64,000 nucleotides of DNA from Nitrosopumilus sp. (GTDB lineage Archaea; Thermoproteota; Nitrososphaeria; Nitrososphaerales; Nitrosopumilaceae). The position numbers were made by a program, and so were the translations under genes. Positions 1 to 64,000 of the stretch are shown here, one piece after another (position 1 is the stretch's first letter; each line of letters starts with the position of its first letter). The DNA lies in assembly GCA_965204345.1 (NCBI GenBank), contig OZ241981.1, positions 352,001 through 416,000 of the forward strand, written 5' to 3'. The notes under the pieces were generated by a model. It worked only from the letters and a program-made list of their open reading frames with translations, was not told where the DNA came from and ran no database searches.

Positions 1-149
1 TGGAGGTAAGAAGCGTCAGGGAACTAAGCGTGCTGGATTTAGCTCCAGGGTCAGATCCAATTAGACTAGCAGTTTATTCCAAAGCAGCAATAAAGGAAGT
101 TGGAGAAATCAAATCAACGCATCTAGAGGTAATGGTGAAAACACAGTGA
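1..149 (+). CDS. rpl4: 50S ribosomal protein L4 (C-terminal part, truncated by window edge)
   Basis: Frame from nt 3 reads EVRSVRELSVLDLAPGSDPIRLAVYSKAAIKE...KTQ*; LAPG motif of archaeal L4; TGA at 147-149 overlaps the L23 GTG start. Confidence 0.9.
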   Translation, partial: EVRSVRELSVLDLAPGSDPIRLAVYSKAAIKEVGEIKSTHLEVMVKTQ

Positions 150-412
150 ATGTAGATCAGGCAATGAAGGTAATTATCAAGCCATACATTACAGAGAAGA
201 CCTTTGCAATGATTGAAAATGAGAGTAAAATATGCTTCATAGTAGACAAGTCTGCAAATAAATCAGAGATTTCAGAGGCAGTAAGAACGCTATACAAAGA
301 AAAAGTCAAAAAAGTCAATACTGCAAGGACAATTTACGGCAAAAAGGCATTTGTTGAGTTTGAAAACACCGAAAAAGCCAGAGACTTGGCAACAAAGATA
401 GGAATGCTATAA
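146..412 (+). CDS. rpl23: 50S ribosomal protein L23
   Basis: IIKPYITEK...VKKVNT...KKAFV motifs; operon position after L4. Confidence 0.97.
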   Translation: MNVDQAMKVIIKPYITEKTFAMIENESKICFIVDKSANKSEISEAVRTLYKEKVKKVNTARTIYGKKAFVEFENTEKARDLATKIGML

Positions 413-456
413 TATGGACCATAAAACTCGAAGTACACTAACAGAGGAACAAAGAG

Positions 457-852
457 ATGGTTAAAGAATTTCTATACAGGGGCATTCCAAAGGAGGAATT
501 AGATAATCTGTCATTAGAAAAATTATTCTTGCTGTTTAATGCAAGACAGAGGCGATCACTTAGGAGAGGAATTACCGATGGAAAAAGAAAACTAATCGAG
601 GAGATAAAATCTGCAAAAGCAGGCAAATTAAAAAACCCTATCAAAACACATCTGAGGGATTTGATCATATTGCCATACATGGTAGGAGTTACGGTAAACA
701 CATTCTCAGGAAAAGAATTCCAGCCAGTTGCAATAACAACTGAGATGATTGGACACTATTTGGGAGAGTATGTAATAACAAACAAGAGAGTTTCGCATGG
801 TGCGCCTGGTGTAGGTGCATCAAGATCTAGTCTCTACGTGCCATTAAAGTGA
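457..852 (+). CDS. rps19: 30S ribosomal protein S19
   Basis: KTHLRDLIILP...EMIGHYLGEY...HGAPGVGASRSS. Confidence 0.98.
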   Translation: MVKEFLYRGIPKEELDNLSLEKLFLLFNARQRRSLRRGITDGKRKLIEEIKSAKAGKLKNPIKTHLRDLIILPYMVGVTVNTFSGKEFQPVAITTEMIGHYLGEYVITNKRVSHGAPGVGASRSSLYVPLK

Positions 853-857
853 TTGTC

Positions 858-1316
858 ATGGGTAGATACAATTACGCTTTCCAAAATTATGACCCAACAA
901 GACACGTACGTTCTTCGCTGAGGGAAAAAGACATTTCACACAAGCATGCACGTGAAGTTGCAGTATCAATAAAAGGACTGTCAATTGAAAAAGCAAGAGA
1001 TTACATGCTCACAATAATAGAAAGAAAGCGAGCTGTTCCATTTAGAAGATACAAAAACCAGGTAGGACACAGGCCCGACCCGGGAGTAATGTCTGGACGC
1101 TATCCACAAAAAACAGCAAAAGAGTTCATCAAGGTTTTGGATAATTTGGAATCAAACGCAGAATACAAAGGAATGGATTTGGACAGGTTGAGAATTGTCA
1201 ATGCAACAGTTCACAAGGGAGTAATTGTAAAAAGGTTCATTCCAAGAGCAATGGGAAGGGCAACTCCAAAGAACAACGTATTAACACATGTAGAATTGGT
1301 GGCAAAGGAGATTTAG
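858..1316 (+). CDS. rpl22: 50S ribosomal protein L22
   Basis: [10 protein letters not shown]...GRYPQK...PRAMGRATP; ATG at 858 preferred over GTG at 849. Confidence 0.96.
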
Positions 1317-1318
1317 AA

Positions 1319-2107
1319 ATGTCAGCAGTCAAAAACGTAATCAAAGACAACTACAACATGATGTTACTCAAGGATTATCTCAGAGAAGCAATCAAAGATG
1401 CGGGATTCTCACATGCAGAAATTTCAAAAACACCTGTAGGTACAAAGGTTGCATTGCATGTAACAAGACCGGGAATTGTGATTGGTAGAAAAGGTTCAGG
1501 CATCAGATCACTGACAGAAAAGCTTGCAGAGGACTTTGGATTGAAAAACCCGCAAATTTCAGTAGTAGAAATTGAAAAACCAGAATTGGCACCAAGCGTA
1601 ATGTGTAACAGAATGGCATCGCACTTGGAGAGGGGAACTGCATTTAGAAGGGCAACAATGTGGACTCTGAAGCAGATTATAGAGGGAGGAGCAATGGGAG
1701 TTCAGATTACAATTTCAGGCAAGCTAAGAGGCGATCGTTCAGCATTTGAAAAACACACACAGGGAATTCTGCCAAGGGCAGGTCATCATGCAGAAATCAT
1801 AGTGGATGAGGATATTGCACATGTGCAAACTCCGATGGGATTAATCGGAATTAGGATAAGAATTGCAAGAAAAGAAAAGTTGGTTCCAGAATTTGAAATG
1901 AGAACCCAAAAGGCAATAAAGTCCAAAGAATCGCAGCAAGATAAAGTCAAGGTAGAAGAGATTGAAGTTGCAGGTGCCAAAGTCGAAGTGGTTAAAGTAG
2001 AGGGCAAAGAAGATACTGCCAAATCAGAGTCAGAAAGAATAGCACAGGAAGCAAAGAAGATGGAAAAAATTGAAACGCTTGAAGAAGAGGAGGCCAAGAT
2101 GAAATGA
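1319..2107 (+). CDS. rps3: 30S ribosomal protein S3 with charged C-terminal extension
   Basis: KH motif [29 protein letters not shown]; ~65 aa Glu/Lys-rich tail. Confidence 0.97.
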
Positions 2108-2310
2108 CTCGAATCAGCATGAAGACAATCAAGCAGCTAAATGAAAAGGATCTTAAGAGTAAAATTCAAGAGGCACGCAGCGAACTTGGCAAGCTTAGAG
2201 TTGATGCATCAAAAGGAACCCTGAGAAAGGAAAGTGGAAAATTAAGACCTTTACGGCACGACATTGCAAGAATGCTGACAAGATTAAGCGAGATGAGAAA
2301 CGAAAAATGA
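2104..2310 (+). CDS. rpl29: 50S ribosomal protein L29
   Basis: [13 protein letters not shown] motif; operon position. Confidence 0.93.
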
Positions 2311-2573
2311 TCACAGCAGAGAACATCACTTCACATGAATTTGTCGGACTAGACACAGAGATCATCAGGTCAACAAACCCGCAGGTAGTAGGATTAAATG
2401 GAAGAATTGTCAATGAAACAAAATCCATGTTTGCAATAAAGACACAAAAAGGCACAAAATCCATTGCAAAACGTAATAACAGTTGGAAATTTTCAATTAT
2501 GGGCAGAGAGATAGTCCTTGATGGCAAAAAAATTGCAAAGAGGCCATTTGACAGAATAGGAGGAAAGGCATGA
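2307..2573 (+). CDS. rnp1: Ribonuclease P protein subunit Rpp29/POP4
   Basis: HEFVGL...GLNGRIVNETK...LDGKKIAKRPFDRI; canonical position between L29 and S17 in archaea. Confidence 0.93.
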   Translation: MITAENITSHEFVGLDTEIIRSTNPQVVGLNGRIVNETKSMFAIKTQKGTKSIAKRNNSWKFSIMGREIVLDGKKIAKRPFDRIGGKA

Positions 2574-2893
2574 CCCAAAACATAGGATTAAAGGTCAAAG
2601 AGCCGACAAGAGAATGCACAGATAAAAACTGTCCATTTCACGCTGGGTTATCCATCAGGGGAAAACTCTTTGAGGGCAAAGTAACAGGAAACAAAGCAAA
2701 ACAAACCATAACATTACAAAAAGATTCACCGGTGTACTTTAACAAATTCAAGAGATATGCAAGAGGCAAAAGCACCATTCATGCACATGTTCCAGGGTGT
2801 ATTGACATAGAATTGGGCGATCAGGTGCTAACAGCAGAATGCAGACCCATAGCAAAATCCGTATCATATGTTGTTGTGGAGGTTAAGACATAA
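2570..2893 (+). CDS. rps17: 30S ribosomal protein S17
   Basis: CTDKNCPFH...KFKRY...AECRPIAKSV. Confidence 0.97.
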   Translation: MTQNIGLKVKEPTRECTDKNCPFHAGLSIRGKLFEGKVTGNKAKQTITLQKDSPVYFNKFKRYARGKSTIHAHVPGCIDIELGDQVLTAECRPIAKSVSYVVVEVKT

Positions 2894-3315
2894 TGGCAAA
2901 ACAAGCAGGTAAGGGAGTAGAAGAATTCCGCCCATATGTGACTAAGGTAATTCCCGTAGGTGCAAACATTGTGTGTGCAGATAATTCAGGTGCCAAGATT
3001 TTAGAAGTAATTAACGTTCCAAGACACAAAACAAGAGCATCAAGACTGCCATCAGCATCCGTAGGAGACTTTTGCAATGTTGTAGTAAAGAAGGGACCGG
3101 CAGAATTAAGAAAGCAGGTTTATGGCGCTGTAATTGTCAGACAAAAATATGCAGTTCGTAGGTTAAATGGCGTAAGAGTCTGTTTTGAAGACAATGCAGC
3201 AGTTTTGATCACCCCAGAGGGAGAAACAAAGGGAACAGACATCAAGGGGCCAGTGGCAGCCGAAGCTTCAGAAAAATGGCCAAGAGTAGCTAATTTGGCA
3301 TCAATGGTGGTATGA
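2893..3315 (+). CDS. rpl14: 50S ribosomal protein L14
   Basis: CADNSGAK...FEDNAAVL...KGPVAAE. Confidence 0.98.
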
Positions 3316-3319
3316 TAAA

Positions 3320-3856
3320 ATGAAACCAACTAAAATGCGTAACCAAATGATATATCAGGCGACTCACAAGACAAGAAGTAAGCAGTTGGGCAGTGCGTTA
3401 TCTAAGGATCTTCATAAAAAATACGGCAAAAGAAGCGTAAGAGTTGTCGAGGGAGACAGCGTTACAATACTAAGAGGGGAATTCAAAGGAGTAGATGGCA
3501 AAATTGCAAAAGTAGATACGCAAAAAAACAGTGTTGCAATAGAAGGCATAAAGAAAGAGGCAACCAAAGGTGAAAAGTATGATGTATACATTCACACATC
3601 CAATCTAATAGTCACTTCACTTAACGGAGACGACAAATGGAGAATTGCAAAACTAGAAGGCAAGGATCCAAGAAAGCAGCCAAAGACTCAAACCAACCCC
3701 GCAGCATCAGCAGTAGCAAAAGAAGAATCACCCAAGGAAGCAAAGGTAGAATCACCCAAGGAAGCAAAGGTAGAATCACCCAAGGAAGCAAAAGAAGAAT
3801 CGCCTAAAGAAACAAAAGTAGCAGATAGCCCCGAAAAAGAGGAGGATAAAAAATAA
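3320..3856 (+). CDS. rpl24: 50S ribosomal protein L24 with repetitive C-terminal tail
   Basis: [13 protein letters not shown]...[13 protein letters not shown] (KOW)...IHTSNL; tail of ESPKEAKV repeats. Confidence 0.96.
3724..3820 (+). repeat. 24-nt tandem repeat (~4 copies) encoding [16 protein letters not shown]
   Basis: agaatcacccaaggaagcaaa(g/a) units starting at 3724, 3748, 3772 and a diverged one at 3796. Confidence 0.9.
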
Positions 3857-4572
3857 TGGTAAGTATCTCTGGCAGCAAAAAACTCAAACGTCAAATGGCC
3901 CCACAGTTTTGGGGAATTACTAGAAAAGACAAGAGATTTGTTATTACAGTAAAACCAGGTCCACACAAAAAGAGCTATGCAATACCAACTGCCGTATTTC
4001 TCAGAGATACAATAAAGATTGTAACTAGCCTAAGAGAAGCCAAGGCATCAATCTATTCAGGCAAAGTAAAAGTTGACGGGGTTGTAAGAAAATCACTTCA
4101 TCATGCAATAGGGTTAATGGACATTGTTGAACTAGAGAATGTTTCAGACATTTATCGTCTAGTCCCAACAGAAGAAAAAATCCTAAAGCCAATAAGGATT
4201 AACGAATCAGAAAAATCAAAAAAGCTTGTCAGAGTTGTAAACAAGACCACAATCAACAAAGGCAAATTACAGATAGGATTTCATGACGGGCGTTCAATAA
4301 TTTCAGATGCTAAAGTCAGTGTGGGAGATACGTGTCTGATACAGGTCCCAGAACAAAAGATTCTAGACATAATAAAATTAGAAGCAGGCTGCCAAGGATT
4401 GGTAACACGTGGAAATAACGCAGGACAAATTGGTAAAATTGAAAACATAGAGGAAGGCACATTCATCCTTCCAAAAAGAGTCATACTTAGATTAGGAGAT
4501 AGAAAAATCGAAATTCCTGCAGATATCATTATGCCGGTTGGAAAAGAGGAGCCAATAATCCAATTAAAGTGA
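3856..4572 (+). CDS. rps4e: 30S ribosomal protein S4e
   Basis: LKRQMAPQFW...PGPH...IGLMDIV...FHDGR...GNNAGQIG. Confidence 0.97.
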   Translation: MVSISGSKKLKRQMAPQFWGITRKDKRFVITVKPGPHKKSYAIPTAVFLRDTIKIVTSLREAKASIYSGKVKVDGVVRKSLHHAIGLMDIVELENVSDIYRLVPTEEKILKPIRINESEKSKKLVRVVNKTTINKGKLQIGFHDGRSIISDAKVSVGDTCLIQVPEQKILDIIKLEAGCQGLVTRGNNAGQIGKIENIEEGTFILPKRVILRLGDRKIEIPADIIMPVGKEEPIIQLK

Positions 4573-4576
4573 TCGT

Positions 4577-5098
4577 ATGTCTCAGATAACAGAATCCCCA
4601 ATGAAAAAGATCTCATTAGAGAAAGTCGTGTTAAACATGGGGCTAGGCAAGTCAGGGGACATAATCAATATTGCACAAAAAGCATTGGAACAAATTTCCG
4701 GAAAAAAACCATCTACGCGTAACGCCAAAGCCGCATACAGGGACTGGGGGGTTCGAAAAGGAGAACCAATAGGAGTAGCAGTTACGGTTAGAGGAAAAGA
4801 CGGAATAGAGTTACTAAAAAGATTACTTGAGGCAAAGGGCAACACAGTTAGCGGCAAATCATTTGACAACTTTGGAAATTTTTCATTTGGAATCAGTGAA
4901 CACATAGACATTCCAGGCGTAAAATATGATCCACAAATCGGAATTTTAGGTCTAGGCATTTCAATTACATTAACCAGGCCCGGATACGGAATACGAACCA
5001 GAAGTAAACACAAGGCAAGAGTTGGAAAAAGCCACATTATCAAAAGCCAAGAGGCAAAAGATTATCTAGCAAAAGAATTTGGAGTCACTGTAACATAA
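4577..5098 (+). CDS. rpl5: 50S ribosomal protein L5
   Basis: EKVVLNMG...FDNFGNFSFGISEHIDIPGVKYDP. Confidence 0.98.
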   Translation: MSQITESPMKKISLEKVVLNMGLGKSGDIINIAQKALEQISGKKPSTRNAKAAYRDWGVRKGEPIGVAVTVRGKDGIELLKRLLEAKGNTVSGKSFDNFGNFSFGISEHIDIPGVKYDPQIGILGLGISITLTRPGYGIRTRSKHKARVGKSHIIKSQEAKDYLAKEFGVTVT

Positions 5099-5277
5099 TG
5101 GTAAAAGACAGATCCTATGAGGCAACCGGAAGAAAAAAGCATGATTTTGGCAGGGGTTCAAGATGGTGTAAAAGATGTGGAGATTATACAGCAGTTATCC
5201 AAAAATATGACTTGATGCTATGCAGGCGATGCTTTAGAGAAGTAGCAACATCTTTAGGGTTCAGGAAAAACAAGTGA
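5098..5277 (+). CDS. rps14: 30S ribosomal protein S14 (zinc-binding; absent from the ORF track)
   Basis: Manual translation MVKDRSYEATGRKKHDFGRGSRWCKRCG...LMLCRRCFREVATSLGFRKNK (59 aa), CxxC...CxxC. Confidence 0.96.
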   Translation: MVKDRSYEATGRKKHDFGRGSRWCKRCGDYTAVIQKYDLMLCRRCFREVATSLGFRKNK

Positions 5278-5283
5278 GATATA

Positions 5284-5676
5284 ATGCCGGCAACCAACAT
5301 TTTAGCAAACCTATTTGTTACATTATACAACAATGAAACTAGGAGAAAGGGGGACTGTATAATACTTCCAACATCAAAACTAGGAATTGAGGTTCTAAAG
5401 ACACTTCAGAAGGACGGATACATTGGAGAATTTGAGCATATTGATGACAAAAGGGGAGGAAAATTCAAGATTAAACTATTGGCAAAAATAACAAAATGCG
5501 GAGCAATATCCCCAAGATTCAAAGTAAAAAATGACGAATACAATAATTGGGAGCAACAGTACTTGCCAGCATACGATAGAGGAATGCTTCTTGTTACAAC
5601 AAACCAAGGCGTAATGTCCCATCACGAGGCATCACAAAAAGGAATCGGGGGATTTTTGATAGGCTATGTCTACTAA
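5284..5676 (+). CDS. rps8: 30S ribosomal protein S8
   Basis: GYIGEFE...KCGAISPRF...TTNQGVMSHHEA...GG. Confidence 0.97.
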   Translation: MPATNILANLFVTLYNNETRRKGDCIILPTSKLGIEVLKTLQKDGYIGEFEHIDDKRGGKFKIKLLAKITKCGAISPRFKVKNDEYNNWEQQYLPAYDRGMLLVTTNQGVMSHHEASQKGIGGFLIGYVY

Positions 5677-6223
5677 ACAAATCGAAGAGTTCAAAGACGA
5701 GGTAGAGATTCCTCAGGACGTCACTGTGTCATTAAACAAACACATGATGTCATTTGTAGGACCGCTGGGAAAAACACACAAAAGCTTTAGAAAAATTCCA
5801 ATAAATTGTGAAATTGTTGGAAATAAGATATTGCTTACTACAATTGGATCTAAAAAAAGAGATTATGCAATTTTGCATACGGCAAGATCAATTATTAGGA
5901 ATATTTGCGAGGGTCTAATCACAGGCTATACCATTAAAATGAAAATTGTATTCTCACACTTTCCAATTACAGTCAAAGTGGAAGGAAGAAAAATTCTAAT
6001 TGAAAACTTTCAAGGAGAAAGGGCCCCAAGAACTACTCACATTGTGGGAAACACAAAGGTAATTCCAAAGGGTGAGGATGTAATTCTCACAGGAGAAGTG
6101 TGGACTGACATCACCCAAACTGCTGCAAATATTGAACTAAGATCCAAAGTAAAAAACAAGGATCACAGGGTGTTCTTAGATGGCATCTATGCCTTTGAAA
6201 AGAAGAAAGGCATAGACAAGTAA
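5666..6223 (+). CDS. rpl6: 50S ribosomal protein L6
   Basis: GPLG...SHFPI...ENFQGE...QTAANIE...KDHRVFLDGIY. Confidence 0.97.
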   Translation: MSTKQIEEFKDEVEIPQDVTVSLNKHMMSFVGPLGKTHKSFRKIPINCEIVGNKILLTTIGSKKRDYAILHTARSIIRNICEGLITGYTIKMKIVFSHFPITVKVEGRKILIENFQGERAPRTTHIVGNTKVIPKGEDVILTGEVWTDITQTAANIELRSKVKNKDHRVFLDGIYAFEKKKGIDK

Positions 6224-6240
6224 AAAAAACAAGTTTGCCA

Positions 6241-6528
6241 ATGACTCTTGATCCTGAATTTTCAAAACAGACAACAGACCTAATCAAACAGACACTAGAA
6301 CTATACAAGTCTGCAGGAGCATCTCCCAGAATTGGGGAAACATGGAATTGTGAAAACATTGGAGACTTTCTATGCGGGTTTTTTGTAGGAGAAATGGTAG
6401 GTTCGGCACTCAGTGCATTTCAGATTGTTCATCAGAGGGAACCAACAGCAGATGAGCATCTAGAAATTATTGAGTTAGTTGAAGGCCATGCAAAAGAAAT
6501 CAAAGAATTTTTTGCAAAATTTAACTAA
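6241..6528 (+). CDS. Hypothetical protein
   Basis: Clean ~95 aa ORF following L6 with normal composition; ATG at 6241. Confidence 0.75.
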   Translation: MTLDPEFSKQTTDLIKQTLELYKSAGASPRIGETWNCENIGDFLCGFFVGEMVGSALSAFQIVHQREPTADEHLEIIELVEGHAKEIKEFFAKFN

Positions 6529-6598
6529 ACTTGTGGGACTTTGGTCTAATTTTGATAGTAGCAAAGATTAAATCACTTTTGCCAAGGTCTAAATTTGT

Positions 6599-6672
6599 GC
6601 CTCCCTAGCTCAGCGTGGTAGAGCAACCGGCTGTTAACCGGTTGGTCACCAGTTCAAGTCTGGTGGGAGGCG
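6599..6672 (+). tRNA. tRNA-Asn (GTT), intron-less, CCA not encoded
   Basis: Acceptor stem GCCTCCC/GGGAGGC, D-arm GCTC...GAGC, anticodon arm ACCGG-CT-GTT-AA-CCGGT, T-arm ACCAG-TTCAAGT-CTGGT. Confidence 0.97.
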
Positions 6673-6676
6673 CTTT

Positions 6677-6700
6677 ATTTCTAAACTCGGGTTTAGAAAT
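6677..6700. repeat. Dispersed palindrome, copy 1
   Basis: ATTTCTAAAC-TCGG-GTTTAGAAAT, perfect 10-bp arms. Confidence 0.85.
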
Positions 6701-6742
6701 GAAGATGACCTGGCACTAATTTGCACGTGTGAAAAAAATAAT

Positions 6743-6766
6743 ATTTCAAAACTCGAATTTAGAAAT
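6743..6766. repeat. Dispersed palindrome, copy 2 (imperfect)
   Basis: ATTTCAAAACTCGAATTTAGAAAT, 2 mismatches to the consensus. Confidence 0.8.
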
Positions 6767-6856
6767 ATTGATCGATTGTTAGCAATTAGTTTACTCCATT
6801 AGACAACATAGATCTAATAGATGATCGCACATTAAGAATAATGCAGGAGGTTTACA

Positions 6857-7111
6857 TTGGTCAGAACTAGGAGGGCCAATAGGTATTGTGTGGACTGCGG
6901 AGCAAGACTTGTGTATTATCCAAGATTGTCAAATCCAAAGGCGCCAAATGAGCACAGGGTACTAGTATATGCATGCCCGGACTGTACTGAGGATTTTGAA
7001 AAACCAAAAATGTTCTCAATTAAGCGCAATCAGGTAGAGGATCCTCTAGAAACAGTGGAGATTGAAATTACGCAATCACAGAAAAAAACAATAATCGCAA
7101 AAAAAGTTTGA
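6857..7111 (+). CDS. Small zinc-ribbon protein
   Basis: YCVDCG ... YACPDC Cys pairs; TTG start after AGGAGG. Confidence 0.75.
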   Translation: MVRTRRANRYCVDCGARLVYYPRLSNPKAPNEHRVLVYACPDCTEDFEKPKMFSIKRNQVEDPLETVEIEITQSQKKTIIAKKV

Positions 7112-7117
7112 AAAATA

Positions 7118-7345
7118 ATGTCATATCCAGAAAAACCCAGAAGCAATACGTGGTTCTTGTTGCCAATTTTTTTCGGAGTAATTGGGGGAATAATAGCGTT
7201 TTTTGTCTTACGACGAGATGATCCTCGTAAAGCAAGGAATTGTTTGTATGTAGGACTTGCGTTTATGTTTGTTGGAATACTATTAAACGGATTTGTTGCA
7301 TATCAGATACCTGAATTGTCCCAGGACTTTAGTGTAAACACATAA
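7118..7345 (+). CDS. Small two-TM membrane protein
   Basis: WFLLPIFFGVIGGIIAFFVLRRDDPRKARNCLYVGL; two hydrophobic segments. Confidence 0.8.
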   Translation: MSYPEKPRSNTWFLLPIFFGVIGGIIAFFVLRRDDPRKARNCLYVGLAFMFVGILLNGFVAYQIPELSQDFSVNT

Positions 7346-7379
7346 TGCAAATTTGATTGAATTACACTAACAATAACAT

Positions 7380-7407
7380 ATGTTTCTAAATTCAAATTTA
7401 GAAACAT
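7380..7407. repeat. Dispersed palindrome, copy 3
   Basis: ATGTTTCTAAATT-CA-AATTTAGAAACAT, perfect 13-bp arms. Confidence 0.85.
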
Positions 7408-7464
7408 TATAAATCAAATAGGGGAAACTTTAGAATCATATAGAACCATCTGAGAAGAAACAAC

Positions 7465-7914
7465 ATGAGTGTGTCTAGGATGCGAGACAATGTAGAACGA
7501 TGGATAATTCATGAAGGACTTTCTTTTGAGGAAGTAAAGAACCCAGAAAACATATTCCAAATTCTTGTAAAACATGCAGGTCAATCAGGCATACCAGTAG
7601 ACGTGTTTGAGCCAAAAGGACAGCCCGGAATTCTAGTAGTAGGAGCCAAAGTAGTAATGAAAAACAATCAGATTGCGAGATATTTAGGGTTTAGTGAAGA
7701 AGAAAAGGAGAGATTTAAAAAAAAAGTGTCTGATTTTTGCTATTCCATACAGGCAATCAACAAAATTATCACAGAGGATGGAAAAACAAAGCTTGGGGTC
7801 TATGTGGTCCTAGACGACAGGGAAAACATCAATCAGCAAACAATGCTTGGTGCAATAGACAGTGTTTCTGAAAAATATGATAAGACATCCAGATTTTTGT
7901 TAAAGACATTCTAA
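7465..7914 (+). CDS. Hypothetical protein (DUF2299-like)
   Basis: 149 aa ORF; N-terminal VERWIIHEGL resembles archaeal DUF2299 proteins (family call tentative). Confidence 0.65.
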   Translation: MSVSRMRDNVERWIIHEGLSFEEVKNPENIFQILVKHAGQSGIPVDVFEPKGQPGILVVGAKVVMKNNQIARYLGFSEEEKERFKKKVSDFCYSIQAINKIITEDGKTKLGVYVVLDDRENINQQTMLGAIDSVSEKYDKTSRFLLKTF

Positions 7915-9083
7915 AAAAACAATGATTCACAAGCAGCCCTACGCGGATATTATATCAAATATTTGCCATATCAGATAGAGAGGCATGAAAACAACCATTC
8001 TTGCAAAACAAATCACAAAAAAACACACTTTAAAGATAAATTTTTTAAAAACCCAAATTTTGAGATTCAAGTCTTCTTCTTCTTCTTGCTCAAAAACAAG
8101 GTCTTTGAGGGTGGTTAACTGTAACAGTAATGATGTTTGTAAAATGAACGTTTTCAGCAGGATATTCAAACACACTGCAAAAAATTTTGAGACAGGTGTT
8201 AGCGTTAATGCTAACAAACTCAGAGTTGAAAATGCAGCTTCAGGATGGGAGGCAATTTAAAATTAAATATTTTCAAAATAACAGTGGAGATTTTGGTTGC
8301 ATATGGCAAAACAGAGGCTCAGTTCCCTCCTTCCTCCCCCCTTCCCCTATTGATAAAATGTAGTACAGTTAGAATTATGTAATTTATGCACAAAGTTATG
8401 AACTTGAAATTCTAAAAAATATTTGTTATTCTACTTTGATTGGATTTCCTTGCAAAGCACTGAATCGAATTCTTTTGTTTTTTGGACTATTGTTTTTGGA
8501 CCATTTTTTCAATCATTTTCTTTATTTTTTGTCAAAAAATAGGGGGTTGAGCTTTTAGGCACAGCAATAATAGTTTGGACATGTTTAGCTAGGAGAGCTT
8601 GGTGGAATTATGATTGCATCTTGTATCTAGGCACAAGTGTTCAACCCCCCATCAAAATGCCTGTTTTTGAAAATTTCACATTGTGCCTAAACCGGATATT
8701 TTTTAGGGGGGGTTTAACGTCTAGGCATAGTTTTACAAAAAGCGGTTTATTCTAAAAATTTTTCAAAAAAATTGGCGGGTCTGTCAGACTAGCCAAACTG
8801 ATCAGTGACTTTGGTATTTTTTTTTTTCTGTGCTCTGCCAAAAAGCCTGAAATTACACCATTTCCACATCTTTGAACCCTAGTTCTTGTGCAGTTTCAAA
8901 TGCCATGCCCCAGTGTTTCCATAAAATCCACAACTATACCCCTAGGGGATCTGTTTGAATAATAGGCCTAATCCATGATTTTTTTGCGTTATTTTTTGCA
9001 TTAATCCCCAGGGAGGGTTTCTGAGGAGAAATTTGGCATATTATTGCCGTTTCAACTATATACCAAAATAATCCCGTAAATTC

Positions 9084-9569
9084 ATGGCAAGCATGGGAGT
9101 AATAATTGTAGTTGGAGCAATTGTAGCTTCAATGGTTGTTGCAAATTTTATGTATACACAGTATACCACAAATTTTATCGAGACCACAGTGGGTCAAAAA
9201 GTCAAGGTAGGCCCTGTAGAATACGTTGTGACGTTTGAAGGAACACATGAGGGCAGCAAGGAGGTTGTTCCAGAGAACATATTTGTAAAGATTGGAATCG
9301 AGGCCAAAAATATAGGAGATGAAAGAACGCTCTTTTCAGGAGGGCAGCTATACATTGTCGATGAAAAAGAGCAGAAACACGAGGCGACATACGGAGAATT
9401 CTCATCCAAAGACTTGCTTTTAGAATGGATTGAACCAGACAGAGCAGTTGAGAGAACTACACAATTTGACATTCCGTTTGATGATGAAAAACAGTACAAA
9501 GTAATCATCAGACCGCAAAAAGATCAATCAACGACAGATACTGCACTGGTTTGCATTACAAATTGCTGA
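9084..9569 (+). CDS. Membrane-anchored DUF4352-like Ig-fold protein
   Basis: N-terminal TM helix; FVKIGIEAKNIG...YIVDEKEQKHE...IEP...TTQFDIP pattern. Confidence 0.7.
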   Translation: MASMGVIIVVGAIVASMVVANFMYTQYTTNFIETTVGQKVKVGPVEYVVTFEGTHEGSKEVVPENIFVKIGIEAKNIGDERTLFSGGQLYIVDEKEQKHEATYGEFSSKDLLLEWIEPDRAVERTTQFDIPFDDEKQYKVIIRPQKDQSTTDTALVCITNC

Positions 9570-9671
9570 TCGGAAAAATTACAAAATGAAAAAAAGTGTC
9601 AAATTTTTCCATAGTTTGCGTAGTATTGTATGACTTTTACCATATAACACAGATGATTTTTGCAAATAGTC

Positions 9672-10022
9672 ATGGCAATATCCAAAGCCAAAAGAGCAGA
9701 GGCAGCTAAAAAGGCAGCAAGAACTCGAAAGAGAAATGCAGCTAAAAAGGCAGCTGAAGCACTAAAAGCAGCAGCAGCACGCAAGAGAAAGGCAGCGGCA
9801 ACTCGAAGGAAGAATGCAGGCAAAAAAGCATCCGCTCCAAAGAGAAAGGCAGCAGCACCAAAACGCAAGGCCGCTCCAAAGAGAAAGGCAGCAGCACCAA
9901 AACGCAAGGCCGCTCCAAAGAGAAAAACTGCAGCTAAGAAAAAAACAGCTCCAAAGAGAAAGGCAGCAGCACCAAAACGCAAGGCCGCTCCAAAGAGAAA
10001 GGCAGCTAAACGTCGACGTTAA
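9672..10022 (+). CDS. Lys/Ala/Arg-rich histone-H1-like basic protein
   Basis: MAISKAKRAEAAKKAARTRKRN...(APKRKA)n; only 2 acidic residues; ATG at 9672. Confidence 0.75.
   Translation: MAISKAKRAEAAKKAARTRKRNAAKKAAEALKAAAARKRKAAATRRKNAGKKASAPKRKAAAPKRKAAPKRKAAAPKRKAAPKRKTAAKKKTAPKRKAAAPKRKAAPKRKAAKRRR
9834..10005 (+). repeat. 39-nt coding repeat (APKRKAAAPKRKA), three full copies plus partials
   Basis: gctccaaagagaaaggcagcagcaccaaaacgcaaggcc at 9834, 9873 and 9948; partials at 9912 and 9987. Confidence 0.9.
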
Positions 10023-10066
10023 GCTGCCTATGCCATATTTTTTCTAAATTACCCCTAGAATATGCT

Positions 10067-10094
10067 ATATTTCTAAATTCGAATTTAGAAATAT
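10067..10094. repeat. Dispersed palindrome, copy 4 (perfect 28 bp) between convergent genes
   Basis: ATATTTCTAAATTC|GAATTTAGAAATAT. Confidence 0.9.
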
Positions 10095-10103
10095 TCTGAA
10101 TTG

Positions 10104-10520
10104 TTATTCTGACATTCTTAATTCAGGCAGAACAAAAACCTTCTCTGGTTTTATCTTTAAAATAACCCTTTTTTCACCATCACGTCTGAAAGGATAACGC
10201 TGGCGGTCCATGTATTGCTGGGTCAGTTTGTCTGTATGAGCGTAATCATAATCGGGAATTAATTCTTTGACGGTTCCACGAATGGTAGTCATATCAAGAG
10301 GATTCTGTTCTGATACGACAGAGACTGCAACCCTGGGATCACGTAAAACATTTTTGTGTTTGACTCTTCCTTCAGCAGTATTTACCAAAATATGACCGTC
10401 CTCAAAATTGGCCCAAACAGGGGAGACTTGTGGAGAACCATCCTTCATTACAGTTGCAATAAAGACCAGATTTTTTTCAGAAAATAATTTTATAGCTTTT
10501 TCATCCATATCTTTCATCAC
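10104..10520 (-). CDS. PPOX-class F420-dependent oxidoreductase
   Basis: IATVMKDGSPQVSPVW...NTAEGRVKHKNVLRDPRVAVSV...IRG...RVILKIKP. Confidence 0.9.
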   Translation of the reverse strand: MMKDMDEKAIKLFSEKNLVFIATVMKDGSPQVSPVWANFEDGHILVNTAEGRVKHKNVLRDPRVAVSVVSEQNPLDMTTIRGTVKELIPDYDYAHTDKLTQQYMDRQRYPFRRDGEKRVILKIKPEKVFVLPELRMSE

Positions 10521-10745
10521 ATCAAACTGCAGAGTTGCTCAATCATTATAATAGTTTTAACTGCTTTTTTATTATCTTTTTCTTGCATTGCAGCAGAAAA
10601 ACCATATTCCATTTTGATCGCCTCCTAAGAGAGATCTTTTATTGGTTTAAGATCTTTTTCCTCTAGCTTAACACACGGATCAACTGCGCATGTTTTCCCA
10701 TTATCATGCAAGAACTGTCTTAGATCAAACACGGGAGTTTGACCA

Positions 10746-11249
10746 TTATTTTTTGCCCGAATTTTCAAATACATTTGTCATGGCACGGTTCATTATTTCC
10801 ATGACCAAATACTGGGAATACTCTGGTGATTTTTTCCCCTTGGTCCTTGAAGTTTTTGGTGTCAATCCTTTGAGGATTTTTTCAATTTTGTTTGAGGTGC
10901 TGTCTATAATTTTTGAATACTGGGATTCAAAATTGGCAGGGGTTTGAAAATCAAGCAGTTTTGTGGATGTCCCATAGAATTTTGTAATAGAGCCTCGGGA
11001 TTCCTCTATTCTCACAATTTCAATCAGGCCGGATTCTTTGAGAATCTCCAGGTGATGTCGGACAGTTGTCAGTGCTTTTTTGTGTCCTGTCTTTTTGAGT
11101 GCAGTAGTGATTTGGTCTGCAGACATTGCTTGTCGGTACAAAATTTCCATGACCTTTGCTCGCGCAGGGTCCTCTATTGCGCGTGCATGTTCAGTGCTTG
11201 TCGTAACAATACGGCTTACTTTGATTTGTTTTTCTAGCAGGGTAGACAT
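10746..11249 (-). CDS. ArsR-family winged-HTH transcriptional regulator
   Basis: AIEDPARAKVMEIL...TTVRHHLEILKESGLIEI...KFY; probable start MSTLL. Confidence 0.85.
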   Translation of the reverse strand: MSTLLEKQIKVSRIVTTSTEHARAIEDPARAKVMEILYRQAMSADQITTALKKTGHKKALTTVRHHLEILKESGLIEIVRIEESRGSITKFYGTSTKLLDFQTPANFESQYSKIIDSTSNKIEKILKGLTPKTSRTKGKKSPEYSQYLVMEIMNRAMTNVFENSGKK

Positions 11250-11616
11250 ACAAAGACACATTTCAGTATGATCTAAAAGATCCGAGTATCAGATTTTTTT
11301 GTCTAACCGCATTAATTTTTTTTCGTTTTTAAAAATTTCATAGCGCTGTGAAATTAATCGTTGCCACTACTAAAAAAATGATAATGTATTCAATATCATT
11401 AATACCACTATGATATTATTAGTATCACTATAATGAACATGGTACAGATAGCAATCATTTCGTAATGGTATAAGAAATGTCGTAAGATATCAAAAAAAGC
11501 ATGATGTCAAACAAATTCTCGGCAAAACAGCAGGGATAAGGCCATTTTGATAAATGATTAAAAATGAAATTCGAGTCAGACGCTAACTGCCAGTCAGCAA
11601 GGAATTAACAATACGC

Positions 11617-12441
11617 TCAAAGGGAATTTCCTGTAAGTTTCTCATAGGCAGCAACATAGCGTTGCGTCATCTTTGAAATAATTTCCTCAGGAATCAGCGG
11701 GGCAACAGGTTCCTTTCCTGCATCTCTAGCATCATCAAATTGTTTTTGATAGCCATTTGCAGTTAGCCAGTCACGCAGTAGCTGCTTATCGTAGGCCTCT
11801 TGTATTTTTCCAGCCTCAAAGGAATCCTTTGACCACAAACGATACTCGTCCGGACCAATAGAATCACCCAGAGTAATTTGCCCATCCAATAAACCAAACT
11901 CTAATTTTAAATCAGCCAAAATGAATCCGACATTATCAGCAATCCTAGCCATTTTTTGATAAATTTCAAGGGATGTTTTTTCCAGCCAACAGTATTGTTC
12001 TTCGGTAACTAAATTCATCTCCAAGGATTTTGTTTTGTTTATTGGAACATCATGTTCAGATTTAGTAGTGGGATCAAAGATGGGCATGGGTAGTTTTGCA
12101 GCCAAAGTAGTATCGGTTCCATCAGGAATTGTGACTGTGCCTTTTTTCCATCTGCTAACTAAACTTCCGTAAAAGTAGCCCCGAACTATACATTCTATTG
12201 GAAGCATTTTCATTTTTTTTACAACAATTTCAGTATCAGATTCCCGTCTGAGAAAATGATTTGGTACAGATAATTTGCTGAACCAAAATTCTGCAAACTT
12301 GCAAAGAATTTCACCCTTTCTAGGAATATCCTGCTTGAATTTTACATCATAAGCTGATACCCTGTCTGAGAATTTGAATAAAATTGTAGAATCACCCACA
12401 TCATAAAGATCCTTTACTTTACCGGAGGCAAGGAATTTCAA
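11617..12441 (-). CDS. purC: Phosphoribosylaminoimidazole-succinocarboxamide (SAICAR) synthase
   Basis: SGKVKDLY, FSDRVSAYD, PIECIVRGY, DPTTK, LADLKLEFG, DKQLLRDW. Confidence 0.97.
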   Translation of the reverse strand: MKFLASGKVKDLYDVGDSTILFKFSDRVSAYDVKFKQDIPRKGEILCKFAEFWFSKLSVPNHFLRRESDTEIVVKKMKMLPIECIVRGYFYGSLVSRWKKGTVTIPDGTDTTLAAKLPMPIFDPTTKSEHDVPINKTKSLEMNLVTEEQYCWLEKTSLEIYQKMARIADNVGFILADLKLEFGLLDGQITLGDSIGPDEYRLWSKDSFEAGKIQEAYDKQLLRDWLTANGYQKQFDDARDAGKEPVAPLIPEEIISKMTQRYVAAYEKLTGNSL

Positions 12442-12848
12442 GCAATTATGCCTATTTTTAATAGAATTTAACTGCTAGGAGGTTTGTCTATCAAGACAAG
12501 AGTCCGGGCATTTTTAAAAAAACAACTTCAAATTGGGAACTACCAGGACATGTTTTATTGAAAAAAGATCAAACTAGCCGGTTTTATGATAAATTGATTT
12601 GGGGATATCTCTGAATTGTACTTCTTCTTTGGGATTTTTTGATGATTGGATAATTTTTAAGAAAAATATCTCTCTTGTAGTTTGTTGGTAAATTCCAGCG
12701 ATCAGATCATCAGAATTTACCAGAACCTATTTCATGCGAGATATCTACAAAAGATCTAGTGTGAAAGAATTCAAGGCAAACAGTTTTTGATAATTCTGCC
12801 TTGCAATCTGAAAAACATTAAACATGACAACCACAAAATAAGATTAAA

Positions 12849-15323
12849 ATGAGTTCCATAATAGAGAATATCTCAAATTATACAGACATTGTGAGGCTAC
12901 ACATCAGCAAAAAGATAGATACAAACAAATCTGAATTAGAGCAATATTTCTCTAGTGCTCATCTATCCAAACTAATGGCATCCATGATGAACTATGATAG
13001 CAAAGAGATCAGTATTTTGGATCCTGGTGCAGGCATAGGATCCTTGTTTGTCGCATGCATTGAGGAGATAATTCATCAAGGATTACGACCAGAAAAAATC
13101 TCCGTAACGGCGTATGAAATCGACAAATCCTTGTTGGTTCATCTTAAAGAATCTCTAGAGCAGTGCAAAACGCTGTGTGAAAAAAATGATATTCAATTCT
13201 CAGCAAAACTAGTGAAAAAAGACTTTATCGCAGATACAACATTTAACTTGACAAACAGCACTGAAGAAAAATTCAGCCACATAATCATAAATCCGCCATA
13301 CAAAAAAATCAACACTTTTTCCAAGACGCATAAGATTCTAAGTGAATCTAATTTGACATCTACAAATTTGTATACTGCATTTGTTACATTATCAGAAAAA
13401 GTTTTGCACAAAAATGGAGAGATGGTTTTTATTTCCCCCAGAAGCTTTTGCAATGGCCCATATTTTCAATCGTTTAGAAAAAAATTTCTAGCATCAATGC
13501 ATCTGAAAAGAATTCACATATTCAATTCTAGATCATCGTCATTTAGAGACGATGACGTACTGCAAGAAAACGTCATAGTTCATGCAGTAAAAAACAAGAC
13601 AGTCAGCAACGTACTTGTCTCATCAAGTTCAGGTCCTGATGACAGAAATACCACTGTTAAAAGAATGAAAAAGGAATGTGTTGTACATCCTGATGATCCA
13701 CAGCATTTCATACACATAGTATCTGATGAAATTGGCACTCAAATTTCTAACAAAATGAGACAGTTAAAGTCCACATTAAGGGAATTGAACATGGATGTGT
13801 CCACAGGCAAGATCGTTGATTTTAGGATCAAAGATGCACTAAGGTACAATCAGGACCGCAGTACAGTTCCACTAGTCCGCCCTTTTAACCTTGTAAACGG
13901 TTCGATAACATTCCCGGTACAAAACAAAAAAGAAAACCATGTTGAAAAGACAAAAAAATCACGGGGTCTTTTAGTCAAAAATGGCAACTATGTTCTTGTA
14001 AAGCGATTTACTACAAAAGAAGAAAAAAAAAGAATAGTTGCATCCGTATGGCATGGTGCTGATTTTAATTTTGCAGAGGTAGGATTTGAAAATAGAACCA
14101 ATTATTTTCATAGGGATGGAAGTGGATTGGACAGAGACATTGCAAAGGGGTTGTCACTGTTTCTTAATTCAACTATTGTGGATATGTATTTTCGACAGTT
14201 TAATGGGCACACACAGGTCAATGCAACTGACCTGAGATATATCAGATATCCGACAAAAAGACAGTTAAAGACATTAGGCAGTAGTGTTACCAAGAAATAC
14301 CCCGAACAAAAGGAGATTGATTATTTAGTTGAAAGAGTTGTGTTTGAGATAAGTGAAAAATCAGGCAGAATTGATCCCATACCTGCAAAACAAAAGATTG
14401 ATGAGGCAATTAGTATTTTGAAACAACTGGGTTTTCCAAGGCAGCAACAAAATGATAGATCAGCTTTAACCTTACTGGCACTTTTGGATCTCAAACCGGA
14501 TGATTCATGGGAAAAATCCAAGGCACATTTAATTGGCATTACTCCAATGATGGGATTTTTTGAAAGAAGCTATGGCAAAAAATATGCCCCAAATAGCAGA
14601 GAGACAGTTAGGAGACAGTCTGTTCATCAGTTTTTGCAAGCTTCACTAGCTGTTGAAAATCCAGACAGACCAGACAGACCTCCAAATAGCGGCAAAACGG
14701 TGTATATGATTAATGAAAAATCTTTAAAGTTGATTCAAAGTTACGGTTCCAAAAAATGGAGAAAGAACTTGGCAAATTATAAAAAAATTATTCCCTCATT
14801 GAAGACTCAATATGCACAAGAACGTAAAAGGCAATTAATTCCACTTTGTCTGTCTGATGGAAAGCTGTTAGAATTGTCTGCGGGAGGACAAAACATTCTA
14901 GTCAAAAAGATATGCGATGACTTTGGTCCGTATTTTACTCCGGGTGGAACACTTCTTTATGTTGGGGATGCCAGAAAAAAATTCAGGTATTATGATAAGA
15001 AACGGCTAAAGGATTTTAACATAGTCATTGAACCCCATGGAAAGATACCTGATATAATGATCTTTTATCCTAAAAAAAATCATTTGGTTTTAATTGAGGC
15101 TGTAACTACTCACGGACCCATAGATCCTAAACGAAGACAAGAACTGGCCAGATTATTTTCAAAATCAAAGGCAGGATTGGTGTATGTTACAGCATTTTTA
15201 GACTTTCGTACGTTTAAAAAATATTTTGAACAGATTGCTTGGGAATCTGAGGTTTGGATTGCAGAGCATCCATCACACATGATTCATTTTAACGGTTCAA
15301 GGTTTTTAGAGTCAAATAATTAA
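12849..15323 (+). CDS. Fused gamma-class N6-adenine methyltransferase + BsuBI/PstI-family restriction endonuclease
   Basis: MTase motif I ILDPGAGIG and motif IV NPPY; FNGHTQVNATDLR near MTase end; C-terminal ~310 aa with YAPNSRETVRRQ, HGKIPD, LIEAVTTHGPID, IAWESEVW...HMIHFNG typical of R.BsuBI/R.PstI. Confidence 0.88.
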   Translation: MSSIIENISNYTDIVRLHISKKIDTNKSELEQYFSSAHLSKLMASMMNYDSKEISILDPGAGIGSLFVACIEEIIHQGLRPEKISVTAYEIDKSLLVHLKESLEQCKTLCEKNDIQFSAKLVKKDFIADTTFNLTNSTEEKFSHIIINPPYKKINTFSKTHKILSESNLTSTNLYTAFVTLSEKVLHKNGEMVFISPRSFCNGPYFQSFRKKFLASMHLKRIHIFNSRSSSFRDDDVLQENVIVHAVKNKTVSNVLVSSSSGPDDRNTTVKRMKKECVVHPDDPQHFIHIVSDEIGTQISNKMRQLKSTLRELNMDVSTGKIVDFRIKDALRYNQDRSTVPLVRPFNLVNGSITFPVQNKKENHVEKTKKSRGLLVKNGNYVLVKRFTTKEEKKRIVASVWHGADFNFAEVGFENRTNYFHRDGSGLDRDIAKGLSLFLNSTIVDMYFRQFNGHTQVNATDLRYIRYPTKRQLKTLGSSVTKKYPEQKEIDYLVERVVFEISEKSGRIDPIPAKQKIDEAISILKQLGFPRQQQNDRSALTLLALLDLKPDDSWEKSKAHLIGITPMMGFFERSYGKKYAPNSRETVRRQSVHQFLQASLAVENPDRPDRPPNSGKTVYMINEKSLKLIQSYGSKKWRKNLANYKKIIPSLKTQYAQERKRQLIPLCLSDGKLLELSAGGQNILVKKICDDFGPYFTPGGTLLYVGDARKKFRYYDKKRLKDFNIVIEPHGKIPDIMIFYPKKNHLVLIEAVTTHGPIDPKRRQELARLFSKSKAGLVYVTAFLDFRTFKKYFEQIAWESEVWIAEHPSHMIHFNGSRFLESNN

Positions 15324-16273
15324 AATTTCCAAATATGCCAATAGTTTGTAAAATGTTTCTTGATTGATTCATGTGTGTTCTCAACTTTGTCATTTTGTAG
15401 CACATTGCCGTCATTATCCATTGTTGCCACCTAAAGAAACTTCTTGTGCAGGACAATGTCCACAAGCATGCCTCTTCTTTGACCTGCTCTTAATCTGTTT
15501 CTTTGCAATATTCTTCTTTGGAGATGATGATGATGCTAATTTGACTGGCGATAAATGCCATTTTTCATATGAACTAACAGATTCATTGCCTATTTCCATT
15601 TATTTTATTTATTGAAATTAATGATTTTACGCCTAAATTTTGGTACTCTGATTCTTTCCTAGTTTAGTGCACGTGAAAAGATCTTAGGATTGAACAGTGT
15701 AAAAGTTTTGGACTGATTAACACAAATGTGGATTGCCCCACTCTAATGGATTTATAGTGCAAAGAAGATAAGTTGAGAGAATAAAATAAGTTGCGAAAAC
15801 ACCAATCCCAATTCCTACGATTTTTAATTTCTTCATGATAAAAAAAGAAGTGGAACTAATTAAGTTCATGCCATGCAACTACATGTGGACCCCACCACCA
15901 CCAACTAGGCCAAATATAAGAATTAGTTTCAGGATTGGTTCTGGGACATAAGTGTCACATGTATCTGATGAGCGAATTATTGCTTGTTCTCTGAATACAT
16001 CATTATCGCATCCATAGGCACTTACATCAAAGGCATAATCAATTGATGGGTTAGCAGACCATGTCACGTATTCTTAACAGTGTCCTCTGAGGAAGAAAAA
16101 GAAATGACAACTGGCAGGGATGAGTTATTTTTCAGACAGGTGTATTGCATCACCTGTATCAATGAAATTATCCCATGCTTGCTGATAAGGCAACGTATCA
16201 CATGATACGCAAATTGTATGTTAAATAATTTACAGGTAGCTGTATTTTGGAAGGAAAAAACATTGCCGCACAT

Positions 16274-16720
16274 TTATTCTCTGCTAAAAGAATACGAGGA
16301 TTGTACAAATCCCAAATGCCTGTAGAATTCATGCGCGTCCTTTCGCTGATTTCCAGATTCCAATCTGATTCTATGGCAGTTTTTTTCTTTTGCAAGAACA
16401 ATGCAAGAATTGACTAGTTTCTTGCCGATGCCGTGATTTTGATACTTTTCATCAACAACTAGCTCGGGAATATACATCTCCAAGGTATGTTGGTTTAATC
16501 TTGTCAAAAACATCACACTTGCCATGCCAACAATTTTTACATCGTCAAGTTCTGCAACAAAAACTGCCTTGTCTGAGTCCTTGAGATACTTTGTAACCAG
16601 CTTTCGAAACATCTCAACATCAGAGTCTTTTTGAGGAGCGGGTCGTCCAAGATCATATAACAGTCCAAGAAGAACAGGAATATCCCTCTGAGATGCTTTT
16701 CTGACTAGTACATTATCCAT
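16274..16720 (-). CDS. GNAT-family N-acetyltransferase
   Basis: LVVDEKYQNHGIGKKLV (motif A), RKDAHEFYRHLGF (motif B). Confidence 0.92.
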   Translation of the reverse strand: MDNVLVRKASQRDIPVLLGLLYDLGRPAPQKDSDVEMFRKLVTKYLKDSDKAVFVAELDDVKIVGMASVMFLTRLNQHTLEMYIPELVVDEKYQNHGIGKKLVNSCIVLAKEKNCHRIRLESGNQRKDAHEFYRHLGFVQSSYSFSRE

Positions 16721-16742
16721 GATGAAACAAAAACATGGTGAC

Positions 16743-16847
16743 TTAAGAATTAGATTCTCACAAACATGGCATTTGAGATGGATGTAGAGGTTGATCTAGT
16801 AGGGTATGACTTTTAAGAATTAGATTCTCACAAACATGGCATTTGAG
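16743..16847. repeat. 35-bp exact direct repeat flanking a 35-bp unique insert
   Basis: TTAAGAATTAGATTCTCACAAACATGGCATTTGAG at 16743-16777 and 16813-16847; insert ATGGATGTAGAGGTTGATCTAGTAGGGTATGACTT. Confidence 0.92.
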
Positions 16848-17000
16848 GGCATAAAAAATACCAAATTTGGAAATTAGGCTTTATTGTACAGGCAGTAATG
16901 TCATTTCAGGTACGGACATGGCCCGTCATAAGGCAAGAAACGAACAAAAATAACAGTAAAAAAAGTTATTCCTTATATCTTGCAAGGATTTTCCAAGATT

Positions 17001-17987
17001 ATGAGAATGCATGTTCTTACAGGCTTTTTGATCTTGTGTATGGCAACAGTATCTCAGGCAGATAATTTTGCAGATGCCATTGAATATCCATCATCACCAT
17101 CACCACCACCGCTAAAGCAGGTTCAGCAGGGGGCAATTCCTACAAATGTCATCTGCGCTGAGGGCCTCAAGATGGTATTAAAAGTATCAACTGGAGATCC
17201 TGCATGCGTAAAACCGTCAAGTGTGGAGCAGCTAATCAAGCGCGGTTGGGCAGAACACGTTTTGCCAGACGTTGATTCAAGTGCAACTCAAAATTCCGAA
17301 TTAATCACCGAGGGAAATTTTCAAGTCAGTACAAAGGATGTAATCTATGACGGAAATGCAGGATTTCTAGCAAATCCAATATCTAATGAGTCTCATCCGG
17401 GTGTGATACTGATTCACGAATGGTGGGGATTAAATGACAACATAAAACAGACTGCTGAAAAGCTAGCTTCCCAGGGATATGTCGTATTAGCAGTTGATCT
17501 TTTTGAAGGCAAGGTTGCAACAGATGCCCAAGCTGCAATGGACCTTACTAGAGCATTTGTACAGGAGGATGCAATCCTAAACATGAATAGTGCGGTAGAT
17601 TACTTGCAAACAACGCACAACGTGGATTCGGTTGGTTCTATTGGATGGTGCTTTGGGGGAAAACAATCCCTTGCCCTGGCACTAAACAATGACAACATGG
17701 ATGCTACAATAATTTACTATGGAAGAGTAGTTACAGAGCCAAAAGTATTATCATCAATAAGTTGGCCGGTACTAGGAATATTTGCAGAGCTAGATCAAGG
17801 AATTCCGCCTCAAACAGTCAATGAGTTTGAGGAGGCACTAAACGAGGCAGGAGTTACAAATGATATTTACATTTATTCTGGTGTGAATCACGCGTTTGCA
17901 AATCCAACAGGTGAGCGCTATGCACCACAAGAAGCAGACGATGCATGGAGCAAAACCCTGGAATTTTTAGAGGAAAATCTGAAATGA
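17001..17987 (+). CDS. Secreted dienelactone-hydrolase-family alpha/beta hydrolase with N-terminal Cys-containing thaumarchaeal domain
   Basis: Signal peptide; PPLKQ..CAEGL..PACVKP..LIKRGW domain; IHEWWGLN, GWCFGG nucleophile motif, HAFAN; start 17001 or 17007 uncertain. Confidence 0.88.
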   Translation: MRMHVLTGFLILCMATVSQADNFADAIEYPSSPSPPPLKQVQQGAIPTNVICAEGLKMVLKVSTGDPACVKPSSVEQLIKRGWAEHVLPDVDSSATQNSELITEGNFQVSTKDVIYDGNAGFLANPISNESHPGVILIHEWWGLNDNIKQTAEKLASQGYVVLAVDLFEGKVATDAQAAMDLTRAFVQEDAILNMNSAVDYLQTTHNVDSVGSIGWCFGGKQSLALALNNDNMDATIIYYGRVVTEPKVLSSISWPVLGIFAELDQGIPPQTVNEFEEALNEAGVTNDIYIYSGVNHAFANPTGERYAPQEADDAWSKTLEFLEENLK

Positions 17988-18109
17988 CAGCATGGATTCA
18001 GTTTCTTAGAAATCTGAGCCATTTTTGAGGAGCAAACTAGAACATCCAAACGATCCGGATTGACTTTCATCAGCCCATACATCTTCTCTGTCCAGGCAAG
18101 GTAGCAAAG

Positions 18110-19287
18110 CTAGATTGTTTGTTCTTGGAGTACTAGTGAACTTTGGATGTTTCTGAGTGTTGATATAAGAATAGGTCTTGACAATGAATGCCCATATTTT
18201 GAAATAATGTTGTAAATTCCAAGTGGTGAAACTAATCGTTCTAAAATATTTTTTTAGTTATTTTATGTCCTTCTGAATTATTTTCTTTATATTTTCTTTT
18301 TAATTCCATTTCTCTAATAAAAAATTCTCCCGATGTTTCATATCGTAAATAAAAATCAAAATTTTCTCTTAAATTTCTATATACATCCATTACGTTTTCT
18401 AATGATAATTCGGGTTCTATTCCTTGTTCTATTTTCCATTCATCATATATTTTATAATTTATAGAATTCCTTTCATAGTTAGACCATTTTGTTTTATTTC
18501 CGAATTTAACTTTGGTTACATCTGTTTCAATTAAAGATACCCAAGATAGATCACTATCAAAGTAGACTTCAAAGGGCTTATCAAAAATAATATTTCTGAA
18601 ATCAAATTTTTTTTGAAAAGAGACTTCTGTAAAATATGTGGTAGATTTAAACCTCGAATCTGAAAAATCTGCACCTTCTTCAAATAGGGTATTCTTAAAA
18701 ATGGTTTTTTCATTAAAATGTACCGATATGAAACTCACAAATTTATTAAATATTGTATCCGTAAAATCAACATAAAAAAAATTTGCATCTAAAAATGATG
18801 CACTTTGTATTTTTGAATTTTCAAAAAATGTATCTTTTTTAAAACTCACGTTATAAAATGCTGCATTATTTTCAATCATCACGTTTGAAAAATTTGCTTT
18901 TTTATGAAAAATGGCATTTATAAAACTAGCATCTTCACCAAAAACGGTATTAGAAAAATCTACTTCTTTCAAAAAAATACAGTTATCAAAAATTACATTG
19001 TTAAGAAATTTAGTATTAGAAAAATCAACTATGGTTGAAATTTCTTTATTTTTAAATTCTATGTCTGGGATTTTGTACCCTATACACAAAATTGGTATCT
19101 CATGTTCTATCGATTCTTCAATTTTCTGTTTGATTAGTTCAGTAATTTCTGTTTTATGATTATGAACATATTCTTCATCGTGAAATTTACATTTGCCGGA
19201 CTCTAATGCAGTTTCATCACAACTGAATATTTCAGGTGATTCTTTAACGTAATCTTGATATTTATGCCTATAATCACATGTTGTCAT
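18110..19287 (-). pseudogene. Pentapeptide-repeat membrane-associated protein, frameshifted and truncated
   Basis: C-x-FH N-terminus and many DFSxxxF repeats; ORF stops at 18241 right after an A7 run; the alternative frame continues NILERLVSPLGIYNIISKYGHSLSRPILI...* to 18110. Confidence 0.7.
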
Positions 19288-19873
19288 TTGACTCGTTATT
19301 TTTATTAGATTGTCTATTATACGGATTGTTTAAAATTGGATATTATGCAATAGTAAAATTATAAGAGAAATTTCCACATAGCAAAAACTAGTTCTTTCGA
19401 ATCTTGCATTATTATTCTAGCACTTGTTCCAAATAATTCTGTGTATTGGCTTCGTAACAACCCCCCCCCCCTTCCTCTTAAGAGATTTAATGTTCAAATC
19501 TTGGCAATTTGGGTTTCTTTGTTATTTACAATACAGTGATAAGTACAGTTCACGTTGATTCATCCTGATTATTCTTTGATCAGCATCATGCCTTCTTGAG
19601 AAACAGTTTCAAGTAATTTTGACAATACATACCATAAATCACAGATTTAGGAAATCTCTGGTTACACTTTGAAATTTTCTGATGATTAAAACTATGTAAT
19701 TTTTAAGAAAACCATCTCTTGCAATCTAGATGATATTCTGCTTGAAAAATATCGGTAAATGAGACTTGCTAAGTTCTAGTTCCTTTAACTATGGAGCTTC
19801 GGGATTATATTATCACTTTACACCATAACCCATTCACTTCATGTTAAGAGTGGAGATCTAGAATATTAATGAG

Positions 19874-20131
19874 TCACAATTCAGGTATTTTTGCATTTGA
19901 CTTGATTTTATAATATCCATTCCCGGCATTCTCAATAAATGATGAACGAATAAGAATTGAACGAATTGTTGCATCAGGAGTTTTAGAAGTAATTTTCTTA
20001 ACCTTACGGATTTTAGTTAAAAGTTGAATAGCAGTCATAGGCTTCATTTCTCTTTTTAGAATTCGAAGAATATGATAATGATAGGTGTTTTTTCCAACTA
20101 CTTGATCAGAAATTATAGATTTTTTTTGCAT
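19874..20131 (-). CDS. Small HARE-type winged-HTH protein
   Basis: ILRILKREMKPMTAIQLL...ITSKTPDATIRSIL...F...GNGYY. Confidence 0.7.
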   Translation of the reverse strand: MQKKSIISDQVVGKNTYHYHILRILKREMKPMTAIQLLTKIRKVKKITSKTPDATIRSILIRSSFIENAGNGYYKIKSNAKIPEL

Positions 20132-20176
20132 AATAATACTCGTGTTTAATATTATTAAATAGTTTTTTTAGATGAA

Positions 20177-20971
20177 TTATTGGGTTATCATTGGCACAGA
20201 CATTTTTAATCTGTTTCGTGCAATCTCAACAAATTCTTTCTCTTTTTCTATTGCGATAAAATTTCTTTTGTGTTTTTTTGCGACAAAAGGTATTGTTCCA
20301 CTACCTGTAAATGGATCTATTATCACATCGCCCTCATTAGTCAATCCTAAAATTAATTTTTCAACTACGGCTATAGGTTTCTGGTTTGGGTGTTTTCCAA
20401 ATTGTTTTTCAGATAATGGCGTCATTGGTATATCCCACATATTACGCATCTGTTTACCTCCATTCATCTTTTTGAGAACATCATAGTTAAATGTCCAATT
20501 TTTGGCATTTTTTATGTCATTGTTTACCGCCCATATCAGATATTCAGTACTCTCACAAAACATCCTTCTAGTGATGTTTGGAAATGCATTTCGTTTATAC
20601 CATGTAACTGAACCTATAATCTTTCTTTTGTTTTTCTTTAATATATAACCTGTATCAAAAATATTGTGAAACGTTCCAAATACCACAATATTTCCATTTG
20701 GCTTAACTATTCTAAAGATCTCCGATAACCACTCTTGAAGAAATAGGTCATATTCTGAATCTGTAAAGGAATCCCATTTTTCATCCATTTTGTTAAATTT
20801 TTTCTCATCAGTCCAAAAACCATTTGACTGTAACCATCCTATTGCTTTTTTTCCATCATAGCCTGAAATATTGTAAGGTGGATCAGTAATACAATGATCT
20901 ACACTATCAGTCGATACTTTGCGCAGCTTTTCAATGGCATCGCCCAACCAAATTTTATTACGATATGCCAT
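20177..20971 (-). CDS. Beta-class (N4-C/N6-A) DNA methyltransferase, M1
   Basis: Motif IV TDPPY at N-terminus, HPNQKP, motif I DPFTGSGT near C-terminus. Confidence 0.94.
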   Translation of the reverse strand: MAYRNKIWLGDAIEKLRKVSTDSVDHCITDPPYNISGYDGKKAIGWLQSNGFWTDEKKFNKMDEKWDSFTDSEYDLFLQEWLSEIFRIVKPNGNIVVFGTFHNIFDTGYILKKNKRKIIGSVTWYKRNAFPNITRRMFCESTEYLIWAVNNDIKNAKNWTFNYDVLKKMNGGKQMRNMWDIPMTPLSEKQFGKHPNQKPIAVVEKLILGLTNEGDVIIDPFTGSGTIPFVAKKHKRNFIAIEKEKEFVEIARNRLKMSVPMITQ

Positions 20972-21083
20972 TATACCAAAATTTGTTCATCTCCCATATT
21001 TATTGAATTAATTCGATAACTACACACATAGTAAATTTAATTTCACTTTAATTATGTTTAAGAAATTATTGAAATTATGAGTA

Positions 21084-22085
21084 TTGTCTGATAATTCTGA
21101 ATTAAATGATCTAATTTTACAACTACAACAAATACAAAACGGTCTCGAAGAACAATTTGGAATTTCAGATATATACTCCAACAGTAAATTCTATGAGATT
21201 ATGATATCTAATGAGTTGGAACATACACCAATTGCAGGACATTCAGGAACACGTGATGGTAAAACATCAAATGGTGAATTTGAGTACAAGCATTTCAAAG
21301 AATCAAGTTCAAATCATTCTTGGACATTTAATGACTATTCAGATGAAACAATCGAAAAATTAAAAGGAGCTCATTCAGTAATTTTTGCACATATTGATGA
21401 TATGAATAAAAATCATCCTATTTTTGATTGGTATCTTCAAGTTGATGGAAATACATGTTCAAAATATCTAAAACGTAGAACAGAAACACTTCTCAAAAAA
21501 CAACCAAAAGGAAAACCTAATGCAAGACGAATGATTAATTTTTCTGCAAATCAATTAGAAAATGATTTACAGATATCTAAAATATACATAAATCCCATAA
21601 AAGAAAAAGGCAGATTCACAGAAGGACTAAACAAAATAATTGAACTAACTAACAAAATAGAAAGAATCACATGTATCGATCAAATACTTACAAGCAATAA
21701 ATTTTGGGAAATGCTTGTCGCAAAAGAAATAGGGCATGATGTATTATCTGAACAGTCTGGACACGATGCAATAGATAAAGATGGAAAATTTTATGAGTAC
21801 AAGGTAGCTGTAGATTCAAAGTGGAATTTTCAAGATATATCTGATTCTGTATTAACAAAATACATAACTGATGAAAAAATAATCTTGGCCATTGTTAACA
21901 AACATGAAATTAGTGTAAAAAAAATATACATTGCGGATTCTGAAATAACTGTAGCACGTTTGAAAGAAAAACTTACAGAAAGGGCACAAAAATATAAAAA
22001 ACAAAACAAAGAAATTAGAAGAAATAGTATATCTTTTTCTAAAGGAGATCTAAAAAAAATTAAGGCTCAAAAAATATTTCCTTAG
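21084..22085 (+). CDS. Putative type II restriction endonuclease with two tandem PD-(D/E)xK (PvuII-like) domains
   Basis: Internal duplication: SNSKFYEIMISNELEH...RDGKTSNGEFEYK and TSNKFWEMLVAKEIGH...HDAIDKDGKFYEYK; lies between two MTases. Confidence 0.75.
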   Translation: MSDNSELNDLILQLQQIQNGLEEQFGISDIYSNSKFYEIMISNELEHTPIAGHSGTRDGKTSNGEFEYKHFKESSSNHSWTFNDYSDETIEKLKGAHSVIFAHIDDMNKNHPIFDWYLQVDGNTCSKYLKRRTETLLKKQPKGKPNARRMINFSANQLENDLQISKIYINPIKEKGRFTEGLNKIIELTNKIERITCIDQILTSNKFWEMLVAKEIGHDVLSEQSGHDAIDKDGKFYEYKVAVDSKWNFQDISDSVLTKYITDEKIILAIVNKHEISVKKIYIADSEITVARLKEKLTERAQKYKKQNKEIRRNSISFSKGDLKKIKAQKIFP

Positions 22086-22822
22086 AATTTTTTGTTGATT
22101 TTTTCTTGTAACACTATAACATCTTGTTTCATAAACGTCTCAAGTCTCTTTTTTGCCATCTTGCAATATTCTGCATTATTATCAAATCCTATGAATTGAC
22201 GATTCAATTTTTTACATGCAAGAGCTGTAGTGCCACTGCCCATGAAAGGATCAAGTACAATGTCATTTTTTCTAGTAGTTAATTCAACTAGCTTTACAAT
22301 AAGATCCAGTGGTTTTTGTGTTGGGTGTATCCTTGTTTTTCCTTTTGGTGCCTGATATTTGAATATGTTATGAGTGCAATACCCGCCAAAGTATGCACTG
22401 TCTCTTTTACCAATTACAGCAGATTCCCAAGCATTAAGAAGTTTTGATTTTCCATTTAGAGGTACCGGATCAGGTTTTTGCCACACAATAGAATCAATGG
22501 CTTTGAAACGTAATTTTTCCATGTAATCCCAATACTTTCCAATGTCTTTTTTAGCACAAAATATGATTGCCCATCCCGATGTCTTTTTTAATCCTTCCTT
22601 GCACCATGAGGTAAAATTTTGTCCATTATCTGCATCCCAATTACCAAAATCAAAATCTAGTTTTGCCGTGCTGCCAAGTTTTTGACCCTTACAATTCAAA
22701 GTTTTGCTTATTCCATAAGGGGGATCTGCAATTAAGAGTTGTATACTGCCATCTGGAATTTTTTTCAATCCTTTCATACAGTCAATATTATGAATTTTAT
22801 TAAGTAATGAATCTGAAATCAT
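22082..22822 (-). CDS. Beta-class (N4-C/N6-A) DNA methyltransferase, M2
   Basis: ADPPY, HPTQKP, LDPFMGSGTT. Confidence 0.94.
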   Translation of the reverse strand: MISDSLLNKIHNIDCMKGLKKIPDGSIQLLIADPPYGISKTLNCKGQKLGSTAKLDFDFGNWDADNGQNFTSWCKEGLKKTSGWAIIFCAKKDIGKYWDYMEKLRFKAIDSIVWQKPDPVPLNGKSKLLNAWESAVIGKRDSAYFGGYCTHNIFKYQAPKGKTRIHPTQKPLDLIVKLVELTTRKNDIVLDPFMGSGTTALACKKLNRQFIGFDNNAEYCKMAKKRLETFMKQDVIVLQEKINKKF

Positions 22823-23007
22823 TTGTTATCTCCCTCACTTACAACGATATATTTCCTTTTGATTATGAACTTCAGTTTATCTGGATCTCCTAAAAAATCT
22901 ACAATAGGTTTTGGAACTCTACAAATCAAACTCTTTGAACCGTCAGCATTAGTGCTTTTACTCAGACTTACATTGAACTCTTTGGTGTTTTTTGCCCATC
23001 TTGTCAT
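22819..23007 (-). CDS. Small AbrB/SpoVT-like DNA-binding protein, coupled to M2
   Basis: MTRWAKNTKEFNVSL...SLICRVPKPIVDFLGDPDKLKFII; stop overlaps the M2 start (ATGA); ATG at 23007 preferred over 23112. Confidence 0.6.
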   Translation of the reverse strand: MTRWAKNTKEFNVSLSKSTNADGSKSLICRVPKPIVDFLGDPDKLKFIIKRKYIVVSEGDNK

Positions 23008-23289
23008 AAAAAAACATTCTTGTGAAACTATATAAAATAACCGATCTGTTAATAACAGTACAATTATTATACTGCATGGATATAAGAAAATCAAAAAGTA
23101 AAGAGATCGCATAAAAACAAGATCAAATCACAAGAATTAATTAATGCTATTAATTGCTTGATGCAAAATAATCTTATTCAAATATTTTCAAAATGTCTGA
23201 AAATACTTTTTCATTTTAGAATTTTTTTAGGTAGGATACAATACTGTTTCCTTGTGTATTTCTTAAGAAGTGATGCTCATGTTTAGATG

Positions 23290-23553
23290 ACTGAAAAACT
23301 AATTAAACTATGCATTAGGTCATGCTTTTGGATTGAATATTGCACTACAGATCATTCCTAAATTATTAGAGTTATGGAAACACGGTATGGAAATCCCCTC
23401 AATGATGATAGAAGATTCCTTCAATTCACGTGTTAACCAATTACTGAATTAAATTAGAAAAGATGGTTTCAAGTTATGAATCTGACGGTTTAACATTATT
23501 CTCCCTGAAGAAAATTTACTTCCATCTTGGATTCAAAAAATATTCAAAGGGTA
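23290..23553 (+). pseudogene. Possible decayed metallopeptidase remnant
   Basis: Fragments ALGHAFGL (cf. HExGHxxGL zincin) and LLPSWIQK (cf. thaumarchaeal IPxWIK domain) broken by stops and frameshifts. Confidence 0.3.
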
Positions 23554-23701
23554 GGGTAACGGAACAATTCAAGATCTAGAATTATTTAATGTTCTTCAAC
23601 ATCTTATTCAAAATAAAATCATTACAGCATAGATCTAAATCATCAAAAGTGTTTAAATAGAAAAACCATTACATTAATTTTAAATTCAGCATAACAATGG
23701 C

Positions 23702-24088
23702 ATGATGAATATCAAAAACCAGTCGCCGATTGTGGTTTATGACAACGCGTGTCATCTTTGTATTAAATTTGCAAATTCGGTGAGCTTTCTTGCCAGGGGA
23801 AGAATAGCACTGATAGGACACTATACAGAAATGGGAGAAAAGCTAAGAAAGGAATACCTGGGCGCAAATGCTACGGAAATGTTTTGGTTCATTGATGGAA
23901 AAAATGCTCATGGAGGACGCTCTGCATTGCTGCCACTGTTGCAAGAGATAATCTTTTCAAGAAAAACCGCACGGCCGCCACAAGCCAATGCGGAAGAAAG
24001 ATGCAAGATAGGCTGCAAAGCTCCCAAGGCTGTGTTTGCAAGATCATTTAGCCTGATAACCCACAGTAGAAAAATCAGGATTAGCTAG
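23702..24088 (+). CDS. DCC1-like thiol-disulfide oxidoreductase (DUF393)
   Basis: VVYDNACHLC (DxxCxxC) motif. Confidence 0.8.
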   Translation: MMNIKNQSPIVVYDNACHLCIKFANSVSFLARGRIALIGHYTEMGEKLRKEYLGANATEMFWFIDGKNAHGGRSALLPLLQEIIFSRKTARPPQANAEERCKIGCKAPKAVFARSFSLITHSRKIRIS

Positions 24089-24318
24089 GCTCATCCAAAC
24101 GGCAACATCCAAGACTGGATGGTTGTTGCTGTTGTATGAATTCTTTTGAAAGTTCAGCATAAAATCAACAGATTGCCATTCCTCCTTATCATCATCATCT
24201 TCTTCTTCTCCTCCTCTTCAGCCAACTACTCTGCAGATGGCAAATGACACAAAGAGAGACATCTGCTTGAAACATTAGAAAAGTTAGAAATAAAGGCACT
24301 GCAAAAAATAATGAAAGG

Positions 24319-24723
24319 TCATGAGCCCATCATGCCGACCATTTTAGGCAGCTCTCGATATGCCTTGCTTACAAAGATATCATTGTCTGCACTGACCATA
24401 ACAAACTGCATCGAGTTCTCAGGAGGGGGAGACACAATAATTTTTTGTCTTGTTTGCATGGTTCCCAAATCCATGGTATCACCATCGCCAAAATTAATGC
24501 GGACATTAGTCAGGGGTTCAGAGCCGGTATTCTGAATTGTTACCCTGCCCATTACAAACAGACTCTGTCTGTCCAAAATAGGATCCACAAAAATATCATG
24601 CTCCTGAGTGCTAACAGACAATTTCAAGACATCCATGCCAAAGATTACCGCCATGATGACAATGGCGCCAACACCTGCACCAACAATCATAGTGTACTGA
24701 TTCAACAACTCTAAACCACACAT
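24319..24723 (-). CDS. Membrane-anchored hypothetical protein (Ig/CARDB-like)
   Basis: N-terminal TM; VTIQNTGSEPLTNVRINFG beta-sandwich pattern; start uncertain. Confidence 0.7.
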   Translation of the reverse strand: MCGLELLNQYTMIVGAGVGAIVIMAVIFGMDVLKLSVSTQEHDIFVDPILDRQSLFVMGRVTIQNTGSEPLTNVRINFGDGDTMDLGTMQTRQKIIVSPPPENSMQFVMVSADNDIFVSKAYRELPKMVGMMGS

Positions 24724-24740
24724 CTAATAATTAAGATTGG

Positions 24741-25022
24741 CTACCTTACTTTGACACCGTTCCAAAATGCCACCATGCCTTTGATTTTCATGGCAGCATC
24801 GTTGGGCTCTGCATAGTACCATGCACAGTCCCTGTTGGTTTTGCCATTTACATCCACAGAATAATAATTTGCCATTCCCTTCCAGCCACAGAAAGTTGTC
24901 AGTTCCGTTTTTGTAAAATATTCTTGCTTTATAGAATCAAACGGAAAGTAGTGATTTCCTTCAACTTTGATAGTAGCATCACTTTCGGCAATTACCACGT
25001 CATTCCATATTGCCTGCATCAA
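24741..25022 (-). CDS. DUF427 domain protein
   Basis: IAESD...VEGNHYFP...CGWKGMANYY...AWYY..P...IKGMVAFW. Confidence 0.92.
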   Translation of the reverse strand: MMQAIWNDVVIAESDATIKVEGNHYFPFDSIKQEYFTKTELTTFCGWKGMANYYSVDVNGKTNRDCAWYYAEPNDAAMKIKGMVAFWNGVKVR

Positions 25023-25065
25023 TACAAAACAGATTCAGGTAATATTTAATTAAATCTCAAGCAGC

Positions 25066-26508
25066 TTATTGGGTTGCCCTAACTTGCTCACGTTTTGTAA
25101 AATCAGGCTTTATTCCCAATGAGTCATAGTTTCCAGAAGAGCAGGCAAAGCACATGGAATCCTTTGAGATTCCTACGGCGTTGGCAAGGTTCTCAGCATC
25201 ATTATACCCCAAGAAATCAACGCCGATGCTTTGTCTAACCATCTCAGTAATCTCATCTCCGGTCATGGCTTTTCCATCAGTAAAGGTGGCAAGTTCCTCC
25301 TGAGAAGGAAAGTCAATTCCGGCATAGCAGGGATAGTTGATTTGAGGATAGGTAATCAGCATGCTGATTCTCCTTGCACCTGCACGGCGAAGAGCTTTGA
25401 TGATGGCCTTTGAGCTGGTGCCCCGGACCAGGCTGTCATCGATTACCACCACATGTTTGTCTCTAATGATTTCACTGATTGGAATAATCCAGCGATTAAT
25501 GTCAACCCTATCGCTTTGATGGGGTTCAATGAAACTACGCAGTGGTCCCTTCTTGCTATAGCGGTCTTTTAGCAGCCCCTCATCAAAGGATATTCCCAAT
25601 TCCTGGGCATATCCTAATGCCGCAGGTCTTGCAGAATCAGGCACCGGTATTACCAGATCAGCATCAGTGAGAGGGAATTTTTTTGCCATAAGCCTGCCAA
25701 TATTTTTTCGGGAGATGTAGATGTTGTGTCCCTCCATGTTACTTGAGGGGTGTGCAAAGTAGGTAAACTCAAAGGAGCAGTGTGCGCGAGACGAGTCAGT
25801 CGAAAATTTTTCAGTCTCTAGGCCAGACTTGCTTAGTTTGATTAATTCGCCTGGGGTTATATCTCGCTGTAATGCTGCACCGACTGCAGTGACTGCAGCG
25901 GACTCAGAGGTTACAATGTAGGTATCATCAGATTCCTTGTGTCCTAAAACCATAGGGCGAAATCCCTTGGGATCCCGTGCAGCATATACGGAATTGTCAT
26001 CGGAGATAAAAGTAAAACAGTACGAGCCGACCATCTCGTTCTTTAAGACAGAAAGCGCCTTTCCCATCTGGCCATTTTCTGAGATTAGGGATACCAGGCG
26101 CTTAGCTGCAACTAGCGTATCATTTGCATTCTGGGGAGTAAAAGAGCAGCCGCCAACCATGTTGGATAGTTCTTGGGCATTGGCAATGGTTCCATTATGG
26201 GCAATGCAGAGATCCTTTACTTTGAGTGGCTGGGCATTATCTAGGGTGCTGGTTCCCATAGTAGAGTATCTCACATGGCCAATCACACATGGAGAGGCAT
26301 ACTCTTGCGCAAGTCTTTTAAAATCAGACGAGGAGTGAGAGACCAATCCCACTCTCTTAAAAGGTGCCTTGTTTGGAACTGCAAATCCCCAGGCCTCTTG
26401 GCCCCTGTGCTGCAAAGCCCGTAAGGCATCAAAGACCATTGGAATGACATTTTTTCCAGTCAGGCTGTAAATGCCCACAACGCCGCAATTTTCTTTGACT
26501 TTAGGCAA
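25066..26508 (-). CDS. purF: Amidophosphoribosyltransferase
   Basis: ENCGVVG, LQHRGQE, GHVRYST, AHNG, PVPDS, VIDDSLVRGTS; likely TTG start at 26508 after GGAGG. Confidence 0.97.
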   Translation of the reverse strand: MPKVKENCGVVGIYSLTGKNVIPMVFDALRALQHRGQEAWGFAVPNKAPFKRVGLVSHSSSDFKRLAQEYASPCVIGHVRYSTMGTSTLDNAQPLKVKDLCIAHNGTIANAQELSNMVGGCSFTPQNANDTLVAAKRLVSLISENGQMGKALSVLKNEMVGSYCFTFISDDNSVYAARDPKGFRPMVLGHKESDDTYIVTSESAAVTAVGAALQRDITPGELIKLSKSGLETEKFSTDSSRAHCSFEFTYFAHPSSNMEGHNIYISRKNIGRLMAKKFPLTDADLVIPVPDSARPAALGYAQELGISFDEGLLKDRYSKKGPLRSFIEPHQSDRVDINRWIIPISEIIRDKHVVVIDDSLVRGTSSKAIIKALRRAGARRISMLITYPQINYPCYAGIDFPSQEELATFTDGKAMTGDEITEMVRQSIGVDFLGYNDAENLANAVGISKDSMCFACSSGNYDSLGIKPDFTKREQVRATQ

Positions 26509-26655
26509 GGCAGCCTGCCTCCAAGGCATCAGATAAATTATTAGAAAAAGTACAAGACCCTGTTAAATCACCAAGTGACGACTCCATTCCCTGATCCATA
26601 ATCTAACTTTGAATAATAAAAATGATGAACACTTTTTGCGATCAAAAACGCTTTA

Positions 26656-28839
26656 TCAATCAGGTTTCTTGCCCTCAAGAACCAAATCAGAAAGAGCAGT
26701 AAGCCAAGATTGGCGGGTTTTATCCACATCTAACTCTACGACAGATTCGGATTTGGATGTAAACTGAATTTTTTTGCCAACAAAGCGTCCAATCTGTTTG
26801 AATGAAACATTGTTCTCCTTTAGAATTTCCCCTATCCTCAGATAGTGCCGTTTATCAAAGGCAAGTAAGTAGCGAGAGTGGCTTTCAGAGAACAAAATTC
26901 GGTCAGTATCAAGTTTATCATCATCTACAGGAATTTCATCTAAGAGCACGCTGCAGCCAACTTGATTGGTCATGCAGATTTCAGATATTGCTACTGCCAG
27001 GCCGCCTTTGGAGCAGTCATGTACTGATTTGAGAAGGCTGTTTTGAATTAAATTTAGGACAGAATCCATGTTTTTCTTCGAGTCCTCAAAGCTGACTGCA
27101 GGACATTTTCCGCCAATGAACCTGTGAACATACTCAAAATATTCAGAACCGCCCATTTCGTTTTTGGTATCACCGACAACTATCAAGCAGTCATCCTGGG
27201 TGACCTTCTGAGGAACAGACGGCCTCTGATCAATTAGTCCTATGACGCCAATGACAGGAGTCGGCTTGATTGGGCCTGCAGGAGTTTCATTGTAGAGGCT
27301 GACCTTTCCGCCAACACACGGAATTTCAAAATATTTGGCAAAATCAGTCAGTCCCCTCAGGGATTCTAGAAAAGTCCAAAAGATTTCAGGATCTTTTGGG
27401 TTTCCAAACTGCAGATGATCAAGCATTCCAATTGGCCGAGCTCCGGTACAGACGACATTTCTGCATGCTTCCTCAAAGCAGCCAATCGCACCCTCGCGCG
27501 GATTAAGGTAGCAGTGTTTTGGATTTCCGTCAATCTTTGCAGAAAGGTATCTTCCGTTATCTAATCGCAAAACAGAGGCATCAGATCCCGGTTTTACCAC
27601 TGTACGGATTCCAACTTCATGATCATACTGGCCATAGACCCAAATCTTACTTGCAATATTTGGCGAGGTCAGTAATCTTAGTAGCACGTCAGAATAGTCC
27701 CTGATGTGCTCAAATGACTTTTCAGTTTCAATTCTTTGTAAATAAGATGGCTTTTTTGAGGGCAAGTCAAGCAGGGTCGCATTAGCTACCACGTCAGTAG
27801 GCAGATTGGCAAGCGTTTTCCCGCCCTCCCTAACATGCATTTGCCTATCAGACCTTACAGAGCCAATCACAGAGCAGCCGATACGGAATTTTTCACATAT
27901 TTCCCTTAATTTTTGTAGTTTTTCCCGACTAGTAACAATCAGCATTCTTTCTTGCGATTCAGATACCATGATTTCATCAGGATGCATGTCAGGCTCGCGG
28001 GTGTGAACCATCTTAACATCCATCTCAATCCCAATTTCCAGCGCATCAGCAGTTTCAGAAACAGCGCAGGACAGGCCGCCGCCACCAAGGTCTTTGAGTG
28101 CATGAATCAGCCCGGCAGTCCTAGCCTCCAAAACAGCTTCAATGATTAGTTTTTCAATGAATGGATCAGGGATTTGAACGGCGGAGCGATCCTCAGACTC
28201 TAAGGAATCAGATGCAAACTGAGAGCCGCCGATTCCATCCCTGCCAGTAGGGCCTCCCATCAGTACGACAACATCGCCTTTCTTGGCATGATTTTTAATC
28301 AAGTTTTCTTTCTTGCCAAACCCCAGTGCGGCCACGTCAACTAGCGCATAGTTTTCATAGCATTCGTCAAATTCGGCCTCCCCGCCAATGGTTGGAATAC
28401 CAAGGCAGTTGCCGTAATCAGCAATGCCTGCAACTGCATTTTTAAAAAGCCATCTTGCTTGCAAATCTTTTTTGATATTTCCGAATCGCAGTCCATCAAA
28501 AATTGCAATAGGCCTAGTTCCAGCAGACAGAATGTCTCGTATTACACCACCAACGCCTGTTGCGGCCCCGCCATAAGGCTCCACGGCAGAAGGATGATTG
28601 TGGCTTTCAATGTGGGCCGTGACAACATATCCGCCTCCAACATCCAAAACTCCAGAGTCGTATCCTTTCTCACTAATTACCAAGGGGCCGTCCATGGGCA
28701 GCATTTTGAGGTGTCTTTTTGATGACTTGTAAGAGCAGTGCTCTGACCATTCAGCAGCCACAATTTGCAATTCAGTAGGCGTAGGATCTCTGCCAATCTT
28801 GGACTTTAGCTCGTCTAGTTCTTGCTCTTCAAGACTCAT
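26656..28839 (-). CDS. purL: Phosphoribosylformylglycinamidine synthase subunit PurL
   Basis: WSEHCSYKSS, ESHNHPS, TGRDGIGG, SESQERM, GGKVSLYNET, HDCSKGG. Confidence 0.97.
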   Translation of the reverse strand: MSLEEQELDELKSKIGRDPTPTELQIVAAEWSEHCSYKSSKRHLKMLPMDGPLVISEKGYDSGVLDVGGGYVVTAHIESHNHPSAVEPYGGAATGVGGVIRDILSAGTRPIAIFDGLRFGNIKKDLQARWLFKNAVAGIADYGNCLGIPTIGGEAEFDECYENYALVDVAALGFGKKENLIKNHAKKGDVVVLMGGPTGRDGIGGSQFASDSLESEDRSAVQIPDPFIEKLIIEAVLEARTAGLIHALKDLGGGGLSCAVSETADALEIGIEMDVKMVHTREPDMHPDEIMVSESQERMLIVTSREKLQKLREICEKFRIGCSVIGSVRSDRQMHVREGGKTLANLPTDVVANATLLDLPSKKPSYLQRIETEKSFEHIRDYSDVLLRLLTSPNIASKIWVYGQYDHEVGIRTVVKPGSDASVLRLDNGRYLSAKIDGNPKHCYLNPREGAIGCFEEACRNVVCTGARPIGMLDHLQFGNPKDPEIFWTFLESLRGLTDFAKYFEIPCVGGKVSLYNETPAGPIKPTPVIGVIGLIDQRPSVPQKVTQDDCLIVVGDTKNEMGGSEYFEYVHRFIGGKCPAVSFEDSKKNMDSVLNLIQNSLLKSVHDCSKGGLAVAISEICMTNQVGCSVLLDEIPVDDDKLDTDRILFSESHSRYLLAFDKRHYLRIGEILKENNVSFKQIGRFVGKKIQFTSKSESVVELDVDKTRQSWLTALSDLVLEGKKPD

Positions 28840-29540
28840 TTTTCAATACCCATTTTGCTTAGCAGCGATTCAAAGATCAAAGAAGAGGGCTTGCTGTCTA
28901 TAGGGTTAATGTCAGACTCGACTGCCCTCTCAGGATGAGGCATCATTCCAACAACATTCCCATCCTCATTACATACACCTGCTATTTTGTCTGATGAGCC
29001 ATTTACAATTTCATCATACCTGAAAACGATTTGATTCCTCTTTTTTAGCTCATTGGCAGTTTTCTCATCAACATAGTATCGCCCTTCGCCATTAGCTATG
29101 GGGATAGGAATTTTTTCACGCAATTGAAACTGATTGGTAAAAAAAGTGGTGTTGTTTTCTACTACAAGACTAGTCCATTTGCACATAAAGCTAAGAGACT
29201 CATTTTTTAGCAATGCCCCGGGCAGTATGCCAGACTCCACAAGGATTTGAAATCCATTACACACGCCCAAAACCGGAATTCCTTTCTCTGAGATTTTTCG
29301 TACGTCTGAAACAACAGGACTGTGAGCAGCAATGGCGCCGGCCCTTAGCCTGTCTCCATAAGTGAACCCCCCAGGAAGAATTACGGCATCAATGTTCTCA
29401 GGCAGTCCTTTTTCGTGCCAGCAATATCTGGTATCCAAACCAAATACATCCCTTAAGACGTGATACATGTCACGATCACAATTGCTGCCAGGAAAGACTA
29501 CAACTCCAACTTTCACAACTAGATTAGCATTCAGGGACAT
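28836..29540 (-). CDS. purQ: Phosphoribosylformylglycinamidine synthase subunit PurQ
   Basis: FPGSNCDRD, PGGFTYGDRLRAG, GVCNGFQ, MMPHPER; exact start uncertain. Confidence 0.96.
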   Translation of the reverse strand: MSLNANLVVKVGVVVFPGSNCDRDMYHVLRDVFGLDTRYCWHEKGLPENIDAVILPGGFTYGDRLRAGAIAAHSPVVSDVRKISEKGIPVLGVCNGFQILVESGILPGALLKNESLSFMCKWTSLVVENNTTFFTNQFQLREKIPIPIANGEGRYYVDEKTANELKKRNQIVFRYDEIVNGSSDKIAGVCNEDGNVVGMMPHPERAVESDINPIDSKPSSLIFESLLSKMGIEK

Positions 29541-29990
29541 ATTTAATTTGAATCCAGACACAAAAGATTCCCAGGCAAGGAAACCATGTGATCGCCACTA
29601 CAAGCCGGTGACACATGAGAAAATGCAACTATGATAGATCACGATAAAACCACTTTGTGCATCAGTAATGCTAAAAGAAAAAAAGAGAGATCAGTCTTCT
29701 AGTAGTAATGATAAAAGCCGTCAGGAATTGTTTCAAAAAGGGATATTGCAAGTAAGATTGCTGCAAAAGATCTCAAATCATCGCAAATGCAGTTAGAAGA
29801 AATCGTGCCATGGAGATTCAAACAGATATTGTGATATACAAAATTGGCTTTGCAGCTCAAAAACAAAAAAATGCCAAATCACAGCATCAGGTGACTAGTC
29901 GTACTTGAAGCATGAAACCTGTGATCCAAACCAGATTCAGGATCTAAAACAGTAGCATCAGACGGTTAGTCATACCTGAAGCAAGTTGCA

Positions 29991-30461
29991 ATGTCAAGTA
30001 ATGGGGAGGTTTTCCCAGAGATTATCCTAGCAAAACGGACAGGCAGGTATAGACTGCCAATGGACTTTGTAATAATATCAGCAGTTTTAACGTCAGTTAT
30101 TTTTGCATCATATCCAAGCATGTTAGGAATATGAGGAGGATAAGTTTTGGGCAAACAGCTTGCAGTATGCACTTACAAGCATTGTCTTTTTTGGGTATTG
30201 GGTTGTTTTGGAATACAAACGGGCAAAACAATCAGAAAGAAAATGTTGAACCTAAAGGCTGTGGATATCTCAGGGAAGAGTCCAACACTAAGGGCGGTTT
30301 TAATCAGCACGTTTGGAAAGTCATTTTTGCTCCCCATAGATGTCATTTTGGACCGGGTTCTTACTAGTGAAAAGAAGTAAATGGCATTTAGCAAGCTAGG
30401 GGACACAGTTGTCATAAAAATCATAAAGCAGAAATCGGATTTAAAATGCACAAAAGACTGA
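29991..30461 (+). pseudogene. RDD-family membrane protein pseudogene
   Basis: Fragments MSSNGEVFPEIILAKRTGR..DFVIIS / YALTSIVFFGYWVVLEYK / GKTIRKKMLNLKAVDISGKSP...LLPIDVIL...KK* / FSKLGDTVVIK in shifted frames with stops. Confidence 0.75.
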
Positions 30462-30763
30462 TCCTGTCAGGTTTTCTCAGCGGGTTGTTGTGAAGATTTT
30501 TCCAACAGAGCTACTAGTGATAGGGATATGCAGGATGGCATCTGAGAACAGCAAACAAGGGTGTTGGCAGTTGGGTTTGCCAGATGAGCTTCAAAAAGAC
30601 ATAGAATTTGTAGGATAGTTTGAAAAACCACAACACTCAAAAAAAAAATAAAGAGGTCATAAAGACGGTGTTACAATAAAAATTGGAACACGGCCTAATG
30701 TGCATAAGAGATAGTGTATCACTTGAAAAACAGATTCCCTTTGAGAATGTTCCTGTTATGACT

Positions 30764-30868
30764 GTCATTTGGGATTTGTGTCGTTGGTGCGTTCTCAGAG
30801 GGAACTGTGATTGTTTCAAGAAAAGGAATTGAAGTCATTTGGGATTTGTGTCGTTGGTGCGTTCTCAG
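30764..30868. repeat. 35-bp exact direct repeat flanking a 35-bp unique insert
   Basis: GTCATTTGGGATTTGTGTCGTTGGTGCGTTCTCAG at 30764-30798 and 30834-30868; insert AGGGAACTGTGATTGTTTCAAGAAAAGGAATTGAA. Confidence 0.92.
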
Positions 30869-30967
30869 GCCGGTTCATGCCGGCATCTGTCTATCAGATG
30901 ATCAGTGTTACACAGGCATTACCAAGTCTATTTGGTGAGAATATCTAGGACTAGTTTGTCCCAGTAA

Positions 30968-33900
30968 TTATGCAAATCCAAACAGGGAGCTAAAAAAGTC
31001 TTGGATTGCAGCAAAGAAGCCCTTTTGATCCTCGGAGCTGCTCTGCGAATCAGCAGGCACACATTCTCCGTTTACCAGCTGTGTTCCGGGGCCGCATGTT
31101 GACTCTTGATCATTGTTCTTATCTGTGCCGGTTTGAGGTGGTTCTGAATCCATCATTGTAGACGTCCCTGCTTCTGCTGTTGGTTCTGTGTCTGTCTTTT
31201 CATTCAAACCTGGTACCTGTGGTTCTGGGTCCATCTCTGTTTCCATAGCTGGTTCTGGGTCCATCTGGGTTTCCATAGCTGGTTCTGGGTCCATCTCTGT
31301 TTCCATAGCTGGTTCTGGGTCCATCTGGGTTTCCATAGCTGGTTCTGGGTCGGTCTTTATCAGCCCTTCTTCCTTCTTTTCATCCTCCTCATTCAGACCT
31401 GGTACCTGTGGTTCTGGATCCATCAGATCTTGTCCTGCTCCAGTCTGAGTATTGTTTGTAGATATGCTAGATCCAGATGAAGAGCCCGTTCCTGTGTTGA
31501 TCTCACTGCAAAGCTGGAGGCCACATATGCGCGAGTCAGGAGACTGGCCGCTGTTGCCTCCTCCTCCGCCGCCACCACCGCCGCCGCCACCGCCACCGCG
31601 GTTACCGCCAGAAGATGCGGATGGTGTAACAGCAGGCTGATCATCAGATACAGAGAATGAACCAAATGAGCTAAAGTGTGTGGTCCAGATGATCATATCA
31701 GAGCCGTCACGAACAAAACATGATTCCAACGCAGTGCCAGCTTCAAGATTAGTATTGGCAGTAGCCTGATTGACAGGAACAAACGGACATACAACCAGTG
31801 ATCGTGATTCTACAGCGCCATTAGTATTTTCTCCTGAGAAGAAGGCACCATCATGGCTTGCTTGTCCAGGCAATAGTAACCTGACTGCCTGATCAAATGT
31901 TAGTCTAGTGTTGCCATCACCTACAGAGAATGCCAGTCCTATCTCACCATTTGAGGTTGGAAGGTTAGTAACATCAGTAGAAAGTGATGGAACGGCAATA
32001 CGGCCAGTCCAATCACCAAATGAACCGGTTACAACGACATTAGCTGGATAGGTGACAGTTACTGTTTGAGAATCAGAGACAGCAGAAGTAACAACAGTCG
32101 CAGAATTAGAGATTGTCACACTCTTTACTCCGTTTGCACTATCATCAGCAAATGTTGGTGCGCCATTAAAGTTAATCAGTTGGCCATCAGTGGCAATAAT
32201 TGTGTCAGGTAATGTGTCATATACTACATTAAGGGTGATCAAATTTGAGGATGGCTCATATGTAGGTTGGCCATCAGGGCCTCCAAGCGGGATATCGGCC
32301 TCAATGTCATCTCCTGTAGTGTTGATGGTGACAGTAACTGGAGCAGATGTGGTGTTGGGGTTGCCTGCAAGGTCTGTTGCCACGTCTGCTGCTATTGATA
32401 CAATTACGGTTCCGTCTGATGAGCCGCGTGCCACATTAAAGGTGTAGACACTGCCAGTACCACCAATGTTGGATGCTGTGGGACTACCGCCGTTGGCAGT
32501 GCCTTCTACTGTAATGTCAGATAGGACAAAGTTCTGGACATCCTCGCTAAAGGTTGCAGTAAAGGTTACTGGATCATCACCAGTGGTGGTGCCATCAGCA
32601 GACGTGATGGTTACGGATGGCCTTACCATGTCCACAATGATAATATGTATAGCATCTGTGTTGCCACCCACTACTACATTGTCAGGTATTCTTACTGTCA
32701 GCTGACCTTCTAGAGTGATGCCGTGTGCGACTGTAAAGTCGTATTGGGTACCACTGGTTTCAGTAAAGGCAGTTATCAGGCTATTAGCTGCTGGAGTTCC
32801 GTCAATTTCCACACCGATGTCAGATTGTACAAATCCTGTGACATCCTCACTAAAGGTTGCAGTAAATGAGACGGCCTCAGAGTTTGTAGGATCAGCAGCA
32901 TTTGTGCTCAGGGATACGTATGGGACATCGGTGTTTATGGTAACGGTAACTGGAGCAGATGCGGTGTTGGGGTTGCCTGCAAGGTCTGCTGCTACGTCTG
33001 CTGCAATGGATACAATTACTGTTCCGTCAGAGGATATGCCTGCAACGTTAAAGGTGTATGTGCTGGCATCAACTGCTACAAAGTCAGTTGCTGTGAGGGT
33101 GCCGTTGTTGGCAGTGCCTGCTACTGTAATGTCAGATAGGACAAACTCTTCAACATCCTCTCTAAATTCTACTATAAATGGTACCGTATCAAGTCCGGTG
33201 CTGCTGCCTGCAGGTGAACTGACAGAGACTGTTGGGGCAGTGGTGTCTATTGTGACGGTAACTAAATTAGATGCGGTGTTGGGGTTGCCTGCAAGGTCTG
33301 CTGCCACGTCTGCTGCAATGGATGCAGTTACGGTTCCGTCTGTAGAGCCACGAGCAACATCAAAGGTGTATGTGCGGGCACCAACTGTTGCAAAGTTGGC
33401 TGCTACTGGAGCACCGCCGTTTGCGGTGCCTGCTACTGTAATGTCAGCCAGAACAAAGTTCTGAACAACCTCGCTAAAGGTTGCAGTAAAGGTTATGGTA
33501 TCAGAGTTGGTGAGATCATTGGCAGTTGTAGTTACAGAGACTGTTGGGACAATGGTGTCTAGGGTAACGGTAACTGGGGCAGATGCGGTGTTGGAGTTGC
33601 CTGCAAGATCTGCTGCCACGTCTGCTGCTATGGATGCAGTTACGGTTCCGTCTGAGGAGCCGCGAGCAACATCAAAGGTGTATGTGCGGGCATCAACTGT
33701 TGCAAAGTTGGCTGCTACTGGATTGCCGCCGTTGGCAGTGCCAGTTACTGTAATGTCACCTAGTTCAAAGTTCTGGACATCCTCGTTAAAGGTTGCAGTA
33801 AAGGTTACGGGGTCATCACCAGTAAGGGTGCCATCGGCAGGCGTGATGGTTACGGTTGGAACAAGAGTGTCTATTGTGACGGTAACTGGGGCAGATGCGG

Positions 33901-36900
33901 TGTTGGGGTTGCCTGCAAGGTCTGTTGCCACGTCTGCTGCAATGGATGGAGATACGGTTCCGTCTGTGGAGCCTCGAGCAACATCAAAGGTGTATGTGCG
34001 GGCATCAACTGTTGCAAAGTTGGCTGCTGCAGGAGCGCCGCCGTTGGCAGTGCCAGTTACTGTAATGTCAGCCACAACAAAGTTCTGGACATCCTCGTTA
34101 AAGGTTGCAGTAAAGGTTACGGGGTCATCACCAGTGATGGTGCCATCAGCAGGAGTAATGGTTACAGTTAGGGCAGTAGTATCTATTGTGACGGTAACTG
34201 GGGCAGATGCGGTGTTGGGGTTGCCTGCAAGATCTGCTGCCACATTTGCACCTATGGATGGAGTTACGGTTCCGTCTGTGGAGCCTCGAGCAACATCAAA
34301 GGTGTATGTGCGGGCATTAACTGTTGCAAAGTTGGCTGCTACTGGATTGCCGCCGTTGGCAGTGCCAGTTACTGTAATGTCAGCCACAACAAAGTTCTGG
34401 ATATCCTCGCTAAAGGTTGCAGTAAAGGTTACGGGGTCATCACGGGTGGTGGTGCCATCGGCAGGTGTGATGGTTACGGTTGGAACAAGAGTGTCTATTG
34501 TGACGGTAACTGGGGCAGATGCGGTGTTGGGGTTGCCTGCAAGGTCTGTTGCCACGTCTGCTGCAATGGATGCAGTTATGGTTCCGTCTGTGGAGCCGCG
34601 AGCAACATCAAAGGTGTATGTGCGGGCATCAACTGTCTGGAAGTTTTCTGCTGTGAGGGTGCCGTCGTTAGCAGTACCAGTTACTGTAATGTCAGCTAGG
34701 ACAAAGTTCTCAACGTCCTCGCCAAATGTTGCAGTAAATGTTACTGGGTCATCGTTGGTGCGAGTGCCATCGGCAGGTGTGATGATTACGGATGGATCTA
34801 TTCTGTCCACTGTGAGTGTATGAGTATTTGCTGTGTTGCCCTCTACTACCGCATCGTCAGGTATGGTTACTGTCAGCTGTCCTTCTGCGGCGATGCCGTG
34901 TGTTACTGTAAAGGCATAGTCAGCACCGCTTCCACTAAAGGCAGTTATCAGGCTATTATCTGCTGTGGTTCCGTCAATTGCTACAACGATGTCAGATTGT
35001 ACAAATCCTGTGACATCCTCGTCAAATGTTGCAGTAAATGGTATGGTCTCAGAGTTGGTAGGATCAGCAGCAGTTGTGTCCAAGGATACTGATGGGACAG
35101 TGGTGTCTACGGTGACGGTAACTGGGGCAGATGCGGTGTTGGAGTTGCCTGCAAGGTCTGTTGCCACATCTGCTGCAATTGATGCAATTACTGTTCCGTC
35201 AGAAGATATGCCTGCAACGTTAAAGGTGTATGTGCGGGCATCAACTGTTGTAAAGCCGGATGCTGTGAGGGTGCCGCCGTTTGCGGTGCCTGCTAATGTA
35301 ATGTCATCTAGGACAAAGTTCTCAACGTCTTCGTCAAATGTTACTCTAAATGGTACCGTATCAAGTCCAGTGCTACTGCCTGTAGATGAACTAACAGAGA
35401 CAGTTGGGGCAAGAGTGTCTATTATGACAGTAACTGGGGCAGATGCGGTGTTGGAGTTGCCTGCAAGGTCTGTTGCTACGTCTGCTGCTATGGATGGAAT
35501 TATAGTTCCGTCTGTGGAGCCTCGAGCAACATCAAAGGTGTAGACACTTCCTGTTCCAAGAAGGTTGGTTGCTGCGGGACTGCCGCCGTTGGCAGTACCA
35601 GCTACTGTAATGTCAGTCAGGATAAAGTCCTCAACGTCCTTGCTAAATGTTGCCGTAAATGTTACCGTATCAGAGTTGGTGTTCTCTCCTACAGTTGTAG
35701 TCACAGAGACTGTTAGAGGAACGGTGTCTATTGTGAGAGTAACTGGGGCAGATGCGATGTTGGAGTTGCCTGCAAGGTCTGTTGCCACATTTGCTGCTAT
35801 GGATGCAGTTACGGTTCCGTCTGTGGTACCGCGAGCAACATCAAAGGTGTAGACACTTCCTTCACCATTAAGGTTGGATGCTACTGGACTGCCGCCGTTT
35901 GCGGTACCAGTTACTGTAATGTCAGCTAGCTCAAAGTTCTCAACGTCTTCACTAAAGGTTGCCGTAAACGTTACTGGGTCATCGCCAGTGGTAGTACCAT
36001 CGGCAGGTGTGATAGTTACAGTTGGGACTATTCTGTCCACTGTGAGTGTAGTTACAGTACTTGCTGTGTTACCCTCTACTACCGCATCGTCAGGTATGGT
36101 TACTGTCAGCTGTCCTTCTTCGGCGATGCCGTGTGTTACTGTAAAGGTATAGTCAGCACCGCTTCCACCAAATTCAGTTATCAGGCTGCCAGGTGTGGCT
36201 GGGTTTCCATCAATTGTCACTACAATGTCATCTGCGATAAATCCTGTGACGTCACTGCCAAATGTTGCCGTAAATTGTATGGCCTCAGAGTTGGTAGGAT
36301 CAGTTACATTAGTACTCAGAGATACGGTTGCAGCATCCAGATAGTTTATTGTAAGATCTGCTGTTGTATGCCTGTTTCCATCAGAGAAGGTTGCCTGTAC
36401 TGTACATGTTGATGCACCAGCAAAAGCATTGATAGGCTCAAAGTCAAACTGTCCGTTTGACAGGATGGTAGAGGTAAAGTCCGTACAGTCACTAGATGTG
36501 GGATCAGAGACTAGTGTCAGTGTGCCGTCATCTGTGTAATAATTGTTAATGTCAAGTGTAACCTTTCTGGGCTGGCTTGATAAGACATCAACTGTCAGCG
36601 GTGTTGCAGTACGTACTGGTGCGGCATCCAGTACGACAGATATGTTTACAGTGTATGCACCGCCTGTGCTGGTATATGTGCCATCAGAGATGTCAAAGGA
36701 GAGCGTACATGTCTCAGCAGCAGAGGATACAAACCTGAACGTATCAGAGCCAGCTGGTGGCTGCTGCGTCAGAGCTCCAGTACAGTCGTCTGATATGTTG
36801 GTGTATGATAGCGTATCACCATTAGGATCTGTAAAGTGGTCATCAAGTGAGAACTCTTGGTGTGGGTCTAATACAGGATGCTGCAGGGTTATGCCAGGCG

Positions 36901-39900
36901 ATACCGCAGGAACCGGAGGCAGTGTTGTGATAGTTATGGTAACTGAATTAGATGCAGTGTTGGGGTTGTCTGCAAGATCTCTTGCCACATCTCCTGCAAT
37001 TGATACGGTTACGGTTCCGTCTGTGGAGCCGCGAGCAACATCAAAGGTGTAGACACTGCCGTCTCCAAGAAGGTTGGATGCTACTGGACTGCCGCCGTTG
37101 ACAGTACCAGTTACTGTAATGTCAGATAGGACAAAGTTCTGGACATCCTCACTAAAGGTTGCCGTAAAGGTTACGGGGTCATCACCGGTGGTGGTACCAT
37201 CGACAGGTGTGATGGTTACAGTTGGATCTATTCTGTCCACTGTGAGTGTATGAGTATCTTCCGTGTTGCCCCCTGCTACCACACCATCAGGTATGGTTAC
37301 TGTCAGCAGTCCTTCTGCGGTGATGCCGTGTGTTACTGTAAAGGTGTATTCAGCACCGCTTCCACTAAAGGCAGTTATCAGGCCAGGTGTTTCGGTTCCG
37401 TCAATTTCCACAACAATATCAGACTGCTCGAATTGTGTGACACTCTCGCTAAATGCTGCAGTAAAGTCGACGGTATCAGAGTTGGTAGGATCAGCTGTAT
37501 CAGTGCGCAGTAATACTGATGGGACAGTGGTGTCTACGGTGACGGTAACTGGGGCAGATGCGGTGTTGGAGTTGCCTGCAAGGTCTGTTGCTATGTCTGC
37601 TGCAATTGATATGATTACTGTTCCGTCAGAAGATATGCCTGCAACGTTAAAGGTGTATGTGCGGGCATCAACTGTTGCAAAGCCGGATGCTGTGAGGGTG
37701 CCGCCGTTTGCGGTACCTGCTACTGTAATGTCATCTAGGACAAAGTTCTCAACGTCTTCGTCAAATGTTACTCTAAATGGTACCGTATCAAGTCCGGTGC
37801 TACTGCCTGTAGATGAACTGACAGAGACAGTTGGGGCAAGAGTGTCTATTATGACAGTAACTGGGGCAGATGCGGTGTTGGGGTTGTCTGCAAGGTCTGT
37901 TGCTACGTCTGCTGCAATGGATGGAATTACGGTTCCGTCTGTGGAGCCTCGAGCAACATCAAAGGTGTAGACATTTCCTGTTCCAAGAAGGTTGGATGCC
38001 ACTGGATTGCCGCCGTTTGCGGTACCAGTTACTGTAATGTCAGTCAGGATAAAGTCCTCAACGTCCTTGTTGAATGTTGCCGTAAATGTTACCGTATCAG
38101 AGTTGGTGTTCTCTCCTACAGTTGTAGTCACAGAGACTGTTAGGGGAACGGTGTCTATTGTGAGAGTAACTGAATTAGATTCGGTGTTGGGGTTGTCTGC
38201 AAGGTCTGTTAGCTCACCAACATCTATTGATACGGTCACGGTTCCGTCTGTCGAGCCGCGAGCAACATCAAAGGTGTAGACACTGCCGTCTCCAAGAAGG
38301 TTGGATGCCACTGGATTGCCGCCGTTTGCGGTACCTGCTACCGTAATGTCTCTTAGCTCAAAGTCCTTAACATCCTCGCTAAAGGTTGCCGTAAACGTTA
38401 CTGGGTCATCACCGGTGGTGGTACCATCGGCAGGTGTGATGATTACGGTTGGTCTTATTCTGTCCACGATAAGTGTATGAGTACTTGCCGTGTTGCCCTC
38501 TGCTACCGCATCGTCAGGTATGGTTACTGTCAGCTGTCCTTCTGCGGCGATGCCATGTGTTACTGTAAAGGTATAGTCAGTACCGCTTCCACTAAAGGCA
38601 GTTATCAGGTCAGGTGTTTCGGTTCCGTCAATTTCCACAACAATATCAGACTGCACGAATTGTGTGACATCCTCGCTAAATGTTGCAGTAAAGTTGACGG
38701 TATCAGAGTTGGTAGGATCAGTTACATCTGTACTCAGAGATACGGTTGCAGCATCCAGATAGTTTATTGTAAGCTCTGCAGTCGTGTGCCTGTTTCCATC
38801 AGAGAAGGTTGCCTGTACTGTACATGTTGATGCACTAGCAAAAGCATTGATAGGCTCAAAGTCAAACTGTCCGTTTGACAGGATGGTAGAGACAAAGTCC
38901 GTACAGTCACTAGATGTGGGGGCAGAGACTAGTGTCAGTGTCTGGGTATCTGTGTAATAATTGTTAATGTCAAGTGTAACCTTTCGGAGCTGGTTTGATA
39001 GGACATCAACTGTCAGCGGTGTTGCAGTACGTACTGGTGCGGCATCCAGTACCACAGATATGTTTACAGTGTAGGCACCACCAGTGCTGGCATCAGTGCC
39101 ATCAGAGATGTCAAAGGAGAGCGTACATGTCTCAGCAGCAGAGGATACAAACCTGAACGTATCAGAGCCAGCTGGTGGCTGCTGCGTCAGGGTTCCAGTA
39201 CAGTCATCTGATATATTGGTGTATGATAGCGTATCACCTTCGGGGTCTGTAAAGTGGGCATCAAGTGAGAACTCTTGGTGTGCGGCCAGTACAGGATGCT
39301 GTAGGGTTATGCCCGGTGTTACAGCAGGAACTGGTGGCAGTGTGTTGGTAGTTATGGTAACTGTAACTGAATTAGATGCAGCGTTGAGGTTGCCTGCAAG
39401 GTCTGTTGCTACATCTGCGGCTATGGATGCAGTTACGGTTCCATCCGTCGATCCTCGAGATACATCAAAGGTGTATGTGCGGGCATCAACTGTTACAAAG
39501 TTGGATGTCACGGGACTGCCACCGTTTGCAGTGCCAGATACTGTAATGTCACCTAGTTCAAAGTTCTGGACATCCTCATCAAATGTTGCAGTAAACGTTA
39601 CTGGGTCATCACCGGTAGTGGTGCCATCGGCATGTGTAATGGATACTGTGGGGTTTGCCCTGTCCACCGTAATACGAGATATATCACTAGCACTGCCACC
39701 ATCAGCTGCATCAGCAGGTATGACTACTACTAGCAGGCTTTCTGTGAGGCCGTGTGTGACTGTAAAGGTGTATTGGGCTCCCTCTCCCGCAAAGGAAGTT
39801 ATCAGGCCAGGTGTGGTGGTGGTTTCATCAATACGCACTATAATATCATCCTGATCAAATCCTGTGACAGCTCTGCCAAATGTTACCGTATATGGTATGG

Positions 39901-42900
39901 CCTCAAGGTTGGTGAGATCGCCTACATCCGTAGTCAGAGATACGGATGTACGATCCAGATAGTTTATTGTAAACGCTACAGGTGTAAGGTAGTTTCCATC
40001 AGAGAAGGTTGTCTGTACTGTGCATGTTAGCCCGCCAGTAGAGTCTTCTATGACCTCAAATGTAAACACACCACTGTCTGGTGAGGTAGATCTAAATGTA
40101 CAGTCATCAGAGGTTATAGTATTAAATATTGACAGTGACTTGTCATCTGTGTAATAGTCGTTAATGTCAATTGTAACTGTCCTAGACTGGTCTGATAGGA
40201 CATCAATTACCAGAGGCGTTGCAGTTCGTACGGGTGCGGGATTTTCTGTGACTACCAGCTCAAAAGAGTATGGCTGCCCCGTGCTTTGCGTCGTGCCGTC
40301 TGAGATGTCAAAGGATATCACACATGTAGTGCCGACATCACGTGCGAAGGGAGCAATTTGCATGTTATGATTGTCTAGCAGTGTAACATCCAAGGTGACA
40401 CCAGCAGCGCAGCTTGAGAAATTATTGAAAGACAGCGTGTCAAATTCAGGATCCTCAAAGTGGTCACGCAGTGAAATTTGCGGATCTGTTATGCTTGGAT
40501 ATTCTACTATTGCAGATGGTACGGATGCAGGTATTGGTGGCAGTAGGTTAGTTACGGTAGATAACACACGGTATGAGGATGTAAACTGTTCTGTTGCAGA
40601 GCCGTCTGTCACATCAAAGGTAAAGCTACAGTCTTCAGGATACGTCACCGCGTTGTTTGGCGTTGCAGTAACGGTAAAGGCACCCGTCGGATTTACAGTC
40701 ACGCTAGATGACTGGCATGCATTGTTATCTAGGGTATAGGACAGGGTATCATCATCCGGATCTGCAATGTTGGTAGCTAGGTTGCCTGTGTGTGTCTCAT
40801 CAATATTAAATGAAAAACTAGATACAGTTCCAGCAGGAATACGGTTGACATCTGTGACAGTCAGTGTAAATGACCCAGTAATGGTATCAGCACCATCATC
40901 TAGCTGATATTCTACCTGGATTTCAGTAGAGAGGTCAAAGTTATCCCTTATGCTGGTGCCAGTTGGGGGATGAGCCACTACATCAAAAGGTATGTTGCCT
41001 GTGACTAGTCCATCCAAATTTATGCTCAGATAACTATGACCGGTACTTATGAGACCGACATCAGCGGGGAAAAAGTTAGCAGGTAATGATACCTGATGTG
41101 AAAGAGATTCACCCTCTGCAACAGTTACGGTTGGAAGGCTAAGATAATTTATTGTAATCTCTGTATCTGTGTGCCTGTTTCCATCAGAGAAGGTTGCCTG
41201 TACTGTACATGTTGATGCACTAGCAAAAGCATTGATAGGCTCAAAGTCAAACTGTCCGTTTGACAGGATGGCAGAGTTAAAATCTGTACAGTCATCAGAT
41301 GTGGGATCAGAGACTAGTGTCAGTGTCTTGGCATCAGTATAATAGTCATTAATGTCAAGTGTAACCTTTCGGGGCTGGTCTGCTGGGACATCAACTGTCA
41401 GGGGTGTTGCAGTACGTACGGGTGCGGCATCCAGTACCACAGATATGTTTACAGTGTAGGCACTGCCAGTGCTGGCAATAGTGCCATCAGAGATGTCAAA
41501 GGAGAGCGTACATGTCTCAGCAGCAGAGGATACAAACCTGAACGTATCAGAGCCAGCTGGTGGCTGCTGCGTCAGGGTTCCAGTACAGTCATCTGATGGA
41601 TTGGTGTATGATAGCGTATCGCCATTAGGGTCTGTAAAGTGGTCATCAAGTGAGAACTCTTGGTGTGCGGCCAGTACTGGGTGCTGTAGGGTTATGCCAG
41701 GTGTTACAGCAGGAACCGGTGGCAGTGTGTTGGTAGTTATGGTAACTGTAACTGAATTAGATGCGGTGTTGGGGTTGCCTGCAAGGTCTGCTGCCACGCC
41801 TGCGGCAATGGATGCAGTTACGGTTCCGTCTGTCGAGCCTCGAGCAACATCAAAGGTGTATGTGCGGGCATCAACTGTTACAAAGTTGGATGTCACGGGA
41901 CTGCCGCCGTTTGCAGTGCCTGCTACTGTAATGTCACCTACCACAAAGTTCTGGACAGCCTTGCTAAATGTTGCAGTAAACGTTACGGGGTCATCACCGG
42001 TGGTGGTACCATCGGCTGGTGTGATGGTTACTGATGGAACAAGAGTGTCTATTGTGACGGTAACTGAATTAGATGCGGTGTTGGGGTTGCCTGCAAGGTC
42101 TGCTGCCACGCCTGCGGCAATGGATGCAGTTACGGTTCCGTCTGTCGAGCCTCGAGATACATCAAAGGTGTATGTGCGGGCATCAACTGTTACAAAGTTG
42201 GATGTCACGGGACTGCCGCCGTTTGCAGTGCCTGCTACTGTAATGTCACCTACCACAAAGTTCTGGACAGCCTTGCTAAATGTTGCAGTAAACGTTACGG
42301 GGTCATCACCGGTGGTGGTACCATCGGCTGGTGTGATGGTTACTGATGGAACAAGAGTGTCTATTGTGACGGTAACTGAATTAGATGCGGTGTTGGGGTT
42401 GCCTGCAAGGTCTGCTGCCACGCCTGCGGCAATGGATGCAGTTACGGTTCCGTCTGTCGAGCCTCGAGATACATCAAAGGTGTATGTGCGGGCATCAACT
42501 GTTACAAAGTTGGATACAGCAGGATTGCCGCCGTTTGCAGTGCCTGCTACTGTAATGTCACCTACCACAAAGTTCTGGACATTCTCGCTAAATGTTGCAG
42601 TAAACGTTACGGGGTCATCACCGGTGGTGGTACCATCGGCAGGTGTGATGGTTACTGATGGGTTTGTCCTGTCCACGGTGAGTGTAGTAGTAGCACTTGC
42701 CGTGTTGCCCTCGGGGGTCACATTGGCAGGTATGGTTACTGTTAGCTGGCCTTGTGTGGTAATGCCGTGTGTTACTGTAAAGGCATAGTCAGCACCGCTT
42801 CCACTAAATGCAGATATCAGACCCGGTGTGTCAGTTCCGTTAATTGCCACTACAATGTCATCCCGGATGAATTCTGTGACATCCTCGCTAAATGTTGCAG

Positions 42901-45900
42901 TAAATGGTATGGCCGCAAGATTGGTGATTGGATCGGCAGTAGTAGTTATAGATGCAGTAAGGTCAGACAGATATTGTATGATAATTTCTGTATCAATCTC
43001 CCTGTTGCCGTCGCTTATGGTAATTTCCAGGGTACAAACGTCTGCGGTGACAAACTCATTTGCCGGGGTAAAGTAAAAGTTGGTGGGGGTAACGTCAGTT
43101 ACACCAAAAGCGTCACAGTCAAGCGAATCCCAACTGGCAAAGACAATTGTGAGCTGCTTGTTGTCATCATAAAGGTTGTTGGGATTAATGTTTACCGTGC
43201 GGGATTGGCCTGGCTGCACCTGTATGATCAGATCACCGGGGATAGGGGCAGGGTCTTCTATCACATTTAGGGTTACGCTGTATGGACTGTCAGTACTGGT
43301 ATGTGTGCCATCAGAAATGTTAAAGGTCAAAATGCATGTCTCTGCAGTGGTAGAACTAAAGAGAAATTCAGAGCCAGTTGACAGGTCTCCTTGACAGAGA
43401 TCAGACAGGTCTTCAAAGGTTATGACGTCTCCGTCTGGATCCACAAAGTGATCAGAGAGGGAGATTGACTGGCTTGCTAGTGTAGGATACTCCAAGGTTA
43501 TGACGGGAGGTACTGTTGGAATCGGGGGCAACAAGTTGGTGGAGGTACCATCTATTGTGACGGTAACAGATCTAGGCGATGCCGTGTTGGAGTTGCCTAG
43601 GATGTCTGTTGCCACGTCTGCTGCAATTGACACAGTTACGGTTCCGTCCGTCGAGCCGCGGAGAACATCAAAGGTGTATGTGCGGCCATCAACTGTTGCA
43701 AAGTTGGTTGCTGCAGGACTGCCACCGTTGGCAGTGCCTGTTACTGTAATGTCTCCAAGCTCAAAGTTCACAACACTCTTGGTAAAGGTTGCCGTAAATG
43801 GTATGGTAGTAAGGCTAGTGATGCTTCCGGCAGTCGAGCCGACATGAACTTGTGGGGCAACAGTGTCTATTGTGACGGTAACTGGTGCAGATGCGGTGTT
43901 GAGGTTGCCTGCAAGGTCTGCTGCCACGTCTGCTGCTATGGATGCAGTTACGGTTCCGTCCGTCGAGCCTCGAGCAACATCAAAGGTGTATGTGCGGGCA
44001 TCAACTGTTGCAAAGTTGGTTGCTGTTGGAGTGCCGCCGTTGGCAGTGCCTGTTACTGTAATGTCACCTACCACAAAGTTTTGGACATCCTCGTCAAATG
44101 TTGCCGTAAACGTTACTGGGTCATCACCAGTTGTGGTGCCATCGGCAGGTGTAATGGATACTGATGGGCGTACTCTGTCCACGGTGATAGTGAGGGCACC
44201 CTCGTTGTTGCTTTCGACTGTCACACCGTCAGGTATGGTTACTGTCAGCTGGCCTTGTGTGGTGATGCCGTGTGTGACTGTAAAGTCGTATTCACGGCCG
44301 CTTCCACTAAAGGTATCTACCAGACCTGGTGTGTCGGTTCCGTCAATTGCCACAGTGATATCAGACAGGATGAATTCTGTGACATTGCCGCTAAATGATG
44401 CCGTAAATGGTATGGTAACAAGATTGGTGGGATCAGATGCAGTTGTGTCCAGAGATACTGATATGACACGGGTGTCTATGGTGACGGTAACTGGAGCAGA
44501 TGCGGTGTTGAGGTTGTTTGCATCATCTGTTGCCACGTCTGCTGCAATTGACACAGTTACGGTTCCGTCCGTCGAGCCGCGGACAACATCAAAGGTGTAT
44601 GTGCGGCCATCAACTGTTGCAAAGTTAGATACAGCAGGGTTGCCGCCGTTGGCAGTGCCATTTACTGTAATGTCTCCCAGCTCAAACTCATCAACGTCCT
44701 CGCTAAATGTTACAGTAAATGGCACGGTGTCAAATTCAGTGTGTGTCCCCACATCAGATGCCACAGTTACGGTTGGCTTTGTTTGATCTATTGTGACAGT
44801 GACAGGACCGATTGGCTCAGGGTTAGGAGCTCCGCTCTGATCTAAGACCAAAGCAGGAATGACTACGCTTATGGTTCCATCCGATGAGCCTCGAGCAACC
44901 TCAAACGCATAAGAGGTGCCAGAACCTTCAAAGTTGGATATTGCTGGACTGCCGCCGTTAGCAGTGCCTGATACAAAAAGGGATAACGGGGTAAAAGTAA
45001 CCGCCTCACTAAGTTCTACGGCAAATCTCACCCTGTCGGCATTGGTCAGCGGACCTACATCAGGTGTTATGGTTGCAACCGGAGCCAGATCAGATGTGAA
45101 TTCAGTAGTCGGAAATACCGTGTTAGGATTGCCTGCCCTATCAGATGCTGCATTGGCAGGTATGGATACCGTAAAGGGGAGTGGCACGGTGCCGTCTTCG
45201 GGGGCGCGTTCCACATCAAAGGTGTATGTGGTGCTATCTACTATCTCAAAGTTGGATGCCACAGGATTGCCGCCGTTTACGTCACCAGATATCACAATAT
45301 CGGATAATTCAAACCCGGTGACATCTTCGGTGAATGTTACGATAAATGGTATGGTGCTAAATGTTGCAAACCTATTAAATGAAACACCCTCAACACTCAC
45401 GCCAGGTGCCGTAGTATCCACTGTTACGGTAACTGAGTTAGAATCTATATTGAGAAGCTCATCGTTGCCTGAATGGGTTACAGAGGCACCGGGCAAGAAT
45501 GCTGTTATTGTTCCATCTGATGAACCGCGAGCAACCTCAAAGGTATATTCGTCGGCATCGATTCTCACAAGATTGCTTACTACCGGATTGCCGCCGTTGG
45601 CAGTACCTGTTATTCTAAAGTCATTTACATGAAGTCCAAAGATGTAATGGCTGAATTTTACGGTAAACGGTACAACGTCAAGGGAGGTGAAATCATCAGC
45701 AGTTGTACTGATATGCGGAACCGGCTCTGGTCGGTAAAACACGTTAACTGTAGTGTCCAATGTCCTGCCGACGTCAATTATAGTAAAATGGACATCGCAT
45801 CTTATCGTAGAAGTCGAGAATTGGGGTCCGGTAAAGGCAAAGGAGTGTGGTGTGAGTTGGGATACTGTGTGAGCACATGAGGAGCTTACAGAATCAACAT

Positions 45901-48900
45901 TTACTCTAAGGGGATTGTTGTCAGTATAATAGTTATTGATGTCTATGACTACTGGGTCTGTCTGGTCATTAAGTACATTTATGAATCTGACAAGTGTTAA
46001 TGGACTGGGCGGTTGATCAGGGACTATGTCTATATTGATGCTATATGCCCTGCCGGTGCTGACATCCTTGCCATCAGATATGTCAAAGAAAAGCGCACAT
46101 GACTGAGCTGATTGCGGTACAAACGAGAACGTATCGCTTAAAGGACCAGGAGAAGTCAGATCCCCAGTACATGTTGTTATAGCGTTAAGAAAGGTCAAGG
46201 TGTCGCCGTTAGGATCCTCAAAGTATTGTTCCACGGAGAAAGATTGGGACTCACTTAGATTTACCAGGATTACAGTAGGCGGCACATCTGGAATAAGAGG
46301 TAGTGATTGGGGAGCAAGAGTAGCAGTGACGGTAACTGGGGCAGATGCGGTGTTGGGGTTGCCTGCAAGGTCTGCTGTTACATTTGCATCTATTAATACG
46401 GCCACGGTTCCGTCTGTGGTGCCGCGGGCAACATCAAAGGTGTATGTGCGGGCATCAACTGTCTGCAAGTTGGATGCCACGGGACTGCCGCCGTTGGCAG
46501 TGCCAGTTACCGTAATGTCGTTTAGCTCAAAGTTCCTAACGTCCTTGTTGAATGTTGCCGTAAATGGTATCGCATCAAATCCAGTGCTGTCGCCTACATC
46601 TGTATCTACAGAGACTGTCAGGGGAGCAGTATCTATTGTGACAGTAACTGTATTAGACGCAGTACTGAAGAACTGATCGGTACTATCAACAGCTGCCTGA
46701 TCCTTTACAAATACTGTTATTGTTCCATCAGAGGTGCCGCGGGCAACATCAAAGGTGTATACGCGTTCATTGACTATATTGTTAATGCTGGGTGCTTCAG
46801 GATTGCCGCCGTTGGCAGTGCCAGTTACGTCAAGATCAAGGGGATGGAGCCCAAAGGCATTCTTGTTGAATGTTACTGTAAACTGTACAACCTCAAGGTT
46901 GGTGATATCATCAGCGGTTGTGATAATTGGGATCGGGCGTTGACCAGGCGAGGTGTCTATGGTAATGGTAACTGGACGGGATGCGGCATTGGAGTTGTTT
47001 GCAAAGTCTTCTGCTACGTCTGCATTTATTGACACAGTTACTGTTCCGTCTGTGGTGCCGCGAGCAACATCAAAGGTGTATGTGCGGGCATTAACTGTCA
47101 CAAAGCTGGATGCTACAGGAGAGCCGCCGTTGGCAGTGCCAGTTACCGTAATGTCAGCCAGCTCAAAGTTCCTAACATCCTCATCAAATGTTACTGTAAA
47201 TGGTACCGTGTTAAGGCTGCTAAAACGGCGTTCAGATGAACTGACAGATATTGTTGGAGCATTAGTATCCATTGTGACAGTAACTGGGGCAGATGCCTCA
47301 TTGAGAATGCCTGCAAGGCCTGCTGCCACGTCTGCATCTATTGATACAGTTACTGTTCCGTCTGATGAACCGCGCAGAACATCAAAGGTGTAGACACTGC
47401 CTGTTCCACCAAAGTTGGATGCTGTCGGATTGGTGCCGTTGGCAGTGCCAGTTACCGTAATGTCAGCCAGCTCAAAGTTCTGGACGTCCTCTCTAAATGT
47501 TACGGTAAATGGTACTGTGTTAAGGTTGGTGCTCACATCAGCAGTTGTAGTTACGGAGACTGTCAGGGGAATGTCCCCTATTGTGACAGTAACTGGTGCA
47601 GATGCGGTGTTGAGGTTGCCTGCAGAGTCTGCTGCCACGTCTGCTGCAATGGATACATTTACTGTTCCGTCTGAGGATCCGTGGAGAACATCAAAGGTGT
47701 ATGTGCGGGCATTAACTGTTACAAAGTTGGATGCCACAGGAGCACCGCCGTTGACAGTGCCAGTTATTGTAATGTCTCCCAGCTCAAAGTTCTGGACGTC
47801 CTCGCTAAAGGTTGCCGTAAACGTTACTGGGTCATCGCGGGTGATGGTGCCATCAGCAGGTGTAATGGATACTGTTGGTTTTGTCGTGTCCACTCTAATA
47901 ACATCTACAGTCCGCTCGTTGCCACCATCTACTACGTCGAGAGGTATGACTACTGTCAACTCACCAACGGTAATGCCGTGTGTGACTGTAAAGTCATAGT
48001 GGGTACCATTGGTTTGAGTAAAGTCAGTTATCAGGCTATTAGGCGCCTCCAAGCTGTCAATATTTACCTGAATGTCAGCCTTTACAAATCCCTCGACATT
48101 CTCGCTAAAGATTGCCGTAAATTCGACGGCATCAAGATTGGTGAGATCGCCTGCATCTGTGTCAAGAGTCAAGGTTGCACGGGGCGGATAGTTTATGGCA
48201 AATGTTGTAGATGTCACCCTGTTTCCGTCAGAGAAACTTGTTTCTAGTATGCAAACTGACGCATTGGATAGATTATGGATATTGTCAAAATGAATCAGGT
48301 TGTCGCCAAAGACTGTTATTCCAGTTTGTGGACAGTTAGGAGAATTAACAGAGGCAGGGATTATTTTCAGTGTCTTGTCATCTGTGTAATAATCGTTGAT
48401 GTCAATTATAACTATTTGATCAGACTGGTCTTCTGGGACATCAATGAGCAGTGGCGTTGTAGTTCGTACGGGTGCGGGATTTTCCACGATTACCATCTCA
48501 AAAGAGTATGGCTGGCCCGTGCTTTGCGTCGTGCCGTCTGAGATATCAAAGGACACCACACATGTAACACCTGCATTCCCTGCGGGACGAATTTGTATAG
48601 TTTGGTTGTTTAACAGTGTAATATCCAAGACGGTACCATCACCGCAGTTTGACAGATTATGAAAAGACAGCGTGTCAAATTCTGGATCCTCAAAGTAATC
48701 ACGCAGTGGGATTTGAGGAACTGTAAAGTTTGGATACTCTATTATCTCAGAGGGTATTGGGTCAGGTACTGGTGGCAGGGAGTTGGATACGATAAACTGC
48801 ACCACATATGAGGATGTAAACTGTGTTGTTGCAGAGCCGTCTGTCACATCAAAGGTAAAGCTACAGGATTCAGGATATGTCACCGCGTTGTTTTGCGTTG

Positions 48901-49456
48901 CATTAACGGTAAAGGCACCTGTTGGATTTACAGTTACGCTAGATGACTGGCATGTATTGTTAGCCAGGGCATAGGACATGGTATCGCCGTCCGGATCTGC
49001 AATGTTGGTGGCCAGGTTGCCTGTGTGTGTCTCACCAATAATAAATGAAAAATCAGGTGCAGTTCCTGCAGGCGGACGGTTGACATCTGTGACAGTCAGT
49101 ACAAACGAACCAAAATCAGTAAAACCGCCATCATCTACAAAAAATCCTACCTCAATTTCAACAGAAAGGTCAAAGTCGTCCCTTATGTTGGTGCCAGTTG
49201 AGGGATGAACCACTGCATCAAAAGGTATCTCACCGCGGATTAGTCCATTTCCATCTATGTTCAGATAGGACGGACGATTCGTTAAACCAAAATCAATGGG
49301 AGGCTCAAAACCACTCTGTTCTATCTGATGTGAAAAAGATTCACCCTCGGCAATGGTGACATCTTGAGCAGATGCAGTCTGGGCAAAGGCAGGCGATATG
49401 GATGATATTAAAAAAATCCCACAAACAAAAAAAACTATAATAAGATGCTTGTTCAC
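30968..49456 (-). CDS. Giant (6162 aa) secreted Ig-like/cadherin-like repeat surface protein, putative adhesin
   Basis: Signal peptide ending SPAFA; dozens of ~104-aa Big-like repeats (FTATFSEDV..F...DITV.GTANGG..YTFDVARGSTDG..DLAGNPNTAS); cadherin-like DPDGDTL modules; poly-Gly linker, Cys motifs, amphipathic C-terminus GFFAAIQDFFSSLFGFA. Confidence 0.92.
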   Translation of the reverse strand: MNKHLIIVFFVCGIFLISSISPAFAQTASAQDVTIAEGESFSHQIEQSGFEPPIDFGLTNRPSYLNIDGNGLIRGEIPFDAVVHPSTGTNIRDDFDLSVEIEVGFFVDDGGFTDFGSFVLTVTDVNRPPAGTAPDFSFIIGETHTGNLATNIADPDGDTMSYALANNTCQSSSVTVNPTGAFTVNATQNNAVTYPESCSFTFDVTDGSATTQFTSSYVVQFIVSNSLPPVPDPIPSEIIEYPNFTVPQIPLRDYFEDPEFDTLSFHNLSNCGDGTVLDITLLNNQTIQIRPAGNAGVTCVVSFDISDGTTQSTGQPYSFEMVIVENPAPVRTTTPLLIDVPEDQSDQIVIIDINDYYTDDKTLKIIPASVNSPNCPQTGITVFGDNLIHFDNIHNLSNASVCILETSFSDGNRVTSTTFAINYPPRATLTLDTDAGDLTNLDAVEFTAIFSENVEGFVKADIQVNIDSLEAPNSLITDFTQTNGTHYDFTVTHGITVGELTVVIPLDVVDGGNERTVDVIRVDTTKPTVSITPADGTITRDDPVTFTATFSEDVQNFELGDITITGTVNGGAPVASNFVTVNARTYTFDVLHGSSDGTVNVSIAADVAADSAGNLNTASAPVTVTIGDIPLTVSVTTTADVSTNLNTVPFTVTFREDVQNFELADITVTGTANGTNPTASNFGGTGSVYTFDVLRGSSDGTVTVSIDADVAAGLAGILNEASAPVTVTMDTNAPTISVSSSERRFSSLNTVPFTVTFDEDVRNFELADITVTGTANGGSPVASSFVTVNARTYTFDVARGTTDGTVTVSINADVAEDFANNSNAASRPVTITIDTSPGQRPIPIITTADDITNLEVVQFTVTFNKNAFGLHPLDLDVTGTANGGNPEAPSINNIVNERVYTFDVARGTSDGTITVFVKDQAAVDSTDQFFSTASNTVTVTIDTAPLTVSVDTDVGDSTGFDAIPFTATFNKDVRNFELNDITVTGTANGGSPVASNLQTVDARTYTFDVARGTTDGTVAVLIDANVTADLAGNPNTASAPVTVTATLAPQSLPLIPDVPPTVILVNLSESQSFSVEQYFEDPNGDTLTFLNAITTCTGDLTSPGPLSDTFSFVPQSAQSCALFFDISDGKDVSTGRAYSINIDIVPDQPPSPLTLVRFINVLNDQTDPVVIDINNYYTDNNPLRVNVDSVSSSCAHTVSQLTPHSFAFTGPQFSTSTIRCDVHFTIIDVGRTLDTTVNVFYRPEPVPHISTTADDFTSLDVVPFTVKFSHYIFGLHVNDFRITGTANGGNPVVSNLVRIDADEYTFEVARGSSDGTITAFLPGASVTHSGNDELLNIDSNSVTVTVDTTAPGVSVEGVSFNRFATFSTIPFIVTFTEDVTGFELSDIVISGDVNGGNPVASNFEIVDSTTYTFDVERAPEDGTVPLPFTVSIPANAASDRAGNPNTVFPTTEFTSDLAPVATITPDVGPLTNADRVRFAVELSEAVTFTPLSLFVSGTANGGSPAISNFEGSGTSYAFEVARGSSDGTISVVIPALVLDQSGAPNPEPIGPVTVTIDQTKPTVTVASDVGTHTEFDTVPFTVTFSEDVDEFELGDITVNGTANGGNPAVSNFATVDGRTYTFDVVRGSTDGTVTVSIAADVATDDANNLNTASAPVTVTIDTRVISVSLDTTASDPTNLVTIPFTASFSGNVTEFILSDITVAIDGTDTPGLVDTFSGSGREYDFTVTHGITTQGQLTVTIPDGVTVESNNEGALTITVDRVRPSVSITPADGTTTGDDPVTFTATFDEDVQNFVVGDITVTGTANGGTPTATNFATVDARTYTFDVARGSTDGTVTASIAADVAADLAGNLNTASAPVTVTIDTVAPQVHVGSTAGSITSLTTIPFTATFTKSVVNFELGDITVTGTANGGSPAATNFATVDGRTYTFDVLRGSTDGTVTVSIAADVATDILGNSNTASPRSVTVTIDGTSTNLLPPIPTVPPVITLEYPTLASQSISLSDHFVDPDGDVITFEDLSDLCQGDLSTGSEFLFSSTTAETCILTFNISDGTHTSTDSPYSVTLNVIEDPAPIPGDLIIQVQPGQSRTVNINPNNLYDDNKQLTIVFASWDSLDCDAFGVTDVTPTNFYFTPANEFVTADVCTLEITISDGNREIDTEIIIQYLSDLTASITTTADPITNLAAIPFTATFSEDVTEFIRDDIVVAINGTDTPGLISAFSGSGADYAFTVTHGITTQGQLTVTIPANVTPEGNTASATTTLTVDRTNPSVTITPADGTTTGDDPVTFTATFSENVQNFVVGDITVAGTANGGNPAVSNFVTVDARTYTFDVSRGSTDGTVTASIAAGVAADLAGNPNTASNSVTVTIDTLVPSVTITPADGTTTGDDPVTFTATFSKAVQNFVVGDITVAGTANGGSPVTSNFVTVDARTYTFDVSRGSTDGTVTASIAAGVAADLAGNPNTASNSVTVTIDTLVPSVTITPADGTTTGDDPVTFTATFSKAVQNFVVGDITVAGTANGGSPVTSNFVTVDARTYTFDVARGSTDGTVTASIAAGVAADLAGNPNTASNSVTVTITTNTLPPVPAVTPGITLQHPVLAAHQEFSLDDHFTDPNGDTLSYTNPSDDCTGTLTQQPPAGSDTFRFVSSAAETCTLSFDISDGTIASTGSAYTVNISVVLDAAPVRTATPLTVDVPADQPRKVTLDINDYYTDAKTLTLVSDPTSDDCTDFNSAILSNGQFDFEPINAFASASTCTVQATFSDGNRHTDTEITINYLSLPTVTVAEGESLSHQVSLPANFFPADVGLISTGHSYLSINLDGLVTGNIPFDVVAHPPTGTSIRDNFDLSTEIQVEYQLDDGADTITGSFTLTVTDVNRIPAGTVSSFSFNIDETHTGNLATNIADPDDDTLSYTLDNNACQSSSVTVNPTGAFTVTATPNNAVTYPEDCSFTFDVTDGSATEQFTSSYRVLSTVTNLLPPIPASVPSAIVEYPSITDPQISLRDHFEDPEFDTLSFNNFSSCAAGVTLDVTLLDNHNMQIAPFARDVGTTCVISFDISDGTTQSTGQPYSFELVVTENPAPVRTATPLVIDVLSDQSRTVTIDINDYYTDDKSLSIFNTITSDDCTFRSTSPDSGVFTFEVIEDSTGGLTCTVQTTFSDGNYLTPVAFTINYLDRTSVSLTTDVGDLTNLEAIPYTVTFGRAVTGFDQDDIIVRIDETTTTPGLITSFAGEGAQYTFTVTHGLTESLLVVVIPADAADGGSASDISRITVDRANPTVSITHADGTTTGDDPVTFTATFDEDVQNFELGDITVSGTANGGSPVTSNFVTVDARTYTFDVSRGSTDGTVTASIAADVATDLAGNLNAASNSVTVTITTNTLPPVPAVTPGITLQHPVLAAHQEFSLDAHFTDPEGDTLSYTNISDDCTGTLTQQPPAGSDTFRFVSSAAETCTLSFDISDGTDASTGGAYTVNISVVLDAAPVRTATPLTVDVLSNQLRKVTLDINNYYTDTQTLTLVSAPTSSDCTDFVSTILSNGQFDFEPINAFASASTCTVQATFSDGNRHTTAELTINYLDAATVSLSTDVTDPTNSDTVNFTATFSEDVTQFVQSDIVVEIDGTETPDLITAFSGSGTDYTFTVTHGIAAEGQLTVTIPDDAVAEGNTASTHTLIVDRIRPTVIITPADGTTTGDDPVTFTATFSEDVKDFELRDITVAGTANGGNPVASNLLGDGSVYTFDVARGSTDGTVTVSIDVGELTDLADNPNTESNSVTLTIDTVPLTVSVTTTVGENTNSDTVTFTATFNKDVEDFILTDITVTGTANGGNPVASNLLGTGNVYTFDVARGSTDGTVIPSIAADVATDLADNPNTASAPVTVIIDTLAPTVSVSSSTGSSTGLDTVPFRVTFDEDVENFVLDDITVAGTANGGTLTASGFATVDARTYTFNVAGISSDGTVIISIAADIATDLAGNSNTASAPVTVTVDTTVPSVLLRTDTADPTNSDTVDFTAAFSESVTQFEQSDIVVEIDGTETPGLITAFSGSGAEYTFTVTHGITAEGLLTVTIPDGVVAGGNTEDTHTLTVDRIDPTVTITPVDGTTTGDDPVTFTATFSEDVQNFVLSDITVTGTVNGGSPVASNLLGDGSVYTFDVARGSTDGTVTVSIAGDVARDLADNPNTASNSVTITITTLPPVPAVSPGITLQHPVLDPHQEFSLDDHFTDPNGDTLSYTNISDDCTGALTQQPPAGSDTFRFVSSAAETCTLSFDISDGTYTSTGGAYTVNISVVLDAAPVRTATPLTVDVLSSQPRKVTLDINNYYTDDGTLTLVSDPTSSDCTDFTSTILSNGQFDFEPINAFAGASTCTVQATFSDGNRHTTADLTINYLDAATVSLSTNVTDPTNSEAIQFTATFGSDVTGFIADDIVVTIDGNPATPGSLITEFGGSGADYTFTVTHGIAEEGQLTVTIPDDAVVEGNTASTVTTLTVDRIVPTVTITPADGTTTGDDPVTFTATFSEDVENFELADITVTGTANGGSPVASNLNGEGSVYTFDVARGTTDGTVTASIAANVATDLAGNSNIASAPVTLTIDTVPLTVSVTTTVGENTNSDTVTFTATFSKDVEDFILTDITVAGTANGGSPAATNLLGTGSVYTFDVARGSTDGTIIPSIAADVATDLAGNSNTASAPVTVIIDTLAPTVSVSSSTGSSTGLDTVPFRVTFDEDVENFVLDDITLAGTANGGTLTASGFTTVDARTYTFNVAGISSDGTVIASIAADVATDLAGNSNTASAPVTVTVDTTVPSVSLDTTAADPTNSETIPFTATFDEDVTGFVQSDIVVAIDGTTADNSLITAFSGSGADYAFTVTHGIAAEGQLTVTIPDDAVVEGNTANTHTLTVDRIDPSVIITPADGTRTNDDPVTFTATFGEDVENFVLADITVTGTANDGTLTAENFQTVDARTYTFDVARGSTDGTITASIAADVATDLAGNPNTASAPVTVTIDTLVPTVTITPADGTTTRDDPVTFTATFSEDIQNFVVADITVTGTANGGNPVAANFATVNARTYTFDVARGSTDGTVTPSIGANVAADLAGNPNTASAPVTVTIDTTALTVTITPADGTITGDDPVTFTATFNEDVQNFVVADITVTGTANGGAPAAANFATVDARTYTFDVARGSTDGTVSPSIAADVATDLAGNPNTASAPVTVTIDTLVPTVTITPADGTLTGDDPVTFTATFNEDVQNFELGDITVTGTANGGNPVAANFATVDARTYTFDVARGSSDGTVTASIAADVAADLAGNSNTASAPVTVTLDTIVPTVSVTTTANDLTNSDTITFTATFSEVVQNFVLADITVAGTANGGAPVAANFATVGARTYTFDVARGSTDGTVTASIAADVAADLAGNPNTASNLVTVTIDTTAPTVSVSSPAGSSTGLDTVPFIVEFREDVEEFVLSDITVAGTANNGTLTATDFVAVDASTYTFNVAGISSDGTVIVSIAADVAADLAGNPNTASAPVTVTINTDVPYVSLSTNAADPTNSEAVSFTATFSEDVTGFVQSDIGVEIDGTPAANSLITAFTETSGTQYDFTVAHGITLEGQLTVRIPDNVVVGGNTDAIHIIIVDMVRPSVTITSADGTTTGDDPVTFTATFSEDVQNFVLSDITVEGTANGGSPTASNIGGTGSVYTFNVARGSSDGTVIVSIAADVATDLAGNPNTTSAPVTVTINTTGDDIEADIPLGGPDGQPTYEPSSNLITLNVVYDTLPDTIIATDGQLINFNGAPTFADDSANGVKSVTISNSATVVTSAVSDSQTVTVTYPANVVVTGSFGDWTGRIAVPSLSTDVTNLPTSNGEIGLAFSVGDGNTRLTFDQAVRLLLPGQASHDGAFFSGENTNGAVESRSLVVCPFVPVNQATANTNLEAGTALESCFVRDGSDMIIWTTHFSSFGSFSVSDDQPAVTPSASSGGNRGGGGGGGGGGGGGGNSGQSPDSRICGLQLCSEINTGTGSSSGSSISTNNTQTGAGQDLMDPEPQVPGLNEEDEKKEEGLIKTDPEPAMETQMDPEPAMETEMDPEPAMETQMDPEPAMETEMDPEPQVPGLNEKTDTEPTAEAGTSTMMDSEPPQTGTDKNNDQESTCGPGTQLVNGECVPADSQSSSEDQKGFFAAIQDFFSSLFGFA
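31221..31350 (-). repeat. 30-nt tandem repeat x4 encoding DPEPAMET(Q/E)M
   Basis: ggttctgggtccatct(ct/gg)gtttccatagct tandem units. Confidence 0.92.
41749..42660 (-). repeat. Three near-identical tandem 312-bp Ig-domain repeats
   Basis: actgaattagatgcggtgttggggttgcc starts at 41751, 42063 and 42375 (period 312 nt = 104 aa). Confidence 0.92.
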
Positions 49457-49943
49457 GCTAATCCAAATAATTGATCATATATTATATTTATCATTGCATG
49501 GTGTTAGCCACGATCTGTGGCTTGCAAAAGCAAGATATAACTCAATTAGACGTTGGATCACAATATACAGTAATTCATAACAGCATATTATGAGTATGCA
49601 TGGGCTGAGCAGCAGCATGGCAAGCAAATAAAACCCAAATACTAGATAATAAACAGCTAAAACAGGCCTCATAGAGGATTCACAAAATGGGAAATTCCAA
49701 GATTTGCTTGGAGTTAAAACGGCTTTAATACAAAATGATTCTCGCAGTACAAACCAACTATTTTGCTGATTTTTTAGCATACAGAATCAGAGATGGCAGC
49801 AGCATGTCAATGACTCTTCACGACATCATCAGCTATTTTAGCAATTTTTTAGGCACTGTCTCTAGTATTTCCCGAGTTCTTGATCGATATGGGCTTTATA
49901 TGTGACAAAATATTCATATATTACCATCATAATAAATTATCAT

Positions 49944-50090
49944 ATGGCCAAAAGAGTAACTATCATGATTGATGATGATTTGGACAGACAGATAAGATCA
50001 AGGCAGGCCAGCCGCATAGCAAGGACATCTACTTCAGTTAGCTATTCTGGCATGTTAGGTGAAGTTTTGCGCAAGGGTCTCAAAAAATAA
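49944..50090 (+). CDS. Small ribbon-helix-helix-like protein
   Basis: MAKRVTIMIDDDLDRQIR...SYSGMLGEVLRKGLKK, beta-alpha-alpha pattern. Confidence 0.7.
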   Translation: MAKRVTIMIDDDLDRQIRSRQASRIARTSTSVSYSGMLGEVLRKGLKK

Positions 50091-50409
50091 GATTATTTGC
50101 CAACATCATAGCATTATTTTTGCCACAGCAAGGGCAGTCATGATGGAAATGAGGCAAGGCCTATGAATTAAAGACCCGGTCATAGTAAAAATATCAGACA
50201 GGCAAAAAATTATCAGCGGTATTTTTTTTATAGCATGTTTTTGACTGCATTCCAATGACCTAAAAATCGCAAACGAATATACGATATTGGCAGAAATTGC
50301 AAGGAATTCACAGATACTGCAATAATGAACCAGTTAAAATCACCCATGCCGTGTTTAAAAACACGTCAATTTTGCAGTTGTTTATTAGTCAGAAAAAATT
50401 ATCCAAGAT

Positions 50410-50649
50410 ATGAAGATGGCAGTAAAGATAGGGGTTGTCGGAATTCTCATGTTTGTCACAGGACTAATTATGTATTATTCAATAGAGATAGGCCAGACAG
50501 ACCAGACCTTGCGGTTAGTCAAAAATACAGGCACGTTTGTTGGAATTAGCGGCATGGGAGTTGCACTAGCAGGTACTTTGCTATACCTAATTAACAAAAA
50601 TGAACCTCCAATGCAAGAATCAGACACACACAACCCAACCAAATTATAA
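50410..50649 (+). CDS. Small two-TM membrane protein
   Basis: Two hydrophobic helices around KNTGTFVG. Confidence 0.7.
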   Translation: MKMAVKIGVVGILMFVTGLIMYYSIEIGQTDQTLRLVKNTGTFVGISGMGVALAGTLLYLINKNEPPMQESDTHNPTKL

Positions 50650-50674
50650 CAATGCATTCAACGAAGATTGGAAA

Positions 50675-51100
50675 ATGACTCAAAAAGTTTGGCTTGGCCG
50701 CATATATTTGAAAGAGGAAGGCGGGTATGAAATAATTTTAAAGTCACTTTGTCATTACAAAAATCGATTAAAGACCCTAGGCAGTAGCCCGGAAGTGCAG
50801 GACTCTGCTGCAATGTTTGCATCAGTCTTAAACCAGCAAGCAAGAAAAACAGTCCCAAAGATAGAAAAGACCATCAAAAAAATTCAGGCCGGCCTAAATG
50901 ACAGCAGAAACATTGGAGAACTAGAAGAGGACATTTCATTTTTTGAAAAAGCTTTGCAATGTTACAAGTCAGACATTGGCAAGGCAGAAAATACGGGACA
51001 TGAATATTTTGCAAAACTAATCAAGGACATGCCACAGGCAAAAAAAGATATGAAAGTTATCGACATGGCAATAAAGAAAATTAGGGAATATTCAGAATAA
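50675..51100 (+). CDS. Hypothetical protein
   Basis: MTQKVWLGRIYLKEEGGYEIILKSL...; helical 141 aa ORF; ATG at 50675. Confidence 0.7.
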   Translation: MTQKVWLGRIYLKEEGGYEIILKSLCHYKNRLKTLGSSPEVQDSAAMFASVLNQQARKTVPKIEKTIKKIQAGLNDSRNIGELEEDISFFEKALQCYKSDIGKAENTGHEYFAKLIKDMPQAKKDMKVIDMAIKKIREYSE

Positions 51101-51367
51101 GGCCAATCCTTGCAAACATCAGTCAGACAAGCAAGGCAGCAACACATTTGTTGCCTCTTTTTTTTCATCTTAAATTCTAGATTAAATGTTTTCTTGGATT
51201 CTGCCTTGAAGGCAGATGGGATTGATTGTTTTCAAAAACAAGACTGCAGCTTAGAATTTCTGCAAATTTGTCAGATAGGATATGCCCAAGTCATCTGAAA
51301 TTTCTTGAATTGGTTCTTTCAAGAGCATCAGGCCGCGCCAAGAATCCCCCGTCACTATTTTAGGGCA

Positions 51368-51598
51368 TCAGAGTATGTCATCATCATCCCAGGTCAGTCT
51401 GAATTTTCCTGTAACCCGAAACATGTGCAGTCGTCCACTCTCTTTAAAACGTAGTTTGTAAGATTTGTGCGAAGTGTCTTCAATCTCCAGACTTGCACCT
51501 TCCTTTACGGCCTGAAAAACAATGGGATCATTTGATGTTTGCCTCCATTCATTCTCGTCAAAATCCATGTAGAATTTGGTGTACAGCAGACCCATCAT
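51368..51598 (-). CDS. Hypothetical protein
   Basis: MGLLYTKFYMDF...FRVTGKFRLTWDDDDIL; protein-like composition. Confidence 0.7.
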   Translation of the reverse strand: MMGLLYTKFYMDFDENEWRQTSNDPIVFQAVKEGASLEIEDTSHKSYKLRFKESGRLHMFRVTGKFRLTWDDDDIL

Positions 51599-51993
51599 CC
51601 ATTACAAAACATACCCGAATAAATAACTAGATGTTCTTTTGCTGTTCAAAAAAAAATACTCCGTGTAAAGGCCCAAGTTGCCGGCAATGCCAAGAGGGTT
51701 GTTCTCAAGTCCCTCATCTTGAGGGTTGGCACGGGAAATTACCCCACCCTCAAATTACAAAACCAGTCACAGTCGTTGGAAAGCAAGGGGAATTAAAACT
51801 GTCTTGTCATCAAATGCATTTTGAGTAATTACACTTTTGGAAACTGCAAGGTATCAATGCAAGCATGGCTTGCCAAGAGGGAATCATCCAAAGTCCAGAA
51901 CACGAACCTTAAAAGACCTACAGTGGCATTGGAAGGTCTGATGGGAATGCCATCAAACTTTATGAACTTAAAAAAAAGGAAAAATCGATCACA

Positions 51994-52407
51994 CTAGTTT
52001 GTTTGTGCGAAGGGAGTTATCCAGGACTGGATAATGTTCTTGTTTAATTCAGCAAACGCATTGACGTTGTCATTGAATGTCTTAAAGTTTTGAACAGTTG
52101 CATCAATTGTTGTCTTGAGCAACTGGTTGTTCACTGTGCTTGCCTGAACAATCTGCTTGTTGGTATCAATGATTGCAGTTTTTGCAGCATCTGAAATTTC
52201 AGTCCTGATTCCATTTTTCTTTGCAAATTCTTGCTGCATAGATACCGTAGCGTTAATTGTTTTTTGACAAGTTTTCATACATTCGTCTTGCAAATGTGTT
52301 ACGGATTGGAAATATTGCGGAGTTAATTTTGCAATATTTTCAAAGTATTTTTGAACATTTTGCTTGTACATTGTGTATGCATCGCTAGGCGGAGATTGTG
52401 TACTCAT
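51994..52407 (-). CDS. Helical Gln/Asn-rich protein, phasin-like
   Basis: Amphipathic helical pattern PQYFQSVTHLQ...FNDNVNAFAELNKNIIQSW; function inferred. Confidence 0.6.
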   Translation of the reverse strand: MSTQSPPSDAYTMYKQNVQKYFENIAKLTPQYFQSVTHLQDECMKTCQKTINATVSMQQEFAKKNGIRTEISDAAKTAIIDTNKQIVQASTVNNQLLKTTIDATVQNFKTFNDNVNAFAELNKNIIQSWITPFAQTN

Positions 52408-52610
52408 GATTTTAGTGATCTGTGGCGGATATATATATACTATTGGTAATGAATGGTAATGAATGTCAATTACAGGTAAATAATGAGTGATTTAAGTAAA
52501 GTGTTGCCTGCCAAAGTGTGCAGGCATTACAAAAGATACAGCTAGCAGTCATCACACACATCAAATTCATCACACAGAGCAGTGATGATGATGATTGGTA
52601 AAACTGACGA

Positions 52611-54803
52611 CTATTCCTTATCGATAAATTCGTTAACACCTGGGGGTTCTGGTGCCAGTCCCTTTCTCTTTCTAATGTCAGCAACAGCTGTGGCCAGCAT
52701 TGATTTTGGAACTTCGGTCCATTCCTTAAAGGATGTATTCCATGTGGCACGGCCTGCTGTTTGCCCCCTCATTGCCTCAGATAACGTAAATGTCTCAGAG
52801 GCCGGAATCTCACCTATAACAATACTGGATGCGCCTTTTTGGGACATGTCAAGTACCTTTCCACGTTTGCCTGAAAGGATGGTTGCAACGTTTCCAACTA
52901 AATCAGTCGGAACGCGGACTTCAATTGCCAGGGTTGGCTCTAGCACTGCTGTGCCTGCGGTGAGCAATGCACCCATGCATGCCCTGCGGGAGGCAGGACC
53001 TAGTTGGGAGAGGCCCCTGTGTGCCGTATCCTCGTGAGGTACAAAGTGAGTAAAGATGAATTTACAGTCCCTCATCTGCTCCCTACATAGCGGGCCTTCC
53101 CTCATTACTTCTTCAAATCCCGAGTTAATAGAGTCAGTAGACTCTTGAACAAATTGCACGCCCTTTGTTCCGTTAATCAAAACATTGCCGCGAGAATCAA
53201 ATTTCATAACCCTCTTGATTGTATCAGTGTCCCATCCGGCTCCCTTGAGCAGGTCAGAGACCACTTTCTTGTCTTTGATATCGGAGATCTCACCAGTCCT
53301 TAGCATGTGTGCAATCTCTGGCTCTAGTGGCTCTACCTTTAAGAAAATCTTGTTGTGTCGGTTTGGAGATTTTGCCATAATTGGCTCACATGCAGCCTTT
53401 ACAGTCTCCCTGTAGTTAATCAGAGGCTCTGAGGTTACAATCTCACATTTTGCATCCTGTATTCTGTGTGTTGCAACATCCAAGTGCAATACACCCATTC
53501 CTGCAACAATTGTCTCGCCGGATTCCTCGTCAATTTTTACAATAAGATTTGGATCCTCAATTGTGAGCTGCTTTAGAATTTCAACTAGTTTGGGAAGATC
53601 TTTAGGATGCTTTGGCTCAATGGCAATCTGGACGACAGGCTCTGAGACATACTTTACACCCTCAAACATTGGCATGTCCTTTACAGTGGACAGCGTGTTG
53701 CCTGCCCTGCACTCAGTTAGTCCCAACAATGCAGGAATGTTTCCTGCACCTAGTTCCCCAACTTGTTCCCTTTGGTTACCCATAAAGAAGTTAACTGACT
53801 GAACTCGGCCGTCCCTTTTCTCATCGATGATGTGGATAGTTTGCCCATCTTTGATGGTGCCAGAAAATAGCCTTCCAATTGCAACGGGGCCCGCCGCAGG
53901 GTCTAGCACCATGTTTACAACCATCATGATTGTCGGACCAGAATCATCGCAAGCAAGTAATGCCTTGCCAACATCTGACTCTAGATCACCTTTCCAAATT
54001 TGTGGAATTCTGTACTTTACTGCCTTGTGTGGAGGAGGATGATGGTTTACCACCATTCCAAGTACGGCATCAGCCAATGGGGCCTTTTCTACAAGTTCAG
54101 AAACCTTTTCGTTTTCATATGCATCAATGACATCCTTGAAGGTGATTCCCCTCTCCTTCATCAGCTCAAGATTAATTGCCCACCTGTCTTTTGCAGAACC
54201 AAACGTTACACTTGAATCCTGAATGGATACCTTCCATTTCTCCTTGTATTCTTGCTCTGCATACGTGTCAATTAGCGTATTAAAATTTGAGACGACCTCT
54301 GCAAGCTGTGCCTGCATTTTTTCTGGTGTTAGTCGCAGCTCTTTGATTAGTCTGTCTACCTTGTTGATAAACAAGACAGGTTTTACCCTCTCCTCTAGCG
54401 CCATCCTAGTAACAGTCTCAGTCTGAGTCATTATGCCCTCTACTGCATCGCACACAACTACTGCACCATCAATGGCCCTAAGGCTTCGAATAACCCTGCC
54501 GCTAAAATCCACGTGACCGGGGGTATCAATCATGTTAATGACATATTCGGTGTCATTTTTTGAAAAGTGCAAAGTAACATTTGCCTGATAAATTGTAATT
54601 CCTCTTTCTTGCTCCTCCTTGTCAAAATCCATTGCAAGTGCTTTTCCGGCAGCAGAGGGGGCAATGATTCCAGAGTATGCCAAAAGACTGTCACTCATGG
54701 TAGTCTTACCATGGTCCACGTGTGCAATCACGCCAAAGTTTCGGATCTGCTCCTTGTTCTTGATAATTTTAAGAACCTCGCCTGTGGACTTGAATTTTAC
54801 CAT
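52611..54803 (-). CDS. fusA: Translation elongation factor EF-2
   Basis: AHVDHGKTT, EQERGITI, DTPGHVDF, NKVD; diphthamide loop HEDTAHRG. Confidence 0.99.
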   Translation of the reverse strand: MVKFKSTGEVLKIIKNKEQIRNFGVIAHVDHGKTTMSDSLLAYSGIIAPSAAGKALAMDFDKEEQERGITIYQANVTLHFSKNDTEYVINMIDTPGHVDFSGRVIRSLRAIDGAVVVCDAVEGIMTQTETVTRMALEERVKPVLFINKVDRLIKELRLTPEKMQAQLAEVVSNFNTLIDTYAEQEYKEKWKVSIQDSSVTFGSAKDRWAINLELMKERGITFKDVIDAYENEKVSELVEKAPLADAVLGMVVNHHPPPHKAVKYRIPQIWKGDLESDVGKALLACDDSGPTIMMVVNMVLDPAAGPVAIGRLFSGTIKDGQTIHIIDEKRDGRVQSVNFFMGNQREQVGELGAGNIPALLGLTECRAGNTLSTVKDMPMFEGVKYVSEPVVQIAIEPKHPKDLPKLVEILKQLTIEDPNLIVKIDEESGETIVAGMGVLHLDVATHRIQDAKCEIVTSEPLINYRETVKAACEPIMAKSPNRHNKIFLKVEPLEPEIAHMLRTGEISDIKDKKVVSDLLKGAGWDTDTIKRVMKFDSRGNVLINGTKGVQFVQESTDSINSGFEEVMREGPLCREQMRDCKFIFTHFVPHEDTAHRGLSQLGPASRRACMGALLTAGTAVLEPTLAIEVRVPTDLVGNVATILSGKRGKVLDMSQKGASSIVIGEIPASETFTLSEAMRGQTAGRATWNTSFKEWTEVPKSMLATAVADIRKRKGLAPEPPGVNEFIDKE

Positions 54804-54826
54804 ATTCGCAAAACTTTGGATTCAGG

Positions 54827-54833
54827 TATTAAA
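54827..54833 (-). promoter_or_regulatory. Putative archaeal TATA box for EF-2
   Basis: TTTAATA on the minus strand 24-30 nt upstream of the ATG, consistent with a short-leader/leaderless transcript. Confidence 0.45.
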
Positions 54834-55521
54834 CCTTAGCCTTCTTTGAAAAGATACGCGGATCATGCAATTAGAAAGATGACAATCTTTTTTGCGGTGA
54901 GAAGGCAGCATCCTTTCTTTCTTTTTTTTCTTTCTAGTCTCTCATAAAGTAAAAAATGAATCAAAAAAGATAGAGAAAGACCAACAGATCACCCTGGAAT
55001 AATTTCTCAGAAAGAACATTTGGCAAACAATGGCAATGCGCCTTCCAAAAGGCATGCTGTCTGTAGCAAAAACCCCAAGTTTTTCAAAGCATGATCATCT
55101 TATCTGAGGATTTGTGTAGCTATTCAGACAAAAGCAATGGCAATCTGCTTTTTTTTGCAATTTTTGCAACCCTGTTGCCAGCGACATTCCGGAAACTGAT
55201 TCAGAATGGACATGTTTTGATCCTTCTAAAGATTTTTTTTGTTGCAAAAAAGGAGTGTACTCATTCCAGTTATCAAACCATTTGAAAATGACTGCAAGTG
55301 AAAAAAAAATCCAGAGAATTCCCGTACCATGTAAAAAAAAGAATGTTCCTTGTGGCTGCCAAATACAGACTATAATTTTTTAAAAGACTGGAAAATCTCG
55401 CCGTAAGGCAGTGTCATCTTTATGACATGAAGCTGTAATCAAAATAAATTTTTGGCATATATTAGAAGAAGCGATTCAGAATAGGTTTTGGTATTTATTA
55501 CCAAAATCAAGCAAGACAGGC

Positions 55522-56349
55522 ATGGAAGTTTCTGTAGGACATACGCCTGATTCAGACGATGCGTTCATGTTTTATGCAATGTTTACAGACAGGATTCCAT
55601 CGCCGGACTTTAAGGTAAACCACGTCATAGAGGACATTGAGAGACTAAATCAGAAAGCAACAGAGCCGGAGCTTGATGTCACGGCAGTTTCAGTGCACGC
55701 ATGTGCGTACATTCCGGGATATACAATCTTGAGAAGCGGCGGAAGTTTTGGAATCAATTATGGGCCAATAGTCACATCTAGAAAGCAGATGACAGTTGAG
55801 GAGATTAAAAAATGTAAAATTGCAATTCCGGGAAAAATGACATCGGCGTTTTTACTGTTGCAGCTAATGATTGGAAAGTTTGATTATGTTGAGATGAATT
55901 TTAGCGACATTCCAAAAGCTGTCAGGTCAGGCAAGGTAGATGTGGGGCTGGTAATTCACGAAACCCAACTATCCTATGAGCAAGAAGGCAATGTCAAAAT
56001 TTTGGATGTCGGAGAGTGGTGGGACAAGACCACAGGCGGATTGCCGGTGCCGCTTGGAATCAACGTGATGAAGACAGAACTGGGCAGGGATGCCATAGCC
56101 AGGTTTGACAGATACCTTCAAGAATCAATTGAGTTTGGAATAGAGCACTTTGAGGAGGCCATAGAGTATGCCATGCAGTATTCGAGGGGAAAAGAAAAAA
56201 GTCTGATTGAAAAATTTGTAAGAATGTATGTCAATAATGTAACTGTGAACATGGGTGATGCAGGTGAAGAATCCATACGACGGTTGTTTAAGATGGCAAA
56301 AGAGAAGGGACTGGTTCCGGACTTTGAAATTAGCATAGCCAACAAGTAA
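55522..56349 (+). CDS. mqnD: 1,4-dihydroxy-6-naphthoate synthase (MqnD-like, futalosine pathway)
   Basis: GHTPDSDDAFMFYA, DIERLN, YGPIV, AIPGKMTSA, GLVIHE, LPVPLG, MYVN. Confidence 0.88.
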   Translation: MEVSVGHTPDSDDAFMFYAMFTDRIPSPDFKVNHVIEDIERLNQKATEPELDVTAVSVHACAYIPGYTILRSGGSFGINYGPIVTSRKQMTVEEIKKCKIAIPGKMTSAFLLLQLMIGKFDYVEMNFSDIPKAVRSGKVDVGLVIHETQLSYEQEGNVKILDVGEWWDKTTGGLPVPLGINVMKTELGRDAIARFDRYLQESIEFGIEHFEEAIEYAMQYSRGKEKSLIEKFVRMYVNNVTVNMGDAGEESIRRLFKMAKEKGLVPDFEISIANK

Positions 56350-56375
56350 TATAGAACAGAAAAAAAATAACAGAT

Positions 56376-56666
56376 ATGGGAGACGGAATCGGCGGAGCAG
56401 TATTAAATATTCTTACAGGCAATGCTTTTGAGTTGCTAGTTAGCCATACAAGAAAAGACAACCAGGACCAGTATGGCAAAGTAGAGAAAATAATCATGAG
56501 CAAAATCGATGATCCCAAACAGCCACAATACGAGGAAAAGACAAAAGAGGATTTAGAGCGGGCACTAAAGGGCAAATTTGTCTCATGTAATGTCCAATAC
56601 AGGGATGAAAAGACAGATGCACTAGTGTGTAACGTCTTTGTTCAGAGGCCGCCAGAAGGATTTTAG
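56376..56666 (+). CDS. Hypothetical protein, possible SNase/OB-like fold
   Basis: KIDDP...LERALKGKFVSCNVQYRDE...LVCNV resembles the SNase fold, but catalytic residues are not evident. Confidence 0.6.
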   Translation: MGDGIGGAVLNILTGNAFELLVSHTRKDNQDQYGKVEKIIMSKIDDPKQPQYEEKTKEDLERALKGKFVSCNVQYRDEKTDALVCNVFVQRPPEGF

Positions 56667-57036
56667 GCTGTTTTTAGTGGAACTTGGACACATTTTCAAA
56701 CCGGGATTCTTGAAGATAATTTTCTAGCTGTTTTGATTGGGGAAATTGTGCAATAATGCCAGCTAGTCATCTAGTCAGCCAATGACTCAAGCAAGGCATG
56801 CATTAAAAAAACCAAGTCAGGACAAAAGATGAAGAGTTGGCAATGGGGAAGAAAAAAGATCCCAGCAGAAGAATGTCCTGAGGAATTCTGTCTGGAAATC
56901 CCCCCCCCCGCACTTCAAAGATCTCAGCATTGCACCAGGAAAATCAAGACATCAGGTGTGCAAGAGGCAGAAAAACAAAGGCGGGGAGATGCAAGAAAGA
57001 ATCAAGGCCAGAAATCAAAAAAAAGGCTAAAACAGA

Positions 57037-57366
57037 CTAGAGTGCAGACGGGTCTGTTTTGCCATCCCGAATCTTTACTAGTTTATCAATTTTGTAGCAA
57101 AGAACAATTCCGTCGCCCTTTTGGCCGGTACTTGCCGCTTTTTGAATAATACCCACGATATTATCAGCATCCTTGTCAGCACATAAAAGCTCAATTTTTG
57201 ATTTTGGGATATAGTTACTAGAGCTGGTTCTAAGACTTTTGTGCTCTGTATGAATTCCGGTAATCTGTACTTGGTATGCAGAATAGGTAGTGATTCCAAT
57301 TTCTGCCAAAGCATGCTGAACTTGATAAAAAATGGAATTTCTCACGATTGCCTCGATTTTATACAT
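57037..57366 (-). CDS. P-II family signal transduction protein (divergent)
   Basis: MYKIEAIVR...PKSKIEL...TGQKGDGIV...VKIRDG; non-canonical T-loop. Confidence 0.88.
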   Translation of the reverse strand: MYKIEAIVRNSIFYQVQHALAEIGITTYSAYQVQITGIHTEHKSLRTSSSNYIPKSKIELLCADKDADNIVGIIQKAASTGQKGDGIVLCYKIDKLVKIRDGKTDPSAL

Positions 57367-57565
57367 AACTCAAAGATGTCTGCAAGAGGTTAAAAATTTT
57401 TTTGCCAGATTCAAATGATCGGAACAGAATCATCACAGATACTACACTGTTCAATTCAAGTGATGGGTGTTAAGTTAGGGTGATGACAGATTCAAAAAAA
57501 ATTACACTTTTCAAAACTCTGGACATTTGCCCCTAGTATCCAATTCGGGACATGGAATCAACATT

Positions 57566-57826
57566 CTAATCCAAAAGATGGCCTTTGGGATATTCCTTGA
57601 TTAAGTCCTGCATGACCCATACTGCCTCATTTCTGATGGACTCGTCTGGATGCACGATGAATTTTTTGCAAAATTCCAGCCTGTCATTGCCGGACAACGT
57701 CTGTGCATATCTCTGGTCTATTTTGGAATGCGATATAGAATCAAATTTGGATGAGGTATCTTTTATGACAGTTATCTTGTTTTGGTCAATGATCATACAT
57801 CTGCCTGGTGCAAACTTTTCAGCCAT
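57566..57826 (-). CDS. Hypothetical protein, possible HEAT-repeat fragment
   Basis: IVHPDESIRNEAVWVM resembles one HEAT unit; may be truncated. Confidence 0.45.
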   Translation of the reverse strand: MAEKFAPGRCMIIDQNKITVIKDTSSKFDSISHSKIDQRYAQTLSGNDRLEFCKKFIVHPDESIRNEAVWVMQDLIKEYPKGHLLD

Positions 57827-57947
57827 GTCAGATAAACTGCCACAAATACAATTTAATGGATTTGGTATATTTTGGTTATCTGATAACTGGAATTTGACAA
57901 TTTATTGCCAAGATTCACCATTGGCAGTTTTTAGGATGGGTTGCAAG

Positions 57948-58247
57948 TCATTTCATTGTTAAGGCGGTTTGTATGTCGTCCCAAGCACTTGAGCACGTTT
58001 CGATAGGAGTTTTTGGTATCAAACATCGATTTGTCTGATGTGTTGGCTCACAAAGTGATATGACCCCTCCATCCGGAAGATCTATTAATCCTGGACAAAT
58101 CATGGCCCGATGTTCTGGGGATAAATCATCATCTGATAGGCATATTATTGAGTCAAGATAACATGTGGGTGTAAAAAGTATGCCAACTATCGTAAGGATT
58201 ATGACAGTAATACCAAATAAAAAGAGAGTGGAGGGTAACTTGATCAT
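57948..58247 (-). CDS. Small Cys-rich membrane-anchored protein, translationally coupled to the protease
   Basis: ATG at 58247 overlaps the protease TGA (ATGA); TM helix then 6 Cys in ~60 aa. Confidence 0.65.
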   Translation of the reverse strand: MIKLPSTLFLFGITVIILTIVGILFTPTCYLDSIICLSDDDLSPEHRAMICPGLIDLPDGGVISLCEPTHQTNRCLIPKTPIETCSSAWDDIQTALTMK

Positions 58248-61200
58248 CGCAGACTTAGAACCGCCTTGACATTTTCCCAAGCACTAAAAGTCTTGTAATA
58301 AAATTGGTCTTTACTGCAAAAAACCGAATTATCCTCCAAAGTAAGAAGAGGTTGACCTTCAGATAATGACTCAAAAACACAAGCGCCACCCTGATGAACT
58401 CCTACAATTTTAGAACTGCCGTCTATATGATGTACAATTGCACCACCACTGTCGCCTTCAATACCCGGATACAAAGCTATTCCCATATTTTTAAAGACAG
58501 TATTACCTTGGGTTACAGTTGCATTTTTGTACCATAGCCGACCATCACCATTGCTCTGATGACCATAAATGGTCAGAATAGACCAATGTGGTACTTCAGC
58601 TAATGTACCCTGAGTCACATCAATTACTGTTCCATTCATAGCTTGTACTTTACTTCCGACGACAACATTTGGCTCAGTTATTGGCATAAATGCAGCATCA
58701 ACAGATCCACCGTAATAAACGAGTATAGGTTCTCTGTGGATAACTTTATCATTAGAAGTGTTATTTATTCTATGTTCAACAAAAGTATCACCCGGTTTCA
58801 ATAAAACAGTATGCCCTGCAGTTACAAAGCCATCAAAGCCCGTAGTGTTTGTAGCTCCTATTGTTATAGTGCCTAAATTCCAATAGATCTTACCATCTTC
58901 ATTACTAGTAACTAGATTGTATGTATCCCCACCATAAAATTCAATTGTAGGTGGTGTTTCAAAAATGGAACAGAGACCTCCAATTTGACCACTAGGACCG
59001 TCACTTGAACAGTCTGGTTGTGGTGCTTCTGGGCAACCACGGTTGGTTGCACTTGCCTCATTTGGACAGTTGTCTATACTGTCAGGATATCCGTCACCGT
59101 CAGCATCAGGATTAGTAGGTCCTGATCTTGGGTTTATGGTTATGGTAAATCTTTCAATCGATGAGTTGTTTGCAGCATCTCTTGCAGTACACGTCACCTG
59201 GGTTACGCCAAGTGGGAAGAATCCCGTATCATGATTACATGATGGCTCTACTATACCATCCACATTGTCTACAGCAGTTACCCTAAACTCGATATATTTG
59301 ACAATGCCTGCCCTGATTTTAGATACAATGTCATCAGGTACTGTAATCACAGGCGGTGTGGTATCAGGACAGCCCTTTAGTTGTGCCAGTCCTGCTTCCT
59401 GTGGGCAGTCATCTGCACTATCTAGCAAGCCATCACTATCAGAGTCTACCAAAACCGGTGACAGAGTAGATGTACCTGATGTGGCCTTGATCAGCACATC
59501 GTCAATTCCCACCTCTTCGTTAAAAGAACTCATAGATGCCGTAAAGCGTACGTTAAACACATCAGACTTGTAAGCACTTAGGTCGTAGCTCTCAGCATGC
59601 CAAGTGTCATCGTTATCGCCGTTCTCATCAGTCCAGATGTCAAGCTGTCTCCAGGTGTTTCCGTTGGTTGTAACCTCTACTTTGAGATACTCGCCATCGC
59701 CGTCATTATATCTATCCAATGACTCATCAACATATCTCCAAAACTCCAATGTCGGGTTTTGCAGATTTGAGATGTTAATTGACTGTGACATGGTTATGGT
59801 GCAAAGCGAATCACAGTTGTCAGCCTCTGCCACCTTGTTGCTGCTTGGATGGCCGGGAGGCAGTTGGCGTTCGTCAAAACGGTCTGCCCTCCAGTCAGGC
59901 TCGTTTGTCCTTATCCACTTGTTTAGGGTGCCGCCCTCAAAGTCATCTGAAAATACAACAACATTGGCAACAGATGCCGTGTTCTGAATCGACATGTTAT
60001 CTATCATTGTAATTTCACCAGATGTGCTACTGCGTGCTGTTATGCGCACCTGTAGATCATCTATGAGATATTCAGATGACAAATCGTATGATTCAGTATG
60101 CCATGTGTTGTCATCGTCTCTTGCAGATGCCTGCCAGTCAAATATTGTATCCCATGTGCGGCCATCATACAGCTGCACTTTGAGATATTCACCATAATCC
60201 AGTCCGGATCCTACAAACCTATCAAATGTGAGATGGCCTGACTGTCTGGAGGACAAATCCACAGGAGATAGCGTGATTGTGCATGTTCTATCACAGTTTG
60301 AGGCATAGGCTACCGTGTTGCCTGACTGGCTGCCCGGTACTGTAGTAGATGGCGGACGAATTGTCCAGTTAGAGTCTCCGCTCTGAGTCCAGTTGCTGAA
60401 AGTTCTGAAATCCTCAGATATTGTAGTTGGAATGGGTGGTGGTTGGTTGTTTGGTGGTGGTGGTGGTGGTGGTGGTGGTTGGTTGTCTGGTGGTGGTGGT
60501 TGGTTGTCTGGTGGTGGTGGTTGGTTGTCTGGTGGTGGTGGTTGGTTGTCTGGTGGTGGTGGTTGGTTGTCTGGTGGTGGTGGTGATGGTGGCGTCAGCA
60601 TAATAGGATTGGTACTTGCCAGTGCAAAGTCTTGTACCGGCTTGTTTATGCTATCAATGTTAGAGCCGCTAACTGTTATGGTGTATGTTCCGGTACGAGT
60701 TGGGTTAAACACTGCAAACTCGTTTGTCTGGTGGTCTGATGTTGCCCGTATTATGGTATTATCTGGCGATGTTACTGTAAAATCCAAATTTGCAATAGGC
60801 ACTGGTATATGGGTACGTGACAACTGTCCGTCGATGCTGCCATGCGGATGAACCAGCCATGACAGTATCACTTTGACTGGCTTTGATGTGTCCTGTACTG
60901 TAAACCAGTACTGCTTTGTGTCGGTATTTGACACAAGACGGTCTGATATTATGTGGGATGGTGCATTGTTGACATACCTGAGTGATTCAGCAGCATCTAG
61001 TATGCCAAATCCCACGTTATTGAGTATTTGAAGGGATGATGCCTCATTGTTTGCAATATTTCTGTCTGCTGGCTGCCTTGCATGAGAACAGTTGTCATTT
61101 GAGTTGACTTGCTCGTATTGGGCTGATGTGCATGGTATCGGACCAGTCCAGTTGGCACCCAAGAAAAGGGCAGTTTTTAGCTCAACAGGAGTCATCTCAG

Positions 61201-62574
61201 GCTTTAACTGCAACATAAGGGCAGTAACTGCACTTACCTCAGATGCCGCAAAACTGCTTCCACCTCGAATAAATGTGTCAGTTGCTGCAACAGAACTTAG
61301 TACTTGAATGGCCGCTGTTGGTGCAACCAGCTCAGGCTTTAGTAATACAGTTCCGGGTGCAGGACCCCTGCCAGAATAAGATGCTATTGCCGGCGTACCA
61401 TCAGCATTGCTCTTTATTACACCTACGGTAATTTCATTGTGTCCGCATCCGGGATGAGTTATTGACTGAAAAGCTGCCCCTCTTGCTATTCCGTTCTCAT
61501 AAAGTATACCCCTGTTTCCTGCAGCTGATACTGCAACCATTCCCTTGTCAACTGCCTCATTTGTGATCAGACTAATCGTGTTTGCATGACTTGCACGGCA
61601 GATTCCAAAACCAAAGCTCATGTTTGCTATGTCTGCTCCGTTATTAAAAGACCAATCAAGGGCATGTACCACGTCTCTTGCATGTGTCTTGACAAAGACA
61701 TGTTTGTTCTGACTATCCAAGCTGTGTCTTCCAATTGAGGCATCCAAAAGATTCACACCCGGTGCAATGCCGTTGTGGGCTGGCAGTCCTGATGCGGCAA
61801 TGACCTGGGCTATCTGCGTACCGTGGGATGGAAAGGCAGAAGATACTGCTCCGTTATTGAATCCTACCACGCTGGCAGCAGTTGCAGGACTACACATACC
61901 GCTACTGCACTCTACACGGTCCGTGATTCTGTTGTTAAATGCGGTGTTGTGATTAACACCGCTGTCAATTACTGCCACAGCAACCCCGCGACCATCAAGA
62001 CTGGTGCCTGCTGCTGTACGAATCTCGTTTGGAGTTGCATGTACGGTTTCCTTGGTTGTATCAATCTCCAGAGTTACGGGAGTTTCACCATCTCCCATGG
62101 CATAAACCTCGTCATAAAGTGAGATTCCCGGAACTTTTGCAACCGGAATGGATGCAGTCACAAATGAGAGTGACTCTGCTGCTGCTATGTTGCGTGCGCC
62201 AAGAAGATCAAGTTTCTGTACTATTGTATCCTTGTTCTCGCGTGCTGTCTCATCTGCATCTCTGTTATCGCTCCCGTCATCTCTGGTCACTATGATTAGG
62301 ACATCATAGTATCGTGTGCCGTCATGCACCCCATAGTCGCCATCCTGTGGTACCTCAGATATGAGACCCTGGATTTTATCATAAAAACCTCCATCAAACT
62401 TGTATGGTACATCTATGCTTGCACAGGACCTAATGTGTTGTCATCTAGGATAAGATTGCCTGGCACTTCAAACTGTGCATTCTCATCGTCAGTCTGGGAT
62501 GCAGAATCCAGTGGATACGCAAATAAAATAACTATTGAAAAAACTATGATCGGTAACATAATTTTTGCATTCAA
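58244..62574 (-). CDS. Secreted multidomain protease (S8 subtilase + Pro linker + beta-sandwich domains + TSP3/HYR + C-terminal S1 domain); 5' frameshift, possible pseudogene
   Basis: S8: VAVIDSG, SHGT, AAGN, KPEL.AP, GSSFAA; TSP3 DSDSDG..DDCP and DADGDG..DNCP; HYR DTTPPVITVP; S1: TAGH, VDAAF, GDSGG. Signal peptide (62574-62413) is in a different frame from the long ORF (58244-62329). Confidence 0.85.
60435..60592 (-). repeat. 21-nt tandem repeat x5 plus a GGT run, encoding a (PPPPDNQ)n linker
   Basis: tggttgtctggtggtggtggt units on the + strand. Confidence 0.92.
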
Positions 62575-62822
62575 GATAGACTATGATCATTACTGCAGTT
62601 ATTATCATTAGTGGTAGTCCTCCTGACTTGATGAGTCAGGCATTGCTTGTATTGACTCTTAGGCAGAAGAAGACTCAAAACATCTTAAATCATATCTAAC
62701 TGCCTTTTTCACCTTAATTCCAGTACCTTCATACTTGTGTCCAAATCAGACAACCAGTAGTGTAGCAGTGTATGATATTATACCTCACAATAATCAGATG
62801 TCAACTACACATGTGAAATACT

Positions 62823-63407
62823 CTAAGGAAGTGTCAAAGATGGAGCCTGCCACATGTTGTTAGAATCCAACGTATAGCCAAGCATCTCTAAATTATCTGT
62901 CAATGCACTGCACAAACCATTTGTTGTTGGTAATACACATCTGAGTTCATACAATGATATCGCTGTGTCTATCGGTGTTGGCAAATCATCTGCATAGTTT
63001 TCTGGAATGAATACTCCAAACTCTATGCGAATTGACAGTTCTTCTGTTCCCAAAACATCCTCAATGTCTCCTGCATCTGGATATATTCCAAGACTTGGCA
63101 GTATCGGATCAAGCATCACAACTAGCTCTTCTGTCTCCTCATCGACAAAAGTTGCAGTAAATACCAGCTCATCAGCTATGGCATAATTGCCTTCTGAATG
63201 ATCTATCATGATATTGGTAATGGCGCTATGGCCTTTATACAGCTCATTTACAGTTCCAACCGGTCCCACCGTGCCGTCATCATCACTTATGACATCAAGA
63301 TTGCTCTTCTCTGAATTATCATCATTTACTAGCTGTGCAAAACTGATTCCTACTGGAACAATCAACAATACTGCAAAAATAGTTATTATTGTCTTGGCTG
63401 ATGCCAT
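62823..63407 (-). CDS. Secreted acidic hypothetical protein
   Basis: Signal peptide MASAKTIITIFAVLLIVPVGISFA; Asp/Glu-rich mature part. Confidence 0.75.
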   Translation of the reverse strand: MASAKTIITIFAVLLIVPVGISFAQLVNDDNSEKSNLDVISDDDGTVGPVGTVNELYKGHSAITNIMIDHSEGNYAIADELVFTATFVDEETEELVVMLDPILPSLGIYPDAGDIEDVLGTEELSIRIEFGVFIPENYADDLPTPIDTAISLYELRCVLPTTNGLCSALTDNLEMLGYTLDSNNMWQAPSLTLP

Positions 63408-63860
63408 ATGATATTATATTTGGAGTTTAATATAAGATAGATCATGGTTATACGATTTACAATCCGCAGATTTGAGTCATGCCAGATACATTTTAGGCAG
63501 AAATTCAGACCTGCCTGCCAGAAATGTTCTGCTGCAAAAAGGATCAGTTAATCAAAATGTGTCAGAACCCTAACGGTTCTGGTAAATTTTGGTGTTTTAT
63601 GCCACAAATCACAAATATAAGTCTGAACTACACTTTGAGATTTTTTCCTGACTGGATATCTAAGAAAATTATCTCTTGCAATTTACCGTTAAATTCCAGC
63701 AATCAGATCATCAAAATTTACCAAATCTAAATTGAACAGTCCTATAAAATGTCCCGAATTTTGAAGTGTACCGAATTTATCTCTCGTGCCTATTCCTCAT
63801 GAATGCAACAGAACCACAGATACAATTACTCTAAATATAATAAAAACAAGACAAAAGCAT

Positions 63861-64000
63861 ATGGTTCTAGTTGACAAGAAAATCCTGGCAGGAGGGCTGG
63901 CAATGATCATCATAGGAATCGCATTTGCAGCCACATCAGCAGAGCAGCCAATAGGACAGGCAGGAATGAGTGAGGAGGAAGTGATTGACTTGCTAGTAGC
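63861..64000 (+). CDS. Membrane protein, N-terminal part (runs off the window)
   Basis: MVLVDKKILAGGLAMIIIGIAFAA...GQAGMSEEEVIDLLV; open to window end. Confidence 0.7.
   Translation, partial: MVLVDKKILAGGLAMIIIGIAFAATSAEQPIGQAGMSEEEVIDLLV

What the first reader, a model, noticed from the sequence alone, without database searches (positions are those of the whole stretch)
16743..30868. Two unrelated intergenic units share an exact 35/35/35 repeat-insert-repeat geometry: candidate off-target (neo-)CRISPR spacer integrations
Seen: at 16743-16847 and 30764-30868 an exact 35-bp sequence is duplicated around a unique 35-bp insert (period 70 in both). The two repeats are different sequences, but the reverse complement of the first aligns end-to-end without gaps to the second at 16/35 positions (xTCAxxTGxxATxTxTGT...TTCTxAx), with most matches toward the ends. 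Known: Cas1-Cas2 integration inserts a fixed-length spacer and duplicates a repeat-length target, and can act off-target; slippage or IS scars would not be expected to give identical repeat and insert lengths twice. Inference: an integrase with a 35-nt ruler, possibly the host Cas1 or a casposase-like enzyme, is inserting DNA fragments into chromosomal intergenic sites. No cas gene is in this window.
Basis: partly seen in the sequence, partly recalled or inferred. Interest (0 to 1): 0.8.

Follow-up and report, generated by a model that had tools for sequence, protein, structure and literature searches.

The report
Stray CRISPR spacer insertions across genome
The two 35/35/35 units are real, strain-specific 70-bp insertions of the kind a CRISPR spacer integrase makes when it hits the wrong site, and about twenty more are scattered through this ammonia-oxidising archaeon's genome, one of them inside its own cas1 gene.

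Summary
Observation confirmed; interpretation supported.

Both window units are an exact 35-bp repeat, a 35-bp insert and the same repeat again. Contigs from three other studies, about 99% identical here, carry the precise single-repeat "empty" site at both places. Contigs of the likely source run break exactly as a k=31 graph does at a real repeat-insert-repeat.

Genome-wide, 30 of 51 isolated near-exact repeat pairs with period 40-130 have period 69-76. I count 22 independent sharp units.

The genome holds a decayed type I-B remnant: cas1, cas2, cas4, a cas6b fragment and a six-repeat array with period 68-72. A same-genus relative has the intact system, with a 36-nt repeat and period 70-72. 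One unit splits cas1 and brings two stop codons.

Seven of the 22 inserts match DNA elsewhere: in the same genome, a relative, or the other metagenomes. Target sites share a flank motif that the true leader-repeat junction also has.

Most likely this is off-target Cas1-Cas2 spacer integration ("neo-CRISPR"), known from E. coli experiments. Cas1 dependence is inferred, not shown.

The parts
16743..16777 (.). Unit 1, first copy of the duplicated 35-bp target (R1)
   Evidence: Exact copy of 16813-16847. In X1 and X3 contigs only one copy exists (joint 16742->16813 skips 70, 35 letters fit either side). X2 has the same apart from a 1-nt indel.
16778..16812 (.). Unit 1 insert (spacer-like, 35 bp), source unknown
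   Evidence: Unique in the genome. Absent from X1, X2 and X3 contigs at this site. No exact hit in viral contigs or metagenome contigs. No hit with up to 3 mismatches in 120 same-genus genomes.
16813..16847 (.). Unit 1, second copy of the target (R1)
   Evidence: Exact repeat. The X10 contig restarts at 16818, 5 nt into this copy, and another stops at 16772, 30 nt into the first copy. This is what a k=31 graph gives for a 35-nt repeat present twice (table 8).
16848..16850 (.). Leader-like flank GGC next to unit 1 (read on the minus strand: gcc|CTCAAATG)
   Evidence: Flank motif R|nGC: 'GC' at flank positions 2-3 in 10 of 22 units (control mean 1.8, maximum 7 in 5000 draws). C at position 3 in 19 of 22 (control mean 7.7, maximum 16). 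The true leader-repeat junction reads gct|CTGAATAG.
30764..30798 (.). Unit 2, first copy of the duplicated 35-bp target (R2)
   Evidence: Exact copy of 30834-30868. A single copy in X1, X2 and X3 contigs (joint 30763->30834 skips 70, 35 letters fit either side).
30799..30833 (.). Unit 2 insert (35 bp), captured from an HD-domain phosphohydrolase gene that this genome lacks
   Evidence: 32/35 match inside a 451-aa HD-domain ORF of same-genus genome G262. G000 has only paralogs at 36-37% identity. An X1 contig carries the insert with other flanks on both sides, at 30799 and 30834; the side at 30834 reads on in that gene's frame. X2 shows the 30799 side (table 7). No exact hit in viral contigs or metagenome contigs.
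30834..30868 (.). Unit 2, second copy of the target (R2)
   Evidence: Exact repeat. The X10 contig restarts at 30839, 5 nt into this copy (table 8).
30869..30871 (.). Leader-like flank GCC next to unit 2 (read on the minus strand: ggc|CTGAGAAC)
   Evidence: Same motif test as for unit 1.

Best explanation
The two units are products of off-target (ectopic) CRISPR spacer integration. A Cas1-Cas2 integrase, with Cas4, from the genome's own decayed type I-B locus captured DNA fragments of about 35 bp. It joined them by two strand-transfer reactions about 36-38 bp apart on opposite strands, at chromosomal sites that carry a short copy of the leader-repeat junction (G-S-N | C-T...). Gap repair then duplicated the 36-38 bp between the two nicks, giving repeat-insert-repeat. 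The same process made about 20 further units in this genome, an off-register unit at the leader end of the true array, and one unit inside cas1 that now breaks that gene. Because the locus has lost its interference genes, inserts copied from the host's own DNA or from sister strains' DNA are not lethal. Shown: the structure, the insertion polarity, the genome-wide excess, the matching geometry, the foreign or ectopic origin of 7 inserts, and the site motif. Inferred: that Cas1-Cas2 is the enzyme, and the order of events.
For: (1) Real, derived insertions. Empty single-repeat alleles occur at both window sites in contigs of three other studies. X10 contigs show no such joint and break inside the repeats; X10 holds all 421 sampled words of window 15000-19000. 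At protein level, the G053 Cas1 lacks the segment that the 72-bp cas1 unit adds (a 22-column alignment gap; the unit codes 24 aa with 2 stops), and the G018 subtilase lacks the 23 aa of unit C1:162808.
(2) Excess. 30 of 51 isolated repeat pairs have period 69-76. The 22 sharp independent units have median period 71.5, repeat 37.5 and insert 35.
(3) Matching machinery. The cas1 hit has E 1.5e-68; cas2 and cas4 lie beside it. The array beside them has six repeats at periods 72, 68, 70, 72, 72. The same-genus genome G053 has cas7-cas5-cas3-cas6b-cas1-cas2-cas4, with an unassigned 562-aa ORF in front of cas7, plus 67 repeats of 36 nt; 63 of its 66 intervals are 70-72.
(4) Inserts are captured DNA. 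6 of 22 match elsewhere in the same genome: 2 exactly and 4 with 1-2 mismatches. The window's second insert matches a gene of a relative and of the metagenomes.
(5) Site choice. The orientation-EM log-likelihood is 85.7 against 49.5 +/- 5.8 in controls (0 of 300 reach it). GC sits at flank positions 2-3 in 10 of 22 units against 1.8 expected, and the true leader has the same motif. Six of 22 repeats start with CT, as the true repeat does.
(6) A mis-registered integration at the leader-proximal repeat of the true array has the same 72-bp period.
(7) The same scan on 800 kb each gave, at period 69-76: G000 11; G053 (intact I-B) 3 genuine units; G052 (genus with cas1 in 0 of 5) 0.
(8) Published passages: P. 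furiosus Cas1-Cas2 integrates in vitro at non-CRISPR sites that resemble the repeat, with a preferred leader base at -3 (PMC6698737). Off-target genomic integration occurs in E. coli that overproduces Cas1-Cas2 (PMC7054753 and bioRxiv 10.1101/148544, citing Nivala 2018).
Against: Cas1 dependence is not demonstrated, and cas1 is broken in this assembly.
G018, a same-genus genome with no cas1 hit and no I-B repeat, gave 7 pairs at period 69-76 in 800 kb. On inspection 4 are coding tandem repeats and 1 adjoins an AT-rich tandem array. Two remain unit-like (repeat 32-33 nt, one with a mismatch) and are unexplained.
No PAM emerged from the 7 known sources.
Exact repeat length varies from 31 to 42 nt, more than a strict ruler predicts.
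Two host-derived inserts share 4+1 and 4+5 nt with the flanks. Canonical integration does not need this, and it looks like microhomology-mediated joining.
None of the 6 inserts tested has an exact match in viral contigs.
The contigs laid are assemblies, not raw reads, so allele frequencies in the source are unknown.
Confidence: 0.85

Rival explanations
1. A Cas-independent repair or replication error made the units. In template switching or microhomology-mediated break-induced replication, the polymerase jumps to a distant template, copies about 35 nt, and returns about 36 nt upstream.
For: Two exact host-derived inserts share 4+1 and 4+5 nt with the junction flanks. Two unit-like structures occur in G018, which has no cas1 hit.
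Against: This does not explain a constant period of 69-75 that equals the local CRISPR unit. It does not explain the leader-junction-like flank motif. Five of the 7 inserts with a known source share only 0-1 nt with the flanks. The cas-free control G052 had no units in 800 kb.
Confidence: 0.06
2. Another integrase, such as a casposase or a Cas1-Cas2 carried by a virus or plasmid and supplied in trans, made the insertions rather than the chromosomal cas1.
For: The chromosomal cas1 is broken. The cas locus lies about 3.5 kb from a tyrosine-integrase gene, so it may itself be mobile. G018 has ambiguous units without cas1.
Against: The genome has only one Cas1-family hit. Casposon target duplications are 14-15 bp (recalled, not tested here), and no terminal inverted repeats or fixed cargo are present, since all inserts differ. 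The geometry and flank motif match the chromosomal array.
Confidence: 0.05
3. The polarity is reversed. Repeat-insert-repeat is ancestral, and the other populations lost insert plus one repeat by recombination between the direct repeats.
For: 35-bp direct repeats can mediate precise deletion. The contig data alone show only presence or absence.
Against: Orthologous proteins of other species lack the segments. The inserts are copies of sequences that sit in ordinary genes elsewhere. Three separate studies lack both window units. All 21 exact-repeat units have identical repeat copies.
Confidence: 0.02
4. An assembly or library artefact made the units.
For: The repeats are perfect and about the length of a short read or a k-mer.
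Against: An independent k=31 assembly of the likely source run breaks at exactly the positions expected for a true 35-nt repeat, and shows no empty joint. All sampled words of the stretch are in that run. Units also occur in another species' genome. Inside long ORFs (over 250 aa), the three units other than cas1 are in frame and free of stops. The site motif is non-random.
Confidence: 0.02

Closest known systems
Off-target ('non-canonical') spacer integration giving neo-CRISPR loci in E. coli that overproduces Cas1-Cas2 (Nivala, Shipman & Church 2018, Nat Microbiol). I saw it only as cited in passages of bioRxiv 10.1101/148544, PMC7054753 and PMC11788318; the paper itself is not held.
   Same: A spacer-length insert flanked by a duplication of a repeat-length stretch of ordinary chromosomal DNA, made away from the CRISPR array. 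The sites resemble the leader-repeat junction.
   Different: Here the events are natural and fixed in a lineage. They lie in an archaeon with a type I-B remnant, with 22 or more events per 2 Mb, repeat about 36-38 nt and insert about 35 nt. One event sits inside cas1 itself. None has grown beyond one insert. According to the passage in 10.1101/148544, natural evidence so far was 'circumstantial' in two other species.
In vitro off-target integration by Pyrococcus furiosus Cas1-Cas2 (PMC6698737; passages read)
   Same: An archaeal Cas1-Cas2 integrates at non-CRISPR sites with repeat-like spacing. The preferred features are at the repeat borders plus a leader base at -3.
   Different: In P. furiosus the preferred leader base is C at -3 with GTT at repeat positions 1-3. 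Here the top-strand leader base at -3 is G (C on the outward-reading strand), and 6 of 22 repeats start with CT. The repeat is 30 nt there and about 36 nt here. That work was in vitro on plasmids; this is in a chromosome.
Canonical CRISPR array growth (type I-B, as in same-genus genome G053)
   Same: Same unit geometry (36-nt repeat, 34-36-nt spacer, period 70-72) and same gene set for adaptation (cas1, cas2, cas4).
   Different: The repeats of the scattered units are arbitrary host sequences, not the CRISPR repeat. Each unit has one insert. No effector genes were found, and of cas6 only a fragment, so no crRNA function is expected.
Casposons (Cas1-solo transposons, known from this archaeal phylum; recalled, not looked up)
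   Same: Cas1-family integrase and a target-site duplication.
   Different: Casposons carry a fixed cargo with terminal inverted repeats and make target duplications of about 14-15 bp (recalled). Here every insert is a different 30-38-bp fragment, and the only Cas1 hit lies in a cas1-cas2-cas4-array locus.

Membership tests
Off-target Cas1-Cas2 spacer integration product (neo-CRISPR unit) | Direct duplication of a stretch of target DNA as long as the system's CRISPR repeat | tested here: met
   Window repeats are 35 nt. The median over 22 units is 37.5 nt (range 31-42). The array repeat is about 34-36 nt in G000 and 36 nt in G053.
Off-target Cas1-Cas2 spacer integration product (neo-CRISPR unit) | A single unique insert of spacer length between the two copies | tested here: met
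   Inserts are 35 nt in the window, with median 35 (range 30-38) over 22 units. The array periods are 68-72 in G000 and 70-75 in G053.
Off-target Cas1-Cas2 spacer integration product (neo-CRISPR unit) | An empty allele with exactly one copy of the repeat and no insert exists | tested here: met
   Both window units: X1 and X3 (and X2 with a 1-nt indel) for unit 1; X1, X2 and X3 for unit 2. At protein level this also holds for the cas1 and subtilase units. The other 18 units were not tested.
Off-target Cas1-Cas2 spacer integration product (neo-CRISPR unit) | The insert is a copy of DNA from elsewhere (a protospacer) | tested here: met
   A source was found for 7 of 22 inserts. For the window, unit 2 has a source; unit 1 has none.
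Off-target Cas1-Cas2 spacer integration product (neo-CRISPR unit) | A Cas1-Cas2 integrase is encoded by the genome | tested here: met
   cas1 (PF01867, E 1.5e-68), cas2 and cas4 lie beside the array. cas1 is now split by one of the units.
Off-target Cas1-Cas2 spacer integration product (neo-CRISPR unit) | Integration sites resemble the leader-repeat junction | tested here: met
   The flank motif is significant against random sites: 0 of 300 EM controls and 0 of 5000 motif controls reach the observed values. The true junction has the same motif.
Off-target Cas1-Cas2 spacer integration product (neo-CRISPR unit) | Formation depends on Cas1 catalysis | not testable with these tools
   This needs genetics or biochemistry. 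The only indirect data are unit counts per 800 kb: G000 11, G053 3, G018 2 ambiguous, G052 0.
Functional CRISPR array | Three or more copies of a conserved repeat with a leader, and Cas6/effector genes to use the transcripts | tested here: not met
   Each scattered unit has two repeat copies of arbitrary sequence. A scan for runs of 3 or more copies listed 15 places on C1 (plus one each on C5 and C6). One is the true array; I opened one other, a 57-bp coding tandem; the rest I did not open; none lies at a scattered unit. No Pfam hit for Cas7 (DevR), RAMP, Cas6_C or Cas5d. The Cas3_HD hit is a generic OB+HD protein. Only a Cas6b C-terminal fragment remains.
Casposon | Cas1-solo casposase with terminal inverted repeats, fixed cargo and a target duplication of about 14-15 bp (features recalled) | tested here: not met
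   There is one Cas1 hit, in a cas1-cas2-cas4 locus. The inserts are 30-38 bp and all different, and the duplications are 31-42 bp.

The most novel reading that the evidence does not exclude
A CRISPR adaptation module that has lost its interference genes is acting in nature as a low-fidelity, genome-wide insertional mutagen. It has peppered one sponge-associated ammonia-oxidiser lineage with 22 or more spacer insertions since that lineage split from populations about 99% identical to it. It recorded DNA of sister strains, which would be evidence for DNA exchange between such strains. It finally switched itself off by integrating into its own cas1. The scattered units would be raw material for new CRISPR arrays.
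Probability: 0.45. Interest if true: 0.85.

Novelty: new member of a known kind. Interest (0 to 1): 0.75.

Why it matters
According to the passages I could read, off-target spacer integration has been shown in E. coli that overproduces Cas1-Cas2 and in vitro, with only circumstantial natural cases. My four literature searches listed no description of a natural genome with many such events. Nivala 2018 itself and all supplements could not be read.

This genome offers several things. It is a natural catalogue of 22 or more integration sites, from which the integrase's intrinsic site preference can be read. It has matched filled and empty alleles in public data. It is a case where the cost of CRISPR adaptation is visible as insertions in a subtilase, a DNA methylase, a helicase-nuclease and cas1 itself. 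It also gives a possible view of how new arrays are born and how adaptation modules decay. Inserts that match sister-strain genes hint at DNA exchange among these archaea.

Tried and rejected
Empty sites in other species at the DNA level. The window stretch 16000-17700 matches 40 related genomes only in coding parts, at 65-81% identity, so intergenic empty sites cannot be read there.

Sources of the inserts. There were no exact matches in viral contigs for 6 inserts, or in metagenome contigs for the two window inserts. Insert 1 was also not found, with up to 3 mismatches, in 120 same-genus genomes. These scans need exact or near-exact identity, so they do not exclude viral sources.

PAM. I compared the flanks of the 7 known sources by eye, in the orientation set by the flank motif. 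No consistent motif appeared.

Cas3. The Cas3_HD hit at C1:161086-161355 is a generic OB-fold plus HD protein, and the neighbouring gene that carries unit 162808 is a subtilase, not a helicase.

The tandem repeat at C1:1456868-1457611 is a 57-bp coding repeat, not a CRISPR array.

Reading-frame argument. All 4 units in long ORFs (over 250 aa) have periods divisible by 3, but 12 of the 22 units do anyway, so this is weak on its own.

The G018 'unit' at L082 14674 adjoins an AT-rich tandem array, so I dropped it as a clean example.

Rows dropped from the 22-unit count: identical copies inside larger duplications (C1:1410373, 1413971, 1424895, 1848731); pairs with exact repeats under 30 nt or with mismatches or indels (110352, 193709, 284502, 301804, 754448, 905180, 1400070, 1974847, 167190, 1704437), some of which may be older units or coding repeats; and two further listed pairs that I did not assess (718060, 1474537).

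Nivala et al. 2018 (PMC5832444) is not held. Supplements of papers were not opened.

Full report
**1. The observation**

The window holds two structures of identical geometry. At 16743-16847 an exact 35-nt repeat flanks a unique 35-nt insert. The same layout occurs at 30764-30868 with a different repeat and a different insert. The repeat edges are sharp.

This is numerically true. But random 35-mer pairs from the window reach it in 2.1% of trials, so it carries little weight.

Unit 1 lies in the spacer between a GNAT acetyltransferase gene (16274-16720, minus strand) and a dienelactone-hydrolase gene (16980-17987, plus strand). Unit 2 lies just beyond the 3' end of a 6162-aa ORF (30968-49456, minus strand).

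**2. Real insertions, polymorphic between populations**

The window is G000:C1:352001-416000 of a 2.12-Mb, 9-contig genome that encodes archaeal AmoA.

Public runs hold the stretch. Four runs of one study (X10-X13) hold all 421 sampled words and are probably the source. Runs of three other studies hold 0.65-0.84 of the words: X1 and X3 are labelled sponge metagenome, and X2 is a 2010 metagenome.

I laid Logan contigs of X10, X1, X2 and X3 on window 16000-31100.

- Unit 1. X1 and X3 contigs join 16742 to 16813, skipping 70 bp, with 35 letters fitting either side. That is one copy of the repeat and no insert. X2 shows the same apart from a 1-nt indel.
- Unit 2. X1, X2 and X3 all join 30763 to 30834, again skipping 70 bp with 35 letters fitting either side.
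- These contigs differ from the window by well under 1%, for example 28 letters in 6.5 kb for X1.
- X10 has no such joint. Its contigs stop at 16772 and restart at 16818 and at 30839. A k=31 graph breaks at exactly these points when a 35-nt repeat is present twice.

So the filled form is in the source reads and the empty form is in three other studies. These are contigs, not raw reads, so minor alleles cannot be excluded.

**3. A genome-wide phenomenon**

A scan of contig C1 looked for isolated near-exact direct-repeat pairs (at least 30 of 32 matches). Over periods 40-130 it found 51 pairs. Thirty of them have period 69-76 (72: 14; 70: 5; 71: 4; 75: 3; 69: 2; 74: 1; 76: 1). The other 83 period values share 21 pairs (exact-repeat version).

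I removed identical copies that lie inside larger duplications, and pairs with short or imperfect repeats. These are listed under Tried and rejected. That leaves 22 independent sharp units: median period 71.5 (69-75), median exact repeat 37.5 nt (31-42), median insert 35 nt (30-38). All repeats and inserts differ from one another. At least two further pairs with 1-2 mismatches look like older units.

**4. The machinery**

The genome has one Cas1-family hit, at C1:1887727-1888668 on the minus strand, with two TAA stops inside. cas2 and cas4 follow it. Then comes a six-repeat CRISPR array at about C1:1886280-1886667. The array's periods are 72, 68, 70, 72 and 72. Read on the minus strand, the repeat ends in ATTGAAAC, which puts the leader next to cas4.

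No Pfam hit was found for Cas7 (DevR), RAMP, Cas6_C or Cas5d. The one Cas3_HD hit is a generic OB+HD protein.

A same-genus genome, G053, has cas7-cas5-cas3-cas6b-cas1-cas2-cas4, with an unassigned 562-aa ORF in front of cas7. It also has 67 repeats of 36 nt, with periods of 70 (10 intervals), 71 (33), 72 (20) and 73-75 (3). Of these proteins, G000 keeps only:

- Cas1, 58% identical
- Cas2, 64% identical
- Cas4, 49% identical
- the C-terminal part of Cas6b

So G000 carries an adaptation-only remnant of a type I-B-like system. Its repeat-plus-spacer unit has the same size as the scattered units.

**5. One unit sits inside cas1, another in the array itself**

The unit at C1:1888134 (repeat 38, period 72) splits cas1 into two ORFs. 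Against G053 Cas1 it appears as an in-frame insertion carrying two stops; the 72-bp unit codes 24 aa and the alignment shows a 22-column gap.

At the leader-proximal end of the array, a 40-nt segment made of 13 nt of spacer plus 27 nt of repeat is duplicated around a 32-nt insert. The period is again 72. This is an off-register integration.

**6. The inserts are captured DNA**

Six of the 22 inserts match elsewhere in the same genome: two exactly and four with 1-2 mismatches over 32-36 nt. Three of the six sources were annotated. Two lie in ordinary chromosomal genes (NFACT, UPF0182) and one lies in an ORF with no Pfam match. The other three were not annotated.

The two repeat copies are identical in every unit but one. 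C1:486267 has one mismatch, and its insert is one of the four mismatched ones. So later mutation of the insert is unlikely to explain the mismatches. The mismatched inserts more likely came from closely related but non-identical DNA. This is an inference.

The window's insert 2 matches 32/35 inside an HD-domain phosphohydrolase gene of same-genus genome G262. G000 has only paralogs at 36-37% identity. In X1, contigs carry the insert with other flanks on both sides. The side beyond 30834 reads on in that gene's frame, and X2 shows the 30799 side (table 7). So insert 2 was copied from DNA present in those communities but not in this genome.

Insert 1 has no known source.

**7. Site choice**

I oriented the 22 sites by expectation-maximisation on the junction sequences. 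The log-likelihood was 85.7, against 49.5 +/- 5.8 for random sites; none of 300 controls reached it.

- On one side of the repeat, the flank has GC at positions 2-3 in 10 of 22 units (control mean 1.8, maximum 7 of 5000 draws).
- It has C at position 3 in 19 of 22 units (control mean 7.7, maximum 16).
- The true leader-repeat junction has the same motif. Read in the transcribed orientation, the true array is gct|CTGAATAG, window unit 1 is gcc|CTCAAATG and window unit 2 is ggc|CTGAGAAC.
- Six of 22 repeats start with CT.
- On the distal side, position 3 is a pyrimidine in 19 of 22 units (counted by eye, no control).

In P. furiosus, passages of PMC6698737 report that non-CRISPR integration sites in vitro resemble the repeat borders and prefer a leader base at -3. 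That matches in position, though the base differs.

**8. Consequences for genes**

Three units lie in long ORFs other than cas1. All are in frame and free of stops:

- a subtilase (period 72)
- a D12 DNA methyltransferase (period 69)
- a PLD-nuclease/SNF2-helicase protein (period 75)

The G018 subtilase ortholog lacks the 23 aa. One unit duplicates the last 23 nt of tRNA-Ser(cga) and leaves the gene intact. Two units lie 3 bp apart and share one GGC.

The units cluster: 9 of 21 gaps between neighbours are under 20 kb, against 4.1 expected (P = 0.005). I have no explanation for this.

**9. Controls in other genomes**

I ran the same scan on the first 800 kb of each genome.

| Genome | Cas status | Pairs at period 69-76 / all pairs | On inspection |
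|---|---|---|---|
| G000 | adaptation-only remnant | 11 / 19 | 9 are among the 22 sharp units; 2 are imperfect pairs dropped from that count |
| G053 | intact I-B | 3 / 9 | 3 genuine units; one repeat ends GGATTGAAAC like the CRISPR repeat |
| G018 | same genus; no cas1 hit, no I-B repeat | 7 / 16 | 4 coding tandem repeats, 1 beside an AT-rich tandem array, 2 unit-like (repeat 32-33 nt) |
| G052 | genus with cas1 in 0 of 5 sampled | 0 / 4 | none |

So the phenomenon recurs in a second species with this system. The two G018 cases are unexplained; a lost or mobile module is possible.

Across the family, cas1 is found in 50 of 151 genomes sampled, and in 2 of the 10 own-genus genomes including G000. 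That tally includes the unpublished genomes G117 and G132.

**10. Explanation and rivals**

The best explanation is off-target spacer integration by the I-B Cas1-Cas2(-Cas4) module (confidence 0.85).

- Shown: the structure, the polarity of the insertions, the excess, the geometry match, the origin of 7 inserts, and the site motif.
- Inferred: the identity of the enzyme; that loss of interference makes self-derived inserts harmless; and that the cas1 insertion ended the process.

Rivals:

- Microhomology-mediated template switching (0.06). It is supported only by two inserts that share 4+1 and 4+5 nt with their flanks and by the G018 cases.
- Another integrase acting in trans (0.05).
- Reversed polarity (0.02).
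- Artefact (0.02).

**11. Comparison with what is known**

The kind is known. Off-target integration giving 'neo-CRISPR' loci in E. coli that overproduces Cas1-Cas2 is described in passages citing Nivala et al. 2018. One of those passages says natural evidence was circumstantial in two other species. The paper itself is not held.

My four searches listed no description of a natural genome with many such events, or of one in ammonia-oxidising archaea. I judged this from listings and passages only, and supplements were closed.

I therefore file this as a new member of a known kind. It is notable for its scale, its natural setting, the matched empty alleles and the hit in cas1.

Noticed in passing
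window 18127-23675: A 5.5-kb island carries a pentapeptide-repeat protein, two N6/N4 DNA methylases and an unassigned 333-aa ORF. It is skipped, with 207 other letters in its place, in contigs of X1 (the island form has depth 15.5 against about 200 for the flanks), in X2, and in a minor form of X10. It is a variable restriction-modification-like island.
   Followed up: partly
window 12849-15323 (+): An 824-aa ORF fuses an Eco57I/N6-methylase part to a BsuBI/PstI restriction endonuclease part.
   Followed up: no
window 30968-49456 (-): A 6162-aa ORF has 14 copies of a conserved 47-nt stretch, spaced about 300 bp apart within pairs, and Pro/Glu-rich 30-bp tandem repeats near its 3' end. It is probably a giant surface protein.
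   Followed up: no
window 30646-30949: Contigs in X10, X1, X2 and X3 leave the window sequence at 30646 and rejoin at 30949, with other letters between. So the stretch around unit 2 is replaced by something else in some co-occurring strains (table 7).
   Followed up: no
G000:C1:1406775, 1410373, 1413971: The same unit (repeat 38, period 72) occurs three times exactly 3,598 bp apart. This suggests a tandem triplication of a 3.6-kb segment after the integration. Likewise, inverted identical copies occur at 1419699/1424895 and at 1765720/1848731, the latter next to rve-type IS integrase genes.
   Followed up: partly
G000:C1 units 1886549 and 1947301: The two inserts that match the host genome exactly share 4+1 and 4+5 nt with the sequence on either side of the junction. 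This explains their long exact repeats (40 and 42 nt) and short inserts (32 and 30 nt). Canonical integration does not require this.
   Followed up: partly
G000:C1, all 22 units: Units cluster in pairs. Nine of 21 neighbour gaps are under 20 kb against 4.1 expected (P = 0.005). Two units are 3 bp apart at 486267/486377.
   Followed up: partly
G000:C1:1884292-1884815: A Cas6b C-terminal fragment (63% identical to G053 Cas6b residues 98-220) is followed by a solitary degenerate CRISPR repeat (3 mismatches in the 25-nt core) about 1.5 kb from the array. A tyrosine-integrase gene lies at L002 6557-8248.
   Followed up: no
L096 18789 and L100 17857 (G018): Two unit-like structures (repeat about 32-33 nt, period 71) occur in a same-genus genome with no cas1 hit and no I-B-type repeat. 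They are unexplained.
   Followed up: partly
L038 3912, L039 1656, L055 1765 (G053): Three scattered repeat-insert-repeat units (periods 72, 73, 71) occur in the first 800 kb of a genome with an intact type I-B system and a 67-repeat array. One duplicated target ends in GGATTGAAAC like the CRISPR repeat.
   Followed up: partly
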